Positions 1 to 64,000 of a stretch of DNA of 64,000 bases are shown here, piece by piece. The notes beneath the pieces were generated by a model, which did not search any database, was not told where the DNA came from, and worked only from the letters and a program-made list of their open reading frames with translations. Source of the stretch: a bacterium (lineage in GTDB: Bacteria > Patescibacteriota > Minisyncoccia > Sungbacterales > GWA2-42-14); contig JAUSFV010000006.1 in NCBI GenBank assembly GCA_030649305.1, positions 32-64,031 of the forward strand, given 5' to 3'. Positions within the stretch are counted from its first letter, which is position 1. Each line of letters opens with the position of its first letter. Position numbers and translations under genes: made by a program.

Positions 1-1975
1 CAAGCCCCCGCTCATCCATTTTTTCAATCTTACCGCGCTTTGAATTCAAATCCCCCGTCACCTCCCCAAAAAATTGTTCCGGAGTTACTACCTCAACCTG
101 CATAATCGGCTCAAGCAAAACAATGCCGCCGCGACGTGCGGCCTCTTGAAACGCCATGGAACCGGCAATTTTGAACGCGGCTTCTGACGAATCAACATCA
201 TGATACGACCCGTCATACATCGTCACCTGCATATCAACCACGGGGTACCCCGCAAGAACACCCCTATCCATGGCCTCTTTCACCCCTTTCTCAACCGCGG
301 GAATATACTCTTGGGGCACAACACCCCCCTTGATTTCATTCAAAAATTCAAACCCCTTGCCGCGCTCCAAGGGCTCAACGCGTAACCAGACATGGCCATA
401 TTGCCCGCGGCCTCCTGATTGCCGAATATATTTGCCTTCTGCCTCTGCCAATTTTTTAATCGTTTCTTTGTATGCGACCCGCGGCCTCCCCACATTTGCC
501 TCAACCGAAAATTCGCGCTTCATTCTATCCACAATAATTTCCAGATGCAATTCGCCCATACCCGAAATAATGGTCTCTCCGGTCTCTATATCCCCCCTAA
601 TGTGAAATGTCGGGTCCTCGTCCCCGAGACGTCGAAGTGCAATACCCATTTTTTCCTGGTCGGCTTTTGTTTTCGGTTCAATGCGAAGGGATACCACGGG
701 TTCGGGAAATACTATTTTTTCAAGAATGATTGGGTGCTCGGGGTCAGAGAGCGTATCTCCAGTTTTTGTTGATTTCAATGCTACCAAAGCACCGATGTTT
801 CCCGCTTGAATTTCTTTTAATTCTTCGCGGTGATTTGCGTGCATCCGCAAAATGCGCCCGATCCGCTCCTGCTCACCGCGCGTTACGTTCTGAACATAGC
901 TTCCCGCGGTAAGCGTTCCCGAATATACCCGAAAATAGGTGAGCTGACCCACATATGGGTCGGTTTGTAGTTTAAATGCAAGGGCTGAGAAGGGCGCGGT
1001 ATCATCCGCCGCCCGTTCTTCTTCAGCACCCGTTTTCGGATTCGTGCCTTTGACCGGCGGCAAATCCAAAGGAGAGGGTAGAAAATCAACCACCGCGTCC
1101 AGCATCAACTGCACGCCTTTATTTTTCAGAGCGGAGCCGCAAAGCACCGGAACGATTTTTGCCGAAAGTGTCGCGCGGCGAAGTGCTGATTTTAATTCTT
1201 CATTCGTAATTTCTTTTCCTTCTAAATATTTTTCAGTGAGCGCTTCATCCGATTCCGCGATTCTTTCAACCATAGTGCGACGCCATTCCTCCGCGGTTTT
1301 TTTCAAATTTTCGGGAATATCTTCATACGATATGTTCTCCCCGTGCTCTCCGGAAAAGCGCACTGCTTTCATGCGGAACAAATCAATCACCCCGGCAAAA
1401 TCCTGCTCAAGACCGATATTTAAATGAATAGCAACAGCATTCGGAGTTAAACGCTCAAGAATTGAACGAAATGAACGGTCAAACGAAGCGCCCGTGCGGT
1501 CTAACTTATTAATAAAGCATACCCGCGGTACATGGTATTTATCCGCCTGGCGCCACACGGTCTCAGATTGCGGTTCAACTCCCGCAACCCCGTCGAACAC
1601 CACCACACCGCCGTCCAAAACACGAAGCGAACGTTCAACCTCTACGGTAAAATCAACGTGTCCGGGCGTATCAATAATGTTAATACGATATTCGTGTTCT
1701 TTTCTGCGTTTTTCTGCGTTGCCTTCTGCGTCGTTCTGCGTGCCGACATAGGTCGGCAACCAAAACGCGTTCGTTGCGGCAGAGGTAATCGTAATCCCGC
1801 GCTCGCGCTCCTGCTCCATCCAATCCATCACCGTATCCCCCTCATGCACCTCGCCGATTTTATGCGATACGCCCGTGTAAAACAAAACACGCTCGGTGAC
1901 CGTGGTCTTGCCGGCGTCTATATGCGCGATGATTCCAATATTCCTCGTTCTTTCGAGAGGATACTCACGAGCCAT
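1..1975 (-). CDS. fusA: Elongation factor G (3' end runs off window)
   Basis: Manual translation from ATG at 1975: [25 protein letters not shown]...[12 protein letters not shown]...[11 protein letters not shown]; downstream of rpsL-rpsG. Confidence 0.98.
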
Positions 1976-1989
1976 ACAGTATCTATGGA

Positions 1990-2592
1990 TTATGTTATAT
2001 ACTGACCGCCGCCACCCATCCTAGGGGGAGGTTTTGATTGCGACCATTTTTGAAATGCCTCTTTCGTCAAAAGATCATCTCTAATGCCATTTTGACGCAA
2101 GATTTTTTTCATATGCCGAATCAAAAAGACTTTCATAGCGAGGATGTCTTTTTTGTTCAAAGATTCCGTATGCTCCGCATTTTGAATAGTACGAGACGTA
2201 TCCGTGATTTTTATAAGATCCGGGTCATCTGGCGAAAATCTTTTTGGATCAAACGTGTGTAATATGCCATAAAGCCACTGAAGATAGCGAAAAAATTTCT
2301 CGGGCGACTTTTGTAATTCGTACGCAAGTTCTGCCGCCTCCGACTGCAAAGGTGTTACGGTCATCTCTGTGGGAAGCGACTCAAATGCCGCACGAAGACT
2401 GGGGTCCTCATCAACCATTTTTTCAAATTCCTTTTTAACGATTTCGCCAATCGTTTTTTCCAACAACTGCTTCTCCCGCGGGGTTGCCGCGGGATCTTTA
2501 TACCACTCAAGAAAGCCGAGAAGATCTTCCGGAGAAGTTTCTTTCTCTTCCGGCTTCTTAGGCGCGTCTTGATTTTCTTCTGGTCGTTCCAT
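1990..2592 (-). CDS. Hypothetical helical protein ending GGGGQYIT
   Basis: 200-aa ORF co-oriented within the str operon; C-terminal part resembles 2623..3099. Confidence 0.8.
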
Positions 2593-2622
2593 GATTACCG
2601 CGTTTTCATTTTTAAAAATTTT

Positions 2623-3099
2623 TTACTTTTCGAAGCGAGGCACACGCGGCTGTTTCCATTGCTCGTATGCTGATTCGGAAAATAATTCGGGATTCGTATC
2701 CTCCTCCAAAAGATCTTTCCATAATGTCCTTACGGCAAAAGCCCTAAGTCGCGACAACTCCTCCGGATCCTTGCCCTGTATCCACGAATTACGAGCATCT
2801 TCGAGATCTGTTAAAAACGTTGCTTCGCGTTTTTTGATTGAGCTTGAGCCGACACCCGCGCGTATCATTTCATGAATAGAAGAAAGCCAATCTAAGACAT
2901 TGTTATACTCATTTTCATCGCGACCAAATCGAGCCGCCAGTTGTTCCTTGCTCCAAAATCCCTCCACCGCTTCTTCGCCAAGCTCCTCCGCTTTTTTTAT
3001 CAAATCGGGATTTGTACGCTCAAGCGACTGCAAATATTCCTGCGCCTTTGGGTCGCGCAGGGTCGGATCGTCTGATTCTAAACGCTCTGGTTTCTCCAT
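2623..3099 (-). CDS. Hypothetical protein, probable paralog of 1990..2592
   Basis: 158-aa ORF; MEKPE vs MERPE starts and similar C-terminal helices. Confidence 0.8.
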   Translation of the reverse strand: MEKPERLESDDPTLRDPKAQEYLQSLERTNPDLIKKAEELGEEAVEGFWSKEQLAARFGRDENEYNNVLDWLSSIHEMIRAGVGSSSIKKREATFLTDLEDARNSWIQGKDPEELSRLRAFAVRTLWKDLLEEDTNPELFSESAYEQWKQPRVPRFEK

Positions 3100-3249
3100 A
3101 TTATTAAAAACAAAAGCGAAGATGGTTTTTTAAAAACGCTCACCCGACGAAGTTTGCATGGTTCGCCCCATGGGGCGAAAACGAGGAGGGTGGCGAGTTT
3201 GAAATCCACGCTGGGGATTTCAAACAATTTTTAAAAAATCATCAAGCGC

Positions 3250-3717
3250 CTACCACGCAAAATGCGCGAACGCCTTATTTGCCTCCGCCATCCTATGCGT
3301 ATCCATTTTTTTCTTCACGGCATTCCCCTCGTTTTTGGATGCTGCCAAAAGTTCTTCAGCCAAGCGATGATGCATAGCTTTTCCTTTTTTCGCGCGGGCC
3401 GCTAACAAAATCCAGCGAAACGCAAGCGACATTTTCCGGGGTCCCCGCACTTCACGCGGCACCTGATAGTTAGCGCCACCCACGCGGCGCGCCTTGATTT
3501 CTAACAACGGCGAGGCATTGCGAATCGCCAAATCAAACACCGCAAGCGGGTCCTGCTTGTATTCTTTTTCAATCACGTCAAAGGTTTTATACACCACCCT
3601 CTGCGCAACGCTTTTTTTGCCGTCCTTCATGACGTAATTGATAAATTTCCCAACGGTTTCGTTAGAATACTTTACATCCGGAATTATGGGTCGTGTGATG
3701 TTTCGTTTTCTTCTCAT
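3250..3717 (-). CDS. rpsG: 30S ribosomal protein S7
   Basis: RRVGGANYQVP, HRMAEANKAFAHF motifs. Confidence 0.99.
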   Translation of the reverse strand: MRRKRNITRPIIPDVKYSNETVGKFINYVMKDGKKSVAQRVVYKTFDVIEKEYKQDPLAVFDLAIRNASPLLEIKARRVGGANYQVPREVRGPRKMSLAFRWILLAARAKKGKAMHHRLAEELLAASKNEGNAVKKKMDTHRMAEANKAFAHFAW

Positions 3718-3808
3718 AAATATACCCTAATAACTATGCGAATGTATGCTAATGATATGCCAATATTCGCATACTATTTGCATATATTAGCATAAAAATT
3801 AGCGTGTT

Positions 3809-4219
3809 TTATTTCGGACGCTTTGCCCCGTATTTAGACCGCTGCTGTTTTCTTCCCTCAACTCCCGTCGTATCCAAAATCCCGCGCACAATGTGATAGC
3901 GCACTCCCGGCAAATCTTTTACCCTGCCCCCGCGAATAATAACCACCGAATGTTCTTGCAGTTTGTGCCCCTCGCCCGGAATATAGGCCGTTACTTCCAT
4001 GCCATTGGTCAGACGAACGCGCGCAACTTTACGAAGTGCTGAGTTTGGTTTCTTCGGCGTCATGGTTTTTACCAAAATACACACTCCCCGCTTGAATGAA
4101 GAGGGATACAATTTCGGGCGGTTTTTGAGTACGTTAAATCCGCGCGCGAGTGCGGGCGCTTTTGTCTTTTTTCGCTTTAATTTTCTGTTTCGCTTCAGAA
4201 GCTGATGAATGGTTGGCAT
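3809..4219 (-). CDS. rpsL: 30S ribosomal protein S12
   Basis: MPTIHQL start at 4219; [23 protein letters not shown]. Confidence 0.99.
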
Positions 4220-4444
4220 AAAATCAATGATAAATGAACAAAACGATAATAGCAAGAATATAAAAATGAGTCAAACCCCGTTACCTCAACGTGGCATGAC
4301 GCCATGCGTTTCTTTGTGAGGTGTAAATTTCCCCAGGTAATCATTTCTCGGGGTATATCTAAAATTCAATTGGGCGTAAAACGCTATGCCGTGTTGTGGT
4401 GCGGGGTCAAATGCACGAAGAAAAAAAGCGGGGATTCCCGCTCT

Positions 4445-4657
4445 TTAATTGTCTGTAAGAGTATATTTCTCCTCAAACGCAAGTATACAAAGCTCTGCGA
4501 GCGTCTTTATTAACCCGTCAATTGCCTCCTGCTCATCGGGAGTAGGAAAGCTTGAAATCGGATTGAAAAGCTCGGGGAGTCTCTTTTTGGCAAATTCTCT
4601 TGCCGCCTTCTCCGCTTCCGAACGCTTCATCGTCGGCTTCTGACCGCAACACGCCAT
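4445..4657 (-). CDS. Small hypothetical protein
   Basis: 70-aa ORF preceded by AAGGAGG RBS. Confidence 0.6.
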   Translation of the reverse strand: MACCGQKPTMKRSEAEKAAREFAKKRLPELFNPISSFPTPDEQEAIDGLIKTLAELCILAFEEKYTLTDN

Positions 4658-4753
4658 TTCTGCATCCTCCTTATCACAAATATCACCAAAGAACTGCTTC
4701 CCTAAGTTATGCCAAGTAATCTGCTATGTCAAACAAAAAAGACCGACGTGGCC

Positions 4754-4996
4754 TTATTGATGCGTGAGAACGTGTGATGCGCGATAACATACGAAATAAT
4801 ATACGATTGCGCCTATGAAAGGGAGGGCGCACATAAGAAGAATCATCAAAATGTTTACGACATTTTCTGCCGGCCACATCTTGATGGTCCGGATAACCGC
4901 GTGGATAAACATCCAAAGACCGAAAAAACCCAGCACGAAAACCAGAAGAAACGCAAAAAGCCCGAATCCCGCTATAAACCACCCAATAAAGTCCAT
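4754..4996 (-). CDS. Small two-TM membrane protein (PLDc_N-like)
   Basis: Hydrophobic helices with LPFIGAIVYYF, typical of PLDc N-terminal domains; GGAGA RBS. Confidence 0.7.
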   Translation of the reverse strand: MDFIGWFIAGFGLFAFLLVFVLGFFGLWMFIHAVIRTIKMWPAENVVNILMILLMCALPFIGAIVYYFVCYRASHVLTHQ

Positions 4997-5181
4997 GCCG
5001 AATCTCCCTCTATATATAGTATCAAAGGAACAAGCGTATTCAGAATAGCAAACCGAATATTTTTGTCAACAAAAAAGGCGCGAAAAGTCCCACAACAACA
5101 TTCCAACATTCTGCCTAAAGCCCGTTGGCTCGGCCAAGTAGGGCAGAATGTTGGAATGTTTAAAAAATGAAAAAAGGCGCA

Positions 5182-5505
5182 CTAGGTACGCCCCTTACCA
5201 AAAAAGAGATCACGATCATACACAAGGAGATCGGCCATAAGCTTGCGCAACCTTCTTGCGGCAACCTCTTTCTTGCTTCCCGTCGTAGAAATAGAAACTC
5301 CCCGCTTTTTATCATTCATACCCGTAACACAAACCACATCCGCCACATATCCCTTGTCTTCCGCGCTATAAAAGACCTGATAACTAAAAGCTTTGCATCT
5401 CCGTACGCGAACGCCACGACGCAACTCGCGAAGCAATTTTACCATGCGTTTTTTCTCCTTTTCAACGATTGTGCGAAACAGCAAGTTGCTGGCCGCAGTT
5501 TCCAC
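5182..5505 (-). CDS. Hypothetical basic protein (start uncertain)
   Basis: ORF overlapping the stop of the upstream small gene. Confidence 0.5.
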   Translation of the reverse strand: METAASNLLFRTIVEKEKKRMVKLLRELRRGVRVRRCKAFSYQVFYSAEDKGYVADVVCVTGMNDKKRGVSISTTGSKKEVAARRLRKLMADLLVYDRDLFFGKGRT

Positions 5506-5656
5506 AGAATTTATTTTCTCGCCAATTTTCTTTCTGACAAGAAACGCACACGATGAATCTGTTGGTTGAGTGAATCCATTTTTCTATCCGCGGCAAAAGA
5601 AGCCACAGAACATACATAGCGATTGCTATAAGAACGCACGCGAGAAGAATATCCAT
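5462..5656 (-). CDS. Small membrane protein with zinc ribbon
   Basis: N-terminal TM, CxxC...CxxCG; AGGAGG RBS. Confidence 0.65.
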   Translation of the reverse strand: MDILLACVLIAIAMYVLWLLLPRIEKWIHSTNRFIVCVSCQKENWRENKFCGNCGQQLAVSHNR

Positions 5657-5767
5657 TTTTCCTCCTTTTTCAACGATCTTATACTCTAACAGTTAAAGAA
5701 ATCCGAAAATTTGAACTGCCGTAAGTATAACAAGATTTCTGAAAGATGTCAAATAAAAAACCGCTCG

Positions 5768-5803
5768 CCTTATCGGCTAATTCGTGCGAATTAGCCGATA
5801 AGG
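5768..5803. repeat. 34-bp palindromic repeat, copy 1
   Basis: CTTATCGGCTAATTCG-TG-CGAATTAGCCGATAAG; identical copies at 13564 and 23689. Confidence 0.95.
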
Positions 5804-5807
5804 AAAA

Positions 5808-6470
5808 TTAGAAAAAAGAAACGCCGGAAAAAATTCTGAACAACAACGATACAACCGGAAACAGCCATTGCGAGAAAAAGAAAATAAAAATCAAAAGGAG
5901 GAAAAAACCGTATTGCTGAAGAAATGTTTCAATGTTGCGCCACTGATACGGAAGCAGGGCGAATAACACTTTTGACCCGTCCAGCGGAGGAATCGGAACA
6001 AAATTAAACACCGCAAGCACGAGATTCACCAGAACAATCAAACCGAAAATTTCCGCGAGATTTTGTGTCACAAGCGAGCCGCCACCGAACACCAGCAATA
6101 CGCGAATGCCGATACCAAACACCAATGCAATGAGGATGTTGGACAACGGCCCCGCCATACCCACGAGCGCCGGCCCCCAATCATTTCGCGAACCAAACCG
6201 CGAAAAGGGATTCTTCAAATTATACGGATTATACGGCACGGGCTTTGCCCATCCGATTAAAAAGGGAGAATGCGCCAAAACGAGCAAAAGCGGCAAAATA
6301 ACCGACCCGAACGGGTCCAAATGTTTCAGAGGGTTCAGCGTCAGGCGCCCCAAATGCTTTGCCGTAGGGTCGCCAAGAAGAAGGGCAACAAACCCATGCG
6401 AAACCTCATGAATCACAACAGAAAAAATAAGAATGGCGATTTGAAAAATAGTAGGGATTGCAGAATCCAT
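5808..6470 (-). CDS. Site-2 protease (M50 family)
   Basis: HEVSH zinc motif and NFVPIPPLDG; multiple TMs. Confidence 0.95.
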   Translation of the reverse strand: MDSAIPTIFQIAILIFSVVIHEVSHGFVALLLGDPTAKHLGRLTLNPLKHLDPFGSVILPLLLVLAHSPFLIGWAKPVPYNPYNLKNPFSRFGSRNDWGPALVGMAGPLSNILIALVFGIGIRVLLVFGGGSLVTQNLAEIFGLIVLVNLVLAVFNFVPIPPLDGSKVLFALLPYQWRNIETFLQQYGFFLLLIFIFFFSQWLFPVVSLLFRIFSGVSFF

Positions 6471-6513
6471 AGAAAAATGATACCCTTAACGAAGTTACAA
6501 ATTACCTTACCTT

Positions 6514-6738
6514 ATGAGAATCTGTCCTATCTGCGACAAACAATCAGCAATGGCGGGAACGCGAAAACTCCTTCGCGGTCATTATAACCTGACCAAGCGC
6601 TCGCGCAAATACCCGAACCTCCAATGGGTGGTTTTATCGCCCGCGGTCTTGAAAAAACTCGGAGCAACAAAAGTCCCCCCGGGAAAACGTGTTTTAGTAT
6701 GCACCAAATGCATCAAGGCCCTCGGCAAAAAGAAATAA
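6514..6738 (+). CDS. rpmB: 50S ribosomal protein L28
   Basis: MRICPIC...KYPNLQ...VCTKCIK. Confidence 0.9.
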   Translation: MRICPICDKQSAMAGTRKLLRGHYNLTKRSRKYPNLQWVVLSPAVLKKLGATKVPPGKRVLVCTKCIKALGKKK

Positions 6739-6801
6739 GCATCGCGAAGATGCTTATCTATAAAACTGTGAAGATACAATGCGGGCACAACAACAACGCC
6801 G

Positions 6802-7332
6802 CTAACATCTGCATATTAAAAGTTGTTCTCTGTGGCGCGCTATCTGATATGCCCCCGATAGGATATCCCCGCGATCACGAAGAATAACAAAGATGTCATC
6901 TGGATTGCGCCGAACCAGATACAAATAACCAAACGCCAAACCAACCGGATATAAGGGGTCATCAACCGCATAACGCGAATTTGAGTGCTGAAAAAAATAA
7001 TCTTGTAGAATCGCGTTGTGCGAATTTGGCCTTGCGTCACGCATGATTTCTCTGATGGTGATTGAGCCGGTTATTGCCGCTGATTGAAATAATTCAAGAG
7101 CCTGCGTTTCTGCTTCAAGGCCTTTTCCCAAACGAGCATATGTATCGGGCGACATCTTGCATACCAGCTTTTCGTTCTTATTCAACAATATTTCAAAATA
7201 AACAAGCTTTTTATCGGGATAATTTTTCACAACAAATTCCTGAGCCGTATCGGTGACGCGAGCCATGAATTCTTTCGGTGAAAGAACTGCAATACCTTTT
7301 CGTTCCATGGATACCCTCTCTTTTTTTACCAT
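6802..7332 (-). CDS. Hypothetical protein
   Basis: Long ORF; ATG at 7332 chosen to avoid overlap with pepA. Confidence 0.65.
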   Translation of the reverse strand: MVKKERVSMERKGIAVLSPKEFMARVTDTAQEFVVKNYPDKKLVYFEILLNKNEKLVCKMSPDTYARLGKGLEAETQALELFQSAAITGSITIREIMRDARPNSHNAILQDYFFQHSNSRYAVDDPLYPVGLAFGYLYLVRRNPDDIFVILRDRGDILSGAYQIARHREQLLICRC

Positions 7333-7385
7333 AGAAAGACCCAAAAAAATCGTATCATAACCGCGCGGGAAGAACAACATACAAC

Positions 7386-8888
7386 ATGAAAATTCTTGCC
7401 AAACAATTCGGGGCCGCTCCGAAAGCCGAAGCGATTGCTTTGGCGCTTTTTGAAAAAGAGGATATCGCAAAAAATCCTCTTTTCCGTCTGCTCCCAAACA
7501 ACGTGCAGGCGCTCGTAAAAAAGTTTATTTCAGGCGGAGGATTTTCGGGAAAAGAAAGCGAAACAAAAGTTCTACCAATTTTTGAAACCTCCCTCAAAAA
7601 AATAATTCTGCTTGGACGTGGAGATAAGCAAAAATGGCATCGGAGAAAAGCGCTCCTTATTCCCCGCCGCGTAATACAAACAGCAAAACAAGAGCGCGTC
7701 AAAACAATTGCAACGCACTTGGATATGCTGGGCGATAATTCAGAAGCGCACTCGTCCGCGCGCGACATCACGACAAATATGCTCATGGCGTATTTTGAAT
7801 ATCGCCGAAAAGTAATGCCGAAAGACGGGTGGCCAGAAGTTAAGGAGGTAACCCTGCTTTGCGAAAAAAAAGATGCAAAGGCCGCAACCGAAGGCATTCG
7901 CGAGGGCAACATCATTGGTGAGGAAACAAACGAAACGCGGATACTTTCAAATACCCCCGGAGGCGAGATGACGCCCGCAACCCTTGCAGATGCCGCACGG
8001 AGAGCAGGAAAAAAACACGGGGTTCGTGTTACCATTTTTGACGAGAAAAAAATGAAAGCACTCGGGTTTGGCGGAGTACTTGGCGTTGGAAAGGGTTCAG
8101 ACATTCCTCCATGCTTTATCGTTATGGAGTACCGGCACGGTGGAAAACAAAAACCGCTGGTGCTCGTCGGCAAAGGCGTTACGTTTGATACCGGAGGATT
8201 AAACCTCAAACCAAGCGAGGGAATTTATGAAATGCATCTTGATATGTCGGGGGGTGCGGCGGTAATTCATGCCGTTTCCGCAATCGCGCGCCTGAAACTC
8301 CCGTTGAATGTCGTGGGGCTCGTGCCCGCGGTTGAAAATATGCCGTCGGGTTCAAGTTATCATCCGGGTGATTTACTCAAAACGTATTCGGGTAAAACGA
8401 TTGAAGTGCTGAATACAGATGCCGAGGGCCGGGTTATTTTGGCGGATGCTTTAGCGTATGCCAAAAAATTCAATCCCTTGCTCGTTGTAGATATTGCGAC
8501 ACTCACGGGTGCCGCCATGGGCGCACTTGGCCAGCGCGTATCGGCGCTCTTTACACAAAATCAGAAATTGGAAAAAATATTTCGCGAACTTGGAACACAG
8601 AGCGGAGACGAAATGTGGCCGCTTCCCTTGTGGGACGAATACGACGCTGATATTCAGGCGACATTTGGCGATATCGCGAATATCGCGAAAACAAAATATG
8701 GCGGGGCAATTACGGCCGCATCATTCTTAAAACAATTCGTGGACGGGTACCCGTGGGTGCATTTGGATATCGCGCCGACCATGACCACGATTGAAAGCCA
8801 GCACTTGGCAAAGGGGGCATCAGGTGTTGGTGTGCGATTTTTCGTAGAGCTTGCGAAGCATATCGTGAAAAATGGGATCTCTGTATAA
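7386..8888 (+). CDS. pepA: Leucyl aminopeptidase (M17)
   Basis: GKGVTFDTGG, DMSGGAAV, NTDAEGR, WVHLDIA. Confidence 0.97.
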   Translation: MKILAKQFGAAPKAEAIALALFEKEDIAKNPLFRLLPNNVQALVKKFISGGGFSGKESETKVLPIFETSLKKIILLGRGDKQKWHRRKALLIPRRVIQTAKQERVKTIATHLDMLGDNSEAHSSARDITTNMLMAYFEYRRKVMPKDGWPEVKEVTLLCEKKDAKAATEGIREGNIIGEETNETRILSNTPGGEMTPATLADAARRAGKKHGVRVTIFDEKKMKALGFGGVLGVGKGSDIPPCFIVMEYRHGGKQKPLVLVGKGVTFDTGGLNLKPSEGIYEMHLDMSGGAAVIHAVSAIARLKLPLNVVGLVPAVENMPSGSSYHPGDLLKTYSGKTIEVLNTDAEGRVILADALAYAKKFNPLLVVDIATLTGAAMGALGQRVSALFTQNQKLEKIFRELGTQSGDEMWPLPLWDEYDADIQATFGDIANIAKTKYGGAITAASFLKQFVDGYPWVHLDIAPTMTTIESQHLAKGASGVGVRFFVELAKHIVKNGISV

Positions 8889-8923
8889 TTATAATAATGA
8901 ATGAGAAGGTTCTATATTTTGGT

Positions 8924-8962
8924 CGGGGTGTAGTATATCGGCAGTACGCATGCATGGGGGTG
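8924..8962 (+). pseudogene. 5' half of an interrupted tRNA-Pro
   Basis: CGGGGTG-TA-GTATATCGGCAGTAC-G-CATGC-ATGGGG; near-identical to the intact copy but with a different acceptor stem. Confidence 0.85.
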
Positions 8963-9048
8963 AAGCGTGAATGTCTTCACGCTTCACGGGATTACTTCCC
9001 CCTATGTTTTATTATCAAAGTAATCCCCGGCTCTTTCTGTATTTTGGT

Positions 9049-9122
9049 CGGGCTGTAGTATATCGGCAGTACACATGCATGGGGTGCATGTAGGTCGGGT
9101 TCGATTCCCGACAGCCCGACCA
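9049..9122 (+). tRNA. tRNA-Pro(GGG), CCA encoded
   Basis: Acceptor CGGGCTG/CAGCCCG, anticodon arm CATGC-ATGGGGT-GCATG, T arm TCGGG-TTCGATT-CCCGA, ACCA. Confidence 0.95.
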
Positions 9123-9139
9123 AAATACAGAACAAAGAG

Positions 9140-9174
9140 ATGTAGGCCGGGTTCGATTCCCGGCACCCCGACCA
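9140..9174 (+). pseudogene. 3' half of the interrupted tRNA-Pro
   Basis: ATGTAGG-CCGGG-TTCGATT-CCCGG-CACCCCG-ACCA; CACCCCG pairs with the CGGGGTG at 8924. Confidence 0.85.
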
Positions 9175-9342
9175 AAAAATTGAAGAAAAAGATGCGGGCC
9201 GGGCCTGCCCCATTAGATGCGAAGCTATCTAATGGGGTGAAATTCCCGGCAACCCCAAAATCAAACCGGACAAAAACGAACTCAAAATACGAAGAAAATC
9301 GATTTAACAAAAAACCGGTAACTAACAAAGTTTTAAATAATT

Positions 9343-10296
9343 ATGGAAGACATAATTTTTCAAATATACGGAACTTTTGTTCTGACTCTAGCAAGTTTTG
9401 TTTTACCAATTATTGCTATCGCTTTATCGGCCTTCCCCGATGGAGTTAAAACGTTAAAGCAAACCTACGCGAATGAACAAAAACAAGCAGAAAAAAATCT
9501 TAGTGATGAATTAGAAAAAAAAGAAAAATCCGAAAAAAATCTTGATTATGACCTCTTGGAAAAAAATATCCGGACTTTAAAATTAACCAAAAAGAAGACC
9601 GAGAAACGCTTATCATATTTAAATCCCAATTATATTTTATCAAAAAGCGTAATAGCGATTGGAATTTCTATTATATCTTTTTTACTTGGACTACTATTTT
9701 ATAACCTGTCTTCTTATATCATCCCGTCGTTTCTTTTTTTGCTCAGTATTGGAACTATGGTCTGGATGATTATAATTTTTTCTAACTCAATTAAAATCGT
9801 TATTGAAGCCTCGTCCGCAGTTCAAGAAATACGCAAAACCACGGAAGAAACAATAATAGAGCTCCTCGCCACCCTTGTTGATAATAGCAAAAGCAAAGAT
9901 CGGTCACTCTTTATAGAACACAAACATATTTCAACATCTTTCAACAATGAAGAGGTTAAGGAAGGAAAAGAGTATTCGTTCTCAATAAATAAAAAATATA
10001 AAATAAAAATTTCTTTGACGAATTCTAGCGAATATATGCTAAAAACGGCTGAACTCGGTTTTACTTTTCCAGCAGAATTTTTAGTTGAAGGAACAACAAT
10101 ATCTAGAACCTATACTGGCGATAAAGAAAAAATAATCAGATTTGAACACGACCACCTTCAATCTAAAGAAAGGATGCAAGAAGGTGCAATAGATATGACC
10201 TTTCTAAAAATGGGGGTATTCGATATAGAGACATTTGTTAAAGGAGAAAATCTAAAAAGAAAAACTATTAAATTTAAAATTAAAGTTATCGAATAG
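9343..10296 (+). CDS. Hypothetical membrane protein (AT-rich), TM-coil-TM-TM plus beta-rich C-terminal domain
   Basis: 317-aa ORF; visibly lower GC than its neighbours. Confidence 0.8.
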   Translation: MEDIIFQIYGTFVLTLASFVLPIIAIALSAFPDGVKTLKQTYANEQKQAEKNLSDELEKKEKSEKNLDYDLLEKNIRTLKLTKKKTEKRLSYLNPNYILSKSVIAIGISIISFLLGLLFYNLSSYIIPSFLFLLSIGTMVWMIIIFSNSIKIVIEASSAVQEIRKTTEETIIELLATLVDNSKSKDRSLFIEHKHISTSFNNEEVKEGKEYSFSINKKYKIKISLTNSSEYMLKTAELGFTFPAEFLVEGTTISRTYTGDKEKIIRFEHDHLQSKERMQEGAIDMTFLKMGVFDIETFVKGENLKRKTIKFKIKVIE

Positions 10297-10339
10297 ATTT
10301 GCATTCAAAGAACGCCAAAGCGCTAAGATTGCAAAAACC

Positions 10340-10537
10340 ATGACAATAAAACGGCTCCATCGGAGCAAAGACAATAAAATATTTGCCGGAATCATCGGGG
10401 GCCTGGGTGAATATTTTGACGTTGACCCCGTGCTATTACGCCTCATCTGGATTTTGATTGTCCTCTCCACCGCAATCGCACCGGGGGTTTTTACCTATAT
10501 TATCGCCTATTTCATCGTCCCCGAATCAAGGGGTTAA
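10340..10537 (+). CDS. PspC domain protein
   Basis: KRLHRSKDNKIFAGIIGGLGEYFDVDPVLLRL...YIIAYFIVP. Confidence 0.9.
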   Translation: MTIKRLHRSKDNKIFAGIIGGLGEYFDVDPVLLRLIWILIVLSTAIAPGVFTYIIAYFIVPESRG

Positions 10538-10584
10538 ACCGAAAAACAAATACCCCGAAACATCGGGGTAATATTTTAAACTTC

Positions 10585-11394
10585 TTACTCAATCATATTC
10601 GGTATCCGCGAAACAACGTTAAGCAAATCCTGATTTGAATAGCGCGGCCGCTTGATAGCGCGCCACTCGGTAATCCATACCGGATTTTCCGTCGGGCGAA
10701 TCATCCGAACCCATCCGGCATACGGGGCGAGCTTCCCGTTTTCAGGATTTCTTCGCGTATAATGCACAATCTGGCAATTCCAGATGCGGTCCTCGGGCTG
10801 TTGAGAAAAAATCAATTCTTTGAATCGCACCTGCGACATGTGCTCAATTTTGACCTGAAACGCCCGGATAACTTCTCCATGGCAAACAATAATCATCCGT
10901 TTATCACTGCATTCGCGATGCAACGTATCCAAAACCCGGTCAGCAAAAAGACAGGACTGCTTAAACGACTCGCCGTTTGAGGGCCGCCAGAAAAACGGTT
11001 CAATCTTTCGCCGGCGTATCGCATCGCCAAATTTTTCCTCACGTTCTTTCTCGGAACAAATATCCATCTCACCCCAATCGCGCTCCGTCAGATAAAAATC
11101 GCAAAGCCATTCGGCGTTCGGCAAATTAAGAAGAGCTGCCGTTTCCATGGCTCGTGTATATTCGGAAGTAACGTAGCGGTCAAACCCGGGGCCCGGCCAA
11201 AATTCTTTCCGGAGCCACGCCCCAGCTTGCTCCGCCTGCATGCGGCCAAGCTCTGTTAGGCGAAAACTAGCACTATGCCGGTCGCGAAACGCATCCGTAA
11301 AAGCGCTGTGGTCCCCCGCTTCCGAACGGCGCCGCGCAACATTTCCCTCGGATTGTCCGTGGCGGACAAGCAATAAATCTATGGGTAACGCCAT
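10585..11394 (-). CDS. Histidine phosphatase (phosphoglycerate mutase family)
   Basis: LVRHGQSEGN, SEYTRAMETA, ERDWG, VCHG. Confidence 0.93.
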   Translation of the reverse strand: MALPIDLLLVRHGQSEGNVARRRSEAGDHSAFTDAFRDRHSASFRLTELGRMQAEQAGAWLRKEFWPGPGFDRYVTSEYTRAMETAALLNLPNAEWLCDFYLTERDWGEMDICSEKEREEKFGDAIRRRKIEPFFWRPSNGESFKQSCLFADRVLDTLHRECSDKRMIIVCHGEVIRAFQVKIEHMSQVRFKELIFSQQPEDRIWNCQIVHYTRRNPENGKLAPYAGWVRMIRPTENPVWITEWRAIKRPRYSNQDLLNVVSRIPNMIE

Positions 11395-11541
11395 GATTCA
11401 AAACTCCTTTTTTGTTTATGTGCTACTTCCGCTATATCAAAAAAATAACCGCGGGTCAAATCGCGTCATATCCCACAACTTCATTCTAAAAAACTACACG
11501 CCCGTCACTGCTGACGGGCGTTTAAAACGAATGCGAGGCCT

Positions 11542-12087
11542 TCACCGCAAAACGATGAGGGCCATGGCGCCATTATAGACAAGCCCGCCCCACGCGAGAA
11601 ACGAATTACCGATTGTCCACGGCCGCGTACCCAGAAGGGTAAGACCGCAAGCAATGGCGGTATTCGCAAAAAGCCAGAAGGTCTGCGGCGCGGGGGACGC
11701 CCACATCATAACCGTCAACGGAATACCCGCGATGGTCATGGCACTGACACAGGCAATGATACCCCAATCACCCGAAAGCTTTTGCCACAAGGCGACGGAG
11801 ACCACGACACCGATGGCCGAAAATATTTCGACAGACGTCCATGCCCACGTCCCCAGAAAAAGATGCACAAGGAGAATGGACAGAGCGCCGATGGCGTACG
11901 ACAGGGCAAGCGCATAGGGCTTCCTCTCGGCAATCGCTATTGCCAGGGCGGTGATATCCAAGAGAAACCACATGAGCCAGCTTGCCGTATTCGTAGGAGC
12001 AACCGCTCCGCTCCCAACCCTCCACGCGAAATATAGCATGTTCAGGAGGGAGACAATGCCGCCGCTGTAAATCAGGAATCCATTCAT
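11542..12087 (-). CDS. Hypothetical multi-pass membrane protein
   Basis: About 6 TM helices; AGGAGG RBS. Confidence 0.8.
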   Translation of the reverse strand: MNGFLIYSGGIVSLLNMLYFAWRVGSGAVAPTNTASWLMWFLLDITALAIAIAERKPYALALSYAIGALSILLVHLFLGTWAWTSVEIFSAIGVVVSVALWQKLSGDWGIIACVSAMTIAGIPLTVMMWASPAPQTFWLFANTAIACGLTLLGTRPWTIGNSFLAWGGLVYNGAMALIVLR

Positions 12088-12319
12088 GGACCCCCTCCTT
12101 TTTTAGCCCTTTTTGGGGGCACAAAATTGTTTGGGTGCTAACTATGTATCAGCAAATATTGCTTATTATAATTATATCACAAATATTTTAAAAAGTCAAA
12201 TTTAAAAATGCCAACGGCAAAATTAAAGATGCCACAGGCAAACTCCGACCCAAAAGAAACAAACCCACCACCACGAGGGTCTTTTGTTACGTGATGACAC
12301 CAAAAAAGGAGGTGAACAT

Positions 12320-13492
12320 ATGAACGCACTCGTGTTCGGCGCAGGCAATATCGGTCGCGGATTTCTTGGTTCGCTTTTAGCGAAAGCGGGGTTTTCCGTG
12401 ACGTTCGTTGACATTGATGAAGCAAAGGTTTCCCACATCAATCATATTCAAGAATACCCGGTTTACATTGTCTCTGACACTGGCATACAGGAAGAAATCG
12501 TACGAGGAATTCGCGCAATTTCCTACTCCGATACGAGCACACTCACAAACGCGGTGGTGGAAGCCGACATCATCATGACGGCAGTCGGCAAAGAGCCTCT
12601 GGCCCGCGTTGCCGCAGGCCTTATGCACGGGCTTGTGCAAAGAATTGAGCAACGCCCCCACGCAGAAATACATATCGTAGTTATCGCCTGCGAAAATATC
12701 CAAGACAACACTGCGTATCTCCAAGCGCTTCTCTCTGCGCAAACCCCGAAACGATACCGCGAACGCATCAAAGATCTCATCAGTTTCCCGAACTGTGTGG
12801 TGGACAGAATCGTCCCGAATACGCTTCCGAAACACGCGCGAGCGCATCCGCTTGCGGTTTCGGTTGAAGAATATTTCCAGCTGGCGATTGACGGGACCGC
12901 GCTGAAAGCCCCTATTCCGAAAATACCGGGGATGGAAATTTCGTCTAACCTGAACGCAACGCTTGAACAAAAACTTTTTACTCTCAACATGGCGCACGCC
13001 ATCGTCGGCTACTACGGATACTTCAAGGGCTATCACTATATCCACGAAGCGATACATGATAAAGAAATCCACGAACTTCTCTGCGGCGCCCTTCAAGAAG
13101 TTGCCGCAATCATCACCGCACGACACCGCCATATTTCTTCCGCTGCCCAACAGCAATACGAAGAAAAGATCATGCAACGCTTCAAAAATCCCCACCTACA
13201 AGACGAAATTATTCGCGTGGCACGACAGCCAAAACGAAAACTCGGTCCGCATGACCGCTTGATACGCCCGGCGCTCCTCACCTGGGAACAAGGACGAATA
13301 CCTGCGTTTCTCGCAAGCGGCATTACCGCAGCATTGCGCTACGACTACGCGAACGATCATCAAGCGCAAGAGCTCGTATCAGAAATCAGAGAACAGGGCA
13401 TTGAACGGGTTCTCGAAACAGTTTCCGGCTTAGCACCGGACAATGAACTTGCGCGGCTCATCAAGGCAGACTTTCTCTTCCAATCTCTTTAA
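12320..13492 (+). CDS. mtlD: Mannitol-1-phosphate 5-dehydrogenase family
   Basis: FGAGNIGRGF, IACEN, VDRIVP, KLFTLNMAHA, RVARQPKRKL; AGGAGG RBS. Confidence 0.9.
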   Translation: MNALVFGAGNIGRGFLGSLLAKAGFSVTFVDIDEAKVSHINHIQEYPVYIVSDTGIQEEIVRGIRAISYSDTSTLTNAVVEADIIMTAVGKEPLARVAAGLMHGLVQRIEQRPHAEIHIVVIACENIQDNTAYLQALLSAQTPKRYRERIKDLISFPNCVVDRIVPNTLPKHARAHPLAVSVEEYFQLAIDGTALKAPIPKIPGMEISSNLNATLEQKLFTLNMAHAIVGYYGYFKGYHYIHEAIHDKEIHELLCGALQEVAAIITARHRHISSAAQQQYEEKIMQRFKNPHLQDEIIRVARQPKRKLGPHDRLIRPALLTWEQGRIPAFLASGITAALRYDYANDHQAQELVSEIREQGIERVLETVSGLAPDNELARLIKADFLFQSL

Positions 13493-13563
13493 AAAATACG
13501 GCACTCGTAACGAGTGCTGTTTTTTTATGACCCGCCGCGTTGCTATTCTGTATCGCCGCGCTT

Positions 13564-13597
13564 CTTATCGGCTAATTCGTGCGAATTAGCCGATAAG
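13564..13597. repeat. 34-bp palindromic repeat, copy 2
   Basis: Identical to the copies at 5769 and 23689. Confidence 0.95.
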
Positions 13598-13651
13598 GAA
13601 AAAATAAAAATGGAACTGGTTTAAAAAAATTTTCTATGGTATCCCCAAACC

Positions 13652-13954
13652 ATGGCATGGGAAATACGTGATAAAAAACTGGGCATCTGGTTAAAACCGG
13701 AAGAAGCAATTGAGGCCCTCGAGAAACGACGAGCCGAAGGCGGTCTTACCTTTGACGAAGAAGGCCAGCTCAAAAGCCTTAAAAAGACGCTGGAAGAACG
13801 GGCAAAACAAGATATAAAAATCGCGGAACAACGAAAACGAAATGAACAAAGAATACGAATAGCCGAATCCCCCGAAGCAGTGGCCTGGAAGAAAAAGGCT
13901 GATGCGCTTCGGGAAGACGAAAAAAGAAAACACCCAGGAGGACACTATCTTTAG
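13652..13954 (+). CDS. Small charged helical protein with C-terminal GHYL (candidate proteasome interactor)
   Basis: 100-aa ORF ending HPGGHYL; followed by a hairpin and U-run. Confidence 0.75.
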   Translation: MAWEIRDKKLGIWLKPEEAIEALEKRRAEGGLTFDEEGQLKSLKKTLEERAKQDIKIAEQRKRNEQRIRIAESPEAVAWKKKADALREDEKRKHPGGHYL

Positions 13955-14042
13955 AAAACTTCGATCTCAATCGGAGTTTTCTTTTTTTCTTATGTGTGCT
14001 ACGAATACAGCACGAACCTTAAAAAAATAAGGAGGGAAAACA

Positions 14043-14807
14043 ATGCATCCCTACATCGGTGTTACTGGATTCACCAAACTGGAAGAAGTTGCAGCGGCAC
14101 TTGAAGTATTCCCCCACAATCATTCCCGAAAACTTATGATCGGCGGGCTTGCGTCATGGAAGTCGCTCCGCGGCATTCCCCTGAAGCCAATCCGGCAAAA
14201 ACGATTCCCCGCTCCGGAACTTTTTAACAGCATATTCCCCAACGATACGCGGGCGGTCAATCTTATTCATTACAGCATGGGAGAGCGAAAAAACGACGAC
14301 GGAGCTCTTCTCGCTGATATGCTAAAAATTCACGAACTTGCCGGACCGAATTTTCAAGGATTCCAACTTAACATCGCATGGCCGGAAATTGATCAGATAG
14401 CCGAATATCGAATGGTAATGGGCTTTGACTACCGCATCGTCCTCCAAATTTCGCACGAGGCGATTGAAGCGGCGGGTGGAACGCCAAAAGGTGTCACCGA
14501 TATGCTCTCTTACTACCCGGGGTTCATTGATGACATCCTCATTGACGCAAGCGGGGGTCTTGGCAAGGAGCTGGATACGGAACGCGCACGAGAATTTCTT
14601 TCCAAAATAAACATGCGACTTGATATCGGCCTAGGTACAGCGGGCGGACTTGGCCCCGACTCATTACATCTCATAGAACCGCTTCTGGAAGAATTTCCCG
14701 ATTTGAACATTGATGCGGAGGGAAAACTTCGCACCGCCGAAAACGAACTTGCTATCGGCGCGATGAAAACATATCTTTCCAAATCCACTCAATTATTTTC
14801 CTCCTAA
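14043..14807 (+). CDS. TIM-barrel protein, TrpF/PRAI-like
   Basis: LIDASGGLG, AGGLGPD, IDAEGKLR phosphate-binding-type motifs; AAGGAGG RBS. Confidence 0.7.
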   Translation: MHPYIGVTGFTKLEEVAAALEVFPHNHSRKLMIGGLASWKSLRGIPLKPIRQKRFPAPELFNSIFPNDTRAVNLIHYSMGERKNDDGALLADMLKIHELAGPNFQGFQLNIAWPEIDQIAEYRMVMGFDYRIVLQISHEAIEAAGGTPKGVTDMLSYYPGFIDDILIDASGGLGKELDTERAREFLSKINMRLDIGLGTAGGLGPDSLHLIEPLLEEFPDLNIDAEGKLRTAENELAIGAMKTYLSKSTQLFSS

Positions 14808-15028
14808 ACGCTTCGTAAGCGAAGTGAAATCAACGAACTCCCGCGCATCGGGAGTTTTTTATATTTTCAGCTTATATTACGACCCACACATGTGCTCATT
14901 TCCGCCAAAGGCGGACAGGCGCGCACAAATGAGCACATGTGGAAATTGCGGACAAAACCAGTTTTCTTTTTTTCTCCGATGTGCTACGAATATGGAGGAT
15001 GCTTTGAAAAAATAATAAGGAGAAAACC

Positions 15029-16021
15029 ATGCGGGAACTGCGCGTTTTTTCCGGACGAAGCAACGAACCGTTAGCACACGCAATCGCGCGCTACATTGAT
15101 TCTAAAATGAATGAGAAGCGATCAGTTTTGGGAGCCCTTGACCCGAACAGGGATTTCGCGGACGGCGAAATTTATACCCGGTACGGCGAAAATATCCGAG
15201 AAGCGGATGTCTTTATTATCCAATCCACAAACCAGCCGAATACCCACGAAGTTGAATTGAACCTCATGATCAATACCGCCGTTCTTGCATCCGCGCAACG
15301 AGTAACCGCAGTCATTCCCTACTTCGGCTACGCGCGGCAAGACCGCAAAGATAAATCCCGCGCTCCCGTTACGATCGCAAATATGGCCAGGAAAATTTGG
15401 ATAAGCGGAGCCCATCGCGTCGTATTGTTGGACGTCCACAGCAACAGTACGCCGGTCGCTTTCGCAGCGCTCAATGTCCCCGCAGACCACTTGTGGGTAC
15501 GCCCGATTTTTCTGCACCACCTCACCAAACAAGAACATATATGGAATGACATACATGATTTCGTTGTGGTAGCGCCGGATGTCGGAGCAAGCGAGCGAGC
15601 GCGCGCGTACGGAGATGCCCTTGGCGGCATCCCGCTGGTGGTCATTGAGAAGCGGCGCGTACCCGGCCATTCAAAAGTTCTGAATGTCGTAGGAGAAGTT
15701 GCGGGCAAAGATGTTTTCATGATTGACGACATGATTGATACCGGTGAGACGCTCTGCAATGCCGCGGCAAAGCTTCGCGAGCGGGGTGCGAAACGGATAT
15801 TTGTCCTCGCGACCCACGGCGTATTCTCAAAAGATGCCCTGAAGTGGTTAGAAGAATCAGAAATAGAGCGGATATTCATCACCGATTCAATTCTGCAAAC
15901 ACGTCCCCTTCCCAAAAAAATCACGGTAGTAAGCGTGGCAGAACTTTTAGGGGAGGCAATCATGCGGATTCATAGCGGTGAATCCGTAAGCTCGCTTTTT
16001 GAACACGAGTGGCTTAAATAA
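15029..16021 (+). CDS. prs: Ribose-phosphate pyrophosphokinase
   Basis: FADGEI, PYFGYARQDRK, VAPDVG, DDMIDTG, ATHGVFS. Confidence 0.95.
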   Translation: MRELRVFSGRSNEPLAHAIARYIDSKMNEKRSVLGALDPNRDFADGEIYTRYGENIREADVFIIQSTNQPNTHEVELNLMINTAVLASAQRVTAVIPYFGYARQDRKDKSRAPVTIANMARKIWISGAHRVVLLDVHSNSTPVAFAALNVPADHLWVRPIFLHHLTKQEHIWNDIHDFVVVAPDVGASERARAYGDALGGIPLVVIEKRRVPGHSKVLNVVGEVAGKDVFMIDDMIDTGETLCNAAAKLRERGAKRIFVLATHGVFSKDALKWLEESEIERIFITDSILQTRPLPKKITVVSVAELLGEAIMRIHSGESVSSLFEHEWLK

Positions 16022-16080
16022 TAGTAACAACGCTCCGGCTTTAGTCGGAGCGATTTTTATTTTTATATACCCTACATACA

Positions 16081-16122
16081 AAAATCTATTCCTAAATTCT
16101 TAAGAATTTAGGAATAGATTTT
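16081..16122. repeat. Perfect 42-bp palindrome
   Basis: AAAATCTATTCCTAAATTCTT|AAGAATTTAGGAATAGATTTT. Confidence 0.9.
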
Positions 16123-16238
16123 AAATAATTGCCGTCTATAAAAAATAAGTAGCTATCCACACCCGTGCATATAACCCGTACATATACGCCTCCCCCGCGT
16201 GCTATACTGAAAAAGTATTAATAATCCATCAAAATACT

Positions 16239-18974
16239 ATGAAATACATACAGAGGGGCTTTACCCTCATTGAACTCTTGGTCGTTGTCGGAATCATTTC
16301 ACTCATCGCATCCGTCGGCCTTATCTCCATGAACGAAGCGCGCGAGAAAGCGCGCGATGCCAAGCGTCTTGCCGACCTCAACGAAATTCAAAAGCTCGTT
16401 GAGTTGTATAAATCCGATAACAATGGCAACCCGCCCGGCCAGGAAGGAACCGAATACATCAATGGCGTACCGAACTGGATTCCGGGACTCTCCCCCCGCT
16501 ATATTAAAGAACTCCCATCCGACCCGCTTGATGCAGACCCCTATCAATACCACTACCAACGGGAAGGGAATGATTATGAAACCGCGGGCATTCTTGAAAA
16601 ATCGTCAAACGAAGCCTCATGTAACGATGGCGGATCGGGCGGATGCCGCTTCTTTGAAGTCGGTACAAAATTGACAATCTTTAACCCCAGTGAAGGCGCG
16701 TGGCACGCCGCGTCATCTTCGGTGCTGACCCCGGGAGACGGAGAAACCGGAACAACCACACCGCCCGACAATGGAGGCGGCGGAACCGGAACCACCACCA
16801 CAGCAACACCCGTGAGTGCCCCGACCGAAACCATTCTCGGATGGTTCAAGGGTATTACGGGTTCGGGCCCGAGTTTGAGCGGCACGTACACCCACGCATT
16901 TTATTTCAAATACAGCACCACCGTGAATCCGAATCAATCGTTCCGGGTGTATCTGAAGCGCCCGGGAGAGAGCGCCTATACCGCAGTCGCTACCTTCACG
17001 ATTCCTGTTTCCATTCCCACGGGCGGCTGCAACCCCGCGAAAGAATTCTCTGCGAACGGTTGGAAGATTGAATGCTCTACGTATCCGTATTGGCGCGTGT
17101 TCGGCCCCGCAGGAACAGCCGCAAATTACTCCACGGGAGTGTATTATGCGTATGTCGCTGCGGTGGATGAAGCCGGCACCGAAGGAACTCTGTCCCCGGT
17201 CACCCAAAATCATCTCCTAAATCAATCACTCATCACAAGCCCCGTCGGAGCCCAATCAACCACAACCCCGACCATCACATGGACGATTCCTACATGGAGC
17301 GGCATCAATATGGTCTATTGGATATCGGTCTACACGGCAGATGAAACTTCCATCTGGACGGAATCAAAAAGCGTTCTTTCGGGGACGACCACGGCGAACG
17401 CATCACTTCAATATGCCGGACCCGCCTTGAGCCCTGGCGTTACCTATTACACGAACCTCTGGGGCGAGACGCGCGAAAACCCCAACAGCACCTATGCCTT
17501 CACTATGACAAACAATATGATGCCCGCGTTTACCGTAGCAGAACCCGCGGCGCAAGGATGTCCGGTTTCCATCACATCCCTCACGCCCTCATCCGGCCCT
17601 GTCGGCACCGCAGTATATATCCGCGGAAATTGCTTCACGCCAAACGGCCAATGGACCGGCACGAACAATATCACGTTTTACACGGGCTCCGGCACCACAA
17701 GCTACGCGCATATGCAGGTATTCAATTCGCCCATTCTTGCGGACGGCAGTTTGTATTTCGGCATTCCCTATAATCTCTATAAGCCATCCGATGGCTCAAG
17801 GCCAAATGTCATTGCGGGAACCTATTACTTCATCGTCAACAACACAAATGGCACCAGCACCCCCGCGGCGTTTACGGTACCTGCCGCCCCATCTAATTGG
17901 AACAGTAGCTCATTAAATATTGACGGAGAATATCAATCTGTCGCTTGGAATGGCAATGGATATGGGGTTGTATATGGCAAAAACGGAAAAATTTACTTTG
18001 CAAAACTTGATTCAAATGGCAATAAATTAAATGAAGTAGTTCTCGCAAATGCGCCAAACTATGTTTTTTGGACCAATATCGTCTGGGATGGATCAAAATA
18101 CGGCGTTGTGTGGCCCGAAGCAAATCCGCATAATTTGCGCTTTGCTACCATGAATATTGACGGCAATGTACTTTCTAATATTCCCCTGACAGCGGGAACC
18201 GATAATGCCGACACAGAACGGCCTGCCCTCCTTTGGACCGGCAGCGAATATGTTGTTGCCTGGTCTGGCGGATGGCCGGATAATTTCAACAATCCATATC
18301 TGCCTGCACACATAATTTACTTTACAAAAATTGCTTCTAACGGACAGACAATCGTTGTAAATAAGAAAAAGTCAATAACAAGCGGAGACACACGAGCCGC
18401 AAACGGCCCCATCATTTCTTTGGCTTGGAACGGAACAAATTTCGGTGTCACATGGCAGGATATCAGAAATAGCAATGACAGCAATAACCCTGCACTGTAT
18501 TTCGCTACTTTGGACTCCGCGGGAAATAAACTAGGCAATGATATAAAAATTTCCGGAAACGGACGGGTTGGAAGCCCTAAAATTTTCGCCGACGGATCAA
18601 ATTATGCTGTTTTCTGGAGAGAAAGCAGTATTGATAATGTTAATGCAAATAGCATATACGCGACCAAGCTGGATTCGGCGGGCAATAAAATTATTCCCAA
18701 TCAAAACTTAAATACAAAAGGAGATAATGAAATGCGCCCATCAATTGCCAAAGCTGGCAGCGATTACGGTATTGTGTGGACTTCGTATCCGGAACAAAAA
18801 CTATATTTTAAATCTATAAATTCTGGTTTTGCTATGGTCCTGGATAACGAACTTGTATCGGCGACGGCTGGTGATAATGATAATGCTTATGCGGTGTGGG
18901 GTAATAACAAATATGGAATTATCTGGACGAATATCCAAAATAATCAACTGCAATTATATTTTGGAATCAAATAA
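16239..18974 (+). CDS. Large type IV pilin/pseudopilin fusion (N-methylation motif, Ig/IPT-like domains, repeat domain)
   Basis: QRG^FTLIELLVV, ARDAKRLADL, T/G linker, ITSLTPSSGPVGT, repeated WNGxxYGVVW. Confidence 0.9.
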   Translation: MKYIQRGFTLIELLVVVGIISLIASVGLISMNEAREKARDAKRLADLNEIQKLVELYKSDNNGNPPGQEGTEYINGVPNWIPGLSPRYIKELPSDPLDADPYQYHYQREGNDYETAGILEKSSNEASCNDGGSGGCRFFEVGTKLTIFNPSEGAWHAASSSVLTPGDGETGTTTPPDNGGGGTGTTTTATPVSAPTETILGWFKGITGSGPSLSGTYTHAFYFKYSTTVNPNQSFRVYLKRPGESAYTAVATFTIPVSIPTGGCNPAKEFSANGWKIECSTYPYWRVFGPAGTAANYSTGVYYAYVAAVDEAGTEGTLSPVTQNHLLNQSLITSPVGAQSTTTPTITWTIPTWSGINMVYWISVYTADETSIWTESKSVLSGTTTANASLQYAGPALSPGVTYYTNLWGETRENPNSTYAFTMTNNMMPAFTVAEPAAQGCPVSITSLTPSSGPVGTAVYIRGNCFTPNGQWTGTNNITFYTGSGTTSYAHMQVFNSPILADGSLYFGIPYNLYKPSDGSRPNVIAGTYYFIVNNTNGTSTPAAFTVPAAPSNWNSSSLNIDGEYQSVAWNGNGYGVVYGKNGKIYFAKLDSNGNKLNEVVLANAPNYVFWTNIVWDGSKYGVVWPEANPHNLRFATMNIDGNVLSNIPLTAGTDNADTERPALLWTGSEYVVAWSGGWPDNFNNPYLPAHIIYFTKIASNGQTIVVNKKKSITSGDTRAANGPIISLAWNGTNFGVTWQDIRNSNDSNNPALYFATLDSAGNKLGNDIKISGNGRVGSPKIFADGSNYAVFWRESSIDNVNANSIYATKLDSAGNKIIPNQNLNTKGDNEMRPSIAKAGSDYGIVWTSYPEQKLYFKSINSGFAMVLDNELVSATAGDNDNAYAVWGNNKYGIIWTNIQNNQLQLYFGIK

Positions 18975-19030
18975 GTAAAAACGGATAATAAAAAAAACCG
19001 CTCCGGAAAACCGGGGCGGTTTTTGTATGC

Positions 19031-19522
19031 TCAATCAAAATCAAACGGTTCGCGGATTTTGTTCGCGATAATGCATCGCCGCAACGCTTTTTCATTCTGC
19101 AAAAATTTAAGTTCTTCGGAGGTAAAGACACTCATGGCTTCACGGAGTATATCCCATGGCGCGATTGGCACGAGTACTTTCCCGTTTTCTTCAATAAAGA
19201 ATGAATATCCTTCGCGCTCAAGACGCACCAGTAATTCGGGGTATTCTTTCACGACAGGTTCGCGATACACCAAAAAACTTTTGTTGTTTCCCTTCTTCCG
19301 CGCTTTCAAAAGCACCGCGTCTCCAGCGCCCGTTTCAAGCGGCCGAATGTATACCCAAATTTCCATGGTCTCTTCTTCCCGCGGGTCATCGGGGTCCTCA
19401 TTCATAGGACAAAACGCGTGCGCTTCTTCCGTATAGCGCGATACATCAAGTAATTGCTGGCGATACCCCGCACACCCCGCAAGCAAAACGGCGCATACCG
19501 TACTCACAATCAATCGGCGCAT
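19031..19522 (-). CDS. Putative lipoprotein
   Basis: MRRLIVSTVCAVLLAG^C lipobox. Confidence 0.75.
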   Translation of the reverse strand: MRRLIVSTVCAVLLAGCAGYRQQLLDVSRYTEEAHAFCPMNEDPDDPREEETMEIWVYIRPLETGAGDAVLLKARKKGNNKSFLVYREPVVKEYPELLVRLEREGYSFFIEENGKVLVPIAPWDILREAMSVFTSEELKFLQNEKALRRCIIANKIREPFDFD

Positions 19523-19580
19523 AATGGTATCTCCGTCTATAAAAAACTCTTTTGAGTATAACAAAATTTTCTTATTCTGT

Positions 19581-19724
19581 AAACCCCATTAGAACAGTAA
19601 AAAAACAAATAAACCGCGCGCTATCTATACCAATAGGCCGTCCTATTGTAATACTTATAATAGGTACAAAAAAAATTTACATTCTCGCGTACATTTCCAA
19701 TAAGCAATTTTCTAACGGGGTAAA
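19581..19724. repeat. CCCC(A/G)TTAGAA...TTCTAACGGGG inverted-repeat element
   Basis: AAACCCCATTAGAA at 19581 and TTTCTAACGGGGT at ~19709; related elements at 30838-30937 and 9208-9237. Confidence 0.7.
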
Positions 19725-19758
19725 TCAAAAAAGGCGGGCAAGCCGCCTTTCAAAAAAA

Positions 19759-20439
19759 TTATGTTTTCAGAAGATCCGTCCATGGCTTTGCAATATCTCC
19801 CGCTTTGCATTTCGGACATTCTTCTTTTGTATAGACCGGAATGTCAACCTGAACGGCTGCGTAGAAATAGGGGGCATATCTGGTCTCAACCTCTTTCACG
19901 AACGAAGTAGTGCCTTTCGCGAATACCGCCCGAGCCACAACCGTGCCGCCCAGCCCCTCCACAAATGACGGAAGACGTTGACCAACGCATCGCCCCTGCG
20001 AGGATACGGTATTAAAAACAAATACCTTATCACCCGACTTGATTTCACCCTCAACCAACACATCTCCGAAACGACCAGTATCCTTATAATCCCACAGGGC
20101 ATACCGAATCCGTTTACCCAGAGGAGATTTTCCGTAGTCCGCGAACTCTTTGATGATGGTATTGGTGCCAGGTTCATTCGGCCCGAACACCACATCATAC
20201 CCGATCCGACGCGGAATAGCCCAACGAAACCAATCGGTCACAATCCACCGAACAAACCGCTCATGTTCTGCAATCGGTCGTGGGGTGAAAAAATGCGTAA
20301 GGTGCGCACCATCGGGGTCTGCGGGATATTGCACATGCGCATCAAAAAAAAAGGTATACGGCATGCCGAGCATCTGCTTTATTTGCGATAACGGAAACGA
20401 ATCGGAAACAATGGCGATATGTTCGTTATATTTTCTCAT
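19759..20439 (-). CDS. Type I phosphoribosyltransferase-fold protein (PyrE-like, atypical PRPP loop)
   Basis: VFVFNTVSSQGRC in place of VVDDVxTTG; C-terminal ECPKC; 4-bp overlap with the FAH gene. Confidence 0.7.
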   Translation of the reverse strand: MRKYNEHIAIVSDSFPLSQIKQMLGMPYTFFFDAHVQYPADPDGAHLTHFFTPRPIAEHERFVRWIVTDWFRWAIPRRIGYDVVFGPNEPGTNTIIKEFADYGKSPLGKRIRYALWDYKDTGRFGDVLVEGEIKSGDKVFVFNTVSSQGRCVGQRLPSFVEGLGGTVVARAVFAKGTTSFVKEVETRYAPYFYAAVQVDIPVYTKEECPKCKAGDIAKPWTDLLKT

Positions 20440-21326
20440 GGGTTAAGTCTTCGCGGATCGGGCATCGTAACAAAAGCAACCTCGTTTTCCAAAACTCCAA
20501 GCGCTCCCGCATCCATACGAATACTATCGCCTTCCTGCAACCACGGATATTTTGCAGGCTCAATCTCTTGACCAGTTACCGAGTCAATACGCGCGGCAAA
20601 CTCGGCAATACACCCATTCCCGATGGTACCGGATGCGAGCAGATCTCCCTTCTCAAATCCCTGATTCATCCTGCCATACCACGCAATAACTTGCGCGAAA
20701 CTCCAACACTTCTTCGCGCCGGTTTTCGGGTCATCAAAATAAATGGAACGAAAATTATCCTCACAGCGAAGATCCCATGACACATCTCTCCAATGCTTCA
20801 CGAAAAGCCGCATGTGAATATAGGGAACGCCGTTTTCATCAAAATCAAAGTTGGATGCCGGAACCATCCATGGTCCAAAACTTTTTTCAGCAATACCCTT
20901 GGATGGCGCTACGGAAAGGCGCATCGCCATATCTGACGGCTGAAAGTCGCGCGCGCTCGTATCGTTAAATATGGTGAAAAATGCGTCTCTGGTTACAAAT
21001 TCAATCGCCTCACGCTCGTCCTTGGTTTCAAACGGGTACGGAAAATAAAGACAAATTTCGAATTCATAATCGGCCTTCGTGACAAACGAAGGAAAAATAA
21101 TTGCATCGCCGTTGCCTTTTATTTTGCGCTTTTGTAAATGCGCATCATAGCCATAGGGGCGTTCATACCATTCATCCGGAAAACGCTCGCCGCGCCTCCC
21201 GCGAATTTGTTCCACATGCTTCCGAAAACCAATCATATCGCGAAGCCGCAACGACGATTCTTCGCGCACAACTTCCGCCGCATCATGATACTTTCTACAG
21301 GAATGTCTCACGCTTATCCTCCACAC
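20436..21326 (-). CDS. Fumarylacetoacetate hydrolase family protein
   Basis: EWYERP, DYEFE, FNDTSARDFQ, FGPW, GDLLASGT. Confidence 0.88.
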   Translation of the reverse strand: MWRISVRHSCRKYHDAAEVVREESSLRLRDMIGFRKHVEQIRGRRGERFPDEWYERPYGYDAHLQKRKIKGNGDAIIFPSFVTKADYEFEICLYFPYPFETKDEREAIEFVTRDAFFTIFNDTSARDFQPSDMAMRLSVAPSKGIAEKSFGPWMVPASNFDFDENGVPYIHMRLFVKHWRDVSWDLRCEDNFRSIYFDDPKTGAKKCWSFAQVIAWYGRMNQGFEKGDLLASGTIGNGCIAEFAARIDSVTGQEIEPAKYPWLQEGDSIRMDAGALGVLENEVAFVTMPDPRRLNP

Positions 21327-21418
21327 AAGATGTCAAACAACTTACGAAATTTATACCATACTCAAATAAAAAACGCAAGAAAAAACCGCCCCGACCGTAG
21401 TCGGAGCGATTCATTGAT

Positions 21419-22633
21419 TTACTTTTTTTCTTTTTGAATCTCCCGCCACTGCCTATACCATGAAATTTCGTAATCCTTGATTTCGCATCCCTCTGCGGCG
21501 GGAAGAACCACGAGAGACGATTTCGTCTCAAGCATAATCGCAACCTGGTCAAGCCACGGGAGATTCTCCGGCTTCGGCGGATCTTCCGTACGCTGTTTAT
21601 CAAGCGCGCGGATATCCGGACCATGATAGGTTCCCGGCGGATGCAAGGTGATACACCCGTCCTGAATCTCGGGACGCACGTTGTAACCACGATGATTAAA
21701 GAGAAGCTCAGTCACATAATTCTGATGAGGATACGGAAGAGAATGCCCCCACCGAGGCAAAAACGCCTGAACGGACGCGCCCTCGTCTTCTGTCACGAAA
21801 ATCGTGAGTGCTTTCGGATCAAGATGAAAATCGGCCGAGGAAAGCGCGCGCAAATCTTTCAGATGCAAAACAAACGGATACAAATCCCCTTCCCATGCGA
21901 CTGCCGTAAACGGAGAAAATGGATACCAAAGACACGCCTCACGACCCACATGCTTCTTTACCCGAACAAAATGGTAGGGGCCGCGAAAGATATCTGCGAG
22001 AGGCACCGGTTCGGCAATCTCAAAAGCGGCGGGCGAAAAAGGATATCCGTCAACCCAATAATGCGAGGGGCGCATGATGCGGCTTGAACATTCATACAGT
22101 AAAATAAATGCGTCCCGCTCTTCAAGAAACGCGTACGTAACGCCACGCGGAATGAAAAAGAAATCCCCCTTTTCATAAGAAAGCAAACCAAAATCAGTAA
22201 AAATCTTCCCGTGTCCCCTATGCACAAAACCAAGCGTGTATGCGCCCTCATGCCGATAGATGTTATGCGCGTCATGGCGCCCGTTGAAAAGAGAGACGGC
22301 AATATCGTCCCCCACATATAACCCCCGGGGGAATTCGAGCGAATGAAGATCGTGAGATATTTTTTCGAGATCAAACGCGCGTCGTTCTAGTTTCATATTC
22401 TCCTGTTGCACAAGCAAGGAAGCCCGTGATAGAGAATCGGACTTTCGAGAATATTCGGATTGATAAACCACGCTTGGAGAATTCTCGCAAATTATCTCTG
22501 CCCCAAACTCGAGTTTATAGTTATACAAACCCTTCGGCGCGCGGCCGTTGAGCGGAAACGTAATTTTATCTTCGTATCCCTTGCGCACGCGCTTCTGATA
22601 AGGAAAGCCCGCCATAACCGGCGCGTTTTTCAT
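21419..22633 (-). CDS. hmgA: Homogentisate 1,2-dioxygenase
   Basis: TDFGLL, IPRGVTY, VAWEGDLYP, PYPHQNYVTELLF, TLHPPGTYHGP (H/E/H iron ligands); GGAGG RBS. Confidence 0.85.
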   Translation of the reverse strand: MKNAPVMAGFPYQKRVRKGYEDKITFPLNGRAPKGLYNYKLEFGAEIICENSPSVVYQSEYSRKSDSLSRASLLVQQENMKLERRAFDLEKISHDLHSLEFPRGLYVGDDIAVSLFNGRHDAHNIYRHEGAYTLGFVHRGHGKIFTDFGLLSYEKGDFFFIPRGVTYAFLEERDAFILLYECSSRIMRPSHYWVDGYPFSPAAFEIAEPVPLADIFRGPYHFVRVKKHVGREACLWYPFSPFTAVAWEGDLYPFVLHLKDLRALSSADFHLDPKALTIFVTEDEGASVQAFLPRWGHSLPYPHQNYVTELLFNHRGYNVRPEIQDGCITLHPPGTYHGPDIRALDKQRTEDPPKPENLPWLDQVAIMLETKSSLVVLPAAEGCEIKDYEISWYRQWREIQKEKK

Positions 22634-22774
22634 TCGCCTCCTCCTTCCAAAATTGTCAGTGAGCCACAAACTTTATTTAACAAAAATTTTAAATTTTGTC
22701 AATATAGACAAAAAACATCCCGCGGGGCACAAATATGATAATGAGAACCTTGCCAATCAAAAAAGGAGGCGTAC

Positions 22775-23614
22775 GTGAAAATCAAAAAACAGAATCTGAC
22801 ATTTGATCATATCGCTACGGTCAACGGCGCGAACGACGGATCGCTTGAGAGAACGGTGAGCCTTTTTAAGCTCCTCGGCTTTACCTCAAATATGTATGAT
22901 CGCGCAAAGGGTGTCGGAGAAGACCGTCCCGACGGAACTAAGATGCGTACCATCGTAGTCGCGCGGGACCATGTAAAAATTGCGCTCATGGAAGGGATGG
23001 ACGGGCGGAGTACGGACGGCAAACCCATTGCCTCGCAAATCACCGAATACTTTAGGCGGTTTGGTGTATGCGTCCAGCATATCGCCATTCGCTGTAATGA
23101 CCTTCAGGCGCTCGTGCAAGAATTACATAAGCGCGGCATTCGCTTCATCACGCAATACGAAAACGGAAAGCCGCAAATTCTCGTAAGCGAAGACGAGGAA
23201 GAAGGAACAGTTCTGCAATGTTTCACGTTTCCGGTTGAAGGAACATTCTTTTTTGAACTCAAACAGGTTATCAAAAAAAGAGGCGCAAAAAATATCCAAG
23301 AATTCAGGGATGCGAACGTGAAAGGACTCTGGTCAAGCATCAAGGAAGCCATTGACCAGGGCTGGCTTTTCAACGTCAATATCCGCGGTGAAAAAATAAA
23401 ATCAACCCGCGCCTACTCTCATCCCGAACTTGCGGCGTATATCAAAAAATTAGTTGCGGGAAATCCTTTGTGGGAGAGCGAGGTTGAATATATAACGCGC
23501 GTGGCTGTAGAGAAAACGAAACATGAGATGCTTAATGCGGGAACACTTATCAAGAAAGAAAATCGTCTTGAACTTCCCCTGCCACCCGTGAAAAACAAAA
23601 TCAAAGGCGGGTAA
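22775..23614 (+). CDS. 4-hydroxyphenylpyruvate dioxygenase-like VOC protein (catalytic domain only)
   Basis: FDHIA, VQHIAI, LQCFT, FFFELKQ, FRDANVKGLWSSI; GTG start with AGGAGG. Confidence 0.8.
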   Translation: MKIKKQNLTFDHIATVNGANDGSLERTVSLFKLLGFTSNMYDRAKGVGEDRPDGTKMRTIVVARDHVKIALMEGMDGRSTDGKPIASQITEYFRRFGVCVQHIAIRCNDLQALVQELHKRGIRFITQYENGKPQILVSEDEEEGTVLQCFTFPVEGTFFFELKQVIKKRGAKNIQEFRDANVKGLWSSIKEAIDQGWLFNVNIRGEKIKSTRAYSHPELAAYIKKLVAGNPLWESEVEYITRVAVEKTKHEMLNAGTLIKKENRLELPLPPVKNKIKGG

Positions 23615-23688
23615 AATCCATAATCATTCGCGGAGGTGCTCCGCGAAAAACAAAAGGTCGCAGACATGCGACTTTTTTTCTTTTTCCC

Positions 23689-23722
23689 CTTATCGGCTAA
23701 TTCGTGCGAATTAGCCGATAAG
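23689..23722. repeat. 34-bp palindromic repeat, copy 3
   Basis: Identical to the copies at 5769 and 13564. Confidence 0.95.
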
Positions 23723-23809
23723 AAAATATGCCCACACTAATTTAATTTTATATAAAACCCCCAGCGAGACAAAATAAAAACGCTGCGGGATTCCGCGGCA
23801 TTTTTATCC

Positions 23810-23947
23810 GCCCCGCGATTGGACAGGTTCAAAAGTTTTAGCATGAAATCACGTGGGTTGCCGCAATTTCAGCCCAAGGGCCGAAACAATGTAGGCATCC
23901 CGAAAAAGTGAGATTGTCCTAAAACCTTGACCCGCAATCAACGGAGC
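23810..23947 (-). ncRNA. Unidentified rod-shaped structured RNA (6S-like candidate)
   Basis: End-to-end pairing with G:U pairs on the minus strand; sigma70-like promoter upstream, terminator-like hairpin downstream. Confidence 0.6.
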
Positions 23948-23955
23948 TTATCTTC

Positions 23956-23985
23956 ATTATACACGAAACACAAACCATAAAACAA
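23956..23985 (-). promoter_or_regulatory. sigma70-type promoter for the candidate ncRNA
   Basis: TTGTTT-18 bp-TATAAT on the minus strand. Confidence 0.6.
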
Positions 23986-24067
23986 GACCGCTTCTGAAAA
24001 TGTTGATTATATTTTACAAATATGGTATTCTAAAATCAGAGCACTTTGTCAAAAAATGAGCAAAAAT

Positions 24068-25471
24068 ATGTGCGGATTTCTCGGCATCGCATCGCAAGAA
24101 ACCGATGTTGCGGAAGACCTCTACCTGAGCCTTTGGTCACTCCTGCATCGCGGCAAAGAAAGTTCGGGTATCGTCACCTATGACGGCGCATCCTACCATC
24201 CCGAAAAAGGCATGGGTACGGTTGAGGTAGTATTCGGAGGCGATACGCTCTCGCGTCTCAAAGGACGAATCGGCATAGGACATGTCCGCTACTCCACGAC
24301 CGGAGAAAGCTCTCTCAAAAACGCCCAGCCCATTGAGGGGTCATTCAAAAGCACGCCGTTCTGGATTGCCCATAACGGCAATCTGACAAACACGGAAACA
24401 CTCCGAAAAGAATGCGAAGAACGCGGATACTTTTTTAAAACATCAACCGACACGGAGGTTATCGCGGCTCTCATATATTTCTCCGGCGCGCCAAATTTTG
24501 AAGACGCCCTGAAACGCGCCCTGCGAAAAATTGAAGGCACCTATGCGCTGACCATTCTCTCCAAAGACACGCTGTACGCTGTTCAGGACGAAACGGGCAA
24601 TCGGCCTTTGAGTATGGGGCAAGGAAGGGGTCTTACGGTGTTTGCGTCGGAGAGTGCGGCCTTCGATGTGCTTGGCATCAAATACGTACGAGATATTAAA
24701 GTGGGCGAGATAATCGCGGTATCGCTCGAAAGTCCCCTCCTCCCCTCGGAAATTCCGTTCCGCAATCGTAAAGACGCCCCCGAACGCCCGTGTATTTTTG
24801 AATACGTATATTTTCTGCGCCCGGACAGCAAGTGGTACGAACGACGCGCCCAAGTTGTCCGAGAACATATGGGACGAATTCTATGGAAAGAATGTCCGAT
24901 TGAAGCCGATGTGATAGTGCCGGTTCCTGACTCCAGCAACTTCATGGGCGCGGGACTTTCAAAAGAATCAGGTATCCCGCTTGAGATGGCTTTATTTCGT
25001 TCGCACTATGTGGGACGAACATTCATTGAGCCCGTGCAAGCGCGGCGAACCAAAGAAATGAGAATCAAGCTGAATATAATACCCGAACTTGTTCAAGGGA
25101 AAAAAGTTGTCGTAGGAGATGATTCAATTGTGCGTGGCACCTCAATTAAACGAGCCATTTCGCTTGTTCGGGAGGGGGGTGCCAAAGAAGTCCACGTGCG
25201 CATAAGCTCTCCTCAATATATCTCACCATGCTACTACGGCATTGATACCTATCGCGTCAAAAACGAACTTATCGCGAAAAACCACGCGGGCAACATTGAA
25301 GAAATTCGAAAAGAAATCGGCGCGGATTCGCTCTATTATCTAAGCTTAGAGGGGATGAAGCGCGCCGTGACTGACGCGCGCGATGACGAACACCGCGCCC
25401 TTCAATTCTGCGACGCCTGTTTTACCGGAAATTACCACATCCCCATTCCACAAGAAATCATCACATCATAG
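24068..25471 (+). CDS. purF: Amidophosphoribosyltransferase
   Basis: MCG start, HRGKESSG, GHVRYST, HNGNL, CIFEYVYF, DDSIVRGT, PCYYGID, CDACF. Confidence 0.96.
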   Translation: MCGFLGIASQETDVAEDLYLSLWSLLHRGKESSGIVTYDGASYHPEKGMGTVEVVFGGDTLSRLKGRIGIGHVRYSTTGESSLKNAQPIEGSFKSTPFWIAHNGNLTNTETLRKECEERGYFFKTSTDTEVIAALIYFSGAPNFEDALKRALRKIEGTYALTILSKDTLYAVQDETGNRPLSMGQGRGLTVFASESAAFDVLGIKYVRDIKVGEIIAVSLESPLLPSEIPFRNRKDAPERPCIFEYVYFLRPDSKWYERRAQVVREHMGRILWKECPIEADVIVPVPDSSNFMGAGLSKESGIPLEMALFRSHYVGRTFIEPVQARRTKEMRIKLNIIPELVQGKKVVVGDDSIVRGTSIKRAISLVREGGAKEVHVRISSPQYISPCYYGIDTYRVKNELIAKNHAGNIEEIRKEIGADSLYYLSLEGMKRAVTDARDDEHRALQFCDACFTGNYHIPIPQEIITS

Positions 25472-25561
25472 CAAACCAAAAACGGCTCCTCGCGAGCCGT
25501 TTTTTATTTTTCTATTTTTGCTATTCCCCTCCCATCTTCACCTTTAAACTTCTTCCAAGTA

Positions 25562-25589
25562 CTATTTTCTTATTCGCGCGAATTAGAAA
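25562..25589. repeat. 28-bp inverted repeat flanking the ArsR gene (left)
   Basis: CTATTTTCTTATTCGCGCGAATTAGAAA; exact reverse complement at 25904..25931. Confidence 0.85.
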
Positions 25590-25848
25590 TAAGAAAAATT
25601 AAGACACGAACCGCCGCAGGGAGTGAATCCGCGAGGCGATAAAAAACAGTAAGGCTGACTTGATTTCGCTCAACGATATCTAACTGCCGAAGCAAATTAA
25701 GATGTTTTGAGGTGGCAGTAAAAGATAAACGAATTGCGTCAGCAATTTCCCCGACGCTCAAAGGCCGTTTTTTCTGCAAAAGAAGTTTAATAATCGCGAG
25801 CCGGCGCTTATTCGCAAGCCCTTTTAATATTTTTTCAAGATTTTTCAT
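25570..25848 (-). CDS. ArsR/SmtB family transcriptional regulator
   Basis: LANKRRLAII...SVGEIA...ATSKHLNLL wHTH. Confidence 0.92.
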   Translation of the reverse strand: MKNLEKILKGLANKRRLAIIKLLLQKKRPLSVGEIADAIRLSFTATSKHLNLLRQLDIVERNQVSLTVFYRLADSLPAAVRVLIFLISNSRE

Positions 25849-25903
25849 ATTTTCTTTTCCATCTCTCTTCCTATCTTCTCATCTATCCCCTCTTCTCACC
25901 TAT

Positions 25904-25931
25904 TTTCTAATTCGCGCGAATAAGAAAATAG
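25904..25931. repeat. 28-bp inverted repeat flanking the ArsR gene (right), within a ~40-bp imperfect palindrome
   Basis: TCACCTATTTTCTAATTCGCGCGAATAAGAAAATAGGTGA. Confidence 0.85.
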
Positions 25932-25972
25932 GTGAACCCACGATAAGAAAAATAGAAAAAAATATTCAGGTG

Positions 25973-26578
25973 TTATTCTAGCAAACCATCCAAATTCACA
26001 TCATATAAAATATGGTCCTGCACGAGGTGATAATTGACGAGCTCGCCCTTCTTGAACCAATGCTCGATTTCTTTTTCCGCCTCCCCCACCGAACCTGATG
26101 CGTGAATCAAGTTTCTGATACTTCGCGTATCCCCGTCAGACACCTCATACGAATCTAAAACAAAATCGCCGCGAATGGTGCCGACGTCCGACGTCAACGG
26201 CTCGGTTCCTCCCACAAGCTTTCGCACGATTTTCACCGCGTGCGCCCCCTGCCACACCATCACAATCACGGGGCTTGCAGTCATATATTTTTTCAGGCGT
26301 TCCAAAATTGACGCTGTAATTTCAAGCGGGTCTTCGGACGGCGGGGTTTTCCCTTTTTCTTTGTAACTTCGAATGGTTTTCTCGCCCGTCACCCTCCGCC
26401 ACTCGGAGTCAAGAGTGTAATGTGCCTCAACAAATGCCTCATCCGGCAAAACCATTTTCATCGCGACCAATTTCAAACCGATGCGCTCAAAACGCCCGAT
26501 AATTTCGCCGACCAAAGAGCGCTGAAGCGCGTCCGGCTTAATAATAACAAGCGTTTGTTCTTTTTTGGGATGTTGCAT
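25973..26578 (-). CDS. ndk: Nucleoside diphosphate kinase
   Basis: EQTLVIIKPD, GTIRGDF, NLIHASGS. Confidence 0.96.
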   Translation of the reverse strand: MQHPKKEQTLVIIKPDALQRSLVGEIIGRFERIGLKLVAMKMVLPDEAFVEAHYTLDSEWRRVTGEKTIRSYKEKGKTPPSEDPLEITASILERLKKYMTASPVIVMVWQGAHAVKIVRKLVGGTEPLTSDVGTIRGDFVLDSYEVSDGDTRSIRNLIHASGSVGEAEKEIEHWFKKGELVNYHLVQDHILYDVNLDGLLE

Positions 26579-26589
26579 ACTATAAAAAA

Positions 26590-27474
26590 TTATTTATTCA
26601 CTACGTTATTATTCACTATAAACGATACTCCGTCGCTTTGCAACAAAATATCCCCGTCCAAATCGTTTCGGAAGATGCGCACGCCAAACGCCGCGAGCCG
26701 ATCCAATACTCCTTGATACGGGTGGCCGTAACGATTTTTGCGGCCCACTTGAATAACCGCAATCTCGGGCGAGACAGCGCGCAAAAATTCTTCAGAAGTT
26801 GAAGTTTTTGAGCCGTGGTGACCAACTTTCAAAACATCGGAATCAATAAAGACGCCCGAATATAAAAGTCGATACTCCAATTTTTCTTCGGCATCCCCCA
26901 TCAACAATACGGACGTACTCGCATACATAAGACGGCCTACAACATTCGCATCATGAATATTTTTTGGCGAGACGCCCTCAAAATTTTCAAGGGGTGAAAG
27001 CACATCAAGCGCTACTCCCCCGCCCGCATCAATACGCTCACCCACTTTTGGAATAACAACCGGAATGTTTTTCTCCCGAAGCAATGCGTGCCATTCGGCA
27101 TATTCGGGAATCGTATGATTCGCCCCCGATTCAATCACCACGCCGACATCATACCGCTTCACAACCTCAACCAACCCGTCCAAATGGTCCGCATGCGGAT
27201 GCGAGAGTACTAACACATCAATAGAGCGATCCCAAAAAGGCATTGTTTCCCCGAGTTTCGCAAGCACGGTATTATCCGGCCCGCCGTCAACAAGAATCTG
27301 ATTTCCATTTGGCGCTTCCACGAAAATCGCGTCTCCCTGCCCGATATCAAAAAAATGAACCGACAAAAGCCTGCGATGCGCTTCAGCATAAAAAACCGCA
27401 TACCAAATAAAGACACTCACAAATGCCAACACCCCAAGAAAATACCACCTTAAATTGTTCCTAGAACGTTGCAT
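26590..27474 (-). CDS. ComEC-like metallo-beta-lactamase-fold nuclease
   Basis: DIGQGDA, SHPHADHLDG, KVGHHGS, NRYGHP. Confidence 0.93.
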   Translation of the reverse strand: MQRSRNNLRWYFLGVLAFVSVFIWYAVFYAEAHRRLLSVHFFDIGQGDAIFVEAPNGNQILVDGGPDNTVLAKLGETMPFWDRSIDVLVLSHPHADHLDGLVEVVKRYDVGVVIESGANHTIPEYAEWHALLREKNIPVVIPKVGERIDAGGGVALDVLSPLENFEGVSPKNIHDANVVGRLMYASTSVLLMGDAEEKLEYRLLYSGVFIDSDVLKVGHHGSKTSTSEEFLRAVSPEIAVIQVGRKNRYGHPYQGVLDRLAAFGVRIFRNDLDGDILLQSDGVSFIVNNNVVNK

Positions 27475-27556
27475 ATTTTTTCGTCTATAAACAAGCTATT
27501 GACTTTATTATAAATTACAGTTATACTATATATAATATAACACTGCACGAAGAATA

Positions 27557-28696
27557 ATGGAGGCGCGCATGTCTTCTTTGACAACACCAAATTCCCAAAA
27601 ACAAAGCTTTGGCTTATGGATTCTGTTGTTAAAAGTAGGAACGAAACTCATCCCGATTCTCACAAAACTTATGAAAGTGCTCCCCAAAATTATCAAGGGG
27701 GCGCTTGGCCTGAAAACCGCCGGAGCAGTCGCGAGCCTTGGATTTTATTCGCTCATATTCTCCTGGCAAATGGGAATTTCACTGGTGGCATTTATTCTCA
27801 TTCATGAATTCGGCCATCTCCTGGCAATGAAGGGATGCGGCATCAAAACAAAGGGGATTTATCTTATCCCCGGCTTCGGGGGTGCCGCGATGGCTGCGGA
27901 AAGCTTCAAGAGCGCCCGAAATGAAATGTATATCGCCATCATGGGACCGCTCTACGGGCTATTGTTCATTATTCCGGCAATTCTCCTCTATTTTTTAACC
28001 CAAAATCCAATATTTGCGGCAATAGCGAGCATTATGTCACTTATCAATCTCTTTAACTTGTTTCCGATTAATCCGCTCGATGGCGGCAGAATAATGAAGT
28101 CACTCCTGTATTCTTTGCGAGAGTCCTTAGGATTCTTCTTTATGCTGTTTTCGCTCATAGTTGCCGCATTCGCAGGATGGTATCTCGGGATGGGTCTCCT
28201 CATCCTCATATCAATCATCGGCTTTTTTGAATTAATGAATGACTATGGTCTCGAAGAGGTACTACCAAAATTTAAAGCAACTTTCTTAAGGGCTATGGGG
28301 ATATTCATTATATTCATTATGGCGTCCCCAATCAAACGAAACGCAATAAATCATTCGTGGATATCTTTTACAATTGGACTGCTCTGCGTGGGAGGAATTA
28401 CCGCGGCCTTTATCTACGATATGTGGCAAAGGGCAAAGATAGATCGTGTTCCTTTTTACTTCTATCTTTACGTCTATCCATTCCGAGTATGTATTGACGC
28501 GTTCGCGGGCATAGCAGAACTTTTCCGGATAAAACCCTGTCATCTGAAAAGGATAGATCAGTTTGCGCCAATGGCGAAAAAAGAAGTAGCATTCTACACT
28601 TTCGCGTATATCGTTACCATCATAATAATGATCGCGCTGATTCTTTACACCGACAACATCCCGGGAGCGCATCTCGCCAAAGAACTCCTGACATAA
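27557..28696 (+). CDS. Site-2 protease (M50 family)
   Basis: HEFGH, NLFPINPLDGGR; multiple TMs. Confidence 0.92.
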   Translation: MEARMSSLTTPNSQKQSFGLWILLLKVGTKLIPILTKLMKVLPKIIKGALGLKTAGAVASLGFYSLIFSWQMGISLVAFILIHEFGHLLAMKGCGIKTKGIYLIPGFGGAAMAAESFKSARNEMYIAIMGPLYGLLFIIPAILLYFLTQNPIFAAIASIMSLINLFNLFPINPLDGGRIMKSLLYSLRESLGFFFMLFSLIVAAFAGWYLGMGLLILISIIGFFELMNDYGLEEVLPKFKATFLRAMGIFIIFIMASPIKRNAINHSWISFTIGLLCVGGITAAFIYDMWQRAKIDRVPFYFYLYVYPFRVCIDAFAGIAELFRIKPCHLKRIDQFAPMAKKEVAFYTFAYIVTIIIMIALILYTDNIPGAHLAKELLT

Positions 28697-28733
28697 ATAC
28701 TTCTCTACGGGCGGTTTAATGCAAACCGCCTTT

Positions 28734-30281
28734 TTAATTTTTCTGAATTATTCTGTATTTTTTAAAAACCCAATACCCTATTATGCCATACAACGGCAGA
28801 AGCAAAATGCCGTAGGAAAGCGAAAACGAAACGGACGCAAGCGGGATATTCGCGAAAAATTTTATAGCCGAGAGTTCGTACTGAAGCAATGCCCAGCTAA
28901 CCCACGAAAAAACAAATGCGAGGGGTGAGAAAATAAAACCCGAAACGGCGGTTAAAAATCCGAACAACATAGTTGCGGGAATCATAATCAATACAGCAAG
29001 GTTGCTCAAGGGGCTTATGATAGAAATGCGCCCGAAATTATAGACCAACAAAGGTAAAACCAAAACTTGTGCTGAAATCGTTGCGGTAAAAATTTCGCGT
29101 ACAAACGATTTTTTCTGCTTTCGCAAAAATCCCCGCTCATCGCGCGGCACGCGAAAAAAATCATACGCACGATACTTCATCCGCTCCATATACCCGTCAA
29201 TAATCGGGGAAACATAAATCAAGCCGAGAGTCGCCAAAAACGACAACTGAAATGCGACATCAAAGCGCAAAATCTTCGGATTTTGAAAAATCATAACGGC
29301 TCCGGCAAACACCAGCGCGTTTCGCACATGATACAGCCGCCCTTCTTTTCGCGCAACGAGCACCAAAATACCCATAATTGCCGCCCGCACGATTGATGCC
29401 GACGCCCCCGTCAAAATGGTAAACGCAACAATCCCGAAGGTTGCGAGCACAAACGACCATGAAAATGGGAGTGAGAACCACGCGAGGAATTTCAAAAACG
29501 AATCCGCGACAATGGAAATGTTGTAACCCGAAAGTGCAATGATATGGGTTGTTCCCGTTTCCGCAAACTGGTCTAATAATTCCTGCGGCATGCTTTTTCG
29601 CTCGCCCAAAATTAAGCCCGCCATGAATGACGCGTGGGGTTCGGGTAAAAATCTGCCGAGATTTTCGGAAAATTTTGATTTAAGCAGAAATAATTTCTGA
29701 TATATTGGGTTCGCCCCGCCCTCGCCGACTTTTTCAACTTCGGGAAAACGCACGAGATAAAAAATATCGTCTTTTGCCAAATACGCGCGATAATCAAATT
29801 CGTCCGTAAAATTTTCCGGCTCTTCAATCGTTCCCGAAATTTTTAAAATATCGCCGTACTGAAATTCAGGGTACGGACGCATGATAAGAAGAATTTTTGC
29901 ATCATTATCCGACGCAACCACGACCTGCTGGCTTTTTGGTTTTCGTATTGGTTCATCAATAATCGACGCTTCAAACGAGATAGATTTACTAACAATATCG
30001 GGGGGCAAAATATGGGACACCGATGAAACCTGCGCGAAACGAAACATGCCCGCGACAAATACAAGCACCATCAACGAATAACAAATAGGTTTCAAAAAAA
30101 TAAATTCGCTTATTCGCACTGATTCGTTTTTCGCTGATGTAACGCCATATATGACCCCAACGCACCCCAATACAAAAAAAGCCCATATAACGATGGGGGC
30201 AAAAGTAACAAAGGAGGCAAACACAACGCCCACGACAAACGCGACGCATAACCAGAAAAAAATTTTTGATTTAGACGGCAT
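28734..30281 (-). CDS. comEC: ComEC/Rec2 competence membrane channel
   Basis: GTTHIIALSGYNI, SIVRAAIMG, FQLSFLAT; OB-type N-terminal domain. Confidence 0.93.
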   Translation of the reverse strand: MPSKSKIFFWLCVAFVVGVVFASFVTFAPIVIWAFFVLGCVGVIYGVTSAKNESVRISEFIFLKPICYSLMVLVFVAGMFRFAQVSSVSHILPPDIVSKSISFEASIIDEPIRKPKSQQVVVASDNDAKILLIMRPYPEFQYGDILKISGTIEEPENFTDEFDYRAYLAKDDIFYLVRFPEVEKVGEGGANPIYQKLFLLKSKFSENLGRFLPEPHASFMAGLILGERKSMPQELLDQFAETGTTHIIALSGYNISIVADSFLKFLAWFSLPFSWSFVLATFGIVAFTILTGASASIVRAAIMGILVLVARKEGRLYHVRNALVFAGAVMIFQNPKILRFDVAFQLSFLATLGLIYVSPIIDGYMERMKYRAYDFFRVPRDERGFLRKQKKSFVREIFTATISAQVLVLPLLVYNFGRISIISPLSNLAVLIMIPATMLFGFLTAVSGFIFSPLAFVFSWVSWALLQYELSAIKFFANIPLASVSFSLSYGILLLPLYGIIGYWVFKKYRIIQKN

Positions 30282-30338
30282 GCGCTTATTTGTAACGGAA
30301 AAATTCTCATGAGTCAAATTTGCCCTCCGTCATTCCTT

Positions 30339-30372
30339 ATTCCAATATACCAGTATACTGGTATATTGGAAT
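30339..30372. repeat. Perfect 34-bp palindrome upstream of comEC
   Basis: ATTCCAATATACCAGTA|TACTGGTATATTGGAAT. Confidence 0.9.
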
Positions 30373-30415
30373 GTAACCCAAAAAGAAAAAACGGCCGAAG
30401 CCGTTCATGGATAAA

Positions 30416-30778
30416 TTATTTTTTCTTTCTGGTGGGGTAAACCAACATCGCATCTTCCCCGCACTCAAGATATAAGCACTCTTCACCGATATCTTCGCAG
30501 ATCAACGCGAGAAACTTTTGAAGTTTAGGAACTTTTGTCTTCCGTTCGTTTTCCTTAAACGCAACCCTGAATTCCCGCAACTCATCATATTCTGTCTGCT
30601 CTGAAGTAAAATAGCCATAAATATTTCCCGATGCGCACGTATAACCGTTAAAATTATCCAGCAAGAAATTATGAATCGTACGCGCGATATTCTGCCGTGT
30701 TTTTGAATACTTGCGGTTGTAAACTTTAATAGAGGGGAGGAGAAAAGTCGCTCTTTTCCCGAGGTCCTCAATTTTCAT
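30416..30778 (-). CDS. Hypothetical protein
   Basis: 120-aa ORF with AAGGAG RBS. Confidence 0.75.
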   Translation of the reverse strand: MKIEDLGKRATFLLPSIKVYNRKYSKTRQNIARTIHNFLLDNFNGYTCASGNIYGYFTSEQTEYDELREFRVAFKENERKTKVPKLQKFLALICEDIGEECLYLECGEDAMLVYPTRKKK

Positions 30779-30837
30779 TATCAACTCCTTGTTATAAAAA
30801 ACTATATAATTCGTATCAAAAGTTTTACAAATTGTCA

Positions 30838-30937
30838 ACCCCATTAGAAAATTTGCAAAAGGCTTTCCCACACGATAATGAATCTGTAAAACGCTATCTG
30901 AATACTATGGCGAATCACTGAAAATTTTCTAACGGGG
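30838..30937. repeat. CCCCATTAGAAAATTT...AAATTTTCTAACGGGG inverted-repeat element
   Basis: Same terminal motif as 19581-19724. Confidence 0.7.
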
Positions 30938-31459
30938 CTAGTACTCCAATCCCCGCTTGCCCTTGATGCCTTTTTCGTACGGATGCTTTATGTCGCGCAT
31001 CTCGGTAACCAAATCCGCAATATCAATGAAATCTTGGGGGGCGTTGCGGCCGGTGAGAATAATAGTTGGTAGTTTGTAGTGAGTAGCTTGTAGCAACGCT
31101 AAAACTTTTTCTTTTAAGATTAAACCCAAATCAACGGCGTTATTGATTTCGTCTAAAATAACAATATCCCACGCGCCCGATTCAATTTCTTTTTTTGCAA
31201 GCGCCAACCCTTCTTCCGCGGCTTTTACATGTTCCTCGCGTGGAAGCGTATCGCCCATAATTCCTACAAATCCTTTTCCCGTTTTCAGCAACTTAAAATT
31301 CGGCGCAAGTAATTTTGCGGACTCGTCTTCGCCGGATTTCCATGGACCCTTGATGAATTGTATCATCAAAACGCGCTTGCCCTCGCCAACGGCGCGTATT
31401 GCTTGACCGAGTGCCGCAGTGGTTTTTCCTTTTCCGTTGCCCGTGAAAACGTAAATCAT
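30938..31459 (-). CDS. cobO: Cob(I)alamin adenosyltransferase (CobO/BtuR type)
   Basis: TGNGKGKTTAALG, IQFIKG, ILDEI, LTGR, ADLVTEM..IKHPY. Confidence 0.95.
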   Translation of the reverse strand: MIYVFTGNGKGKTTAALGQAIRAVGEGKRVLMIQFIKGPWKSGEDESAKLLAPNFKLLKTGKGFVGIMGDTLPREEHVKAAEEGLALAKKEIESGAWDIVILDEINNAVDLGLILKEKVLALLQATHYKLPTIILTGRNAPQDFIDIADLVTEMRDIKHPYEKGIKGKRGLEY

Positions 31460-31524
31460 TGACTTTTATCTAGATTTAAAGTATAATAAAAATAAGCGAA
31501 ATTGCCCTTTGAAAGGAAAATTAA

Positions 31525-31875
31525 ATGTCCATAATGATCTTCGATCCGAATACATTTGAAAAACTCATAGAGGTAGAAGGAGAACACTATAGGCGTTTTA
31601 GGAGTAAAAGATTGTTCGGCGATAATTCTTTTGACGCGCTCCTTGAGGAGTGGGGCAAACATGATTTGGATGACCCGAAATTTAAAAACGGCCCGACATT
31701 CAGCATGGGCACTATTTATGGCGATGGCGGCTGGCACAGATATATTGTGCGCAATAGCGGAGAAATACTGTTTCTTCGGTCAGCCGCAAGGGGCTGGCCC
31801 ACCTCGGAACACGAACTATGGATTAAGAAAGCGCGAATGGTTGGTTTTCGAATTTTTCCGGAAGATCTTCCGTAG
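31525..31875 (+). CDS. Hypothetical protein
   Basis: 116-aa ORF, first of a three-gene run. Confidence 0.65.
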   Translation: MSIMIFDPNTFEKLIEVEGEHYRRFRSKRLFGDNSFDALLEEWGKHDLDDPKFKNGPTFSMGTIYGDGGWHRYIVRNSGEILFLRSAARGWPTSEHELWIKKARMVGFRIFPEDLP

Positions 31876-31893
31876 CCCAGAAGGAGGCATCAA

Positions 31894-32244
31894 ATGGAAA
31901 ACCCGTGCTGTATCGCGTTGTTTACTTTCGAACCGAAAAAGATCACGGACTTTCTTGATCTTTCAAAAAATCGGCTGCCGCTTTTCAAAACCACCGTTGT
32001 CAAAACCAGAAAAGATAGGGAGTTCGGACAGGGATATCACGTGACTATCTACACTACCGAACAAATGCTCCGTTTTCTTGCAGCTAGCGGAGCAGAGATG
32101 ACCCCATATTACAAAAGTGTCTGCCCCCGAGGGCACATACTTTATTCCAACGCGCAGATGAATGCATGCGAGTGCCCCAATGGCGTATACAGAGAAAAAA
32201 TCGCGGAGGAATACTTCTACAACTCCCGCACCGACACCGCGTGA
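31894..32244 (+). CDS. Hypothetical protein with a possible metal-binding C-terminus
   Basis: AGGAGG RBS; CPRGH...CECP. Confidence 0.65.
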   Translation: MENPCCIALFTFEPKKITDFLDLSKNRLPLFKTTVVKTRKDREFGQGYHVTIYTTEQMLRFLAASGAEMTPYYKSVCPRGHILYSNAQMNACECPNGVYREKIAEEYFYNSRTDTA

Positions 32245-32285
32245 CCCGCGCCCCCCATCGCATAATCTAAAAAAGGAGAAACACC

Positions 32286-32606
32286 GTGAAAGTATGGCTG
32301 GACGACAACCATACGGGACAGAGACCCACTCCGCCCGGATGGATGCATGCGCATAATTTTTCAGAGCTTGTAAAACTGCTGGACGAAAATCCGGAGCCGA
32401 TTGAGGTCATGAGCTTTGACAATGACCTTGGTGATTTTGATGAACACGGAAGGGAGCGAACCGGATACTGGATCATACAATGGCTCGCCGAGAACCGACT
32501 TGATCGGTACCCGAAAAAAGTCCTTGTTCACTCCAAGAATTGCGTGGACAAGCCGAATATCCTCGGCTTTGATCAAAACGTACGAAAGCATCTGCTTTCG
32601 GAATAA
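32286..32606 (+). CDS. Cyclic-phosphate-processing receiver-like domain protein
   Basis: KVWLDD..R..PPGW, SFDNDLG, TGY, VHSKN pattern. Confidence 0.75.
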   Translation: MKVWLDDNHTGQRPTPPGWMHAHNFSELVKLLDENPEPIEVMSFDNDLGDFDEHGRERTGYWIIQWLAENRLDRYPKKVLVHSKNCVDKPNILGFDQNVRKHLLSE

Positions 32607-32747
32607 ACACTCCCCAGCCATCACGGCGGGGAGTTTTTTTATAACTCGCCGATAAAATCGCTCCGACGTATACGCCGGAGCGATTTTTTTACCTTAAGAA
32701 AACCTTTTTTATTCTCAAGATGCGACAGCTGCATTCCTCTGGCAAAG

Positions 32748-32876
32748 CGATGTTCTCTTGCAGACCATCTTGAGGCCGAGCGGGCATGGTCTCCGACCGA
32801 AGTCGGAGGAGCGAGGCCGAAAGCTGAGTGAGTGCGCTTCGCTGGAACGCACGAGTGTGTCTGCGAGAGGATATTG
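32748..32876 (+). repeat. Structured dispersed element, copy A
   Basis: ATGTTCTCTTGCAGAC...GTCTGCGAGAGGATAT closing stem; internal GGTCTCCGACCGAAGTCGGAG; related copy at 36120. Confidence 0.7.
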
Positions 32877-32891
32877 CCGAGCCATCACACA

Positions 32892-35282
32892 TTACGCTTC
32901 AACGGGCATCTTCTGTTCTGCCTCCTTTGGCGCCCCCTTCTCCACCTCGCCCCCCAAATCAATTTCGCACACCCCCGATACGCACGCCAATTCATGCGAC
33001 CCCGATGTTTCATCATCCTCCTCGTAGGTCACAATATTTGCAAAATCAATTTCAGGAAGTTTCCCGACAAGTTCCTCATACTGCTTCTCAGTAATTTCCT
33101 CATAGGGCGAAAGTTTATAGACATGGTCTGACCGCGGCAAAAACGATAATCCTCCCAGCATCTCCCAATTTTTATAGAGCCAGTTTGCCGTATCAATCCA
33201 TTCATCCTCCCCCACCGAAATCGTGACGGAGGGATTATGCTCCGTGAAATTTTCTTTCACCATCTTCCAATATTCCAGCTGCTCGCGAGATGACAAGTCA
33301 TTCCGAAACACCGCCCCACCCGGCGCTTTCACCGGAAATTCAAGAACGTAGGTCGTTGCGGAATTCTCAAGCTGCCCCACTTCCGCGTGATACGGAAACT
33401 TCTGGTCCTTCAACATATGAAACAGGGGGTCGGATGCCGAGATGCGGATACGGCGGATATAGTAGCGCGCATGGCGCGGATGCATGCCGGATGCCGCATC
33501 CACCAACTGCGACACCGTGCCCGACGGCTTCACGCACGTTACACAGGTTGACGCGTTAATTTCAAATCGTTTCGCGTATTCACGATTCACCTCAAGGGCG
33601 CGTGAGCGCATTTTTTGCAAAACCCCCGCGTTACGTACAACCGGAGCATCCCATTGCCCCGTGATAGAAACACCCAACAACCGTTCCTCTTCGCAATTTT
33701 GTTTCCATTCTTTTGAAATATATTTAAAATTCGTGAGGGTTGACTGATAGGTACCGAGGATTGTCGCAAGACGCACTTTTTTAAGAAGCGTTTCCTCCGT
33801 ATCATCCGCACGCGCAACCACCTCGGTCAGATTGCAAAATTGCTTTGATTTCAGGACGATTTCACCGCAGGGATTCGTGCCGGCACTCCCCGAGTCCTCC
33901 GCAAACACCTTCCAGCGCCTGTTTGGAAGCTGAGCCTTGAGTCCCCCGCGATTAAAAATCCCACGCTCGCCCGTACCGCTTTTGGCAAGCGCCAACCATT
34001 CAACAAGAAAGGTCTTCGCATCGGGCTTTTCATTATACACTGCAGAATTATTTGCCATAGCGCGCTGGGGGTCCGAAAGATAAAATTGTCCTGTTTTGGC
34101 GCGCCGCATTTCCTCATCATCCAAATCAGAAAGAGAAATTAAGGCACTCCTCCGCACACCCCCCATTACGACCACTTCGCCGATTTTGCAGATAATGTCA
34201 TGCACATCAATATTCGTCAAACGCTTGCCTTGTCGCGCCAAAATTTTCGCGCGTGAAAAATCAAGAAGCGCCCGTAGGGGGTCAGGCCCAGAACTCCGTC
34301 CACCCATCGTATGAAGCCGCGCGCCCGCGAGACGCAGAAGCGAATAATCAAACGCAATATCTTTTCCCGAATACCACGCATTCAAACCAAGGGTCAGCGC
34401 ATTCCCCCATCCTTCTTTGCTATCCTCAATCACGTGTACCGGAATTTTTTTCTTTCCCTTGGCCGAGCCATCAGGATTTAGGCCGTGTCCGTTTCCGTTT
34501 TGCCGCTTGATAATCGGAAGCTTCTGAACATTTTGCGACTCCACGGAAAAACCGACGCCCGTACCGCACATCAACAAATACATAATCTCGGCAAAGTCCT
34601 TTACCTTTGATGGCGCAATAAAAGAACAATTGTACGCGCACACGTTTGTTTTTCGCGCAGCAGACCCCGCACTCCACATAAGGCGCATGGAAGGCATCAC
34701 TTCCTGACGCAACACGGCTTGCCGCAATTCCTCATATTCTTCTTCTTTCAGCTTGTCCCCGAGATTCTCGCGCATAAAATCAAAATAGCGCCCGACGGTC
34801 TCAACCCAGGTCTCACGCCTTCCCTCTCCATCCATCCAGCGCGAATACGTACGATAATAAATAAATTCGCCAAGCGGATTTTTAAAATATTGTTTGCTTT
34901 CCCGCACAAACTCATTTACTTTTTCGGGAACAAGTTTTTGGCGTTCCCGGATTTCCCCGCGCTTGCTCCGATACAAAATATAGGCCTTCGCGGTTTTTGG
35001 GAAATCCATAAGGATAAGCGCCTCCTCCACCGCGTCCTGAATTTCTTCAATGGTCGGCGTATGCGTCGGAGGATAGGTTTTCACCAATTCCTGCACCACC
35101 TTCTCCGAAATGCGCGCGGGGTCCTGCGACAAATCGCCCTCGCCAACAGCATGCATGGCTCGATACGCCGCGTTCATGATACGGCCTTGGTCAAATGGCA
35201 CAATACGGCCGTCGCGTTTCTGCACGGATATAAACGGAACCACAACTTTTCCTGATTTTCCGACGACGTTTTTGTGTGCCAT
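32892..35282 (-). CDS. nrdJ: Class II (AdoCbl-dependent) ribonucleotide reductase with N-terminal ATP-cone
   Basis: VQKRDGRIVPFD ATP-cone, YNCSF, VRRSALI, TNPCGE, VKPSGT, C-terminal ACVSGVCE. Confidence 0.94.
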   Translation of the reverse strand: MAHKNVVGKSGKVVVPFISVQKRDGRIVPFDQGRIMNAAYRAMHAVGEGDLSQDPARISEKVVQELVKTYPPTHTPTIEEIQDAVEEALILMDFPKTAKAYILYRSKRGEIRERQKLVPEKVNEFVRESKQYFKNPLGEFIYYRTYSRWMDGEGRRETWVETVGRYFDFMRENLGDKLKEEEYEELRQAVLRQEVMPSMRLMWSAGSAARKTNVCAYNCSFIAPSKVKDFAEIMYLLMCGTGVGFSVESQNVQKLPIIKRQNGNGHGLNPDGSAKGKKKIPVHVIEDSKEGWGNALTLGLNAWYSGKDIAFDYSLLRLAGARLHTMGGRSSGPDPLRALLDFSRAKILARQGKRLTNIDVHDIICKIGEVVVMGGVRRSALISLSDLDDEEMRRAKTGQFYLSDPQRAMANNSAVYNEKPDAKTFLVEWLALAKSGTGERGIFNRGGLKAQLPNRRWKVFAEDSGSAGTNPCGEIVLKSKQFCNLTEVVARADDTEETLLKKVRLATILGTYQSTLTNFKYISKEWKQNCEEERLLGVSITGQWDAPVVRNAGVLQKMRSRALEVNREYAKRFEINASTCVTCVKPSGTVSQLVDAASGMHPRHARYYIRRIRISASDPLFHMLKDQKFPYHAEVGQLENSATTYVLEFPVKAPGGAVFRNDLSSREQLEYWKMVKENFTEHNPSVTISVGEDEWIDTANWLYKNWEMLGGLSFLPRSDHVYKLSPYEEITEKQYEELVGKLPEIDFANIVTYEEDDETSGSHELACVSGVCEIDLGGEVEKGAPKEAEQKMPVEA

Positions 35283-35612
35283 ACGACTTTTACTTAAAAA
35301 CTCATCTGCTTCCGGTCCCAAAAGTACAAAATTGCCACTTTGTGAAGATGACGGTTACCCGCCTCACAAAGTGGCAATATATAGATTTGTGATCATGAAA
35401 GTGATCGCGTTTTTAAGTTGTTTAAGAGATTATATTTTTATCATACGCCTTCCGAAAAAGGATATCAAAATTTTTCTGTGGATAACTCCGAAAATTGTTG
35501 ACAAAAATTAACAAAAATGCTATATTAAAATCCATCAAAGTTCGTTGAGAGGGCTAAACGCCTATTGGCGTCGCCCGAACACGCCCGAGGGCGTGTTCGG
35601 GGGAGAATAAAA

Positions 35613-35840
35613 ATGAAAAAAATAGCATGCGTAACGCTCGCACTCGGAATCATGTTTGTTTCACGGGGTGTTTTCGCCGAAGAAAGGCCACCGATTCTTC
35701 AAAATCCAGAAAAAGACACCCCCACAATTGAAAGAACAGAACAAAAACCCGAGCAAACTATCATCAAAAGAGTGGCAATCAACGAAGACGGCACAATCAC
35801 AATCTATTACGAGGGCAGCGACAACGCTCCCTCACAATAA
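35613..35840 (+). CDS. Small secreted hypothetical protein
   Basis: Signal peptide MKKIACVTLALGIMF...VFA; upstream TTGACA..TATATT promoter; downstream terminator. Confidence 0.6.
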   Translation: MKKIACVTLALGIMFVSRGVFAEERPPILQNPEKDTPTIERTEQKPEQTIIKRVAINEDGTITIYYEGSDNAPSQ

Positions 35841-36119
35841 CCAAAAACCCCGACGGACAACCGACGGGGGTTTTTATTTTTCTATTTCTATTGAAGTCGG
35901 ACTTCAATAGAAACTCCAACAAATCTCCCTCCTCCCCACAAAAATCGTTTTACGATACGCCCCTAGCATTTGGTATATTCTTTTTGAGACCATGAGGCGG
36001 CAATGCAACACGATGCTCTAATAAAAATGTAGCTATATTTGCGATAGCAAATATAGCTACATTTTTCTAAAACAACCAAACAAAAAAGGCGTTTCTCTGA
36101 CGCCCTTCCAAATTCCGAT

Positions 36120-36239
36120 ATGTTCTTTCGAGACCATGAGGAGGCAATCCAGCCCGGTCTCCGACCGCAGTCGGAGTGGATTACCGACGACTGAACGAAG
36201 TAGGGCGCCCGGCCGAGCGAGCGTGTCGAGAAAGAACAT
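36120..36239 (+). repeat. Structured dispersed element, copy B
   Basis: ATGTTCTTTCGAGAC...GTCGAGAAAGAACAT; internal GGTCTCCGACCGCAGTCGGAG. Confidence 0.7.
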
Positions 36240-36252
36240 GGCGAAATCTACA

Positions 36253-37359
36253 CTATTTCTTCCGACGGAGAAACGCCGGCACCGAATCCCACTCTGACTC
36301 TTCCTCCTGTGCGGGTTTCACCGCTCCATTCATGGGCTTCACCGGAGACGCTATGCCGTTCGTCGCGGGCTTGCGCAATTCGGGTGCCACCGCGCGCGCG
36401 CCATTCCCGTTAAATCCTGTTGCAATAACCGTAATTTTAATTTCGCCTTTTTTCAGGCGCTCATCATGCACCGCGCCGAAAATCAACTTCGCGTTCGTAT
36501 CAACAGATTCAGTAATAATTTTCGCGGCTTCATTAATCTCCCACATGGTCAAATCCGGACCGCCTGATACGTTAAAAAGCACTCCGCGGGCGCCGTTGAT
36601 GGAAATATCAAGCAGGGGCGAGCTGATTGCAGCCTGTGCCGCCTGCATATGCCGGTTCTCGCCCGACGCAATGCCAACCCCCATCAAAGCGCTTCCCGTA
36701 TCCTCCATCACCGCGCGCACATCCGCAAAATCAACATTCACCAACCCCGGCATCGTAATCAAATCTGAAATTCCGCGAACGGCATGTTGTAACACCTCAT
36801 CGCAAATTCTGAACGCAGCAAGAAGCGGCGTATTCCGCTCAATCATATTTAAAATCCGATCATTCGGAATCGTAATTAAAGCGTCCACCTTGTCTTTTAA
36901 TCTCGCCCAACCCTCCTCGGCAATTTTTCCTCTTTGATTTCCTTCAAAGGCAAAGGGCTTTGTCACAACCGCAACCGTTAAAGCACCCGATTCTTTCGCG
37001 GCCTCCGCGACAATGGGTGCCGCACCCGACCCTGTTCCTCCTCCAAGTCCGCATGTAATAAAAACCATGTCAGAGCCCTTCAGCGCCTCGTGAATTTCGT
37101 CGCGGTTTTCTTCCGCCGCCTGCCGCCCGATTTCGGCATTCATCCCCGCCCCCAACCCTTTCGTCAGATTTTTTCCAATGTGGATTTTGCTGGTCGCTTT
37201 ATTGTGATGCAATGCCTGCGCATCCGTATTAATCGCAATAAAATTCACGCCGTGAATTTTGGCGTCCATCATACGGGTGATGGCAGACCCACCGGATCCG
37301 CCCACGCCCACAACTTTTATTTTCGCGTAGGTTTCTATGTCGGGTTTTACTTGTGGCAT
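36253..37359 (-). CDS. ftsZ: Cell division protein FtsZ
   Basis: IKVVGVGGSG, GLGGGTGSG, NVDFADV, C-terminal VPAFLRRKK. Confidence 0.99.
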   Translation of the reverse strand: MPQVKPDIETYAKIKVVGVGGSGGSAITRMMDAKIHGVNFIAINTDAQALHHNKATSKIHIGKNLTKGLGAGMNAEIGRQAAEENRDEIHEALKGSDMVFITCGLGGGTGSGAAPIVAEAAKESGALTVAVVTKPFAFEGNQRGKIAEEGWARLKDKVDALITIPNDRILNMIERNTPLLAAFRICDEVLQHAVRGISDLITMPGLVNVDFADVRAVMEDTGSALMGVGIASGENRHMQAAQAAISSPLLDISINGARGVLFNVSGGPDLTMWEINEAAKIITESVDTNAKLIFGAVHDERLKKGEIKITVIATGFNGNGARAVAPELRKPATNGIASPVKPMNGAVKPAQEEESEWDSVPAFLRRKK

Positions 37360-37488
37360 TTCCTTAAGCTCATTAAGTAAATTAAGCACGTTAAGTAAAT
37401 TAAGTCCCGCATGCTTAACTTGCTTAATACGCCTAACTTGCTTAACTCGCTTATTTTAATGTATTCTTTCCCGAAATCCGAGGCAATA

Positions 37489-37517
37489 TTGACAAAAAAA
37501 ACGCCATATGCTACACT
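37489..37517 (+). promoter_or_regulatory. sigma70 promoter of prcB-prcA
   Basis: TTGACA-17 bp-TACACT with extended TG. Confidence 0.65.
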
Positions 37518-37574
37518 ACCCGTAACATACGGCTCTTCGAAAACCGAATAAAAACCCAACACCAGGAGGCAAAA

Positions 37575-38432
37575 ATGAATATTCCAGCAGAGTTTAGAAA
37601 CTTCTCACCATCTTCACTACTTGAAACACCCGAACTCCAAAACTTTATCAAAAATCGTCAAGCCGGACTGAATGAGATGCCTCGTGACATTCTTGAGAAA
37701 ATGGCGGGAATCATCCGCAGTTCCACCGTGCTCACGGGCATCACGTTTGATGGCGGGGTTATCGCGGGCGCCGATGGGCAGTCAACCGATACACGGGGAC
37801 TTGAAATCGCTGATGACCAAGCCCCGAAATTGCACCAGGTGGCGCCACATACCGTTATCGGCATGACGGGCTCGTCCGCCCAATGCGATGAACTAGCGCG
37901 AATCATTGAAGAGGTGCTACGCGTTGATGAAGCAATCAATCAATTCGCAGACACCCCCCTTACCACAGAAGGCACCGTAGGAAGAGTGTCTATGGTAGTC
38001 AGACAAAATCTTCCTCTCGTCGCCTACTATGGCCTTATCGCCATCCCCCTCCTTACCACCATCAACAAGGAAACCGGGGAAGGAAAGGTGTATCATTACG
38101 ATGCCGTGGGAGGATATTCTGACGCCACCGAAGGATTTTGGGCTGATGGTTGCGGGGGCCCGAATGCGAAAGGAATATTCCGAGGAAACACAAAAGATAT
38201 TGCGAAGGGACTTTCAAAAGACGCCGCCATCATGCTTACCGTACACGCGCTCGCAAAGACATGCCATGTCAATGCCGGATGCGGAGGTAAGCTCCTCGTA
38301 AAAGTCATCACCAAGCAAGACGGCATCGTTGATGTATCTCAGGACCGAATCGCGGAAATCTGCAAAGAACTCGGTCCGCGGGTGATCGGAACATATGGCC
38401 TTGGATACCCCTACGCAACCCCCAGGGAATAG
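37575..38432 (+). CDS. prcB: 20S proteasome beta subunit with propeptide
   Basis: ~50-aa propeptide, then T1VLTGITFDGGVIAGAD17, K33 equivalent, VRQNL, GLIAIPLL, YDAVGG; aligns by eye with actinobacterial PrcB. Confidence 0.88.
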   Translation: MNIPAEFRNFSPSSLLETPELQNFIKNRQAGLNEMPRDILEKMAGIIRSSTVLTGITFDGGVIAGADGQSTDTRGLEIADDQAPKLHQVAPHTVIGMTGSSAQCDELARIIEEVLRVDEAINQFADTPLTTEGTVGRVSMVVRQNLPLVAYYGLIAIPLLTTINKETGEGKVYHYDAVGGYSDATEGFWADGCGGPNAKGIFRGNTKDIAKGLSKDAAIMLTVHALAKTCHVNAGCGGKLLVKVITKQDGIVDVSQDRIAEICKELGPRVIGTYGLGYPYATPRE

Positions 38433-38444
38433 GAGGAAAAAATC

Positions 38445-39236
38445 ATGAGACTGTTCCCGGAAAGCGACTATCAATCAAAATCGAACCGAGACAGGTTCGA
38501 ATCGCTCAGAGGCATAATCGAAAATCAACCGCCCCTTGTAGCACTTGCGTATAAAGAAGGACTTTTATTCATGAATTTCGGCACACGACATGATTTCCGC
38601 CGAATTGCTCCGCTCAACGAAGGGAATACCTTAGTATTCGGAGGCGTTGGCAACCGAGGCGATATAAAGGATCTCCACACGAATGGATGGGTAAACCCGG
38701 CAATGCGCCGCCTCTATGCGTGCCTCCCCAGCAATTCAAAAGAGATATCGGGGCGCGTCATTAGCGACGGAATCGCGGATCTTATGCGTTCACGATTTAG
38801 CTTTGTATTCTCGGGACCTTTCATCGCCGAAATTTTCATTGCAGAAGTCGGAGAATCAAATAACGTTATCTACCATATCCAGACCGACGGAAACACATGT
38901 ACCCACGATGATTTCCTCGCGTTGGGAGCCAGAAACTACTGCGCCAATAATCCCCTCCGTTTAAGAGTCGTGAGAAGCGCTGTGGACTCAAGTGTGGGGA
39001 CACAAATCCAAGAAGCAAAGGAAAAAATTGAACTGTGCGCGATTGAACAATACCTTGAAGAGAATCCGCCAAACCCCTCTCAGAGCCTTGAAGAGGCGCT
39101 GAAACTCGGTGATGTTTTGAAAGAATTCTATGTCCGAGAAATCAGCGGAGAGGAAGATCCGGAAAAGACAAAGATGCCTGTTAGCTACAACATTCTCGAA
39201 AGAGGAAAGGGGCTCTTTGTCCATTCAGACAAATAA
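38445..39236 (+). CDS. prcA: 20S proteasome alpha subunit (divergent)
   Basis: RDRFESLRGII...LVALAYKEGLLF, FGGVG, ISGR, PFIAEIFIAEVG; directly downstream of prcB. Confidence 0.82.
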   Translation: MRLFPESDYQSKSNRDRFESLRGIIENQPPLVALAYKEGLLFMNFGTRHDFRRIAPLNEGNTLVFGGVGNRGDIKDLHTNGWVNPAMRRLYACLPSNSKEISGRVISDGIADLMRSRFSFVFSGPFIAEIFIAEVGESNNVIYHIQTDGNTCTHDDFLALGARNYCANNPLRLRVVRSAVDSSVGTQIQEAKEKIELCAIEQYLEENPPNPSQSLEEALKLGDVLKEFYVREISGEEDPEKTKMPVSYNILERGKGLFVHSDK

Positions 39237-39322
39237 TTTAAATGAAAAAGCCCATCCCATATGCGATGCATAGGGATGGGCTATTTATTTTGAGAATTTT
39301 ATCTTTATCACCTTATCTTTAT

Positions 39323-40063
39323 CTAAAAACGGGATTGCTCTTTGAGACCTTTCTTATCCGATTTCGCGCTCAATTCCGCCTTCGCTTTCTCTAAAAAGAA
39401 GTATGTCGCAAGGAGGTTTTCTTTATATTCCTCGTAGGTCGCGCTGTCGGCAAAACCATACTGCACGATTTCTTCCCCCTTCAGCAGGGTCGGCTTCTCC
39501 CGATTGCTTAAATCGGCGAGGTAGCGCGCCTTGTCAAAAGGCTTATCAGCGCGCGAACAAAAGGATGCAACGCGATCGGCAACATTCTGTATCATTTCCC
39601 GAGCACCCTCATCGTGTTCTTTTTTTGCTTTATCGAGTTCTTCCTGCGACGCATACTGATGTTCCGGAACGAATCTCGGAAACCCGAGCGCAAAAAAGGT
39701 ATCCGGCGTAACATACCGCTTCTCGCCTGCCGCAAACACCAGCTGGCCGAAGAGGGCTTGCGTGCCAATTGCAAACGTGTCAACCGGACGCGGAGAAGTT
39801 TTGATGGCTGATACAATCTGAAACGCGTCAAAAAGCGGCGCGTCCACCTGCTTGATCACAAGCTTTGTCCGAACAAAACCCTTCGGAACCACAATGCTCG
39901 GGGAAGCCAATGGCTCTGTCAGACCAAACCAATTCAGTCGGGTTACCAGAGAATTTGCAGAAGGATTCAAAACTGGCCCCACGGGAAACTGGAGTTCCGA
40001 ACCAAGTTCGGTAATCCAATAACCCTTCAAATCATCGAGCCAACTATCGCCCTGTCGCTCCAT
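39323..40063 (-). CDS. ClpP-fold protein lacking catalytic Ser and His (ClpR-like)
   Basis: AFQIVSAIK..PRPVDTFAIG.QALFG.LVFAAGEKRY...ALGFP...EEIVQYGFAD. Confidence 0.75.
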   Translation of the reverse strand: MERQGDSWLDDLKGYWITELGSELQFPVGPVLNPSANSLVTRLNWFGLTEPLASPSIVVPKGFVRTKLVIKQVDAPLFDAFQIVSAIKTSPRPVDTFAIGTQALFGQLVFAAGEKRYVTPDTFFALGFPRFVPEHQYASQEELDKAKKEHDEGAREMIQNVADRVASFCSRADKPFDKARYLADLSNREKPTLLKGEEIVQYGFADSATYEEYKENLLATYFFLEKAKAELSAKSDKKGLKEQSRF

Positions 40064-40083
40064 GTTTTCTTCCTCCTCTTTGA

Positions 40084-40803
40084 TTACTGCGACCGCCCCG
40101 GCTTCATATCCTTGATGGCGGGGGCACCCCACGATGTATACAACTTCTCAGCCATTCGAATACCCTCTTGTTCGCCCTTTGTCTCGGCCTGAAACATCGC
40201 TCGCATCAAGGCACCCAAGAAAATAGCCTTTTTCGTTTTCATGTCCGGTGCGCGTTCAATCATGGGCCACAAAATCCCTAACACGCGCGCAATAAGATTT
40301 GGATTATATTGCGTCCAAAATGCCGCCTTAATCTCTTCTTTGTCCCGAGAAGACAAACCGTGTAAAAATATTTCGTTTGCCTCCTCCATGGATACCGCGG
40401 GCCAAGAAAAGTAAGGAACCAAAGCGTCGTTCGTAATAATCTTATGCATTGCATAAAGTTGAGAACCCGCAACATGACTAAATGAATCAATTACGCCGAG
40501 TAATTCGTGTGCCGCATCTGAAACCGATGGCCGCTTCTGGTCAAGCGACACGATAACTGGTCGCAATACCAGATCAACCGCAGAACGATTTGCATCGGTA
40601 AACACATGAGCACTCGCATGATCCATGCGCCGTTCCGCATCAGACATCTCAACATTCGTCCAAAGATTCAAAAGAACGTTCTCAAAAAATGCGGAGCGCT
40701 CTTCCGAAGAAGACAGCTCACCAAGATGCTTGAGAATATCGCGCGAGCGCTCCCCCGCCGTATCATACGTTCCGTGAATAATTTCCTCGGCTCGATTTTT
40801 CAT
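40084..40803 (-). CDS. Hypothetical helical protein
   Basis: 239-aa ORF with GGGGAG RBS, co-oriented with the ClpP-like gene. Confidence 0.8.
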   Translation of the reverse strand: MKNRAEEIIHGTYDTAGERSRDILKHLGELSSSEERSAFFENVLLNLWTNVEMSDAERRMDHASAHVFTDANRSAVDLVLRPVIVSLDQKRPSVSDAAHELLGVIDSFSHVAGSQLYAMHKIITNDALVPYFSWPAVSMEEANEIFLHGLSSRDKEEIKAAFWTQYNPNLIARVLGILWPMIERAPDMKTKKAIFLGALMRAMFQAETKGEQEGIRMAEKLYTSWGAPAIKDMKPGRSQ

Positions 40804-40830
40804 TGTTCTCCCCCTTTTCTCCTTTGTGAG

Positions 40831-41310
40831 TTATGAATCCGGATTCGTTTCTTGTCTTCGTGTTGCTTCAAACATGCGCGGGTCTTCCTCGCGAAATTTC
40901 TCAAACAACTTCTGATATTGAGGTGTCTCCCGCATACGTTCAACATCGGGATACGCGCACATAACGCCTCGTTGCGGAGCAACATATCCCTCGCCCCCCA
41001 TGAGTCCGAGCACCGGATCTCGATCTTGATCAATGAGTATAATCGTATGCTGGCGTTCTTTGGTTTCTGGATTAAAACGCGTAATTTTTTCAAAATTACC
41101 GGAAGACCACGAATACTTATGAAAGGGGCACCGCTCACATGCCGAAAGGTCAATAATCCACCCAGGCGCTCCGTTGGTAATCTCTTTTGGACAAGGAATG
41201 CCAAGTGATGAGGTCGCATTATCAACCACCGAAATAGAAAGAGGGTCTTCACCATTTCTCGTATTGATGGCGCGCTCAAGCCGCCCGATCGCATCTACCA
41301 CATCAGCCAT
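40831..41310 (-). CDS. Hypothetical Cys-containing protein
   Basis: 159 aa; CP...CERCPFH...C; AAGGAG RBS. Confidence 0.75.
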   Translation of the reverse strand: MADVVDAIGRLERAINTRNGEDPLSISVVDNATSSLGIPCPKEITNGAPGWIIDLSACERCPFHKYSWSSGNFEKITRFNPETKERQHTIILIDQDRDPVLGLMGGEGYVAPQRGVMCAYPDVERMRETPQYQKLFEKFREEDPRMFEATRRQETNPDS

Positions 41311-41351
41311 TTTGTTTTCTCCTTTTCAAAGACCAGCCGGAAATTAAAAAG

Positions 41352-41424
41352 AGGGTAGTGTTTACGCGCCCAAATCTAATTCCCGCCTACGTGCTAGGAA
41401 TAGACTGGGGGTAACAACTACCCT
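41352..41424 (-). promoter_or_regulatory. Long leader hairpin followed by a U-run (attenuator or sRNA candidate)
   Basis: AGGGTAGT...ACTACCCT closing stem then CTTTTT; TTGACA-17-TACAAT promoter at 41458-41486. Confidence 0.5.
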
Positions 41425-41534
41425 TGCCCTTTTCTTTCCGCCTTGTAAGTTACCCGCATTGTAGCAAAACCGAAAAAATCTGTCAATAGTTCGCGGACAA
41501 ATAAAAAGGGGCTCAAAGCCCCTTGAAGATATAG

Positions 41535-43151
41535 CTATACTCCATCCGGAAAACGAACGCGTTGAAACGCCCCCGGATTCGGATCAAACGGATCCTCATC
41601 ATATTCGGTAACGACATCGGGCGACCAACCCCTTCCGGACTTAGGATAATATCTGAGATAATTCCAGCCCACTTCCATAAGATCCGCGTTCGTATGCCCC
41701 CGGAGTGCTGCAATCCTCTTATCCCGCGCTTCCGCGCGCGTTCCCGAAGGAGCATGATTTTTCGCGTGCAGAATCTCCGATTCCGAAACAATCAACGCGA
41801 CAAGCCCTTTTTGTACGAGTTTATAATACAGACCCTTATCGCGCCGCACATCATGAAAAAAATTATCAAAAAACTTCATACGGCCCCATGCATCCGTTTT
41901 GCTCGTAGTTCCGCTTTTCGTAATAATTTCAAGCGGGAGTATCGGAGCGCTTTCAAACGAATATCCGTTTCGTTCCATGTCGGGCAGAATCCAGTAATGC
42001 AATTTCGCGGCCCACCCGACGTAGGGCGCTAAAATTTCCGCGCATTCGAGGGGAGAGCGCGCCCGCTCAAACGCTTCAATCAAAAAAATATATTTTTGAA
42101 GGCCGTCCTCTTCCTCGTTGCTCCAGAGAACCGGGGAACCGCTCCGCGCCGCCTCCCGAAACAGCGATGCCTTGTACGCAAGAATCGGCTCAAGATACAG
42201 CTTCCGATGCAAACGTACCGCGTCATACTCCTCATTCTGAAAACGAAATGTTTGATGCTCGCTTCCCCACCACATAGTCCGTGTTTGCATGTATGCCAAT
42301 TCGCGCGAAAAGCGCCCCGAGTCTTTTTTATAATCCTCTTTGCGAAGCACCCGACCCTCAATCATGCGAAGCAGGATCCCGAGAATCACGTTGGGTACAT
42401 ACATCTGCCATTCGCACATTGATGAATCAAGACCGATAATCTGAAGGCGCCAGTACTCGCGGCGGTCCGCAAGCGGCTCATCGCACAAAAGCACCATGGG
42501 GCGCATTGGTGCCGTGGATGATGTTCCCGAAAGCCGGTCCACAAACGGAGCGCGCTGGGAGAGCGAATACAAAAGACGCCCCCCATTGGTAACCCATACC
42601 AGCCCCGACCCCGTCATCCACGAGCTTGAAAAAAGAAACGGACCGAGAATGGGTAATGCCTCATCATAGGACACTTCGCGAATATTCAGGGGAAGATTAT
42701 AGTGATTCCCCCACGAAACATAGTGCGTACGAGAACGATAATCCCGGGTGTCCGGAGACCAGCGTTCGGAATTCATGTTGGTATTATTTTTAAAAAACGT
42801 ACAGCCCCCGAAACGCGCGAATTTGGCACGAATGCGCGATGCGGGCGATCCCTGTATATTCAGCGTTGCGGCAATATCCTCAAGAATACGCTCGCCCGCT
42901 TTTCCCCATGCAACAAGGTCGTAGACACTTCCGCATTCGGGAGTCGAAATTTCAAAATGATTTCCGGTATCCCAATATGCCCGTCCGCCGTTTGCGAGAA
43001 AATCTGATTTTACGGGAAGAATCCGCGCCCCATCCCTCATCTGCGGCCGCAAGGATTCCACGGCGTCATGAAGTTTAGCCCAATTATCCCCAAAAATTTC
43101 CATCGGAAAAAAAGCGGTTTCGTTCTCCATACCCCAGATACGCTTTTGCAT
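41535..43151 (-). CDS. pafA: Pup--protein ligase
   Basis: MQKRIWGMENE, FLANGGRAYWDTGNHFEISTPEC, AGERILED, FKNNT, SQRA, WAAK. Confidence 0.88.
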   Translation of the reverse strand: MQKRIWGMENETAFFPMEIFGDNWAKLHDAVESLRPQMRDGARILPVKSDFLANGGRAYWDTGNHFEISTPECGSVYDLVAWGKAGERILEDIAATLNIQGSPASRIRAKFARFGGCTFFKNNTNMNSERWSPDTRDYRSRTHYVSWGNHYNLPLNIREVSYDEALPILGPFLFSSSWMTGSGLVWVTNGGRLLYSLSQRAPFVDRLSGTSSTAPMRPMVLLCDEPLADRREYWRLQIIGLDSSMCEWQMYVPNVILGILLRMIEGRVLRKEDYKKDSGRFSRELAYMQTRTMWWGSEHQTFRFQNEEYDAVRLHRKLYLEPILAYKASLFREAARSGSPVLWSNEEEDGLQKYIFLIEAFERARSPLECAEILAPYVGWAAKLHYWILPDMERNGYSFESAPILPLEIITKSGTTSKTDAWGRMKFFDNFFHDVRRDKGLYYKLVQKGLVALIVSESEILHAKNHAPSGTRAEARDKRIAALRGHTNADLMEVGWNYLRYYPKSGRGWSPDVVTEYDEDPFDPNPGAFQRVRFPDGV

Positions 43152-43229
43152 GCAATCTCCTCTTTGATAAAGAACCAACCTGCTTTCACAATATCAGAAT
43201 CGGCGCATAAGGGAAATATTGACAAAAAA

Positions 43230-43258
43230 AATAATGAGGCCTAAGAGGCCTCATTACT
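43230..43258 (-). terminator. Intrinsic terminator after pup
   Basis: TAATGAGGCC-TAAGA-GGCCTCATTA hairpin; U-run on the minus strand. Confidence 0.7.
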
Positions 43259-43305
43259 ATAGAAAAATCTGTTGCGTATTATTAGTAATTAGTTATCTGT
43301 TCGGG

Positions 43306-43521
43306 TTATTCTCCGCCCCGCTGAACGTAGCTCTTCACAAATTCTTCAGCGTTTTCTTCCAAAACTTCATCAATTTCATCCACTAAATCATCCAAATCCT
43401 TCTTTAATTTTTCGGTCTTTTTCTTTTTCTCTTCCTCTTTCGTATCGTCTTTTTTTGGAGTTTCCTCAACCTCTTTTTTCTCTTCGGGTTTTTCTTGTTT
43501 CTTCTTTTGTTCCTGACTCAT
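43306..43521 (-). CDS. pup: Prokaryotic ubiquitin-like protein Pup (C-terminal GGE)
   Basis: DLDDLVDEIDEVLEENAEEFVKSYVQRGGE; charged, disordered N-terminus; GGAGG RBS. Confidence 0.97.
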   Translation of the reverse strand: MSQEQKKKQEKPEEKKEVEETPKKDDTKEEEKKKKTEKLKKDLDDLVDEIDEVLEENAEEFVKSYVQRGGE

Positions 43522-43607
43522 GTTTTTTCCTCCTCCCTAAATCAATTTTGTTATACAAAATTAATCGGGCGACCAATCGGCAAAGCCGATTGGTTTAGCC
43601 TTTCTTG

Positions 43608-45257
43608 CTATTCATCATATTCAGGATACGGAGTACGATGGACAGAATAAATGCTTCCGCATTTTTTCGCAATACCCGCGCCAAGCGCACGCCGCAAAAA
43701 TTCATGCCGATCCGCGCCGAGAAGAAGTGGTGCATACTCCGCTTCGGTCATCAGAGGATTTGAACAATCAATTTCATAATATGCGTTTTCCTCCGGAACC
43801 CACACGTCTATCTCCGCCCAATGCCATCCCTGCACGTGCGGCTCAAACAAACGCTGTACCGCGACCTGAAAGCCGGAGCGCGTCGGCGGGGATTCAGAGA
43901 CCGCGCGCGCGATATCGGCATCGCTAATAATCCGATGCTCCCGATGCTTTTCTTGAACGAATTTTTGAAAAAATATGCTTTTTGCGGGGTCGATATTTCC
44001 ATAGCTCCGGTCAAGGCTGATTGCTTTATGCGAACAGAAAGAATCAATCTTGCCGCGCGCCATCAATTCCTCTATGACACCGCGTTTCGTCACCCAATCC
44101 AACATCCCGATACAATCACCGGAATTTCTCCGAAGTTTTTTAACAACATCAAGCCCGAGCGCCACCGCTTCATCATACTCGGGTTCCCGAATACCATACT
44201 CCGCACAATACCTCCCCATAAGCGTTATATATTCTTCAAGAAGATCAAGGGGTAAACAGGATTCTTTGCGATTTCGCATAGAAATTTTTTCTTGAAACGC
44301 GAGGTCCCGCGAAATCTTCCAAAACGCTCTCACGGGATCCGTCAGTATAAACTGACCGCCGAGAAATTCGTCCTCAAGCATCTTTAAATGAATTTCGGTA
44401 AGGGCAATCGTAAGAAAATAGGCGGTCTCACACATGTTTTGATCTGCTGTAATCACATGCAGACGGCGATACAGCGCTGCATCCGCATACGGCACGTCGC
44501 GCGTATTCATTAGGGGCCGTTTGCTTAGTGTGGGATATGTCTCCCCTAGTCCCATCGTACCGATGCCCGCCAACTCCGAAAAAAAATCCGCGCGCTGAGA
44601 AATCTGGAAGTCGCACCACGGGAGCCCCGTCACAAGCCGATTATGGCTTCCCACCTTTCCTTGGCCGTTAAAAATCTGACGGAGTACGAGCCACGGAATC
44701 GTACGTTCAATCAAGGCGCCCCACGGCACGACACGCCGCATAAGATAATTATCATGATGCGCATAGCTTACCGAAAAATCGGCGAGCAGCTCAGGAGATA
44801 CATCAAGAAACGTTTCCCCGCGGCCCAGCGCAAAACCATAATTATTTTTTGATAACAAAAAACCGGTTCCCGCTTCGCGATGGCGTTCTGTCAAAAACCG
44901 TATGATGCGGTCAGCAGCTTCATAGTGCGCGAGTTTCTCTTTGGGTGTGCGGCAAAGGGCGATTGAGAGTTCCGGATGCGCCCCGTCCACATACAATCGC
45001 GCGCCATTCGCAAGAAGAATATTTGTTTCGCGCCACGAGCGTTCCGTAAAATAGGTATGGCTATGATCTTCCCCGTCCGCAAGGCGCGGCCGCGAATCCC
45101 ACAAAGAAAAACTTCCGCCCGAAAGCCACTCGGGCCTGATACGCGACACAAACTGCCACGCGAGATCAGCGGGACTCTGTGAAGAATCCGGCGAACTGAT
45201 CCCATATTCTATTTCGCTTCCCCCATATTTTGGTATCGAGCGCGATTCACGGGGCAT
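43608..45257 (-). CDS. dop: Depupylase/deamidase Dop
   Basis: GSEIEYGI, LANGARLYVDGAHPELS, GQGKVG, FQISQRADFF, NTRD, YRRLHVI, LDWVTK. Confidence 0.9.
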   Translation of the reverse strand: MPRESRSIPKYGGSEIEYGISSPDSSQSPADLAWQFVSRIRPEWLSGGSFSLWDSRPRLADGEDHSHTYFTERSWRETNILLANGARLYVDGAHPELSIALCRTPKEKLAHYEAADRIIRFLTERHREAGTGFLLSKNNYGFALGRGETFLDVSPELLADFSVSYAHHDNYLMRRVVPWGALIERTIPWLVLRQIFNGQGKVGSHNRLVTGLPWCDFQISQRADFFSELAGIGTMGLGETYPTLSKRPLMNTRDVPYADAALYRRLHVITADQNMCETAYFLTIALTEIHLKMLEDEFLGGQFILTDPVRAFWKISRDLAFQEKISMRNRKESCLPLDLLEEYITLMGRYCAEYGIREPEYDEAVALGLDVVKKLRRNSGDCIGMLDWVTKRGVIEELMARGKIDSFCSHKAISLDRSYGNIDPAKSIFFQKFVQEKHREHRIISDADIARAVSESPPTRSGFQVAVQRLFEPHVQGWHWAEIDVWVPEENAYYEIDCSNPLMTEAEYAPLLLGADRHEFLRRALGAGIAKKCGSIYSVHRTPYPEYDE

Positions 45258-45371
45258 ATTTCCTCCCCTTTCTTTATATGTATATATGTAAAGCAACTTA
45301 TTTCATGCTATCACGGCCACTCCAATGAAAAAAGCCCACGACCTCGGTCGGGGGCTTTTGGATGTAATGAG

Positions 45372-47351
45372 TTATAGGTAATGTCCGACCGAAACTGTCT
45401 CAACTTTCTTATCCTCCCCTTCTCGGGGAAGAATACGAACATTCACGATTCGGCCCTTCTGCTTGCCGATAACACTGGCCCACTCTTGGGGGTTCGTAGT
45501 GTTAGGCAAGTCTTCGTTCTCTTGGTATTCTTTAATCGTCGCGTCACGAAAATCAGAGAATGTCAGCCCCTTCTTGCCTCCCGCAATCAATCGTTTGACC
45601 GCGCTTTTCTTTGCGCGAGTCATAATGGACTCAATGATAGCGCCGGACATAAAATGCCGGAAGTGCATGGTTTCCTGTTTCCCATCCGCATAGGTAAGTT
45701 CGACAAATCTGCTCCATTTTTTAGAATCAGGGGTAAGCCCCCAAATTTCAATCGCGGTCCGCTGAATAAAATATTTTGCCATATCCTCCAAAAGAGGGGT
45801 GCCGTTTGTATCACGACGAATAGGAAACTTCATGATTTTGAGGTCAACATCATTTCGCGCATCATTCGTGGGGTCGCAATCGTAAAACTTACGCGGATGT
45901 CCGTTACGGTCTGCCGGAATATAGTTTCCCTCTGTATCATAGAATTTCGGATTCACATAATCAGAACCAACAAGACAAAATGGAAGTTCCGGCACGCAAT
46001 AAATCTTGAGAATTTCCTGAATGCCGCGAAAATCAGGACGGTCAATTTTAATTTTTACGTCAAATCGTCCGGGCCGCAGAACCGCAGGGTCAATCAAATC
46101 CTGCCGGTTGGATGCACCAATCACGATGACGTTTTTCAAACCCTCAACACCATCAATCTCCGCCAAAAACTGCGGTACGATGGTTGACTCAACGTCCGAA
46201 GAAATTCCCGAACCGCGCGTCCGAAACAAACTGTCCATTTCGTCAAAGAAAATAACGACGGGAGAGCCGTCTCCTGCCTTCTCACGCGCCCGCGTAAAAA
46301 TATCACGAATTTTACGCTCGGTTTCACCAACCCACTTCGTAAGAAGTTCCGGACCTTTGATATTAATAAAGTAACCCCGAACGGATTGTCCCGTTTTTGC
46401 GGCAATCTGTTCGGCCAGAGAATTCGCAACCGCCTTTGCGATAAGTGTTTTACCGCATCCCGGAGGACCATACAACAGTACGCCCTTGGGCGGTGCCAGT
46501 TTGTGTTCCTTGAAATGTTCCGCGTAGAGATAGGGAAGTTCAAGCGCGTCGCGAATTTCTTCAATCTGTGCCCCAAGTCCGCCGATGTGCGCGTAGGTAA
46601 TATCCGGCACCTCCTCCAGGAGGAGGTCTTCGGTATCACTCTTTGGAAGCTTCTCAAGTACGAGACCTGAGCGCGCGTCAAATAACAGATGGTCGCCCTC
46701 TTTCAGAACGACGTCTTTCAAAGAATCCGCAATCTCAACAACCCGCTCCTCATCCTGACGCACTTCAATCTGCACACGCCCATCATTCAGGCGGCTTTTC
46801 ATCGTGACTACTTCGCCCTGCCCGTCAAAGCCAAGCGCCTCAACCACATTGAAGGCCTCATTCAAAATAAGTTCCTGGCCCCTCCGAAGAGACCTGCCGT
46901 CAAGAGAAGGATGCAGATTAACTTTCAACTTTCTACCCGCCGCATAAATAACGGCTGTGCCGTCTTCATTCAACAAAGAAAAAATACCGTAAGAATTAGG
47001 AGGCGCTGAAAGCTTTTCCACTATCTCGCGGAGTTCCACGATCTCTTTTTTCACTTCCTGCAAGATCTCGGTGAGTTTCTGGTTTTGAGCAAAAGCCGTT
47101 ATATTTTGTTCAAGCAACGGCTTTTCCAATCTTGCTAATTCTTGCTCCTGCGCCACAATCTGTTCGCGAATCCGCTCGGCCTTTTCCAAAGTATCGCCCC
47201 GGGCATCCGCGCGTTTATGCAGTCTTCTTAATTCCGCGTGAAGTTCTTGAAGTCGTATATGAATCGCGTGGAGCTTCGCGCCAAACGCGTCAAGCGATTG
47301 ATTGCGCGGATCTTCATTCGGCATACGCCACCTCATTTCGTCTGTCAACAA
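45372..47351 (-). CDS. arc: Proteasome-associated AAA+ ATPase ARC/Mpa (start may be a downstream ATG)
   Basis: N-terminal coiled coil, OB domains, GPPGCGKT, KGPELLTKWVGETER, FFDEMD, SGISSDVE, NEDLPNTTNP, C-terminal GHYL. Confidence 0.96.
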   Translation of the reverse strand: MLTDEMRWRMPNEDPRNQSLDAFGAKLHAIHIRLQELHAELRRLHKRADARGDTLEKAERIREQIVAQEQELARLEKPLLEQNITAFAQNQKLTEILQEVKKEIVELREIVEKLSAPPNSYGIFSLLNEDGTAVIYAAGRKLKVNLHPSLDGRSLRRGQELILNEAFNVVEALGFDGQGEVVTMKSRLNDGRVQIEVRQDEERVVEIADSLKDVVLKEGDHLLFDARSGLVLEKLPKSDTEDLLLEEVPDITYAHIGGLGAQIEEIRDALELPYLYAEHFKEHKLAPPKGVLLYGPPGCGKTLIAKAVANSLAEQIAAKTGQSVRGYFINIKGPELLTKWVGETERKIRDIFTRAREKAGDGSPVVIFFDEMDSLFRTRGSGISSDVESTIVPQFLAEIDGVEGLKNVIVIGASNRQDLIDPAVLRPGRFDVKIKIDRPDFRGIQEILKIYCVPELPFCLVGSDYVNPKFYDTEGNYIPADRNGHPRKFYDCDPTNDARNDVDLKIMKFPIRRDTNGTPLLEDMAKYFIQRTAIEIWGLTPDSKKWSRFVELTYADGKQETMHFRHFMSGAIIESIMTRAKKSAVKRLIAGGKKGLTFSDFRDATIKEYQENEDLPNTTNPQEWASVIGKQKGRIVNVRILPREGEDKKVETVSVGHYL

Positions 47352-47430
47352 GCTTTTTTTAATGTATCACAGCAAATTCATACGCGCAACTAATTGAAAA
47401 AACGGCTTATTTGTGATATCTTTGGGCAAG

Positions 47431-47502
47431 GCCCCCGTAGCTCAACGGATAGAGCAATCCCGTCCTAAGGGAGAGATGGGAGTTCAATTCTTCCCGGGGG
47501 CA
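47431..47502 (+). tRNA. tRNA-Arg(CCT)
   Basis: GCCCCCG acceptor / CGGGGGC-A, D arm GCTCAACGGATAGAGC, anticodon loop GTCCTAA, T loop TTCAATT; no encoded CCA. Confidence 0.88.
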
Positions 47503-47532
47503 TTGATATGCTATAATACTTGTATTCACATC

Positions 47533-48606
47533 ATGGCTACATCTTACGAACAACAAATTATAGATGCCATAAAAAAAGCCCTCCCCGCGGTGGTCAGTAT
47601 TGTGGTAAGTAAAGACCTTGAAGATATTAAGAAGAGTAACCCCTTCGGATATTTTCAGCTTGGCCAGGAAGCTCCCGCAGGAGAAGAAATTCCGGAATCG
47701 GCACTTGATGAGCTCCCGCGCACGAAAGAAGGAAAAATCAAAGTCGGCGGCGGCTCCGGCTTTATTGTTTCACACGACGGACTCATTTTGACAAATAAAC
47801 ACGTCGTAATGGACCCAAGCGCTGAATACAGCATTATTACCGCAACTGATGACCTCTATCCCGCGCGCGTACTCGCGCGCGACCCGATTAATGATGTCGC
47901 AATTCTCAAAATTGAAGCGGAAAAAGAAACCTTGCCCGTCATTCCCATCGGCGACTCAAATACGGTAGAACTTGGACAAAGCGTCATTACCATCGGAACG
48001 GCTCTCGGCGAATTCCAGAATACCGTCTCCACCGGCATTGTATCAGGCCTCTCGCGATTTATCACCGCCGTCACGGATTTGATGGGCCATCAGGAACGCC
48101 TGCGCGGCCTTATTCAAACGGATGCCGCGATTAACCCGGGAAACTCTGGGGGGCCCTTAGTGAATTTAAAGGGTGAGGCCATTGGCATTAATTCGGCTGT
48201 GGTATTTGGCGCGCAAAACATCGGCTTTGCCATTCCCATCAATAAAGTAAAAGAAGACCTTGATGCCTTTCGTAAATTCGGAAAAATCTCAAAACCCTTT
48301 CTTGGCATCCGCTATCTTTTGATCAACAAGGCCATCCAGAAAAAATTCAACCTGCCCGTTGATGCAGGCGCCATGATCCTGCGCGAGCACGGACCGGATT
48401 CGCACGGCATCGTTCCGGGAAGCCCCGCCGAAAAAGCTGGCCTCAAGGACTACGATATTATCCTCGCGTGCAACGGCAAGCTCCTCTCAGAAAAAACGAC
48501 CCTGGAAGATATCCTGGATTCGGTTGCCATCGGCGACACGGCTTCGCTCACCATCCTCCGAAACGGAAAGGAGGCTGAATTAAAAATGATGGTAGGAGAG
48601 CGGTAA
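47533..48606 (+). CDS. HtrA/DegP-like serine protease with PDZ domain
   Basis: GSGF, TNKHVV, DVAILKI, TDAAINPGNSGGPL; no obvious signal peptide. Confidence 0.95.
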   Translation: MATSYEQQIIDAIKKALPAVVSIVVSKDLEDIKKSNPFGYFQLGQEAPAGEEIPESALDELPRTKEGKIKVGGGSGFIVSHDGLILTNKHVVMDPSAEYSIITATDDLYPARVLARDPINDVAILKIEAEKETLPVIPIGDSNTVELGQSVITIGTALGEFQNTVSTGIVSGLSRFITAVTDLMGHQERLRGLIQTDAAINPGNSGGPLVNLKGEAIGINSAVVFGAQNIGFAIPINKVKEDLDAFRKFGKISKPFLGIRYLLINKAIQKKFNLPVDAGAMILREHGPDSHGIVPGSPAEKAGLKDYDIILACNGKLLSEKTTLEDILDSVAIGDTASLTILRNGKEAELKMMVGER

Positions 48607-48680
48607 TACCACGCAAGGCGCAAAGCGCTTATCGCAAAGCGCCGACGATGCGCGCTTCGCGATTTGCAATTTGCTACATT

Positions 48681-49058
48681 ATGTTTTTTTTATTATATCT
48701 CCGCTGGCACTACACGGCGGGCCTCCGCACTGCCGCTTTCAACGCCCTCGCCTATCCGATGGCGTTTTTAGAATATTTTTCAGTACCGCATCTTTCACGA
48801 ACCCTCTTTTCCACGTGGCACCACGACCTCATGAGCTATGGCCGAGGGTTTGACCCGGCGGATTTTTTGTGGGTGCTTGCCGGAAACATTCTCTCGCGCA
48901 TTATTGGTTCAATCGTTCGCGTCATTACCATCGCCATCGGAATTTTCGTAAGCGCCGCCGCGTTTTTCGCGCGGGCGCTTTTTCTTTTTCTTTGGATTTT
49001 CCTTCCCGTGCTTATCCCCTTCTTTTTTCTGCGAGGCCTCTTACTTCTATTCTTTTAG
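48681..49058 (+). CDS. Hypothetical membrane protein upstream of the Clp ATPase
   Basis: Hydrophobic; FSVPHLSRTLFSTW; 6 bp from the next gene. Confidence 0.75.
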   Translation: MFFLLYLRWHYTAGLRTAAFNALAYPMAFLEYFSVPHLSRTLFSTWHHDLMSYGRGFDPADFLWVLAGNILSRIIGSIVRVITIAIGIFVSAAAFFARALFLFLWIFLPVLIPFFFLRGLLLLFF

Positions 49059-49064
49059 ATCACC

Positions 49065-51479
49065 ATGCGCTTTTCTTCCTCACAATTTTCCGCAGCGGTC
49101 CTGCTTGATCGCGCCCTCCCCGAATCCCTCCTCCGCACCCTCAAAATCTTTTCGGGGATTTTTGCGCTAGGAGCGCTTGCCGTGGATATCCAAATGGGCG
49201 CGCAAAATGTCGCGCTCGGCATTTTCCTTGTTAGCGCAAGCTTCTTTTTTACCTTTTCCCTTCTTTCCCAATTCGTCCAAAGCCAAAAATCAAATCTCCC
49301 CCGCATTCTTCCGCTGTCCCTCGGAAGTGCGGAGGAAGAAACAAAACGAATCACGCTCTGGCGCAACTATTGTGATTTTGAAAGTACAGCCATCGTCTCT
49401 CGCGCGTCCGCGCTTTCAGTTTCATCACTCGGGCTTCAGCTTCTGAAAAGCCATTTTGGCCGCTTTTTTCTTGAACGAACCGGCATACAAAAAGAGGCAT
49501 TTCTTACCGCACTTTCGGATACTTCTTCACTTGATGAAAGCCGGTTTGCCGAAGCCCTGCTTCGCGAAGCCATTCACGCGGGGCATCCAGCGATACGCCC
49601 CTCCGACATCCTTACGGTTCTCACCCGCGCGTCGGATCCGTTGAAAAAGCTTATGTCCGGCGCAAACCTTCAGGAAAAAGATTATCCGGCGCTTGCGCAA
49701 TGGTATGAAATCGGAAAAGAACATACTCGCCGCCGCTCGTTTCTCGAAACGCTTATTGCCGCACCGGGCATCGGAAAGACATGGGCATTCTCCTATACCC
49801 CGCTTCTTGACCAATTTTCCAAAGAACTAAACGTAGCGGCGGGGAAAGAATACCTCCATATTGCCGCGCATAAAAAAGAAATAACATTTCTTGAAGAAGC
49901 GCTCTCAAAATCGGAGAACGCGAATGCCATTCTCGTGGGAGAACCGGGTGTCGGGAAAACAACCATCATCAAAGGACTTGGAAAGCGAATTCGAGAAGGA
50001 CGAAGTGCCGCGGCACTCAACTATAAACGCTTGGTACTCATTGACATGAATGCGGTGATTTCGGAAAAAAATTTCGGCGACCTTGCGGGGATTCTCACGG
50101 CAATCCTACGGCAGGCCGAAAGTGCAGGAAACGTCATTCTCGCGATAGACAACATAGAACAATATCTTATTCCGGGGTCCCCCGTAAATGTGTCCGAAAT
50201 TCTCTTGCCATTCTTAAAATCATCCCGCATCAACATCATCGGAACGGCAACGCGGGGGGGCTATGAAAAATCAATAGCGCAAAATTCCCTCATGCGCTCT
50301 CTTTTTGAAGTCGTTTCCGTTGAAGAACCCGGCAAAGAAATGATGATTACGATTCTCGGGGACATTTCTCTCCATCACGAAAAACAATACGGAGTGCGCG
50401 TGCGATATCAAGCGCTCAAAAAAATCTATGAATACGCCGCGTCCTTCTCCTCAGATATTCCCTTTCCCGAAGCCGGACTTGAGGCGCTTGAAGAAATATT
50501 TGTTGCATCCGCAAAAAGGGGGGGCTCTATCGGAGAAGAAGAAGTATCCTCGATCTTTAGTGAAAAAAGAAAAGCCCCGATTGGGGTACCCGAAGAAAAA
50601 GAAAAGGTGATGCTACTTTCTTTAGAAACGGAGCTTGGAAAACACATTGTTGACCAGCGCGGAGCGCTTCTGGCTCTTGCGAACGCCTTACGCCGCGCGC
50701 GGGCCGGAGTCGTATCGCGCAACAAACCCCTTGGCACGTTTCTTTTTCTCGGCCCCACGGGAGTCGGAAAAACCGAGACCGCAAAAGCGCTTGCTCGACA
50801 TTACTTCGGAGGGGAGAACGCCATGGTACGCTTTGATATGTCCGAATATCAAAATCCGGAAGATACGGCGCGCCTCATTGGGTCGGAACAGGGGGGTATT
50901 GCGGGCGCCCTTTCCTCCGCAGCGCACGAACATCCGTTTTCTTTGATGCTCTTTGATGAAATTGAAAAAGCACATCCGAATATCCTGAATCTCTTTTTGC
51001 AAATTCTTGATGAGGGGCGCCTCACGGATGCGTTTGGAAAAACCGCGTCTTTCAAAAACGCAATTCTCATCGCGACCTCAAACGCGGGTGCCGAATTTAT
51101 CCGGCAGGAACTTTCGCATGGAAGAAATAACTATGAATCACTCCAAAAAGACCTTGTTGATTTCGTGCTCCGCGAAGGCATATTCAAACCGGAATTCCTG
51201 AACCGCTTTGACGGCGTTATTGTATTCAAGCCACTCTCGCCGGAAGAGGTCAAAGAAGTCGCGCGCCTCATGCTTGGAGCCCTTGGAGAGCGCCTGAACG
51301 AACAGGGATACGAACATGAAATAACCGAGGAAACGCTTAGAACTGTTGCCGCAAAAGGATATAACGAAACGTTTGGTGCCCGCGAATTGCGGCGCGTCAT
51401 CCAGGACGATGTGGAATCACGCATCGCGCGGGAAATTCTGGAGGAAAAATATCAGAAAGGAGACACGATACAAATATAA
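49065..51479 (+). CDS. ClpA/B-type double AAA+ ATPase with N-terminal TM segments
   Basis: GEPGVGKT, GPTGVGKTE, RFDMSEY, FDEIEKAH, PEFLNRFD, GARELRR. Confidence 0.93.
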   Translation: MRFSSSQFSAAVLLDRALPESLLRTLKIFSGIFALGALAVDIQMGAQNVALGIFLVSASFFFTFSLLSQFVQSQKSNLPRILPLSLGSAEEETKRITLWRNYCDFESTAIVSRASALSVSSLGLQLLKSHFGRFFLERTGIQKEAFLTALSDTSSLDESRFAEALLREAIHAGHPAIRPSDILTVLTRASDPLKKLMSGANLQEKDYPALAQWYEIGKEHTRRRSFLETLIAAPGIGKTWAFSYTPLLDQFSKELNVAAGKEYLHIAAHKKEITFLEEALSKSENANAILVGEPGVGKTTIIKGLGKRIREGRSAAALNYKRLVLIDMNAVISEKNFGDLAGILTAILRQAESAGNVILAIDNIEQYLIPGSPVNVSEILLPFLKSSRINIIGTATRGGYEKSIAQNSLMRSLFEVVSVEEPGKEMMITILGDISLHHEKQYGVRVRYQALKKIYEYAASFSSDIPFPEAGLEALEEIFVASAKRGGSIGEEEVSSIFSEKRKAPIGVPEEKEKVMLLSLETELGKHIVDQRGALLALANALRRARAGVVSRNKPLGTFLFLGPTGVGKTETAKALARHYFGGENAMVRFDMSEYQNPEDTARLIGSEQGGIAGALSSAAHEHPFSLMLFDEIEKAHPNILNLFLQILDEGRLTDAFGKTASFKNAILIATSNAGAEFIRQELSHGRNNYESLQKDLVDFVLREGIFKPEFLNRFDGVIVFKPLSPEEVKEVARLMLGALGERLNEQGYEHEITEETLRTVAAKGYNETFGARELRRVIQDDVESRIAREILEEKYQKGDTIQI

Positions 51480-51607
51480 TTTAAAATTTCTAAAAAGCTG
51501 CTCCGACTTAAATCGGAGCAGTTTTTTATCTACAGTTTATATTTGACATCAAGTTGTCCTATTGCTATATTAAAATGAGTTCTTCAAACTCTTCGGAGGA
51601 GAAAAAG

Positions 51608-51988
51608 ATGGTCGAAATGAAACGACTGATTTTTGGAGAAGGGCTTATGTCTCCTTCTCTCGACGGAAGTAAACGGTTTACGATTCGAAAATACCGCGAA
51701 GGTTCGCATGATTTCACGAAAGGAGAAATTATCAAAGGCGAATTCAAAGACGGATTAACCATTCTTCTCCAAATTACTGAGGACACCAAAAAAGGCACAT
51801 TCAATGATTTAAAGAAACAAAAACGAGATCTGAATAAGAACGGCTATTATTTTGACAAGCAGTACTTTGATGATTTAGCCGCATGGTACCCGGACCTCAC
51901 CTGGGATGATGTAGGCGCGATCGTTTTCTTTGAAATCTTAAAAGTGAACGGCGTTTCTGTCGTAAGCATCAATGAACACACAAAGTAG
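51608..51988 (+). CDS. Hypothetical protein, possibly ASCH/PUA-like
   Basis: GSKRFTIR motif, ...YPDL; GGAGG RBS. Confidence 0.6.
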   Translation: MVEMKRLIFGEGLMSPSLDGSKRFTIRKYREGSHDFTKGEIIKGEFKDGLTILLQITEDTKKGTFNDLKKQKRDLNKNGYYFDKQYFDDLAAWYPDLTWDDVGAIVFFEILKVNGVSVVSINEHTK

Positions 51989-52086
51989 AACCCGACAATG
52001 TCGGGCTTTTTTTATAAAACAAAAAAACTCCCATACGGGAAGCTTTGCATCTTACAAATAGAAATGGATAGCTAACCTCCAGTTTA

Positions 52087-52476
52087 TTAGGATATACCAA
52101 GCAATTTTTTTATCTCTGTCACAATCTCGCCCGGCAACGTATTTGCCTTGATGAAATACCGCGCGACTTTAAGGCGCTCGGCATCCTCGGTGTGGTGGGG
52201 ATCGGAAAGATTGGAAAGAATAATTACAATGGTATCCTTTCCCTCGGGAAGCGCCCGGACATCCCCGACGAACTCAATCCCGTTTTTCACAGGCATCAAA
52301 ATATCCACGAGAAGCAGGGCGGGGTGTTCTTTCTTGAATACCGCAAGCGCCTCCTCTCCGTTTTTTGCAACAAAAAGTTCCGCAAATCCCTCTTTTATGA
52401 TTGCGTCAGACAGGAGCTGAATCATAAAATCATCATCTTCGGCAAGGAGTATTTTGTATTTTGTTGATTCTGCCAT
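52087..52476 (-). CDS. Single-domain response regulator
   Basis: ILLAEDD, LLVDILMP, LSN, YFIK. Confidence 0.93.
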   Translation of the reverse strand: MAESTKYKILLAEDDDFMIQLLSDAIIKEGFAELFVAKNGEEALAVFKKEHPALLLVDILMPVKNGIEFVGDVRALPEGKDTIVIILSNLSDPHHTEDAERLKVARYFIKANTLPGEIVTEIKKLLGIS

Positions 52477-52652
52477 GGTTGTAGTATATCACATAGTATT
52501 ATTTAAAAAAGCAGGGTGTGTATAAAACAGATGATGCCAATTTACAAATCTCATGCCAATAATGCGAATTGCAAATCGTAACCGGTATTCGCAATTTGTA
52601 GATTTGCATACTATTCGCATCACATTGGCATCATACTTGGCGAATTACTTTC

Positions 52653-53888
52653 TCACGGCAAAAAATACGACAACCAATTCTTCACCCCTGATACCACCCT
52701 CCCGAGCGATGTCGTATAAAAATACGGGTCTTTGCCGGAGGAACGATTCAGGTGCCATGCAACAAGACCAAGTGCCACCGGAATCTCCGACAAAAAATCA
52801 TGCGCCTCACCCGCTCCCTCAAGAAAATCGGATTGCGAACCAATTTCAACCGGAAGCCGGAGTTCGCGCTTTGCCAACTCCACAATCCCCGGAATCCGTG
52901 ATGCCCCGCCGATCAGCACCACCCCCGCGGGAAGCAACCCCATACGATCCACGCGCTTCAGCTCCTTCATGCCGAGTTCAAAAATATCCCGAAAGCGCGC
53001 TTCAATAATTTCAGCCAAATTCCGCTGGGGGAAAAGTGCCGGGTCATCAGGAATAAATTCGGCAAGTTTGATAACTTCGCGCTTGGAAAATACCTCGGGC
53101 AGAGAGTGGCCGAAACGAAGCTTAATGGCTTCTGCCGTGCTCACAGCCGTTTTTAAACCAATCGCGATATCGTTCGTAATGTGATTTCCCCCGACAGGAA
53201 ATACTCCGGCACTCAAAAGGCGCCCCTCTTCATACACGGCAAAATCCGACGTACCCGCGCCGATATCAAGCAACATCACCCCGAGTTCTTTCTGCCGTTT
53301 TGAAAGCGCTGCCTCTGATGCGGCAAGCGGAGAAAATACCACGTCCTCAACGGTAACACCTGAGGACTCAATACATTTAAGCAAACTTGCAACGGCAGAA
53401 CGCAGGCCGTCAATAATGAGCGCGTCCGCCTCAAGACGAATACCCACCATCCCGACGGGATCCTTAATGCCGCCCTCGTTATCAATCCGAAATTCTTTCG
53501 GAATAATGTGAACGATGTCGCGATTCGGATTTTTCGGAGCCAAATTTTCTGCGGCAGTAAGAACGCGCTTCACGTCATCGTCAGAAATTTCGCCGTCAGC
53601 CCTTCCCACCGCGACAACTCCGCGCGACGTAAAAGAACCCATATGCGTCCCGCCGATACTCGCGATACACGAACGAATCTTCACGTTTGAGGAGCGCTCC
53701 GCCTCTTTCAAGGATTTTTTTACAGCGGAGGAAACCTCGTCAATGTCAGCCACCGCACCCCTTCGCATGCCAAAAGCAGGTACACGGCCGAGCCCGAGTA
53801 CCCTGATTTTTTCTTTCCCCGTCCGCTCGCATACCAACGTCGTGACACTATTCGTTCCGATATCAATTGCGGTTATTATGCTTCGCAT
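52653..53888 (-). CDS. ftsA: Cell division protein FtsA
   Basis: AIDIGTNSV, DPVGMVGIRLE, LDIGAGTS, GGNHITNDIA, EIIEAR. Confidence 0.97.
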   Translation of the reverse strand: MRSIITAIDIGTNSVTTLVCERTGKEKIRVLGLGRVPAFGMRRGAVADIDEVSSAVKKSLKEAERSSNVKIRSCIASIGGTHMGSFTSRGVVAVGRADGEISDDDVKRVLTAAENLAPKNPNRDIVHIIPKEFRIDNEGGIKDPVGMVGIRLEADALIIDGLRSAVASLLKCIESSGVTVEDVVFSPLAASEAALSKRQKELGVMLLDIGAGTSDFAVYEEGRLLSAGVFPVGGNHITNDIAIGLKTAVSTAEAIKLRFGHSLPEVFSKREVIKLAEFIPDDPALFPQRNLAEIIEARFRDIFELGMKELKRVDRMGLLPAGVVLIGGASRIPGIVELAKRELRLPVEIGSQSDFLEGAGEAHDFLSEIPVALGLVAWHLNRSSGKDPYFYTTSLGRVVSGVKNWLSYFLP

Positions 53889-53889
53889 A

Positions 53890-53982
53890 ATACTCGACAC
53901 CAATACACAAATCGCTCACGAATGTCACGAATACGATTTTTCATTAGTGTCATTCGTGCCCATTCGTGTGTTTGTGTCGGGC
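53890..53982. repeat. ~93-bp intergenic repeat family B, copy 1
   Basis: ATACTCGACACCAATACACAAA..CACGAATGTCACGAATA..TTAGTGTCATTCGTGCCCATTCGTG; copy at 55333. Confidence 0.9.
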
Positions 53983-54360
53983 TTACCAAAATATTTTTGC
54001 AAGAATTCGCCCTTCCAGCTTCTCAAACTTCTTCGCTGCCGCACCCCCCCCTTCATGATGTATCCCACCTAAGTGCATCATACCATGCACCGCCATCCAT
54101 GTCATCTGATATTTGTACGTATTTCCTTGCGCTTTTGCCTCTTTTTTTATAACGTCCGGACACACCAAAATCTCGCCGTATTCGGAGCCGTAACGGAATG
54201 ATAATACATTCGTTGGTTTGTTTTTTTTGCGGTAACGGCGATTTAATTCCTGCGATGTTTTCTTGCTAATTTCAATAAAAGCTACCTTTCGTGGTAGCTT
54301 TTTTTTAAGGTATTTCGGAAACAGCTTGACAAGTTTTTTTACAACAGATAAGCTATCCAT
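53983..54360 (-). CDS. ybeY: rRNA maturation endoribonuclease YbeY
   Basis: LNRRYRKKNKPTNVLSF, GEILVC, HGMMHLGGIHH. Confidence 0.92.
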   Translation of the reverse strand: MDSLSVVKKLVKLFPKYLKKKLPRKVAFIEISKKTSQELNRRYRKKNKPTNVLSFRYGSEYGEILVCPDVIKKEAKAQGNTYKYQMTWMAVHGMMHLGGIHHEGGGAAAKKFEKLEGRILAKIFW

Positions 54361-54389
54361 AGCACACTCAAAATAAAATAGGAGAAGTA

Positions 54390-54590
54390 ATGAAAAGTGC
54401 GCGACACACCTTGCTCGAAATGCTAGATGAGAACGGCGGGAAAATGAACTTAAAGGAAATTGAAAAAAGGATGCGAGCTGCAAAATGTGTAGGAAATGGC
54501 GTAGAACCAATAGACGTCGTTCACGCTGCCGGCAGAGACGGTCAGTTAATTTATGACCCAAAAACACAAACCGCCACTCTTATTTATTGA
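54390..54590 (+). CDS. Small hypothetical protein (wHTH-like)
   Basis: 66 aa; AGGAG RBS; opposite strand inside the operon. Confidence 0.55.
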   Translation: MKSARHTLLEMLDENGGKMNLKEIEKRMRAAKCVGNGVEPIDVVHAAGRDGQLIYDPKTQTATLIY

Positions 54591-54845
54591 AAACTAATGT
54601 TTTTATCCACCGCATTTTTAACAAAAAAAATGCGGCTTTTTTATTTCCCCAAAACTTTTTTCACCATACTCCCCCCCCAAAAAAAACGGGGGGAAGAAAA
54701 GAAATCCTTTTGGCGGAGCTCTCGCAGGCAGAAAAAGCTTGGTTTTTTGTGAAACAAAAATTTTTCTGCCGAGAGGCAGTGGTGCTCGCCCGCAGGAGGC
54801 GGGCAACCACGATCCGACAAAAAGATTTCTTTTCTATACCAAACT

Positions 54846-55334
54846 CTATCCTAGCACTTTCTTCACTACTCTACTCACCCGATCCCCCGACGCCTGCCCC
54901 TTCGCGCGTTTCATAATTTCTCCCATAACACGGCCAAAATCTTTTTGCGTGACCTCACCAAGCCCGCCCACAACCTCGCCAACAATTTTTTCAAGCTCCT
55001 CGTCCGACATCTCCTCGGGCAAGTACGATTGTAGCATTACAAGTTCGCGTTTTTCACGCTCCGCCGCCTCCTGCCTTCCGCCTTTTTCATACCCCTCAAT
55101 CGCATCTTTTCGTTTTTTTGCCTCCGTGCGAATTGTCTCAACCATTTCCTCATCCGTCAATTGCGATTCTTTTTCCAGATTCTCCGTACCCCCCCTTTTG
55201 CTTAATTTGGTTCGTTTCTCAATCTCCCGGTTCCGAACCGCGGCAAGCAACATCCGAAGCGTTGAAAGCAAATCGCCCTCGTGTTCCCTAAGGGCTTTTT
55301 TCGCATCATCTTCTATTTTTTGTTTTAGCGTCAT
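54846..55334 (-). CDS. GatB/YqeY domain protein
   Basis: LSTLRML, EAKKRKDAIEGYEKGGR, YLPEEMS, DFGRVMG. Confidence 0.95.
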   Translation of the reverse strand: MTLKQKIEDDAKKALREHEGDLLSTLRMLLAAVRNREIEKRTKLSKRGGTENLEKESQLTDEEMVETIRTEAKKRKDAIEGYEKGGRQEAAEREKRELVMLQSYLPEEMSDEELEKIVGEVVGGLGEVTQKDFGRVMGEIMKRAKGQASGDRVSRVVKKVLG

Positions 55335-55425
55335 ACTCGACACCAATACACAAAATTTTCACGAATGTCACGAATAACGATTTCCCGTTAGTGTCATTCG
55401 TGCCCATTCGTGTATTTGTGGCGGG
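55333..55425. repeat. ~93-bp intergenic repeat family B, copy 2
   Basis: Near-identical to 53890..53982. Confidence 0.9.
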
Positions 55426-55426
55426 T

Positions 55427-55657
55427 CTATCCGCGGATTTCCTCATCCAATTTGCCAAGCTTAATCAGCCTTCTTTTCTCTTTAATCACCCCCATTCGCC
55501 GAAGCGCGCGGTCTTTTGTGGCGCGTTTACTTGGCGGCGGTTGATAAAAGCGCCCCCGGCGCGCCCGAATCAAAATACCCGACTGCTGGACTCTGCGGGT
55601 GAACCGACGGAGCATTGCCCCGATAGTCTCATGATTTTTTCGTTTGACGTACACCAT
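55427..55657 (-). CDS. rpsU: 30S ribosomal protein S21
   Basis: ETIGAMLRRFTRRVQQSG; upstream of yqeY. Confidence 0.85.
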   Translation of the reverse strand: MVYVKRKNHETIGAMLRRFTRRVQQSGILIRARRGRFYQPPPSKRATKDRALRRMGVIKEKRRLIKLGKLDEEIRG

Positions 55658-55665
55658 AACAATAA

Positions 55666-55773
55666 AATTTCTAATTATTAATTTCTAATTAACCTAATCA
55701 AATCCCAACAAAATTAGACATTCAGGGGTTAGGCATTTATTAGAAATTAGGTCAATTAGGAATTAGACATTTG
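55666..55773. repeat. ~110-bp CTAATT/AATTAG repeat family C, copy 1
   Basis: TTTCTAATT..ATTTCTAATT.ACCTAA...ATTAGAAATTAG.TCAATTAGGAATTAGACATTTG; copy at 56169. Confidence 0.85.
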
Positions 55774-55816
55774 AAGACATGCGATAATTCTCCAAACTCC
55801 AAATCCTTCAAGCGAT

Positions 55817-56170
55817 TCATACGCGATACTCGTCTGGATTATCCTCCCTCCCCCATCCTCCGAGCAAATGCAGATGCAAATGATCAATCACCTGCCCCCC
55901 CTCTCTGCCTACATTAAATACTAATTTATATCCTTTCAAGCCCTTCTCTGCGGCAATCTGTTTTGCGCGATAGATTAATTTTGCAATCATGTCGCTATGA
56001 TTTTCCTGCAAATACGCGATGGACTCAACATGTTCTTTTGGAATCACAAGAATATGTACGGGGGCAGATGGCCGAATGTCTTTGAAGGCCTTAATTTCGC
56101 CGTCCTCATACTCAATCTCGGACGAAACCTCGCCCTGCGCAATTTTACAAAAAATACAATCTGAATACAA
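55817..56170 (-). CDS. HIT family nucleotide-binding protein
   Basis: DCIFCKI, APVHILVIPK, GQVIDHLHLHLLGG; TTG start. Confidence 0.95.
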   Translation of the reverse strand: MYSDCIFCKIAQGEVSSEIEYEDGEIKAFKDIRPSAPVHILVIPKEHVESIAYLQENHSDMIAKLIYRAKQIAAEKGLKGYKLVFNVGREGGQVIDHLHLHLLGGWGREDNPDEYRV

Positions 56171-56279
56171 TTTCTAATTACTAATTTCTAATTGACCTAA
56201 ACAAATCACAAACCCCAATTCACAAAATTAGTCATCGGGCATTGATTAGAAATTAGATCAATTAGGAATTAGACATTTG
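56169..56279. repeat. ~110-bp repeat family C, copy 2
   Basis: Similar to 55666..55773. Confidence 0.85.
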
Positions 56280-56326
56280 CAAACACCGATAAACGAATAT
56301 GCCTCTCTGCAAACATCCTACACCCC

Positions 56327-57745
56327 CTATCGCTTCAGCTTCTTTTTGAGTGTTTCTACCATTTTCTCCCGCAAAATCGTCTCCTGAATTCCCGACGACA
56401 TCTCGCGGATGATAATCGTACCGTCAATCGCCTCTTTTTGACCCAAAATCAGCGAATACTGGGCCTCATTCTTATCTGCAAGCTTTAATTGCGACTTAAC
56501 ACTCGCCTTTCCGATTGATTCCCCGACCGGAATATTGGCATTTCGCAACTCCTCCATAATACGGAAACTTTTCTTTTTTGCAAGGTCTCCCAACTGAACA
56601 AAAAACACTTTCTGCCGAGAACTTCCCGTGCGTATTCCCCGCTGTTTCAAAACCGCGACAAGGCGCTCAATCCCGAGAGCCCCCCCCACCGCGGGCGTGG
56701 GACGCCCGCCGATCATCTCAACAAGCCCGTCGTAGCGCCCGCCCGATCCCAAAGCAAGCAATCTTTTTTCGGGGATACCCTCGGAGACCTTCTCCGGTTC
56801 TTTCTCTTTCTCTACCACGACTCCCTCATCATGAATATTGATTTCCGGACTAACTATTTCTGCCGCTATTTCCGTAGGTTTAGGAGGAGCACTATGCGAA
56901 ACATTCTCATCAAGAAATATTTCAAAAACGGTTCGCGTATAATAATCAAGCCCGCGCACCAGATGCGGATTTAAGTGATACGGAAGGCCATCTTCATCGA
57001 GAAATTCGAGGAGCAATTTGAAATGATCCTTGCACGCCTCACACAGGTGCTCAATCATCTGCGGCGCTCCTTTTTTCGCGATCTCGCATTTTTCTTCCTT
57101 GCAATCAAGCAAACGCAGAGGGTTTGTTTTATACCGCTCCTTACAATCCTTACACAAACCCTTGATGCGCGCGCGATAATATTGCACCAAGAGCGAACGA
57201 TATCCGGGGCGGCATGCACTACAACCAATGCTATTTACATGAAACACAAAATCCTTAATACCAAGCTCCTGAAGCGCTACAGAGAAGACGTGCATAACTT
57301 CCACGTCAGCGATAACGGATTCATCACCAATATTCTCAAGCCCCCACTGATTAAATTCCCGAAACCTCCCTTTTTGCGGTGACTCATGCCGGAAAAACGC
57401 ACCAAAATACCAAAATTTCACGGGATGCGGTTCGCTAACCAAGCCGTTTTCAATATAGGCGCGGGCAACGGACGCCGTACCCTCGGGACGCAAAGTCAAC
57501 GAATCACCCCCGCGCGTACGAAATGAATACATCTGTTTCTCAACGATATCGGACGTTTCCCCAACCGCGCTCAAAAAAAGTTCCGTATCTTCAAAATGCG
57601 GCGTTGCAATCCTCCCGTAGCCGTAATACGAAGAGAGTTCATGCGAAACTTTCCGGAGCTTATCCCAATAGGGCTGCAGGGGAGGCAAAATATCATGCGT
57701 CCCGCGCGGCGCCTGAAAGGGTTTTTGTTTTGGTTTTTTGGTCAT
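56327..57745 (-). CDS. hisS: Histidine--tRNA ligase
   Basis: LRPEGTA, FRHESPQKGRFREF, LVRGLDYY, GGRYDGL. Confidence 0.98.
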   Translation of the reverse strand: MTKKPKQKPFQAPRGTHDILPPLQPYWDKLRKVSHELSSYYGYGRIATPHFEDTELFLSAVGETSDIVEKQMYSFRTRGGDSLTLRPEGTASVARAYIENGLVSEPHPVKFWYFGAFFRHESPQKGRFREFNQWGLENIGDESVIADVEVMHVFSVALQELGIKDFVFHVNSIGCSACRPGYRSLLVQYYRARIKGLCKDCKERYKTNPLRLLDCKEEKCEIAKKGAPQMIEHLCEACKDHFKLLLEFLDEDGLPYHLNPHLVRGLDYYTRTVFEIFLDENVSHSAPPKPTEIAAEIVSPEINIHDEGVVVEKEKEPEKVSEGIPEKRLLALGSGGRYDGLVEMIGGRPTPAVGGALGIERLVAVLKQRGIRTGSSRQKVFFVQLGDLAKKKSFRIMEELRNANIPVGESIGKASVKSQLKLADKNEAQYSLILGQKEAIDGTIIIREMSSGIQETILREKMVETLKKKLKR

Positions 57746-57794
57746 AATAATACGAATATACAAATATACACTAATTCACGAATCTGCTTAAAAA

Positions 57795-58391
57795 TTAATC
57801 GGAAACAACACCAATCTTTGAAAGAGGCCAGGCCCGAATAAGCGCCCTTCCCGTAATAAACCGCCTGTCCAACGTCCCCCATCTCCGCGAATCCGAACTG
57901 AATTCCCGGTTATCTCCCATAACAAAATATTCTTTATCGGAAAGTTTTACCTCCGTATCACCGTTCGTGCGAAGCCCTTCGGGCAAATAGGGCTCCGGCA
58001 AAACAAAACCATTCGGCTGTTCATCATTTTTAATCCAAACCTCCCCATTGCGGATCTCAACGCGCTCATTCGGAAGCCCGATAACGCGCTTAATAAAAAA
58101 TTGCTTCGGCTGGAGAGGGTAGCGAAATACCACGACTTCGCCCCGTTCCGGCGCGCGGAAAAAATAATATGACGCCTCATCAATAATCAAATACTGCCCG
58201 TCTTCAAACGTAGGGTCCATGGATGCGCCATTCACAATAAAGGGCTGCGCAATAAAATAGCGGATGGGCAAAGCTACTGCCACCGCCACAATCAATACCT
58301 TAAAAAATTCAAATGCTTCGGCGCCCCACCCCCCTCCTTCCTCCTGCGGAGCCTGCTCCGTGGGGTTTTGTCCTATTGTTTTTTCTTCCAT
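57795..58391 (-). CDS. lepB: Signal peptidase I
   Basis: GASMDPT, FIKRVIGLP, MGDNREFSSDSR. Confidence 0.97.
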   Translation of the reverse strand: MEEKTIGQNPTEQAPQEEGGGWGAEAFEFFKVLIVAVAVALPIRYFIAQPFIVNGASMDPTFEDGQYLIIDEASYYFFRAPERGEVVVFRYPLQPKQFFIKRVIGLPNERVEIRNGEVWIKNDEQPNGFVLPEPYLPEGLRTNGDTEVKLSDKEYFVMGDNREFSSDSRRWGTLDRRFITGRALIRAWPLSKIGVVSD

Positions 58392-58463
58392 TCTTCAGAT
58401 TATACGAGAAAATTTCATTCTGTGCAATACCACCGAGACAAAAAACGTGTTATACTATGGCTT

Positions 58464-59021
58464 ATGACATATCTTCTCGTCGGCCTCGGGAATTCGGGGA
58501 AAGAATATGAAAACACGCGGCATAATGTGGGCCGAGAAATATTGAAAGGATGGCAGAAAAAAAACGGCCTGCCCGATTTTGAATTTAATAAAAAGTTGAA
58601 TGCGCTCGTGACAAAGAGCAAAAAATGCGTCATCGTGCTTCCCGAAACATTTATGAATAGATCGGGGGCTGCAACGGGGGCGGCCGCGCGATTTTTCAAA
58701 ATAAAACCAAGGGGTATTGTTATCCTGCATGATGATGCCGACATGGAACTTGGCCGCACCAAACTCTCCTTCAACCGCCACTCGGCAGGACACAAGGGCG
58801 TTGAATCAACAAAACGCGCCCTCGGCACGTGGGAATTCTGGCGCCTCCGCATCGGCATCCAAAAAAAGAAACGCGTGGATGCCATGAAACTTGTGTTGCA
58901 AAAATTTTCTCCCGCGGAAGAAATACAACTTAAAAAAACAAGAAAAAAAATATTCGCCGGGCTTGATATGATCCTCTCCGACGGCCCCAGCCACGCGATG
59001 AACTCCATGAATCAAAATTAG
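58464..59021 (+). CDS. pth: Peptidyl-tRNA hydrolase
   Basis: GLGN...YENTRHNVG, PETFMNRSG, HDD, GHKG, RLRIGI. Confidence 0.96.
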   Translation: MTYLLVGLGNSGKEYENTRHNVGREILKGWQKKNGLPDFEFNKKLNALVTKSKKCVIVLPETFMNRSGAATGAAARFFKIKPRGIVILHDDADMELGRTKLSFNRHSAGHKGVESTKRALGTWEFWRLRIGIQKKKRVDAMKLVLQKFSPAEEIQLKKTRKKIFAGLDMILSDGPSHAMNSMNQN

Positions 59022-59051
59022 AAAAACCGATCGCGCGTGATCGGTTTTCGT

Positions 59052-59237
59052 TTAATAACTTGCTTCTCTGCGCTTCCGAAGCCATACACCGAAAATGCAT
59101 CCTACGGGAATGCCCGCCATAAACCATACGGCTGAAATCATAAAACTTGCTTTTGTGTCGAATCCGGCAAAATGAAACAGGACCGCGAAAACGACAACGG
59201 CAAAACAGATTGCGGTAAAAAGAGAAAAAAGAAACAT
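59052..59237 (-). CDS. Small membrane protein
   Basis: Two hydrophobic segments. Confidence 0.5.
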   Translation of the reverse strand: MFLFSLFTAICFAVVVFAVLFHFAGFDTKASFMISAVWFMAGIPVGCIFGVWLRKRREASY

Positions 59238-59263
59238 CAGACGCCCCCGTTCCGCAATCCTTA

Positions 59264-59467
59264 TTATTCCCCTTGTTCTGCTTTCTCGGAAACCAGCCGC
59301 CACAACCTATATGACGCATCAGTCGCGGAGAACAAAACACAAATAAAGAGCAAAATGTACAATGGACTAAAATTATGCCTTAGGGCGCTCTCAAGGCCGG
59401 AGATGCCAACAATAAGAGCAGAAACAATAATCCATCCCCGCAGAAACCATACATCCCCGAACCTCAT
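59264..59467 (-). CDS. Small membrane protein
   Basis: Two hydrophobic segments; AAGGAG RBS. Confidence 0.55.
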   Translation of the reverse strand: MRFGDVWFLRGWIIVSALIVGISGLESALRHNFSPLYILLFICVLFSATDASYRLWRLVSEKAEQGE

Positions 59468-59536
59468 AGTATTTATCTCCTTTCTTAAAGAACCTTGCTT
59501 TTTTGCTAAATCTAAAATATCATAAACGAATAAGAA

Positions 59537-61513
59537 ATGTCAAACGCGCCGCCGAATACAAAAAAGACAGAGGCGGCACAAGAAATATCAGAAGTCATGA
59601 TTGCCGCCATCACCCCCCAATTTTTGGAACGGGGTGTTTTGTGGTTCCAAGAAAATGAAAAACAAATCAAAGAAGCGCTCAAAACAAAGGCATTCTGGAA
59701 GGACAACATCGCAATTCTTGAAAAAGACCTTGTTATAAAACCATCGGAACTTCTGCGCCGCCTTACTGATTTCGGGTATGAGCGGACGAATATAATATTC
59801 GGCAAGGGCGAATTTGCAAACCGCGGAAATATCATTGAGGTATGGCCGATTAATACCGACCAGCCATTCGCGGTTGAATTTTTCGGAAACCGAACTGAAC
59901 GCATCATGCCCGCGCTCAAAAAAGAAACGCCGGCAATCAGGACGAAAGCGCTCAAAACCGAAAGCGGGCTCAAGCGGCTAAAGGCGGGCGATTATCTTGT
60001 CCATCTTGACCACGGCATCGGCATTTTTCGTGGGATAGAACATAACTATTTTTTGATTGAATACGCTCCCCCGCGCCTAGGGGCCAACCCCGACATGCTA
60101 CGCGTACCGCTCGCACAGGAAAAAAAACTCAATCTCTATATCGGATTTGAAACGCCAACCGTGCATCGTCTTGGCGGAAGTACGTGGGCGACGACCAAAC
60201 GAAAAATAAAAGAAGGAGCGGAAAAATTAGCAAAAGAACTTCTTGCCCTTTATGCCACGCGCGAAACAGCCTCGCGCCAACCGTATTACGCCGACCATAT
60301 GGAGCGGACATTTGCGGATGCGTTTCCCTATACAGAGACGCCCGACCAAAAACGCGCGATTGAAGAAATTTACGGAGATTTAGAAAAAGAAAAACCCATG
60401 GACAGGATTCTATGCGGAGATGTCGGATTCGGGAAAACCGAAGTTGCCATGCGCGCCGCCTTCCGCGCGATTCTCAACGGCAGGCAAGTCGCGATAATAG
60501 CGCCCACCACGATTCTTGCCTCCGAACACGAACGCACATTTTTGGAACGCTTTAAAAATGTTCCTGTCCGCATTGCCTCACTTTCACGCCTCACCCCGTC
60601 CAAAGACATAAAACGCATTCTCCGCGAGTGCGATAATGGCGGTATTGATATCCTCATCGGAACGCACCGCCTGCTTTCCCGCGATGTTTCATTTAAAAAC
60701 CTCGGCCTCGTAATCGTTGACGAAGAACAGCGATTCGGCGTCAAACAAAAAGAGCGCTTTAAGCATCTGCGAAGCAATGTTGATATTCTGAATCTCTCGG
60801 CAACCCCGATTCCGCGCACACTCCATTTAGCGCTTACGCATCTCCGCGATATCTCGCGGATTGATACGCCGCCCGAAGGGCGTATGCCCATAAAAAATTT
60901 CATACTTCCCCGCTCCATAAAAACCATACGGCGCGCCATTGAAAATGAACTCTCAAGAGGCGGGCAAATTTATTTTCTCCATAATCGGGTAGAAACCATT
61001 GAGATAATGCGAGAAAAACTTCTTCGGGCACTTCGCGCGATTCCCCACGCGAAAATTGAAATCATCCACGGCAAAATGAATGAGCGCGCCATGCTCCGGG
61101 CGCTTGAGCGCTTCCGAAACAAAGAATGCAATATTCTCCTTGCGACAACCATCATTGAAAACGGCCTTGATTTTTCAAACGCAAATACGCTGATTGTGGA
61201 TAACGCGGTGCGCCTCGGCCTTTCACAGGCGTATCAAATCCGCGGCAGAATCGGACGGGGTGACAGGCAGGCATACGCATATTTTTTCTACAAATCACAC
61301 CATCTCACCGAAAAAGCCCTGCGGCGGCTTGCGGCATTACAAGAATTTGAAGAACTCGGCTCGGGCTACGACATTGCCCTACGCGACTTGGAAATCCGCG
61401 GAGCCGGCAATATTCTCGGCCGGGAGCAATCGGGAGCAATTAACCGAGTCGGGCTCAATCTCTACTGCCAGATTCTTGCCGATGCGGTTGAACAATTAAA
61501 AATAAGAAAATAA
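59537..61513 (+). CDS. mfd: Compact transcription-repair coupling factor (Mfd-like)
   Basis: VHLDHGIG (RID), GDVGFGKTEVA, DEEQRFG, SATPIPR, QIRGRIGR, DLEIRGAGNILG. Confidence 0.93.
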   Translation: MSNAPPNTKKTEAAQEISEVMIAAITPQFLERGVLWFQENEKQIKEALKTKAFWKDNIAILEKDLVIKPSELLRRLTDFGYERTNIIFGKGEFANRGNIIEVWPINTDQPFAVEFFGNRTERIMPALKKETPAIRTKALKTESGLKRLKAGDYLVHLDHGIGIFRGIEHNYFLIEYAPPRLGANPDMLRVPLAQEKKLNLYIGFETPTVHRLGGSTWATTKRKIKEGAEKLAKELLALYATRETASRQPYYADHMERTFADAFPYTETPDQKRAIEEIYGDLEKEKPMDRILCGDVGFGKTEVAMRAAFRAILNGRQVAIIAPTTILASEHERTFLERFKNVPVRIASLSRLTPSKDIKRILRECDNGGIDILIGTHRLLSRDVSFKNLGLVIVDEEQRFGVKQKERFKHLRSNVDILNLSATPIPRTLHLALTHLRDISRIDTPPEGRMPIKNFILPRSIKTIRRAIENELSRGGQIYFLHNRVETIEIMREKLLRALRAIPHAKIEIIHGKMNERAMLRALERFRNKECNILLATTIIENGLDFSNANTLIVDNAVRLGLSQAYQIRGRIGRGDRQAYAYFFYKSHHLTEKALRRLAALQEFEELGSGYDIALRDLEIRGAGNILGREQSGAINRVGLNLYCQILADAVEQLKIRK

Positions 61514-61533
61514 ATAAGAGCGGATAACCGCTC

Positions 61534-62460
61534 TTATTTTTTCTTCAACTCGGATGGAAGTGGCGCGTTCGGCACCACACCGATCCCATGAATTTTTGTT
61601 TGCATATTGCCGACAAAATACTCAAACGCGGTAATTTTCAAAAAAGAACCGTCCGGAAGGGGAAATACGATTTGTCCGATCCCCTTGCCGAATGACGTGC
61701 CGCCGGCAACACAATATCCCCAATCTTTCATGGTTCCGGCAACAATCTCGGAAGCAGATGCCGAGTGCATATCAATGACTACACATACTGGAATATCGCG
61801 GAAGATGCCGGGGGGATTTTCTAGGTCATATTCTTTCCGCACGGCTTCCACGTCGTACACCATATCACCTCTCGTTCGAAAACGAAGCGTAAGAAAACGA
61901 TCACCCTCGCGCGCAAAACGATACAATACCTTTAGCGCCCCCTCCACCGAACCTCCGCCATTCATACGAAGATCTATATACAGTCGGGTAGCGCCACGCG
62001 AGAGAAGTTCAAACGCACGCGCCTCAAATTCTTTATCAGTATCATCATGAAACGCAGGGATATACAGTATCCCTGTTTTGTTTTTTATTGTCACGACAAT
62101 AGGCAGACGGTGATCTTCACCATAGTACTCCCACTCATCAGAAGAGTAGGTCCTTGCGTATTCATCGCCGCAATATTCTTCCGCATCGCGATCCTTCTCC
62201 CGTTCCTCATACAATTCGCGCACGCACGCATCAATATTAGATGGAAGGCGCAACATGTCTTTTTCCACATGCGCGCGTATTTCTTGCAACACATCGGATA
62301 CATCCGCGTTCTTCGTACTGTTAACCCCGCAAACACCGCCAGATACAGCACAAGCAGAATTTTCATTCCATTTCAATTCCGCCCCATCCGCTCCGAATGC
62401 AGCCGGTAAAAATGATATCCCCACAATCAATGCCGCGCGGAATAAAAAAGTCCATCGCAT
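61534..62460 (-). CDS. S41 family C-terminal processing peptidase, apparently without PDZ
   Basis: Signal peptide; DLRMNGGG, SASASEIV, SFGKG, GIGVVP. Confidence 0.9.
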   Translation of the reverse strand: MRWTFLFRAALIVGISFLPAAFGADGAELKWNENSACAVSGGVCGVNSTKNADVSDVLQEIRAHVEKDMLRLPSNIDACVRELYEEREKDRDAEEYCGDEYARTYSSDEWEYYGEDHRLPIVVTIKNKTGILYIPAFHDDTDKEFEARAFELLSRGATRLYIDLRMNGGGSVEGALKVLYRFAREGDRFLTLRFRTRGDMVYDVEAVRKEYDLENPPGIFRDIPVCVVIDMHSASASEIVAGTMKDWGYCVAGGTSFGKGIGQIVFPLPDGSFLKITAFEYFVGNMQTKIHGIGVVPNAPLPSELKKK

Positions 62461-62557
62461 GGAAAACCTCCTCCAGCATATCAAAGAACAAAACTGTTTT
62501 TACCATACAACAAAAGAAAAAAATAAAAAAGCCTCAACGAGGCTTCTCCTATACGCA

Positions 62558-63316
62558 TTATCCGGAAAACTCAAAAAGGACTAGTATCTCCTTCCCCGGC
62601 TCAACAATAACCTGTAGTTTTTTCTCACCAAGTGTCTCATGCCACACCCTGAGAGTGCGCTTTCCGGCGGGAACACCCCGCAGAATAAAGGTACCCCCCG
62701 CATCGCTCAGCGCATACAAAGAATGCTCCGAAACAACCACCCATCCCAACATCCACGGATGGACATCGCACGCCATCTTGAAAATACCCGCGGCATCAAA
62801 TTTTACCTGCATCGTTTTCTTAAATTTTGGCTGAGCGGCATTGTGCGAACCCGCATGAAAATTATGGAGAATACCGTCCGGGTTTTTCACCTCAACAATT
62901 CCCCCAACGGGCACCAATACCACATGCGGGTCAAACCAACATCCTTTCTGGTCAAGCACGACCGGTTTTCCCGGAGGAGGAAGCACTTGTATATGAGCGA
63001 GATCTGTCACCGATGCAACAACAAAACGAACGCCGCCATCCTTCCCGACTACAAGTGACTCGCTCGTCTTTGCCTTACCGCAAATATCCGTGTCTTTGGT
63101 CACGCTGATTACTGCGGACTGTGGCGGCATTCCTTTATACCGCACCTCTCCGATAATGGTACCAAAGCCGCTTTCCTGCTCCGGCGGTTTAGGACCGCTC
63201 GGCGCAATCGTGGAAGGTGGCGTGTCAGGCGGCTGTGGAGGTAGAGCATCCGGCCCGCTACCGCAAGAAATTACCGAAAAACACAATACCGTAAGAAGCA
63301 CTCGTACCAATCGCAT
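62558..63316 (-). CDS. Lipoprotein with carboxypeptidase-regulatory-like / cupredoxin-like domains
   Basis: Lipobox VIS^C; DQKGCWFDPHV, HNFH, CDVHPWM, VWHE. Confidence 0.82.
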   Translation of the reverse strand: MRLVRVLLTVLCFSVISCGSGPDALPPQPPDTPPSTIAPSGPKPPEQESGFGTIIGEVRYKGMPPQSAVISVTKDTDICGKAKTSESLVVGKDGGVRFVVASVTDLAHIQVLPPPGKPVVLDQKGCWFDPHVVLVPVGGIVEVKNPDGILHNFHAGSHNAAQPKFKKTMQVKFDAAGIFKMACDVHPWMLGWVVVSEHSLYALSDAGGTFILRGVPAGKRTLRVWHETLGEKKLQVIVEPGKEILVLFEFSG

Positions 63317-63434
63317 GGCTTCCTCCTGAGCAGTGCAAAACAAAAAAGAGCCGTTTCTATGGTATCGCGCCATGTTAAAAAGTCAAGAAAAAAGCCGTCT
63401 TGGAAAACGGCTCATAATGCTTTATTGTCTTATT

Positions 63435-64000
63435 TCATTTTTTTCTTTCTGGCAATGTAACGAACCAGATCAAAGGAACTGCGAGGAGCGTGAAGAAGGC
63501 ACTGATATAGACAAACAACCGCAGAATTAAGACGCGCGTTGGATCTGCCAAAAAACTCCCGTCACCGCCCCACCACGTCAAGAAATGCCACGACGCGAGA
63601 TCAATTTTATAATCATAGACTGACTTATAGAACCACCCGCCAAGCCAATCGGACATCGTGATCCTCGAAAAATTGATCACCGACATAAACCACGCATAGG
63701 TAATCGCTTCTCTGCCCTGCTTCGAGATATCTGCCGCAACTGCAAGCGGTATCTGAACACTCGGCGCACCGAAAAGATTGAAAAAGATGCCCGAGAGAAT
63801 CGCCACCACCGCGAAATTGATTGGAATAAACGAAAAAAGCTTATACCCGGGCGGAAGGTAATACAAGTAACTGACGAAGAGCCCGCATGCGCCAAGCGCA
63901 ATAGAAAAATAGAGGAGCGGCTTTCTGGAAACCCCGGGATACCGACGAAGAAAATAGAAATAACACACAATACCGATCGCGCCGAACAGATCACCGATCC
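63435..64000 (-). CDS. MFS-type membrane transporter, C-terminal part (5' end beyond window)
   Basis: Frame is open to the window end; multiple TMs; GREAITYAWFMSVIN. Confidence 0.7.
   Translation of the reverse strand, partial: IGDLFGAIGIVCYFYFLRRYPGVSRKPLLYFSIALGACGLFVSYLYYLPPGYKLFSFIPINFAVVAILSGIFFNLFGAPSVQIPLAVAADISKQGREAITYAWFMSVINFSRITMSDWLGGWFYKSVYDYKIDLASWHFLTWWGGDGSFLADPTRVLILRLFVYISAFFTLLAVPLIWFVTLPERKK

Follow-up and report, generated by a model that had tools for sequence, protein, structure and literature searches.

A 180-nt hairpin cassette carrying an intact tRNA-Pro gene inside a split tRNA-Pro gene: a probable mobile element in a Patescibacteria genome

How does an intact tRNA gene come to lie between the two halves of an older gene for the same tRNA? 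This question is raised by a locus in a 64,000-nt stretch of DNA (the window) from a Patescibacteria genome, whose assembly comprises 1.02 Mb and is 94.7% complete. We propose that the 180 nt separating the halves are probably a non-autonomous mobile element that inserts into tRNA-Pro genes, with the outer halves likely dead and the inner gene likely working.

The inner gene is an intact tRNA-Pro(GGG) called by ARAGORN at 9049-9122. It matches the Rfam tRNA family with 52.9 bits and is the sole tRNA-Pro(GGG) that ARAGORN calls in the source assembly. The outer 5′ half (8924-8959) is identical to this inner tRNA at 34 of 36 nt and the outer 3′ half (9140-9174) at 32 of 35 nt, with E values of 8.7e-10 and 8.3e-7, respectively, in a blastn search of the 1.02 Mb genome. 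The tRNA within a tRNA, which the original prediction had read from the sequence alone, is therefore real. Five differences separate the outer from the inner allele: two compensatory pairs, found where they had been predicted (acceptor stem, G-C in the outer and C-G in the inner copy; T stem, C-G and T-A), and one base preceding the anticodon stem. Apart from TGC at positions 38-40, every inner base has a counterpart in the outer allele. An insert of about 177 nt had been claimed; this figure stands as the net gain, whereas the insert itself (8960-9139) measures 180 nt and replaces the TGC. As both old halves flank a full internal copy, we agree that the locus is not a simple att-site duplication. 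Its features are:

7386..8888, + strand: pepA, leucyl aminopeptidase, upstream neighbour marking the resident locus (followed by one un-nested tRNA-Pro(GGG) in 6 of the 11 relatives compared)
8910..8923, + strand: remnant of a left arm upstream of the outer gene (identity with the arm of the inner tRNA at 13 of 14 nt)
8924..8959, + strand: 5′ half (positions 1-37) of the outer, older tRNA-Pro(GGG) allele (sequence comparison, blastn)
8960..9139, + strand: 180-nt cassette H1-H2-CGG-H3 replacing outer positions 38-40, TGC (fold; joint 8959-9140 with TGC in run X1)
8960..8987, + strand: hairpin H1, 12 bp with a 4-nt loop
8988..9027, + strand: hairpin H2, 10 bp with a 20-nt loop, abutting H1 without spacer
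9028..9030, + strand: 3-nt linker CGG (NGG in 20 of 22 parsed loci, with a parser that admitted NGG or NAG)
9031..9139, + strand: hairpin H3, whose arms 9031-9048 and 9123-9139 lengthen the acceptor stem of the passenger
9049..9122, + strand: passenger tRNA-Pro(GGG), intact, CCA encoded (ARAGORN, Rfam)
9140..9174, + strand: 3′ half (positions 41-76) of the outer allele (sequence comparison, blastn)
9171..9194, + strand: decayed right arm after the outer gene, with the same final ATG (19 of 24 nt equal the inner right arm)
9192..9257, + strand: third, oldest tRNA-Pro 3′ half (sequence comparison)
9204..9241, + strand: 38-nt hairpin replacing the first four T-loop bases of the third layer (end motifs as in the T-loop inserts described below)
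9343..10296, + strand: downstream ORF of 317 aa without a Pfam or NCBIfam match

The insert is laid out as three abutting hairpins, H1-H2-CGG-H3, with the inner tRNA at the tip of H3, and contains no ORF. All insert hairpins named in the prediction are present, and 8917-9180 folds with z = -10.9, part of the score being due to the tRNA's own structure. No promoter or terminator consensus was found within 8800-9400, and the ORF list of the window holds no large element or integrase near the nest. Elsewhere in the window, tRNA-Arg(CCT) at 47431-47502 is plain, with flanking fragments absent, and the ORF at 16239-18974 encodes 911 aa with a long beta-rich body and an N-terminal motif that we take to be of pilin type.

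The nest also has a deeper layer that had been overlooked. A third, older 3′ half (9192-9257) starts with the same ATG that ends the inner right arm, and its presence implies that insertion recurred at this site; no matching 5′ half was seen upstream. The outer gene has arms similar to the inner ones, with identity at 13 of 14 nt on its 5′ side and at 19 of 24 nt on its 3′ side. Because they match the inner arms and lead into the third 3′ half, we infer that the outer gene was itself an earlier passenger, which suggests that it too arrived in such a cassette. The T-loop hairpin of the third layer shares end motifs with T-loop inserts at Ile(TAT), Arg(TCT) and Glu(CTC) in the same genome. Its 8-nt arm motif is mostly chance genome-wide (144 copies, 7 near tRNAs and 5 near GIY-YIG genes), and a genome-wide scan for one end motif gave 35 stems, 7 of them near tRNAs, with most of the long ones due to chance.

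We compared the locus with contigs from four of the six listed runs; such contigs give no allele frequencies. Run X3, from a different study, contains one contig equal to 8975-9175 with 0 differences, and the left junction 8959/8960 is spanned by no piece among those listed. In run X1, a contig of 690 nt (record 1, depth 39) equals 8301-8959 with 0 differences and continues with TGC and 9140-9167, while another contig is identical to 9140-9900. Judged by its sequence, record 1 is likely the empty site, an uninterrupted outer allele at the pepA locus, although its 3′ side of only 28 nt means that it could be a graph chimera with another organism's tRNA. The same run also holds 9065-9141 at a depth of 37.6, similar to that of record 1 and in a context that the contigs do not give; it has no long piece over 8960-9047, a gap in contigs that proves nothing. 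Finally, run X4 contains 9032-9147 (2 differences) directly after an outer-type 5′ half, with H1-H2 absent.

Since a contig with identical flank carries the uninterrupted allele, the insertion would seem to be recent and to have occurred in one step. Together with the recurrence of the layout in other genomes, this allele bears out the earlier suggestion that a resident tRNA was replaced by an incoming copy. Among the pepA loci of 11 relatives, six have a tRNA-Pro(GGG) within 900 nt downstream and five do not; by the score used, none of these six tRNAs is nested.

The same nesting recurs in dozens of metagenome contigs, which is why we regard the insert as likely to be a mobile cassette and not an intron. 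In metagenome contigs, a tRNA-Pro 5′ half with G as its next base, at position 38, was matched 43 times, at 37 distinct loci. At 29 of the 37, an intact tRNA-Pro on the same strand starts 13-94 nt inside the junction; the other eight are three ordinary tRNAs with G38, four loci cut by contig ends and one (L156) without a passenger. None of the 37 loci has an ORF inside the insert. The nested loci cover all three tRNA-Pro anticodons, and their junctions fall after position 37 on the left and mostly before position 41 on the right. With stricter de-duplication, and including the window, 36 loci were parsed. The succession H1-H2-N(G/A)G could be read from the junction in 22 of them compared to 39 of 400 random windows, using a parser written after the pattern had been seen. 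At 18 loci the parse continues through H3 and rejoins at position 41. The passenger counts come from ARAGORN, as the parser misplaced the passenger in L138, L165, L168 and L160 and missed L134, L151 and L156.

While the order of the hairpins is preserved, the location of the passenger varies between the tips of H1, H2 and H3. In 10 hand-picked loci with the passenger in H1 (four loci with a short H3 were left out), 13 of 15 pairs in H2 and H3 show two-sided changes and 99.3% of cells are paired, a value reached in 0 of 500 shuffles. This count is based on alignment A3; the MAFFT alignments A1 and A2, in which the hairpins were misaligned, were set aside.

A covariance model built from the 10 loci (R1) fails to hit the cassette of the window, H2 and H3 being longer there. 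Membership of the window in the family accordingly rests on the parse and on L147, the closest relative of its cassette, which has the same CTCTT/AAGAG ends of H3 and lies on a contig of 459 kb. By eye, the L147 ORF after the nested tRNA begins like the window ORF at 14043-14807. Third layers are also found at L132, L136 and L139. We examined 24 R1 hits. The 16 with E of at most 6.7e-6 all adjoin tRNAs: four are nested tRNA-Pro genes, and 12 lie behind Ser, Leu or Glu tRNAs with a T-loop 3′ duplicate. None of the eight weaker ones (E above 1e-5) adjoins a tRNA, so that the 42 of 151 genomes matched by R1 overstate the spread of the family, hits weaker than E 1e-5 not being tRNA-linked.

Related modules differ in what they enclose. 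Behind intact Ser, Leu and Glu tRNAs (L201, L203-L209, L233, L245, L248 and L251), H2-NGG-H3 is closed by an inverted T-arm copy that pairs with the 3′ duplicate, giving a three-way junction with 3-nt linkers. At L156 and L159 (575-720), a tRNA-Pro(GGG) with perfect stems has H1-H2-TGG after position 37 and no passenger; its halves resemble the window's inner allele closely. The H3 pattern occurs in genome contigs at only four loci, two of which adjoin tRNA-Pro. The exact leader-plus-tRNA pattern had no match in metagenome contigs, and neither did the junction pattern in viral contigs, where no vector was seen. One junction pattern was mis-specified; it matched 1 of 401 genomes, missed the window and is uninformative. 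At threshold, Rfam found nothing other than tRNA in the window and in 11 related loci.

Next to this family, tRNA debris is common across the source genome. Based on a threshold above the best of 100 random windows, 18 of 59 ARAGORN tRNA calls have a piece of their own 5′ end upstream or of their own 3′ end downstream (four both, nine 5′ only and five 3′ only), compared to 1 and 0 in the reverse polarity. Among the 59 calls are duplicates from overlapping contigs as well as 14 genes that belong to two arrays; of the 18 positives, one (Leu TAG) is probably a neighbouring tRNA cut by a contig end. With roughly three in ten calls bearing debris, insertion may routinely turn over tRNA genes in streamlined genomes whose tRNAs are single-copy. 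Inspected by eye, the other nests in the genome have different hairpins, sited in the D arm, the anticodon loop or the T-loop, and outer copies often bear several inserts. For example, at C35:31526-31598 a tRNA-Ile(TAT) is nested in the T-loop of an older Ile(TAT). A blastn survey placed 21 of 23 tRNA fragments within 140 nt of an intact tRNA, and hence we saw no broken copy that must be spliced. Two dense tRNA arrays on contig C16 (22828-23697 and 45328-45783, with nine and five genes) contain no nested gene, and many of their isoacceptors are duplicated elsewhere; they are possibly phage-derived or binned in. The hairpins after tRNA-Thr(CGT) on C21 resemble those flanking the Y1 transposase gene C4:1498-2196 and form a second repeat family.

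The original prediction had also considered an intron-like precursor, in which the insert would be removed from the outer gene to give a second mature tRNA-Pro and release the inner one. Such splicing would agree with the acceptor and T stems of the outer copy, which are perfect at this locus as in many relatives, with L156, where the stems are perfect and the passenger is absent, and with a left junction at 37/38, the canonical site of tRNA introns; in addition, two excisions keeping 9029-9031 (GGC) would rebuild a 5-bp anticodon stem. Perfect stems, however, also fit a recent insertion, and the two-excision route works in only 7 of 18 type-2 loci. The 25 single excisions that yield a 74-nt molecule leave at most three of five anticodon-stem pairs, even if ARAGORN still labels 6 of the 25 products Pro(GGG). 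No BHB motif was found at the junctions, EndA (PF01974) and RtcB (PF01139) were not found in the 94.7% complete genome, and Rfam has no group I match at the locus whereas the same search finds two elsewhere in the genome. Furthermore, the outer copies at L134, L138, L157, L160 and L163 carry T-loop or D-arm hairpins or acceptor mismatches. We therefore consider splicing very unlikely, and the earlier suspicion that the outer copy is dead gains support from the loss of positions 38-40. A group I intron was rejected on its own terms: the base before the junction is G37 and not U, and although the last base is G, the missing TGC precludes exact exon restoration. ARAGORN with relaxed intron scoring, proposed as a check, did not join the outer halves among the calls listed, and its very long list over most contigs was judged spurious. 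Intron-type calls in the genome include tRNA-Met, tRNA-Asn and tRNA-Gln(TTG) (C3:29264-29582, C16:18127-18432 and C29:38646-38968); the two Rfam group I hits coincide with the tRNA-Met and tRNA-Asn calls, and the tRNA-Gln(TTG), with a 232-nt insert, is called only under relaxed scoring. One study reportedly dealt with group I introns in Patescibacteria tRNAs. Split tRNA calls in such genomes need not be introns.

Three further readings of the nest were weighed against the same data. If ordinary integrase events had duplicated 5′ and 3′ halves and later deletions had reduced the element to hairpins, the att-like T-loop 3′ duplicates that end H2-NGG-H3 behind intact Ser, Leu and Glu tRNAs (12 of 16) and the two tyrosine recombinases of the source genome (PF00589, on other contigs than the nest) would be accounted for. 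The inner gene arrived whole, though, as it is internally consistent, with both compensatory pairs in one allele and a leader that base-pairs with the trailer; integration is conservative, whereas three target bases are lost here; no large element or integrase lies nearby; and junction and architecture repeat over many loci, all of which makes this origin improbable. An assembly artefact joining two strain alleles could explain why, in run X1, the outer allele without interruption and a segment of the inner cassette occur at comparable depths. It is hardly credible given the single X3 contig without differences, which answers the concern about a collapsed assembly, and given the same architecture in independent contigs, including the 459 kb contig of L147. 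Strong covariation and fixed linker lengths would suit a four-way hairpin junction kept by the host as a functional RNA, an element for tRNA-Pro processing or stability. Covariation is equally expected, however, of a recognition structure in single-stranded DNA, and all six syntenic relatives with tRNA-Pro(GGG) after pepA are un-nested, as is the identical-flank contig of X1, which leaves a host function with very little probability.

We thus return to the mobile cassette. From the anatomy, the three-base loss, the family architecture, the recurrence at three anticodons and the third layer, all of them observed, we infer its mobility, the selection acting on it, the enzyme and the route of RNA processing. 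The hairpins of the cassette would replace positions 38-40 of a tRNA-Pro gene and kill the resident. Breaking a single-copy tRNA gene should be costly otherwise, so that cassettes with a cognate tRNA would predominate and persist by restoring the function. The passenger would in turn become the next target, leading to layers, while dead halves gather further hairpins. An enzyme acting in trans would recognise the hairpins on single-stranded DNA, and a double-strand RNase such as RNase III, which is encoded in the source genome, is predicted to free the passenger from its long arms. Two successive steps may have produced the 180 nt, given that X4 has H3 and the tRNA without H1-H2 and L156 has H1-H2 without H3. 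We count against this explanation that the varying position of the passenger in H1, H2 or H3 leaves the entry of a tRNA into a hairpin loop unexplained.

As the enzyme acting in trans, we tentatively suggest a small single-domain GIY-YIG nuclease like those encoded in hairpin loops and next to tRNA genes in these genomes, an assignment that falls somewhat short of probable. The source genome has five small GIY-YIG genes, at C16:19583, C37:11136, C41:6612, C47:7681 and C17:6382; three of the five fill hairpin loops whose arms resemble, by eye, those of the tRNA-carrying hairpins. Their products of 83-85 aa belong to Pfam GIY-YIG, with UPF0213 proteins as nearest solved relatives. Genes similar to one of these, L062, lie between inverted arms at 16 of the 30 best loci; for mismatched pairs, the count is 35 of 870. 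Searches by family or by protein supplied 52 distinct GIY-YIG loci. In 10 of these, the gene ends within 30 nt of a same-strand tRNA, compared to 3 of 997 source-genome ORFs, and the tRNA-adjacent genes mostly have a 5′ piece of that tRNA upstream. These hairpin-tied genes were found for other hairpins of the genome and class, not for H1-H2-NGG-H3: none of the 37 distinct loci of this sub-family contains a nuclease, and no GIY-YIG motif lies within 900 nt of the 24 R1 hits examined.

Several individual GIY-YIG loci show how such hairpins sit. At L062 (C16:19560-19860), a reading frame, presumably of a YdeI-like gene, is broken by a hairpin whose loop contains a GIY-YIG gene of 84 aa, and resumes beyond it; a target duplication was not seen. 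In L170, a single split tRNA-Asp contains both a hairpin with a nuclease gene and another with a passenger tRNA. GIY-YIG hairpin cassettes at L173, L175, L181, L182 and L183 split the tRNA at about 11/12, with the right arm rebuilding the 5′ end, and the GIY-YIG stop codon at L117 and L176 lies within the 5′ end of the following intact tRNA.

The same cassette could instead be moved by a Y1 transposase (IS200/IS605 or REP-associated) or by recombination during natural transformation, a reading that keeps the core of the mobile cassette and competes for the enzyme step alone. Hairpin ends without target duplication would suit it, and the source genome has three Y1 genes. These are flanked by other hairpins (by eye), and the link to tRNAs was found for GIY-YIG genes, the only nuclease class counted; we regard this mover as rather doubtful.

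More broadly and more speculatively, it is conceivable that Patescibacteria harbour undescribed, recombinase-free selfish hairpin cassettes, cut and moved by GIY-YIG single-strand nucleases of 80-90 aa and targeting fixed tRNA positions. Their loops would contain either the nuclease or a complete cognate tRNA, so that essential tRNA genes would repeatedly be destroyed and renewed in place, and alleles would move between lineages. New here are the likely empty allele, the three-hairpin family with fixed junctions and the measured link between nuclease and tRNA. The cassette offers a defined substrate for tests of GIY-YIG mobilisation: its junctions are exact, its three hairpins covary, and both an allele that is likely empty and candidate enzymes are available.

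How does the cassette compare with known systems? Among the top-ranked titles and abstracts, a scope outside which most subscription literature lies, we found no description of a whole tRNA nested in a split cognate tRNA; further literature for comparison is available (10.1101/2020.01.27.920355; PMC3293823). Introns that interrupt the anticodon loop of tRNAs affect the same region, but the cassette lacks a catalytic core, a U before the 5′ junction and a BHB, and some of the exon bases are lost. Among bacterial MITEs are the Rickettsia palindromic elements, which occur in tmRNA and RNase P RNA genes (PMC2229807). Such MITEs resemble the cassette in being 100-200 bp, non-autonomous, palindromic and within RNA genes; those described in the available part of that paper (0 hits for ‘tRNA’) are tolerated inserts that carry no replacement gene, with no tRNA target named. 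The cassette is likewise MITE- or REP-like in being short, non-coding and palindromic at independent loci, and the X1 joint 8959-9140 supplies empty and filled alleles of one site, unless it is a chimera. A classical MITE was rejected: the ends of the cassette belong to different hairpins, and 3 nt are lost with none duplicated.

Ssn proteins are small GIY-YIG enzymes that cut specific single-stranded DNA hairpins, with NTS/SRM hairpin repeats (PMC11893778). The authors liken the layout NTS-ssnA-NTS to a mobile element and raise the mobilisation of DNA by GIY-YIG nucleases as a hypothesis; tRNA, CPR and Patescibacteria have 0 mentions in the main text of the paper (PMC11893778). In both cases small single-domain GIY-YIG genes are tied to hairpins. 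However, the Ssn gene lies between separate repeats whereas in the source genome the gene fills the loop of one hairpin, the repeat sequences differ, and the window cassette has no nuclease gene of its own. The GIY-YIG nuclease SegB of phage T4 cleaves at a conserved tRNA motif and promotes the spread of tRNA genes (PMC2330249); unlike the hairpin cassette, it is a free-standing phage double-strand homing endonuclease, and homing replaces a region and nests no tRNA in another.

Like the cassette, tRNA-targeting integrative elements (prophages, ICEs and genomic islands) leave a working gene together with the debris of the old one (10.1101/2022.07.05.498093). A working gene appears to be kept here as the intact tRNA-Pro(GGG). 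Instead of a full and a partial tRNA as direct repeats at the ends of an element, the locus has both old halves flanking a whole new gene within 180 nt; three bases are lost, and no integrase was found in or beside the element. The cassette thus works like a tRNA-targeting integrative element, yet it fits neither the integrase, the group I, the BHB nor the classical MITE pattern. Whereas the known tRNA-targeting elements restore the gene by a partial copy at their edge, the cassette encloses a complete gene and can insert again into the very gene that it brings.

Follow-up and report, generated by a model that had tools for sequence, protein, structure and literature searches.

Does a small protein that ends like a proteasomal ATPase act on the 20S proteasome of its own cell? 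The question is raised by a stretch of 64,000 nucleotides from a Patescibacteria-type genome (the window), in which an ORF on the forward strand (13652-13954) encodes a 100-aa protein with the C-terminus ...KRKHPGGHYL-stop. ARC, the Mpa-type ATPase encoded on the reverse strand of the same window (45372-47351), ends ...VSVGHYL-stop, and the last four residues of the two proteins are identical, as a preliminary description of this DNA had noted. Known bacterial proteasome partners are few (Mpa/ARC, Bpa and Cpa), and a soluble 12-kDa protein whose docking tail is under selection would allow a cheap direct test for small competitors or tethers.

The 100-aa protein, its family and its tail

The gene for the 100-aa protein is real. 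It shows a dN/dS of 0.24 over 99 codons relative to L012 (1167 bp), the one close homologue with DNA, and it has its own terminator, as had been claimed: an intrinsic-terminator-like hairpin followed by a T-run (13953-13982, forward strand), with a similar hairpin kept behind the L012 gene. A possible extended -10 element lies 6 nt before the ATG (13637-13645, forward strand), at a spacing that is also kept in L012; it was not called in a promoter scan of the window, and no ribosome-binding site precedes the ATG. With low confidence, we suggest that the transcript is leaderless and starts from this element. The gene is flanked by a gene of the mannitol dehydrogenase family and by a gene for a 254-aa protein of unclear family. 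Contigs from four DNA runs contained the gene, as well as one diverged variant that is in frame but does not span the tail, and no RNA dataset was listed as containing the gene. A separate feature of the region is a perfect palindrome of 34 bp (13564-13597), which lies 54 bp ahead of the ATG. It has three identical copies in the window (the others at 5769-5802 and 23689-23722) and none in shuffled sequence, and similar short elements occur in many contigs of the runs examined.

The protein had been called an orphan. It is indeed unannotated, with no Pfam family at E≤1 and no NCBIfam family, but a small family exists. A search with the single sequence gave three matches, three were found among 1.84 billion representatives, and a profile gave nine; with one cluster member added and two longer start variants excluded, ten sequences were aligned. 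Relatives were also found at one or more loci from 600 metagenome stretches, in none of 458 candidate stretches of genome_contigs and in none of 353 of viral_contigs. The close homologues are 96-100 aa long and the aligned sequences are 41-93% identical in pairs. Despite there being only 18 invariant columns out of 100, Gly, Tyr and Leu at positions -4, -2 and -1 from the C-terminus are invariant in all ten sequences, and the family thus keeps a G-[QHN]-Y-L ending throughout, position -3 being Gln in eight, Asn in one and His in one. Between the 100-aa gene, where the GHYL codons (residues 97-100) occupy 13940-13951 on the forward strand, and L012, the Gly, Leu and stop codons of the tail differ synonymously. 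Together, these comparisons indicate that the G-x-Y-L tail is kept by selection.

Within the genome the ending is rare. A scan of C-termini returned G[HQ]Y[LVIM] for two of 1488 non-overlapping ORFs of at least 40 aa, the 100-aa protein and ARC, and for three of 7943 ORFs in all frames. The number of G[QHN]YL endings expected among the 1041 ORFs of at least 80 aa is 0.018; this figure is post hoc, and the conservation of the tail is the stronger test. The preliminary description went further and proposed that the protein is matched to the local GHYL variant, and this is not supported. His at position -3 is confined to this genome's copy, and eight of the ten homologues end in GQYL, the actinobacterial form. 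The evidence does not show a tail tuned to the local ARC, since the ARC tails of the order (n=11) are GHYL in three cases and GQYL in six, and since the Gln in the middle of GQYL is described as not essential in the available text of PMC12288473.

The protein is highly charged (25 Lys and Arg, 21 Asp and Glu, pI 9.4) and is predicted to be helical, both as had been anticipated. The AlphaFold2 model, built from the ten sequences (mean pLDDT 74.6, pTM 0.44), has a short N-terminal β-hairpin, a helix at residues 16-29, a turn, helices at 34-70 and 74-93, and a free tail at 94-100. The protein therefore models as a helical hairpin plus one helix, not as a Bpa. The heptad pattern is weak, with hydrophobic residues at half or fewer of the a/d positions in the two main helices, and there is no hydrophobic lining. 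Foldseek gave no match in the PDB at E≤0.001, and a sequence search of the PDB matched designed coiled coils only. The best scores in a wide structural search were Z 7.2, for a designed protein, and Z 5.9, for YnzC, both no higher than is usual for common helical arrangements. YnzC (UPF0291/DUF896) has a helix-turn-helix similar in size to that in the first 60 residues of the 100-aa protein (TM 0.49; 14% identity; rmsd 2.3 across 51 residues), and there is no Pfam match; scores of this size do not support homology. ESM Atlas gave no usable feature match for the 100-aa protein or for the ~200-aa GQYL family described below.

The Pup-proteasome set of the genome

The genome (1.02 Mb in 54 contigs, 94.7% complete) carries genes for ARC, Pup, Dop and PafA-like ligases, together with two pairs of prcBA. 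On the reverse strand of the window are ARC (644 bits against the NCBIfam proteasome-ATPase cut-off of 505), a Dop-like protein (43608-45296; PF03136, with TIGR03688 best but under its cut-off), a Pup-like protein ending GGE (43306-43521; TIGR03687, above cut-off) and a PafA-like ligase (41535-43178; PF03136, with TIGR03686 best but under its cut-off). On the forward strand are a proteasome β-subunit (prcB, 37575-38432), with Ser at the usual Thr1 position (SST start), and a divergent α-subunit (prcA, 38445-39236). Among the window's genes, ARC and Pup thus pass the NCBIfam cut-offs, and the Dop-like, PafA-like, prcB and prcA products score below them. The profile of Bpa, PF10759, had no match anywhere in the genome. 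The prcB-prcA pair (37575-39236) begins 23.6 kb from the 100-aa gene, in agreement with the earlier estimate of ~24 kb, and no synteny was found between this gene and the proteasome genes.

Several other genes were noted. A third gene of the Pup-ligase family lies on contig C36 (25358-26725), distant from the Pup locus, and the relatives G002-G005 carry several Pup-ligase paralogues, often beside rpsL or pepA. A DegP/HtrA-like protease gene, recognised by sequence motifs, is divergent from arc (47413-48606). At the arc-dop-pafA loci of six relatives (L133, L134, L140, L142, L143 and L115), the same gene for a protein of ~520-550 aa adjoins, often together with recG.

The second prcB-prcA pair is outside the window, on contig C33 (22081-23578; L117:1363-2860). 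Its β-subunit has a canonical HGTT start and its α-subunit is 212 aa long; the pair is ~50% identical to that of the relative G018, and a mltG-like gene adjoins both. From their sequences, the two pairs represent two types of 20S. A profile of 13 α-subunits from CPR bacteria matched the solved mycobacterial PrcA at E 1e-21. According to the available part of 10.1101/249060, R26 and K52 of mycobacterial PrcA bind the Tyr and the carboxylate of GQYL. At the equivalent positions, in an alignment of low identity, the C33 α-subunit has Lys and Lys and the window α-subunit has Asn and Arg. The C33 α-subunit is thus the better candidate receptor, as it has Lys at both tail-gripping residues.

Tails and proteasomes in related genomes

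The tail had been expected to occur together with the proteasome, and this was borne out only in part. This genome has the full Pup-proteasome set, but G026, which holds the only firm tailed homologue with a genome, has no 20S subunit match; the comparison covers the wider family, the nine close homologues being without usable genomic context. The G026 genome is a single contig of 923 kb, 100% complete, with an arc(GQYL)-dop-pup-pafA locus (L115), further ligase paralogues and a 197-aa protein ending GQYL. An unfiltered six-frame search of it with profiles of 29 β- and 20 α-subunits reached E 0.37 at best, where the same β-profile detects several α-subunits at 1e-4 to 1e-13. Pfam was also applied to 150 of its 164 unexplained ORFs of 160-340 aa, and none of the 150 belonged to a proteasome family. 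The unfiltered search covered G026, and the other genomes are drafts of 82-100% completeness; in a filtered search of drafts with a 23-sequence β-profile, one of 15 relatives was matched, and this was the positive control. Across the order, a Pup ligase was found in 21 of 61 genomes and PF00227 in 5 of 62, two of the five being unrelated proteins. At the level of the class, a four-sequence β-profile matched 26 of 401 genomes.

The distant homologues were found by profile, the single 100-aa sequence having found nothing in 60 relatives. When a profile without the tail was used, a 63-aa ORF of G026 scored best of 5478 ORFs (E 1.4e-5). In leave-one-out tests, also without the tail, two ORFs were firm: this one, at E 1.4e-7, and one of 86 aa in G016, at E 1.5e-4. 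Each is flanked by nifU and a ferredoxin gene. The G026 homologue, from a genome with Pup ligases and ARC, lacks helix 3 and ends AAGYL; the G016 homologue, from a genome (99% complete) in which Pup ligase and ARC were unmatched, is tail-less and retains the N-terminal hairpin. A further GQYL-stop, located 56 nt after the G026 gene, lacks a start codon and was attributed to chance. Two further ORFs of the nifU position are assigned to the family by synteny only, a 74-aa GQYL ORF in G004 (E 3.5) and a tail-less look-alike in G043 (E 2.4-24), and similar ORFs in G009 (QGYL) and G013 (GNYL) show motif likeness only, at E 9-12. With these four downgraded as members, a table of tail against Pup system (5/5 versus 0/2, p 0.048) overstates the association and was not used. 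In a search of the 401 genomes of the class, real matches came only from this genome, G009, G016 and G026, and the query alignment had already included three of these four; eight weak matches were dropped as located in long ORFs, and no family member was found outside the order. The nifU-ferredoxin gap itself (L231-L260; 30 nifU loci examined, gene end located in 29) is a variable slot that holds toxin-antitoxin-like pairs, a GIY-YIG-like ORF or members of the 100-aa-protein family.

The tail also occurs on other proteins of the order. In genomes that lack a 20S match, eight of ten ARC-like ORFs end in G[QH]YL, the others being one SYL and one truncated ORF. Apart from ARC, G[QHN]YL-stop was found in 62 genomes on 12 ORFs that looked real, as judged by their length and by there being no longer overlapping frame; these came from 11 genomes, nine of the 21 with a Pup ligase and two of the 40 without (p 0.0006, a value overstated by kinship). 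Six of the ORFs form a helical family of ~200 aa (L194:8258-8866, L195:7094-7702, L085, L030, L065 and L072), in which GQYL is invariant across six genomes at 16-55% identity. A 20S match was found only in G018 among these genomes, and in two of them neither Pup ligase nor ARC was matched. The model of this family is confident (pTM 0.76) and has no fold match in the PDB at E≤0.001. Kinship with the 100-aa family was rejected, as only the tail aligns, and this genome has no member; the ~200-aa family is a candidate Bpa analogue or a client of another receptor. Three AAA+ ATPases other than ARC also end in GQYL (L057 in G005, L059 in G003 and L062 in G004), in genomes with Pup ligases and without a 20S match. 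To judge from these sequences, the tail is selected across several families, with a loose tie to the Pup system and a poor one to the 20S. The 20S genes may be unrecognisable or absent from the drafts; if not, there is a second receptor for the motif.

Possible roles and known systems

We favour the reading that the 100-aa protein is a small, tail-dependent and ATP-independent partner of this cell's own 20S. Binding to the 20S is, on the sequence evidence, somewhat better than an even prospect, and the mechanism in full comes close to even without quite reaching it. The Tyr and the terminal carboxylate would insert into the pocket between two α-subunits, the same one that ARC uses. With few tails per particle the gate would not open, and the protein would occupy pockets and compete with ARC, or would tether a client through its charged helices. 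A role as blocker or tether specifically is tentative and, taken alone, rather unlikely. Its small size and the lack of a four-helix bundle or of any sign of a ring nevertheless argue, if less strongly, that the protein would offer too few tails, which makes these roles more plausible than a gate-opening ring. They gain from what the available parts of two sources report, namely that a PafE ring bearing six tails fails to activate (10.1101/249060) and that tail-bearing Bpa competes with Mpa (PMC4254994).

Several results support the favoured reading: the tail conserved in a diverged family under purifying selection and with synonymous change in its codons; ARC as the only other protein of the genome to share it; the full Pup-proteasome set with no Bpa match; the residues of the α-subunit pocket; the tail present in the Pup- and ARC-positive G026 and missing in G016, where neither was matched; and the excess of other G[QHN]YL ORFs in Pup-ligase-positive genomes, although kin are not independent. 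The lack of synteny with proteasome genes opposes it, and so does the failure of the tail to track the 20S, as seen in G026, in eight of ten ARCs and in the ~200-aa family.

The latter results are what would be expected if the tail docked on a receptor other than the 20S, with the 20S here optional or one of two receptors. G[QHN]YL would then be a general docking code on at least four unrelated families (ARC, the other AAA+ ATPases, the ~200-aa helical family and the hairpin family of the 100-aa protein), read by a protein that most genomes of the order would possess and that is not a recognisable 20S, and the 100-aa protein would be one small regulator among the users of this code. To the tails that occur without a detectable 20S (eight of ten ARCs, five of six ~200-aa members, three AAA+ ATPases and the G026 homologue) is added the scarcity of PF00227 relative to Pup ligases in the order. 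No candidate receptor turned up, however, GQYL has a single receptor in print as far as the sources at hand go, and the search without filters was of one genome while the rest are drafts. A Lon-type protease was rejected as the general receptor; it was found in three of ten genomes tested, is missing here and is present where a tentative homologue is tail-less. We regard such a receptor, and equally such a code, as a serious minority possibility, and tails on several families in genomes where no 20S is detectable would suggest that the motif has a second receptor, or that Patescibacteria possess a protease that cannot be recognised.

The same body of evidence bears on what the protein does beyond its tail. 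By analogy with Bpa, its long helices could form a ring or multimer with many tails and open the gate as a smaller activator. The genome lacks both a Bpa match and a member of the ~200-aa family, and the tail follows the last helix by only seven residues, shorter linkers being reported, in the part of 10.1101/249060 available, to strengthen PafE binding. Yet the model has no four-helix bundle, Bpa was not among the fold matches (which does not by itself exclude it), the weak heptads and missing hydrophobic lining speak against oligomers of this kind, and the firm G026 homologue has just 63 aa; we consider a true activator improbable. The tail-less hairpin of G016 suggests that the body has a function independent of the tail, and this would suit a tail that serves as a built-in degradation signal, the hairpin doing its own job, for example in nucleic acid or protein binding, as a short-lived Pup-independent substrate. 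The loose likeness to UPF0291/YnzC hairpins, which is within the range of common arrangements, and the separate control suggested by the terminator and upstream palindrome fit this too. It is a slim prospect all the same, as GQYL is not reported as a substrate tag in the literature at hand and one tail alone binds weakly by the PafE data (10.1101/249060, available part). Finally, a motif of just four residues might be shared by coincidence or persist as a functionless relic, and HbYX-type ends are given in the accessible text of PMC11475706 for 0.72% of proteins in proteasome-less bacteria. The conservation in ten of ten sequences with synonymous codon change, the low expected number per genome and the loss of the tail in the Pup-negative G016 make this highly improbable, and conservation has already largely refuted it.

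UBact-type systems were reportedly found in Parcubacteria in 2017. We found no literature that links Pup or the proteasome to Patescibacteria, to Parcubacteria or to CPR bacteria, and CPR terms do not occur in PMC8665760. The ProEnd supplement or database could list the 100-aa protein as a motif hit. In the available text of PMC12288473, a 2025 review, nothing is said to be known about how the association of activators with the 20S is regulated.

Among known interactors, the alternative 20S partner Cpa (a Cdc48-like actinobacterial protein) competes with Mpa and is an ATPase without a GQYL tail, according to the available part of PMC8223512; the 100-aa protein has the tail. With Mpa/ARC it shares the last four residues in this genome, but it has no AAA+, OB or coiled-coil homology and no ATP site. 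Bpa/PafE (PF10759) is the closer comparison, and the preliminary description was right that the two are unlike in sequence and size: the 100-aa protein does not match PF10759, which was also not among the matches at E≤10 for P0004, P0005 and P0013, and has 100 aa against the 174 of Bpa, with about 7 residues in its tail linker against 21. The Bpa protomer is a four-helix bundle that forms a dodecameric ring, in contrast to the hairpin plus helix predicted here (pTM 0.44, ten sequences) for the 100-aa protein. Bpa is found only with prcAB, as stated in the part of PMC4254994 available, unlike the firm homologue in G026, where no 20S was matched. What the two have in common is a C-terminal G-x-Y-L tail with a penultimate Tyr on a helical, ATPase-free protein, shared with an ATPase of the same genome, and a gene away from the Pup-proteasome locus, as is given for Bpa in the accessible text of PMC8223512. 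The conserved and, in the model, exposed tail is the feature of HbYX/GQYL-type interactors. Collectively, the sequences describe a small, rare family with a selected GQYL-type tail that is not related to Bpa, and they make the 100-aa protein a good candidate for a new proteasome partner.

Follow-up and report, generated by a model that had tools for sequence, protein, structure and literature searches.

A complete set of Pup-proteasome genes in a member of the Patescibacteria raises two questions: by what route such a system reached its host, and whether its parts could still act together. Reviews place bacterial proteasomes in Actinobacteria and Nitrospirae, apart from scattered exceptions, and no description of a Pup-proteasome system in CPR bacteria was found in a literature search that had most subscription journals outside its scope. 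The locus lies within a stretch of 64,000 nucleotides, referred to below as the window.

Gene content and arrangement of the locus

All six genes claimed in the first-pass annotation (arc, dop, pup, pafA, prcB and prcA) were located by an ORF check of the window, at the positions and on the strands given in Table 1. The prcBA pair (+) faces arc-dop-pup-pafA (−) across three ORFs. The canonical order, arc-dop-pup-prcB-prcA-pafA, is absent from the window, where three genes and a change of strand separate prcBA from the rest. Shine-Dalgarno sites place the start codons of arc (47324), dop (45257), pafA (43151) and the ClpP-like gene (40063) later than those first listed. All nine genes of the block are free of stops and frameshifts, with intact frames and Shine-Dalgarno sites, and their codon usage lies at most 1.8 SD from the genome mean. 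Of the separate promoter that had been claimed for prcBA, a candidate site 5′ of prcB remains; promoter-like sites in the region number 15, as against 14.3 ± 3.7 in shuffles, i.e. there is no excess.

Table 1. Features of the Pup-proteasome block and its boundaries
Feature	Coordinates	Strand	Description and basis
Promoter candidate, prcBA	37489..37517	+	Sigma-70-like, 10/12 with extended -10
prcB	37575..38432	+	20S beta subunit, 50-residue propeptide; PF00227, model, alignments
prcA	38445..39236	+	Highly diverged 20S alpha subunit; TIGR03691, model
Hairpin between convergent units	39250..39281	.	Possible two-way terminator; read by eye, missing from terminator scan
ClpP-fold protein, 246 aa	39323..40063	-	PF00574, Atlas, alignment; start from Shine-Dalgarno
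239-aa ORF	40084..40803	-	No Pfam/NCBIfam match
159-aa ORF	40831..41310	-	No Pfam/NCBIfam match; Shine-Dalgarno site present
Promoter candidate, three extra genes	41458..41486	-	11/12 with extended -10, best site of region
Terminator-like hairpin 3′ of pafA	41506..41524	-	Hairpin scan
pafA	41535..43151	-	Pup ligase without Dop-loop, diverged; PF03136, TIGR03686 > TIGR03688, motifs
Terminator-like hairpin between pup and pafA	43230..43258	-	13-bp stem; hairpin scan
pup, 71 aa	43306..43521	-	C-terminus YVQRGGE; PF05639, TIGR03687 over cut-off
dop	43608..45257	-	Depupylase with Dop-loop; PF03136, TIGR03688 > TIGR03686, solved-Dop alignment
arc/mpa	45372..47324	-	Proteasomal ATPase, C-terminus GHYL; TIGR03689 over cut-off, motifs
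tRNA-Arg(CCT)	47431..47502	+	Divergent from arc, right boundary of block; tRNA annotation

Integrity of the assembly and population variation

A contig of 6,741 nt from an independent study (X2) covers 36117-42857 with 11 differences, and read depth is flat. Since this contig runs from ftsZ to pafA, that part of the block is not a chimera, and the misassembly that the first-pass annotation had named as a risk is ruled out for 36117-42857. To the right of 42857, coverage by the X2 pieces is briefly broken at 42858-42863 and 43494-43564, and none of them extends over the whole block. Base 42485 of the assembly is contradicted by both the X1 and X2 runs, which give Arg instead of Cys at an essential position of PafA; a PafA inactivated by Cys at this site is thereby ruled out. 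The other pafA differences are silent in five of seven cases, among the 40 of 545 differences listed. In a third population, approximately 6% divergent, prcA is gap-free over 625 covered bases, and the indels seen in other populations all fall outside the corrected frames.

Host and distribution of the system

The host genome measures 1.02 Mb (94.7% complete), and its listed kin range from 0.5 to 1.2 Mb. Ribosomal proteins uL30 (PF00327) and uL1 (PF00687) were not found in the host group, control proteins being matched in 13/14 and 14/14. Loss of these proteins is given as a trait of Patescibacteria and Parcubacteria in PMC9297842. By its small genome and its lack of uL30 and uL1, the host belongs to the Patescibacteria, among the uL1-lacking Parcubacteria, as the suggestion of a CPR-like host had anticipated. 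It is a groundwater bacterium with a tiny genome.

The system is not unique to this genome and recurs in its group. Of the order's 62 genomes, 10 contain Pup, and apparently complete loci occur in five further genomes of the class. Beta-subunit genes are present in 27, and Pup ligases in 30, of 401 sampled genomes of one Patescibacteria class, which makes the Pup-proteasome system a settled and quickly evolving component of that class. Loss across the order has been frequent. Among the order's ten Pup-bearing genomes, only that of the window has 20S genes; alpha and beta genes were not found in the other nine, which include the single-contig genome G026. The tag may therefore act for the most part independently of a proteasome, which speaks against a working tag-and-degrade system. 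Most of the 19 class genomes that were read have a beta gene without ARC or ligase on the stretch examined. Weak beta matches in G032 and G036 were set aside as remoter Ntn-like proteins with no alpha gene beside them. The inventory of six genes stands, and to it must be added what the first-pass annotation had missed: a second prcBA pair, a third ligase paralogue (C36), a variant beta active site and the commonness of the system in the class.

The tag and its enzymes

Pup passes both PF05639 (76.4) and TIGR03687 (61.8, cut-off 41.45) and has the terminus YVQRGGE; the Pup-type tag of the first-pass annotation is thus supported. Of its last 33 residues, 30 are identical to those of a Methylomirabilota Pup. 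A Pup that ends in Glu requires no deamidation, and the claim that this tag needs none follows from that known chemistry. The QRGGE ending is ordinary, being present in 24 of 61 Pup tails from named non-CPR loci.

Dop matches PF03136 (258 bits) and scores higher with TIGR03688 (216, cut-off 492) than with TIGR03686 (197). It aligns to solved Dop through the Dop-loop (E 6e-45), has the catalytic motifs as YVDGAHPE and HDNY variants, and groups with six Dops of its order in a quick tree (SH-aLRT 100). PafA likewise matches PF03136 (165.5 bits), with TIGR03686 (130, cut-off 551) above TIGR03688 (101). It retains both N-terminal Glu residues and the catalytic Asp position, as well as the Arg equivalent to R193 as read in both runs; HENY and RLH are replaced by HYNL and RLQ. 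Essential residues of PafA are described in PMC7947786. Both proteins have long branches and group with sequences of their own order. PafA, Dop, PrcB and PrcA all score far below their equivalog cut-offs, and ARC and Pup above theirs. The genome holds three ligase-family genes and only one pup and one arc.

ARC and the origin of the module

ARC passes TIGR03689 (644.5, cut-off 504.75) and has both OB domains (PF17758, PF16450), intact Walker A/B motifs, pore loops and SRH, and the terminus GHYL. It has a lineage-specific insert of approximately 45-50 aa, which is shared with G001, P0002 and P0004 and was absent from 80 metagenome ARC loci among the matches listed.

The annotation had looked to Actinobacteria and Nitrospirae for relatives; the closest named ARC is instead from Methylomirabilota (62% identity). 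In trees that are quick searches with long branches, the window and G001 ARCs are sister to Methylomirabilis sequences (SH-aLRT 88-97), and a tree that unites every ARC of the order in one clade is rejected (AU p 2e-6). Two constraints survive the test: a window ARC outside the Methylomirabilales group (p 0.066), and one ARC clade for most members of the Dop clade (p 0.126). The G021 ARC shares 83% identity with one from Methylomirabilia. Acquisition from outside and remodelling, as first proposed, are supported. Recent transfer of the whole block is ruled out by GC, codon usage and the grouping of Dop.

Four relatives (G003, G021, G023 and G026) have arc-dop-pup-pafA with pup directly before pafA, and no 20S genes were found in them. 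Their operons adjoin a conserved GT2-recG site that the operon of the window has left; an operon near GT2, recG or ftsH was seen in 12 of 15 ligase-bearing relatives, and not in the window's genome.

The 20S subunits and the extra genes

PrcB matches PF00227 (61.5 bits), and its model (pLDDT 82) superposes on M. tuberculosis PrcB with Z 30.4 and rmsd 1.8. Residue 51 falls on residue 1 of mature chains, so that Thr51, Asp67 and Lys85 correspond to Thr1, Asp17 and Lys33 in a conserved Ntn fold. One large sequence alignment, its register off by one residue, had pointed to Ser50 as nucleophile; the structural register rules this out. T51, D67, K85 and G99 (Gly47) are invariant in the alignment of the beta family, the Thr1-Lys33-Asp17 set being found in four members at 31-44% identity. 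Cys193, Asn233 and Cys236 replace Ser129, Asp166 and Ser169, and the same three replacements (Cys/Asn/Cys) occur in two relatives at 39-45% identity. Where Gly(-1) is expected, Ser50 precedes Thr1, with Thr, Lys or Arg there in relatives. PMC4792962 describes a two-triad mechanism and the roles of the supporting residues, and reports that D166N alone lowers yeast proteasome activity by about 60% and that D166A stops archaeal proteasome autolysis. Because the replaced residues normally tune the Thr1 amine, slower or thiol-sensitive cutting would be expected.

A second prcBA pair is situated on contig C33. The two betas are approximately 21% identical and altered in the second triad in both cases; their common origin is neither supported nor rejected (p 0.31). 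The window beta is about 23% identical to canonical betas and, in the free tree, falls among long-branch sequences of its class. A word-index protein search with the Cys-type beta returned only the self-match, no relative of it could be confirmed in metagenome or viral scans, and the GCG motif was present in 0/39 betas among the metagenome loci listed.

PrcA scores 17.5 against a Pfam cut-off of 22.4 and also falls short of the TIGR03691 cut-off (E 2e-7). Its model (pLDDT 60; residues 166-263 modelled poorly) gives Z 19.5 and rmsd 3.3 over 195 aligned residues with M. tuberculosis PrcA. It has an alpha-type fold with the N-terminal helix, and its gene stands directly 3′ of prcB. Arg occupies the position of the alpha pocket Lys, which counts against a working system.

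Of the extra genes, that at 39323-40063 matches PF00574 (E 0.005) and has a ClpP fold (Atlas features 0.93; TM 0.57/0.72 between predicted models). In alignment with the genome's canonical ClpP (contig C40), Leu is at the catalytic Ser position and the His and Asp positions align poorly; the protein is probably a pseudo-protease. No relative was found for it in the protein search or, with the same query, among 40 relatives, and solved structures gave no convincing match. The best Atlas score of the 239-aa ORF is 0.84, with sub-threshold leads only; neither it nor the 159-aa ORF matched Pfam or NCBIfam.

Interpretation of the locus

Taken on its sequences, the locus is somewhat more readily explained as a functioning Pup tagging and degradation system, whose parts have different histories, than otherwise. 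The genes, folds, residues, distribution and synteny on which this rests are observed. The order would have inherited an arc-dop-pup-pafA module, usually without a proteasome, which in this lineage appears to have left its usual chromosomal site. ARC, and probably Pup too, may have come from, or been refreshed by, a Methylomirabilis-like donor, this direction of transfer being inferred, as is every activity that follows. The module would now adjoin a fast-evolved prcBA pair, with the second pair on C33. PafA would use ATP to join the terminal Glu of Pup to target lysines, and Dop would remove Pup from them. ARC is predicted to bind Pup, unfold the target and dock by the GHYL terminus onto the alpha ring of whichever 20S pair it may use, and the beta ring to cut with Thr1-Lys33-Asp17. 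In favour of this reading are the unbroken frames with their Shine-Dalgarno sites and their match in other populations, the intact motifs and tail of ARC, the invariant catalytic triad, the residues retained in PafA, the grouping of Dop within its order, the usual GT2, recG or ftsH neighbourhood of the ligases, the Methylomirabilota affinity of ARC and the unremarkable codon usage. Against it stand the four scores under equivalog cut-offs, the motif variants of PafA, the altered supporting residues and Gly(-1) of the beta, the Arg of the alpha pocket, the nine Pup-bearing relatives in which no 20S gene was found, and the two ARC tree constraints that survive testing.

It is rather unlikely, yet a serious alternative, that pupylation in this host largely bypasses the proteasome, as in Corynebacterium, with ARC unfolding or disassembling tagged proteins or handing them to another protease; the window 20S would then be weak, Pup-independent or structural, and its nearness to the operon incidental. 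The nine Pup-bearing genomes in which no 20S gene was found, the betas without ARC or ligase elsewhere in the class, the separation of prcBA behind three unrelated genes, and the altered second triad and Gly(-1) all favour it. Invariant Thr1, Asp17 and Lys33 argue the other way, as does the GHYL tail of ARC, since ATPases of proteasome-less actinobacteria lose the docking tail (PMC3511204); the latter argument is weakened by the proteasome-less relatives of this host, whose ARCs also retain it. Appreciably less probable is acquisition of one canonical operon, followed by excision and inversion of prcBA, which then gained a promoter and diverged rapidly in place. The canonical order is standard in named donor-type loci and was seen in 30 of the 80 metagenome loci (most others being incomplete, among the matches listed), pup abuts pafA in the window, and the AU test allows the window beta to group with canonical betas (p 0.316). 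The four relatives without 20S genes nevertheless have the same pup-pafA junction, the free tree puts the beta among long-branch class sequences, and its identity to canonical betas is far lower than that of ARC to its Methylomirabilota counterpart. The excision and inversion originally proposed are therefore unsupported.

Scores under equivalog cut-offs, long branches, the apparently inactive ClpP fold nearby and frequent loss in the order could also signify a decaying relic of little function. This is very improbable in view of the nine unbroken genes, the indels confined to sequence outside the corrected frames, the recurrence of the same active-site replacements in divergent relatives and the mostly silent differences in pafA.

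A bolder proposal is one that we regard as doubtful. The beta may represent a new active-site type (Thr1-Lys33-Asp17 with Cys129/Asn166/Cys169), in which two thiols on either side of the Thr1 amine could make cutting redox-switchable, and the order's repeated uptake of ARC and Pup from Methylomirabilota may be the genetic footprint of its host organism. Equally speculative is its further step, that a docking tail kept where no 20S gene was found lets the tagging machinery remain matched to the proteasome of that host. A beta family with all three supporting residues replaced puts the published two-triad mechanism to a test provided by nature, and the genome allows a comparison of two very different 20S pairs served by a single ARC. 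Should the recurrent Methylomirabilota signal extend across the genome, it would point to a candidate host for this uncultured order.

Comparison with known systems

The locus resembles the Pup-proteasome of Actinobacteria and Nitrospirae in its six components, Pup tail, ARC domains and GxYL tail, and Thr1-Lys33-Asp17; the best solved matches are the M. tuberculosis and Rhodococcus 20S and Acidothermus Dop. It differs in its Patescibacterial host, the separate convergent prcBA unit, the Cys129/Asn166/Cys169 beta without Gly(-1), the two 20S pairs and three ligase-family genes, and the scores of four of six proteins below equivalog cut-offs. Loci from Methylomirabilota, Myxococcota, Poribacteria and Nitrospirota (L001-L080) share the YVQRGG[EQ]-type tag and include the closest named ARC and Pup. 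They are mostly in canonical order and, unlike the window, their betas keep Ser129/Asp166/Thr169 (10/10 named sequences).

The proteasome-less arc-dop-pup-pafA arrangement of the Corynebacterium type, described in PMC3511204, has its counterpart in the pup-pafA junction seen here and in four relatives. In contrast to that type, the ARC tail is kept here and in the relatives read, and the window's genome has 20S genes. UBact-proteasome loci with the same enzyme set were reportedly described by Lehmann et al. (2017) in some candidate phyla, including Parcubacteria, the UBact tag ending in R[ST]G[EQ]. The window tag, by comparison, passes the Pup models, lacks that ending and lies between dop and pafA; a UBact-like layout (arc-ligase-ligase-beta-alpha-tag) is found in the class genomes G495, G584, G433 and G513.

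Rhodococcus erythropolis has a two-operon proteasome. A duplicated proteasome system is described for Leptospirillum ferrooxidans in PMC3511204. Both resemble the window's genome in having two 20S gene sets, which here, in contrast, encode betas of only about 21% identity with altered second triads, served by one pup and one arc.

Identity and arrangement of the genes

The first-pass annotation had listed six Pup-proteasome genes, and all six were recovered at its coordinates, with prcB-prcA on the forward strand facing arc-dop-pup-pafA on the reverse strand across three extra genes. In profile searches ARC and Pup passed curated cut-offs; Dop, PafA, PrcB and PrcA matched their families, yet with scores far under the equivalog cut-offs, that of PrcA falling under the Pfam cut-off as well. 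The identity of the 20S alpha and beta subunits is settled by predicted models, which were aligned with M. tuberculosis PrcB (Z 30.4, rmsd 1.8, 214 residues) and PrcA (Z 19.5, rmsd 3.3, 195 residues, the C-terminal part being modelled poorly). Dop was distinguished from PafA by the Dop-loop and relative TIGR scores.

Four gene starts were shifted downstream in accordance with Shine-Dalgarno sites. A promoter and hairpin scan suggests that prcBA and the three extra genes form separate transcription units, and hairpins are predicted 3' of pup and of pafA; promoter-like sites were not commoner than chance (15 versus 14.3 in shuffles). The first extra gene has a ClpP fold, with Leu in place of the catalytic Ser, and its nearest Atlas clusters are mostly viral; a canonical clpP resides on another contig (C40). 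No family was found for the other two. As none of the three turned up in the relatives' loci that were read, they are treated here as an insertion without a shown link to the system.

Features of the window, of other contigs of its genome (C33, C36) and of two relatives (G021, G051)
Location	Feature	Remark
Window 20436-23614	FAA hydrolase, homogentisate dioxygenase-like and glyoxalase/dioxygenase cluster	May serve catabolism of aromatic amino acids; unusual in CPR
Window 36117-42857	Single contig of run X2, ftsZ to pafA	6,741 nt, 11 differences
Window 37373-37427	TTAAG-based 14-mer upstream of ftsZ	Three copies (two direct, one inverted); seven genome-wide
Window 37503-37533	13-bp hairpin	Overlaps -10 box of candidate prcB promoter
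Window 42485	Base in pafA	Arg193-equivalent position
Window	tRNA-Arg	Right boundary of block
Window 47413-48606	HtrA ORF as listed	Start overlaps tRNA-Arg; probably at 47533 instead (357-aa form in protein collection)
C33:22081-23578	Second prcB-prcA pair	
C33:22081-25123 (L179)	prcBA pair facing 506-aa protein	Resembles second ATPase domain of ClpB, long insert
C33:25294-27915	873-aa protein	By eye like large phosphoesterase-like protein
C36:25286-26881	Third ligase-family gene	Orphan paralogue
G021 L126:6424-8271	83%-identical ARC adjoining very long-branch Dop	At order's usual site
G051 L137:4156-7578	prcB-prcA-short tag ending RQGE-ATPase	Does not match Pup model

Assembly and host

The assembly was compared with three of six listed sequencing runs: X1, which may be its source, X2, from another study, and X3. 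The X2 contig listed in the table shows that the block is not a chimera over that interval; beyond it the X2 pieces nearly adjoin, interrupted by two short gaps, and the depth of X2 is flat. X3 represents a population about 6-8% divergent, in which one piece joins prcA to the ClpP-like gene.

The proposal of a CPR-like host was borne out by the small genome (G000; 1.02 Mb, 94.7% complete, 2.7% contaminated, with listed kin of 0.5-1.2 Mb) and by ribosomal proteins uL30 and uL1, neither of which was found in it by a profile search whose controls matched in 13 and 14 of 14 genomes. Their joint absence is the mark of a Parcubacteria subgroup (PMC9297842). The G+C content and codon usage of the block agree with those of the genome.

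Occurrence among relatives

Counting G000, Pup ligases were found in 16 of the 41 genomes of the relatives sample and, within the order, Pup in 10 of 62, alpha in three and beta in four (one weak). In the class sample, beta was present in 27 of 401 genomes and ligases in 30; in the phylum sample, ligases were present in 7 of 351. For 19 of the 26 other genomes of the class with beta, loci were read, on 20 stretches in all. Five genomes (G495, G584, G433, G679 and G513, in which arc is split) combine arc and two ligases with alpha, beta and a candidate tag, and the complete system is thus recurrent in CPR genomes. Several others have beta-alpha pairs with neither ARC nor ligase on the stretch read, and in G628, G663 and G480 (L220, L225, L228) a lone beta lies head-to-head with htrA, no alpha being detected nearby. 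The related UBact loci are reported to occur in some candidate phyla. No Pup-proteasome system in CPR was described in the literature passages that our search covered; the genome lists of PMC7947786 may contain an earlier notice.

G000 has single pup and arc genes in addition to its second prcBA pair, and its two betas are about 21% identical. A close orthologue of the second pair, adjoining a similar-looking neighbour gene, is carried by G018. Ligase paralogues also occur in other genomes (L103, L106, L114), as pairs in G002 and G005 and as three in tandem in G003; in G002 four genes match ligases, but none matches Pup.

Active site of the beta subunit

Structural alignment of the predicted model places residue 51 of the window beta at Thr1; in one sequence alignment (212 rows) this register is off by one residue. 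Asp17, Lys33 and Gly47 are retained, and positions 129, 166 and 169 are Cys, Asn and Cys. Ser129, Asp166 and Ser169 bond to the Thr1 amine, and yeast D166N lowers activity by about 60% (PMC4792962). Among the 212 rows, picked largely by likeness to the window beta, this triple recurs only in P0122 (45% identical) and P0123 (39%); both Cys are also found in P0200, G681. All 10 named non-CPR betas of the tree have Ser, Asp and Thr. In the window-type family Thr1 is preceded by Ser, Thr, Lys or Arg, so that self-processing is uncertain. The C33 beta retains Gly-Thr and Ser129 and lacks Asp166.

Origin and probable function

In four relatives (G003, G021, G023, G026) the order is arc-dop-pup-pafA, with pup immediately before pafA. 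Of 15 relatives with a ligase gene, covered by 28 stretches, 12 have one on a stretch shared with a GT2 gene, recG or ftsH. Six Dops from the order and the window Dop form one clade (SH-aLRT 100). In G000, no Pup genes accompany the GT2, recG and ftsH genes, which lie on C29 and C35. Together these findings make the tagging module a long-standing resident that has changed its place. The history of ARC is a separate matter. Its best 80 genome matches named no CPR genome, comprising Methylomirabilota, Myxococcota/Deltaproteobacteria, Poribacteria and a few others, and organism names among 120 protein matches were mostly Methylomirabilota/NC10. The window ARC has an insert in common with that of G001, and the two branch as sisters of Methylomirabilis rows. 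The ARC of G021 shares 83% identity with one from Methylomirabilia, whereas the window ARC is 42-55% identical to those of three relatives; the G021 gene looks like a recent single-gene replacement. From sequence, ARC was likely acquired from Methylomirabilota at least twice. The exact placement of the window ARC is probable, not proven (p 0.066 for keeping it outside the Methylomirabilales group). A single clade for the order's ARCs was rejected (p 2e-6; 34 rows, omitting G013, G038, G051 and one distant paralogue); narrower tests were weaker (p 0.013 for Dop-clade members, p 0.126 without G003). All trees were quick searches, with Actinomycetota rows of Hakubella type only.

The first-pass annotation had prcBA excised from an acquired canonical operon, inverted and given its own promoter. 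This history is unsupported and improbable. Neither a grouping of the window beta with canonical betas (p 0.32) nor one of the two G000 betas together (p 0.31) was rejected. Pupylation independent of the proteasome, though unlikely here, has somewhat more in its favour. Neither alpha nor beta was detected in any of the other nine genomes with Pup, which are 83-100% complete (G026 being one contig), although very diverged copies could escape the search. Among the ARCs read from these proteasome-less relatives, 8/8 end in YL and 7/8 in G[QH]YL; this tail opens the 20S gate (PMC8142254) and is lost in proteasome-less actinobacteria (PMC3511204). Decay of the block is the least probable reading. 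The assembly base at 42485 would put Cys at the PafA Arg193-equivalent position, whose mutation in M. smegmatis abolishes activity (PMC7947786); X1 and X2 both give Arg. The main acidic residues of PafA are retained, its motifs reading HYNL and RLQ. On balance we lean towards a working system, in which PafA would tag, Dop untag and ARC unfold, and degradation would fall to one 20S particle or both, the window particle having altered kinetics.

Such a system would work like the known Pup-proteasome system, most of whose defining features were found in the window genes, and differs from it in gene order and in the second triad of beta. The G000 locus is a variant of that already known system.
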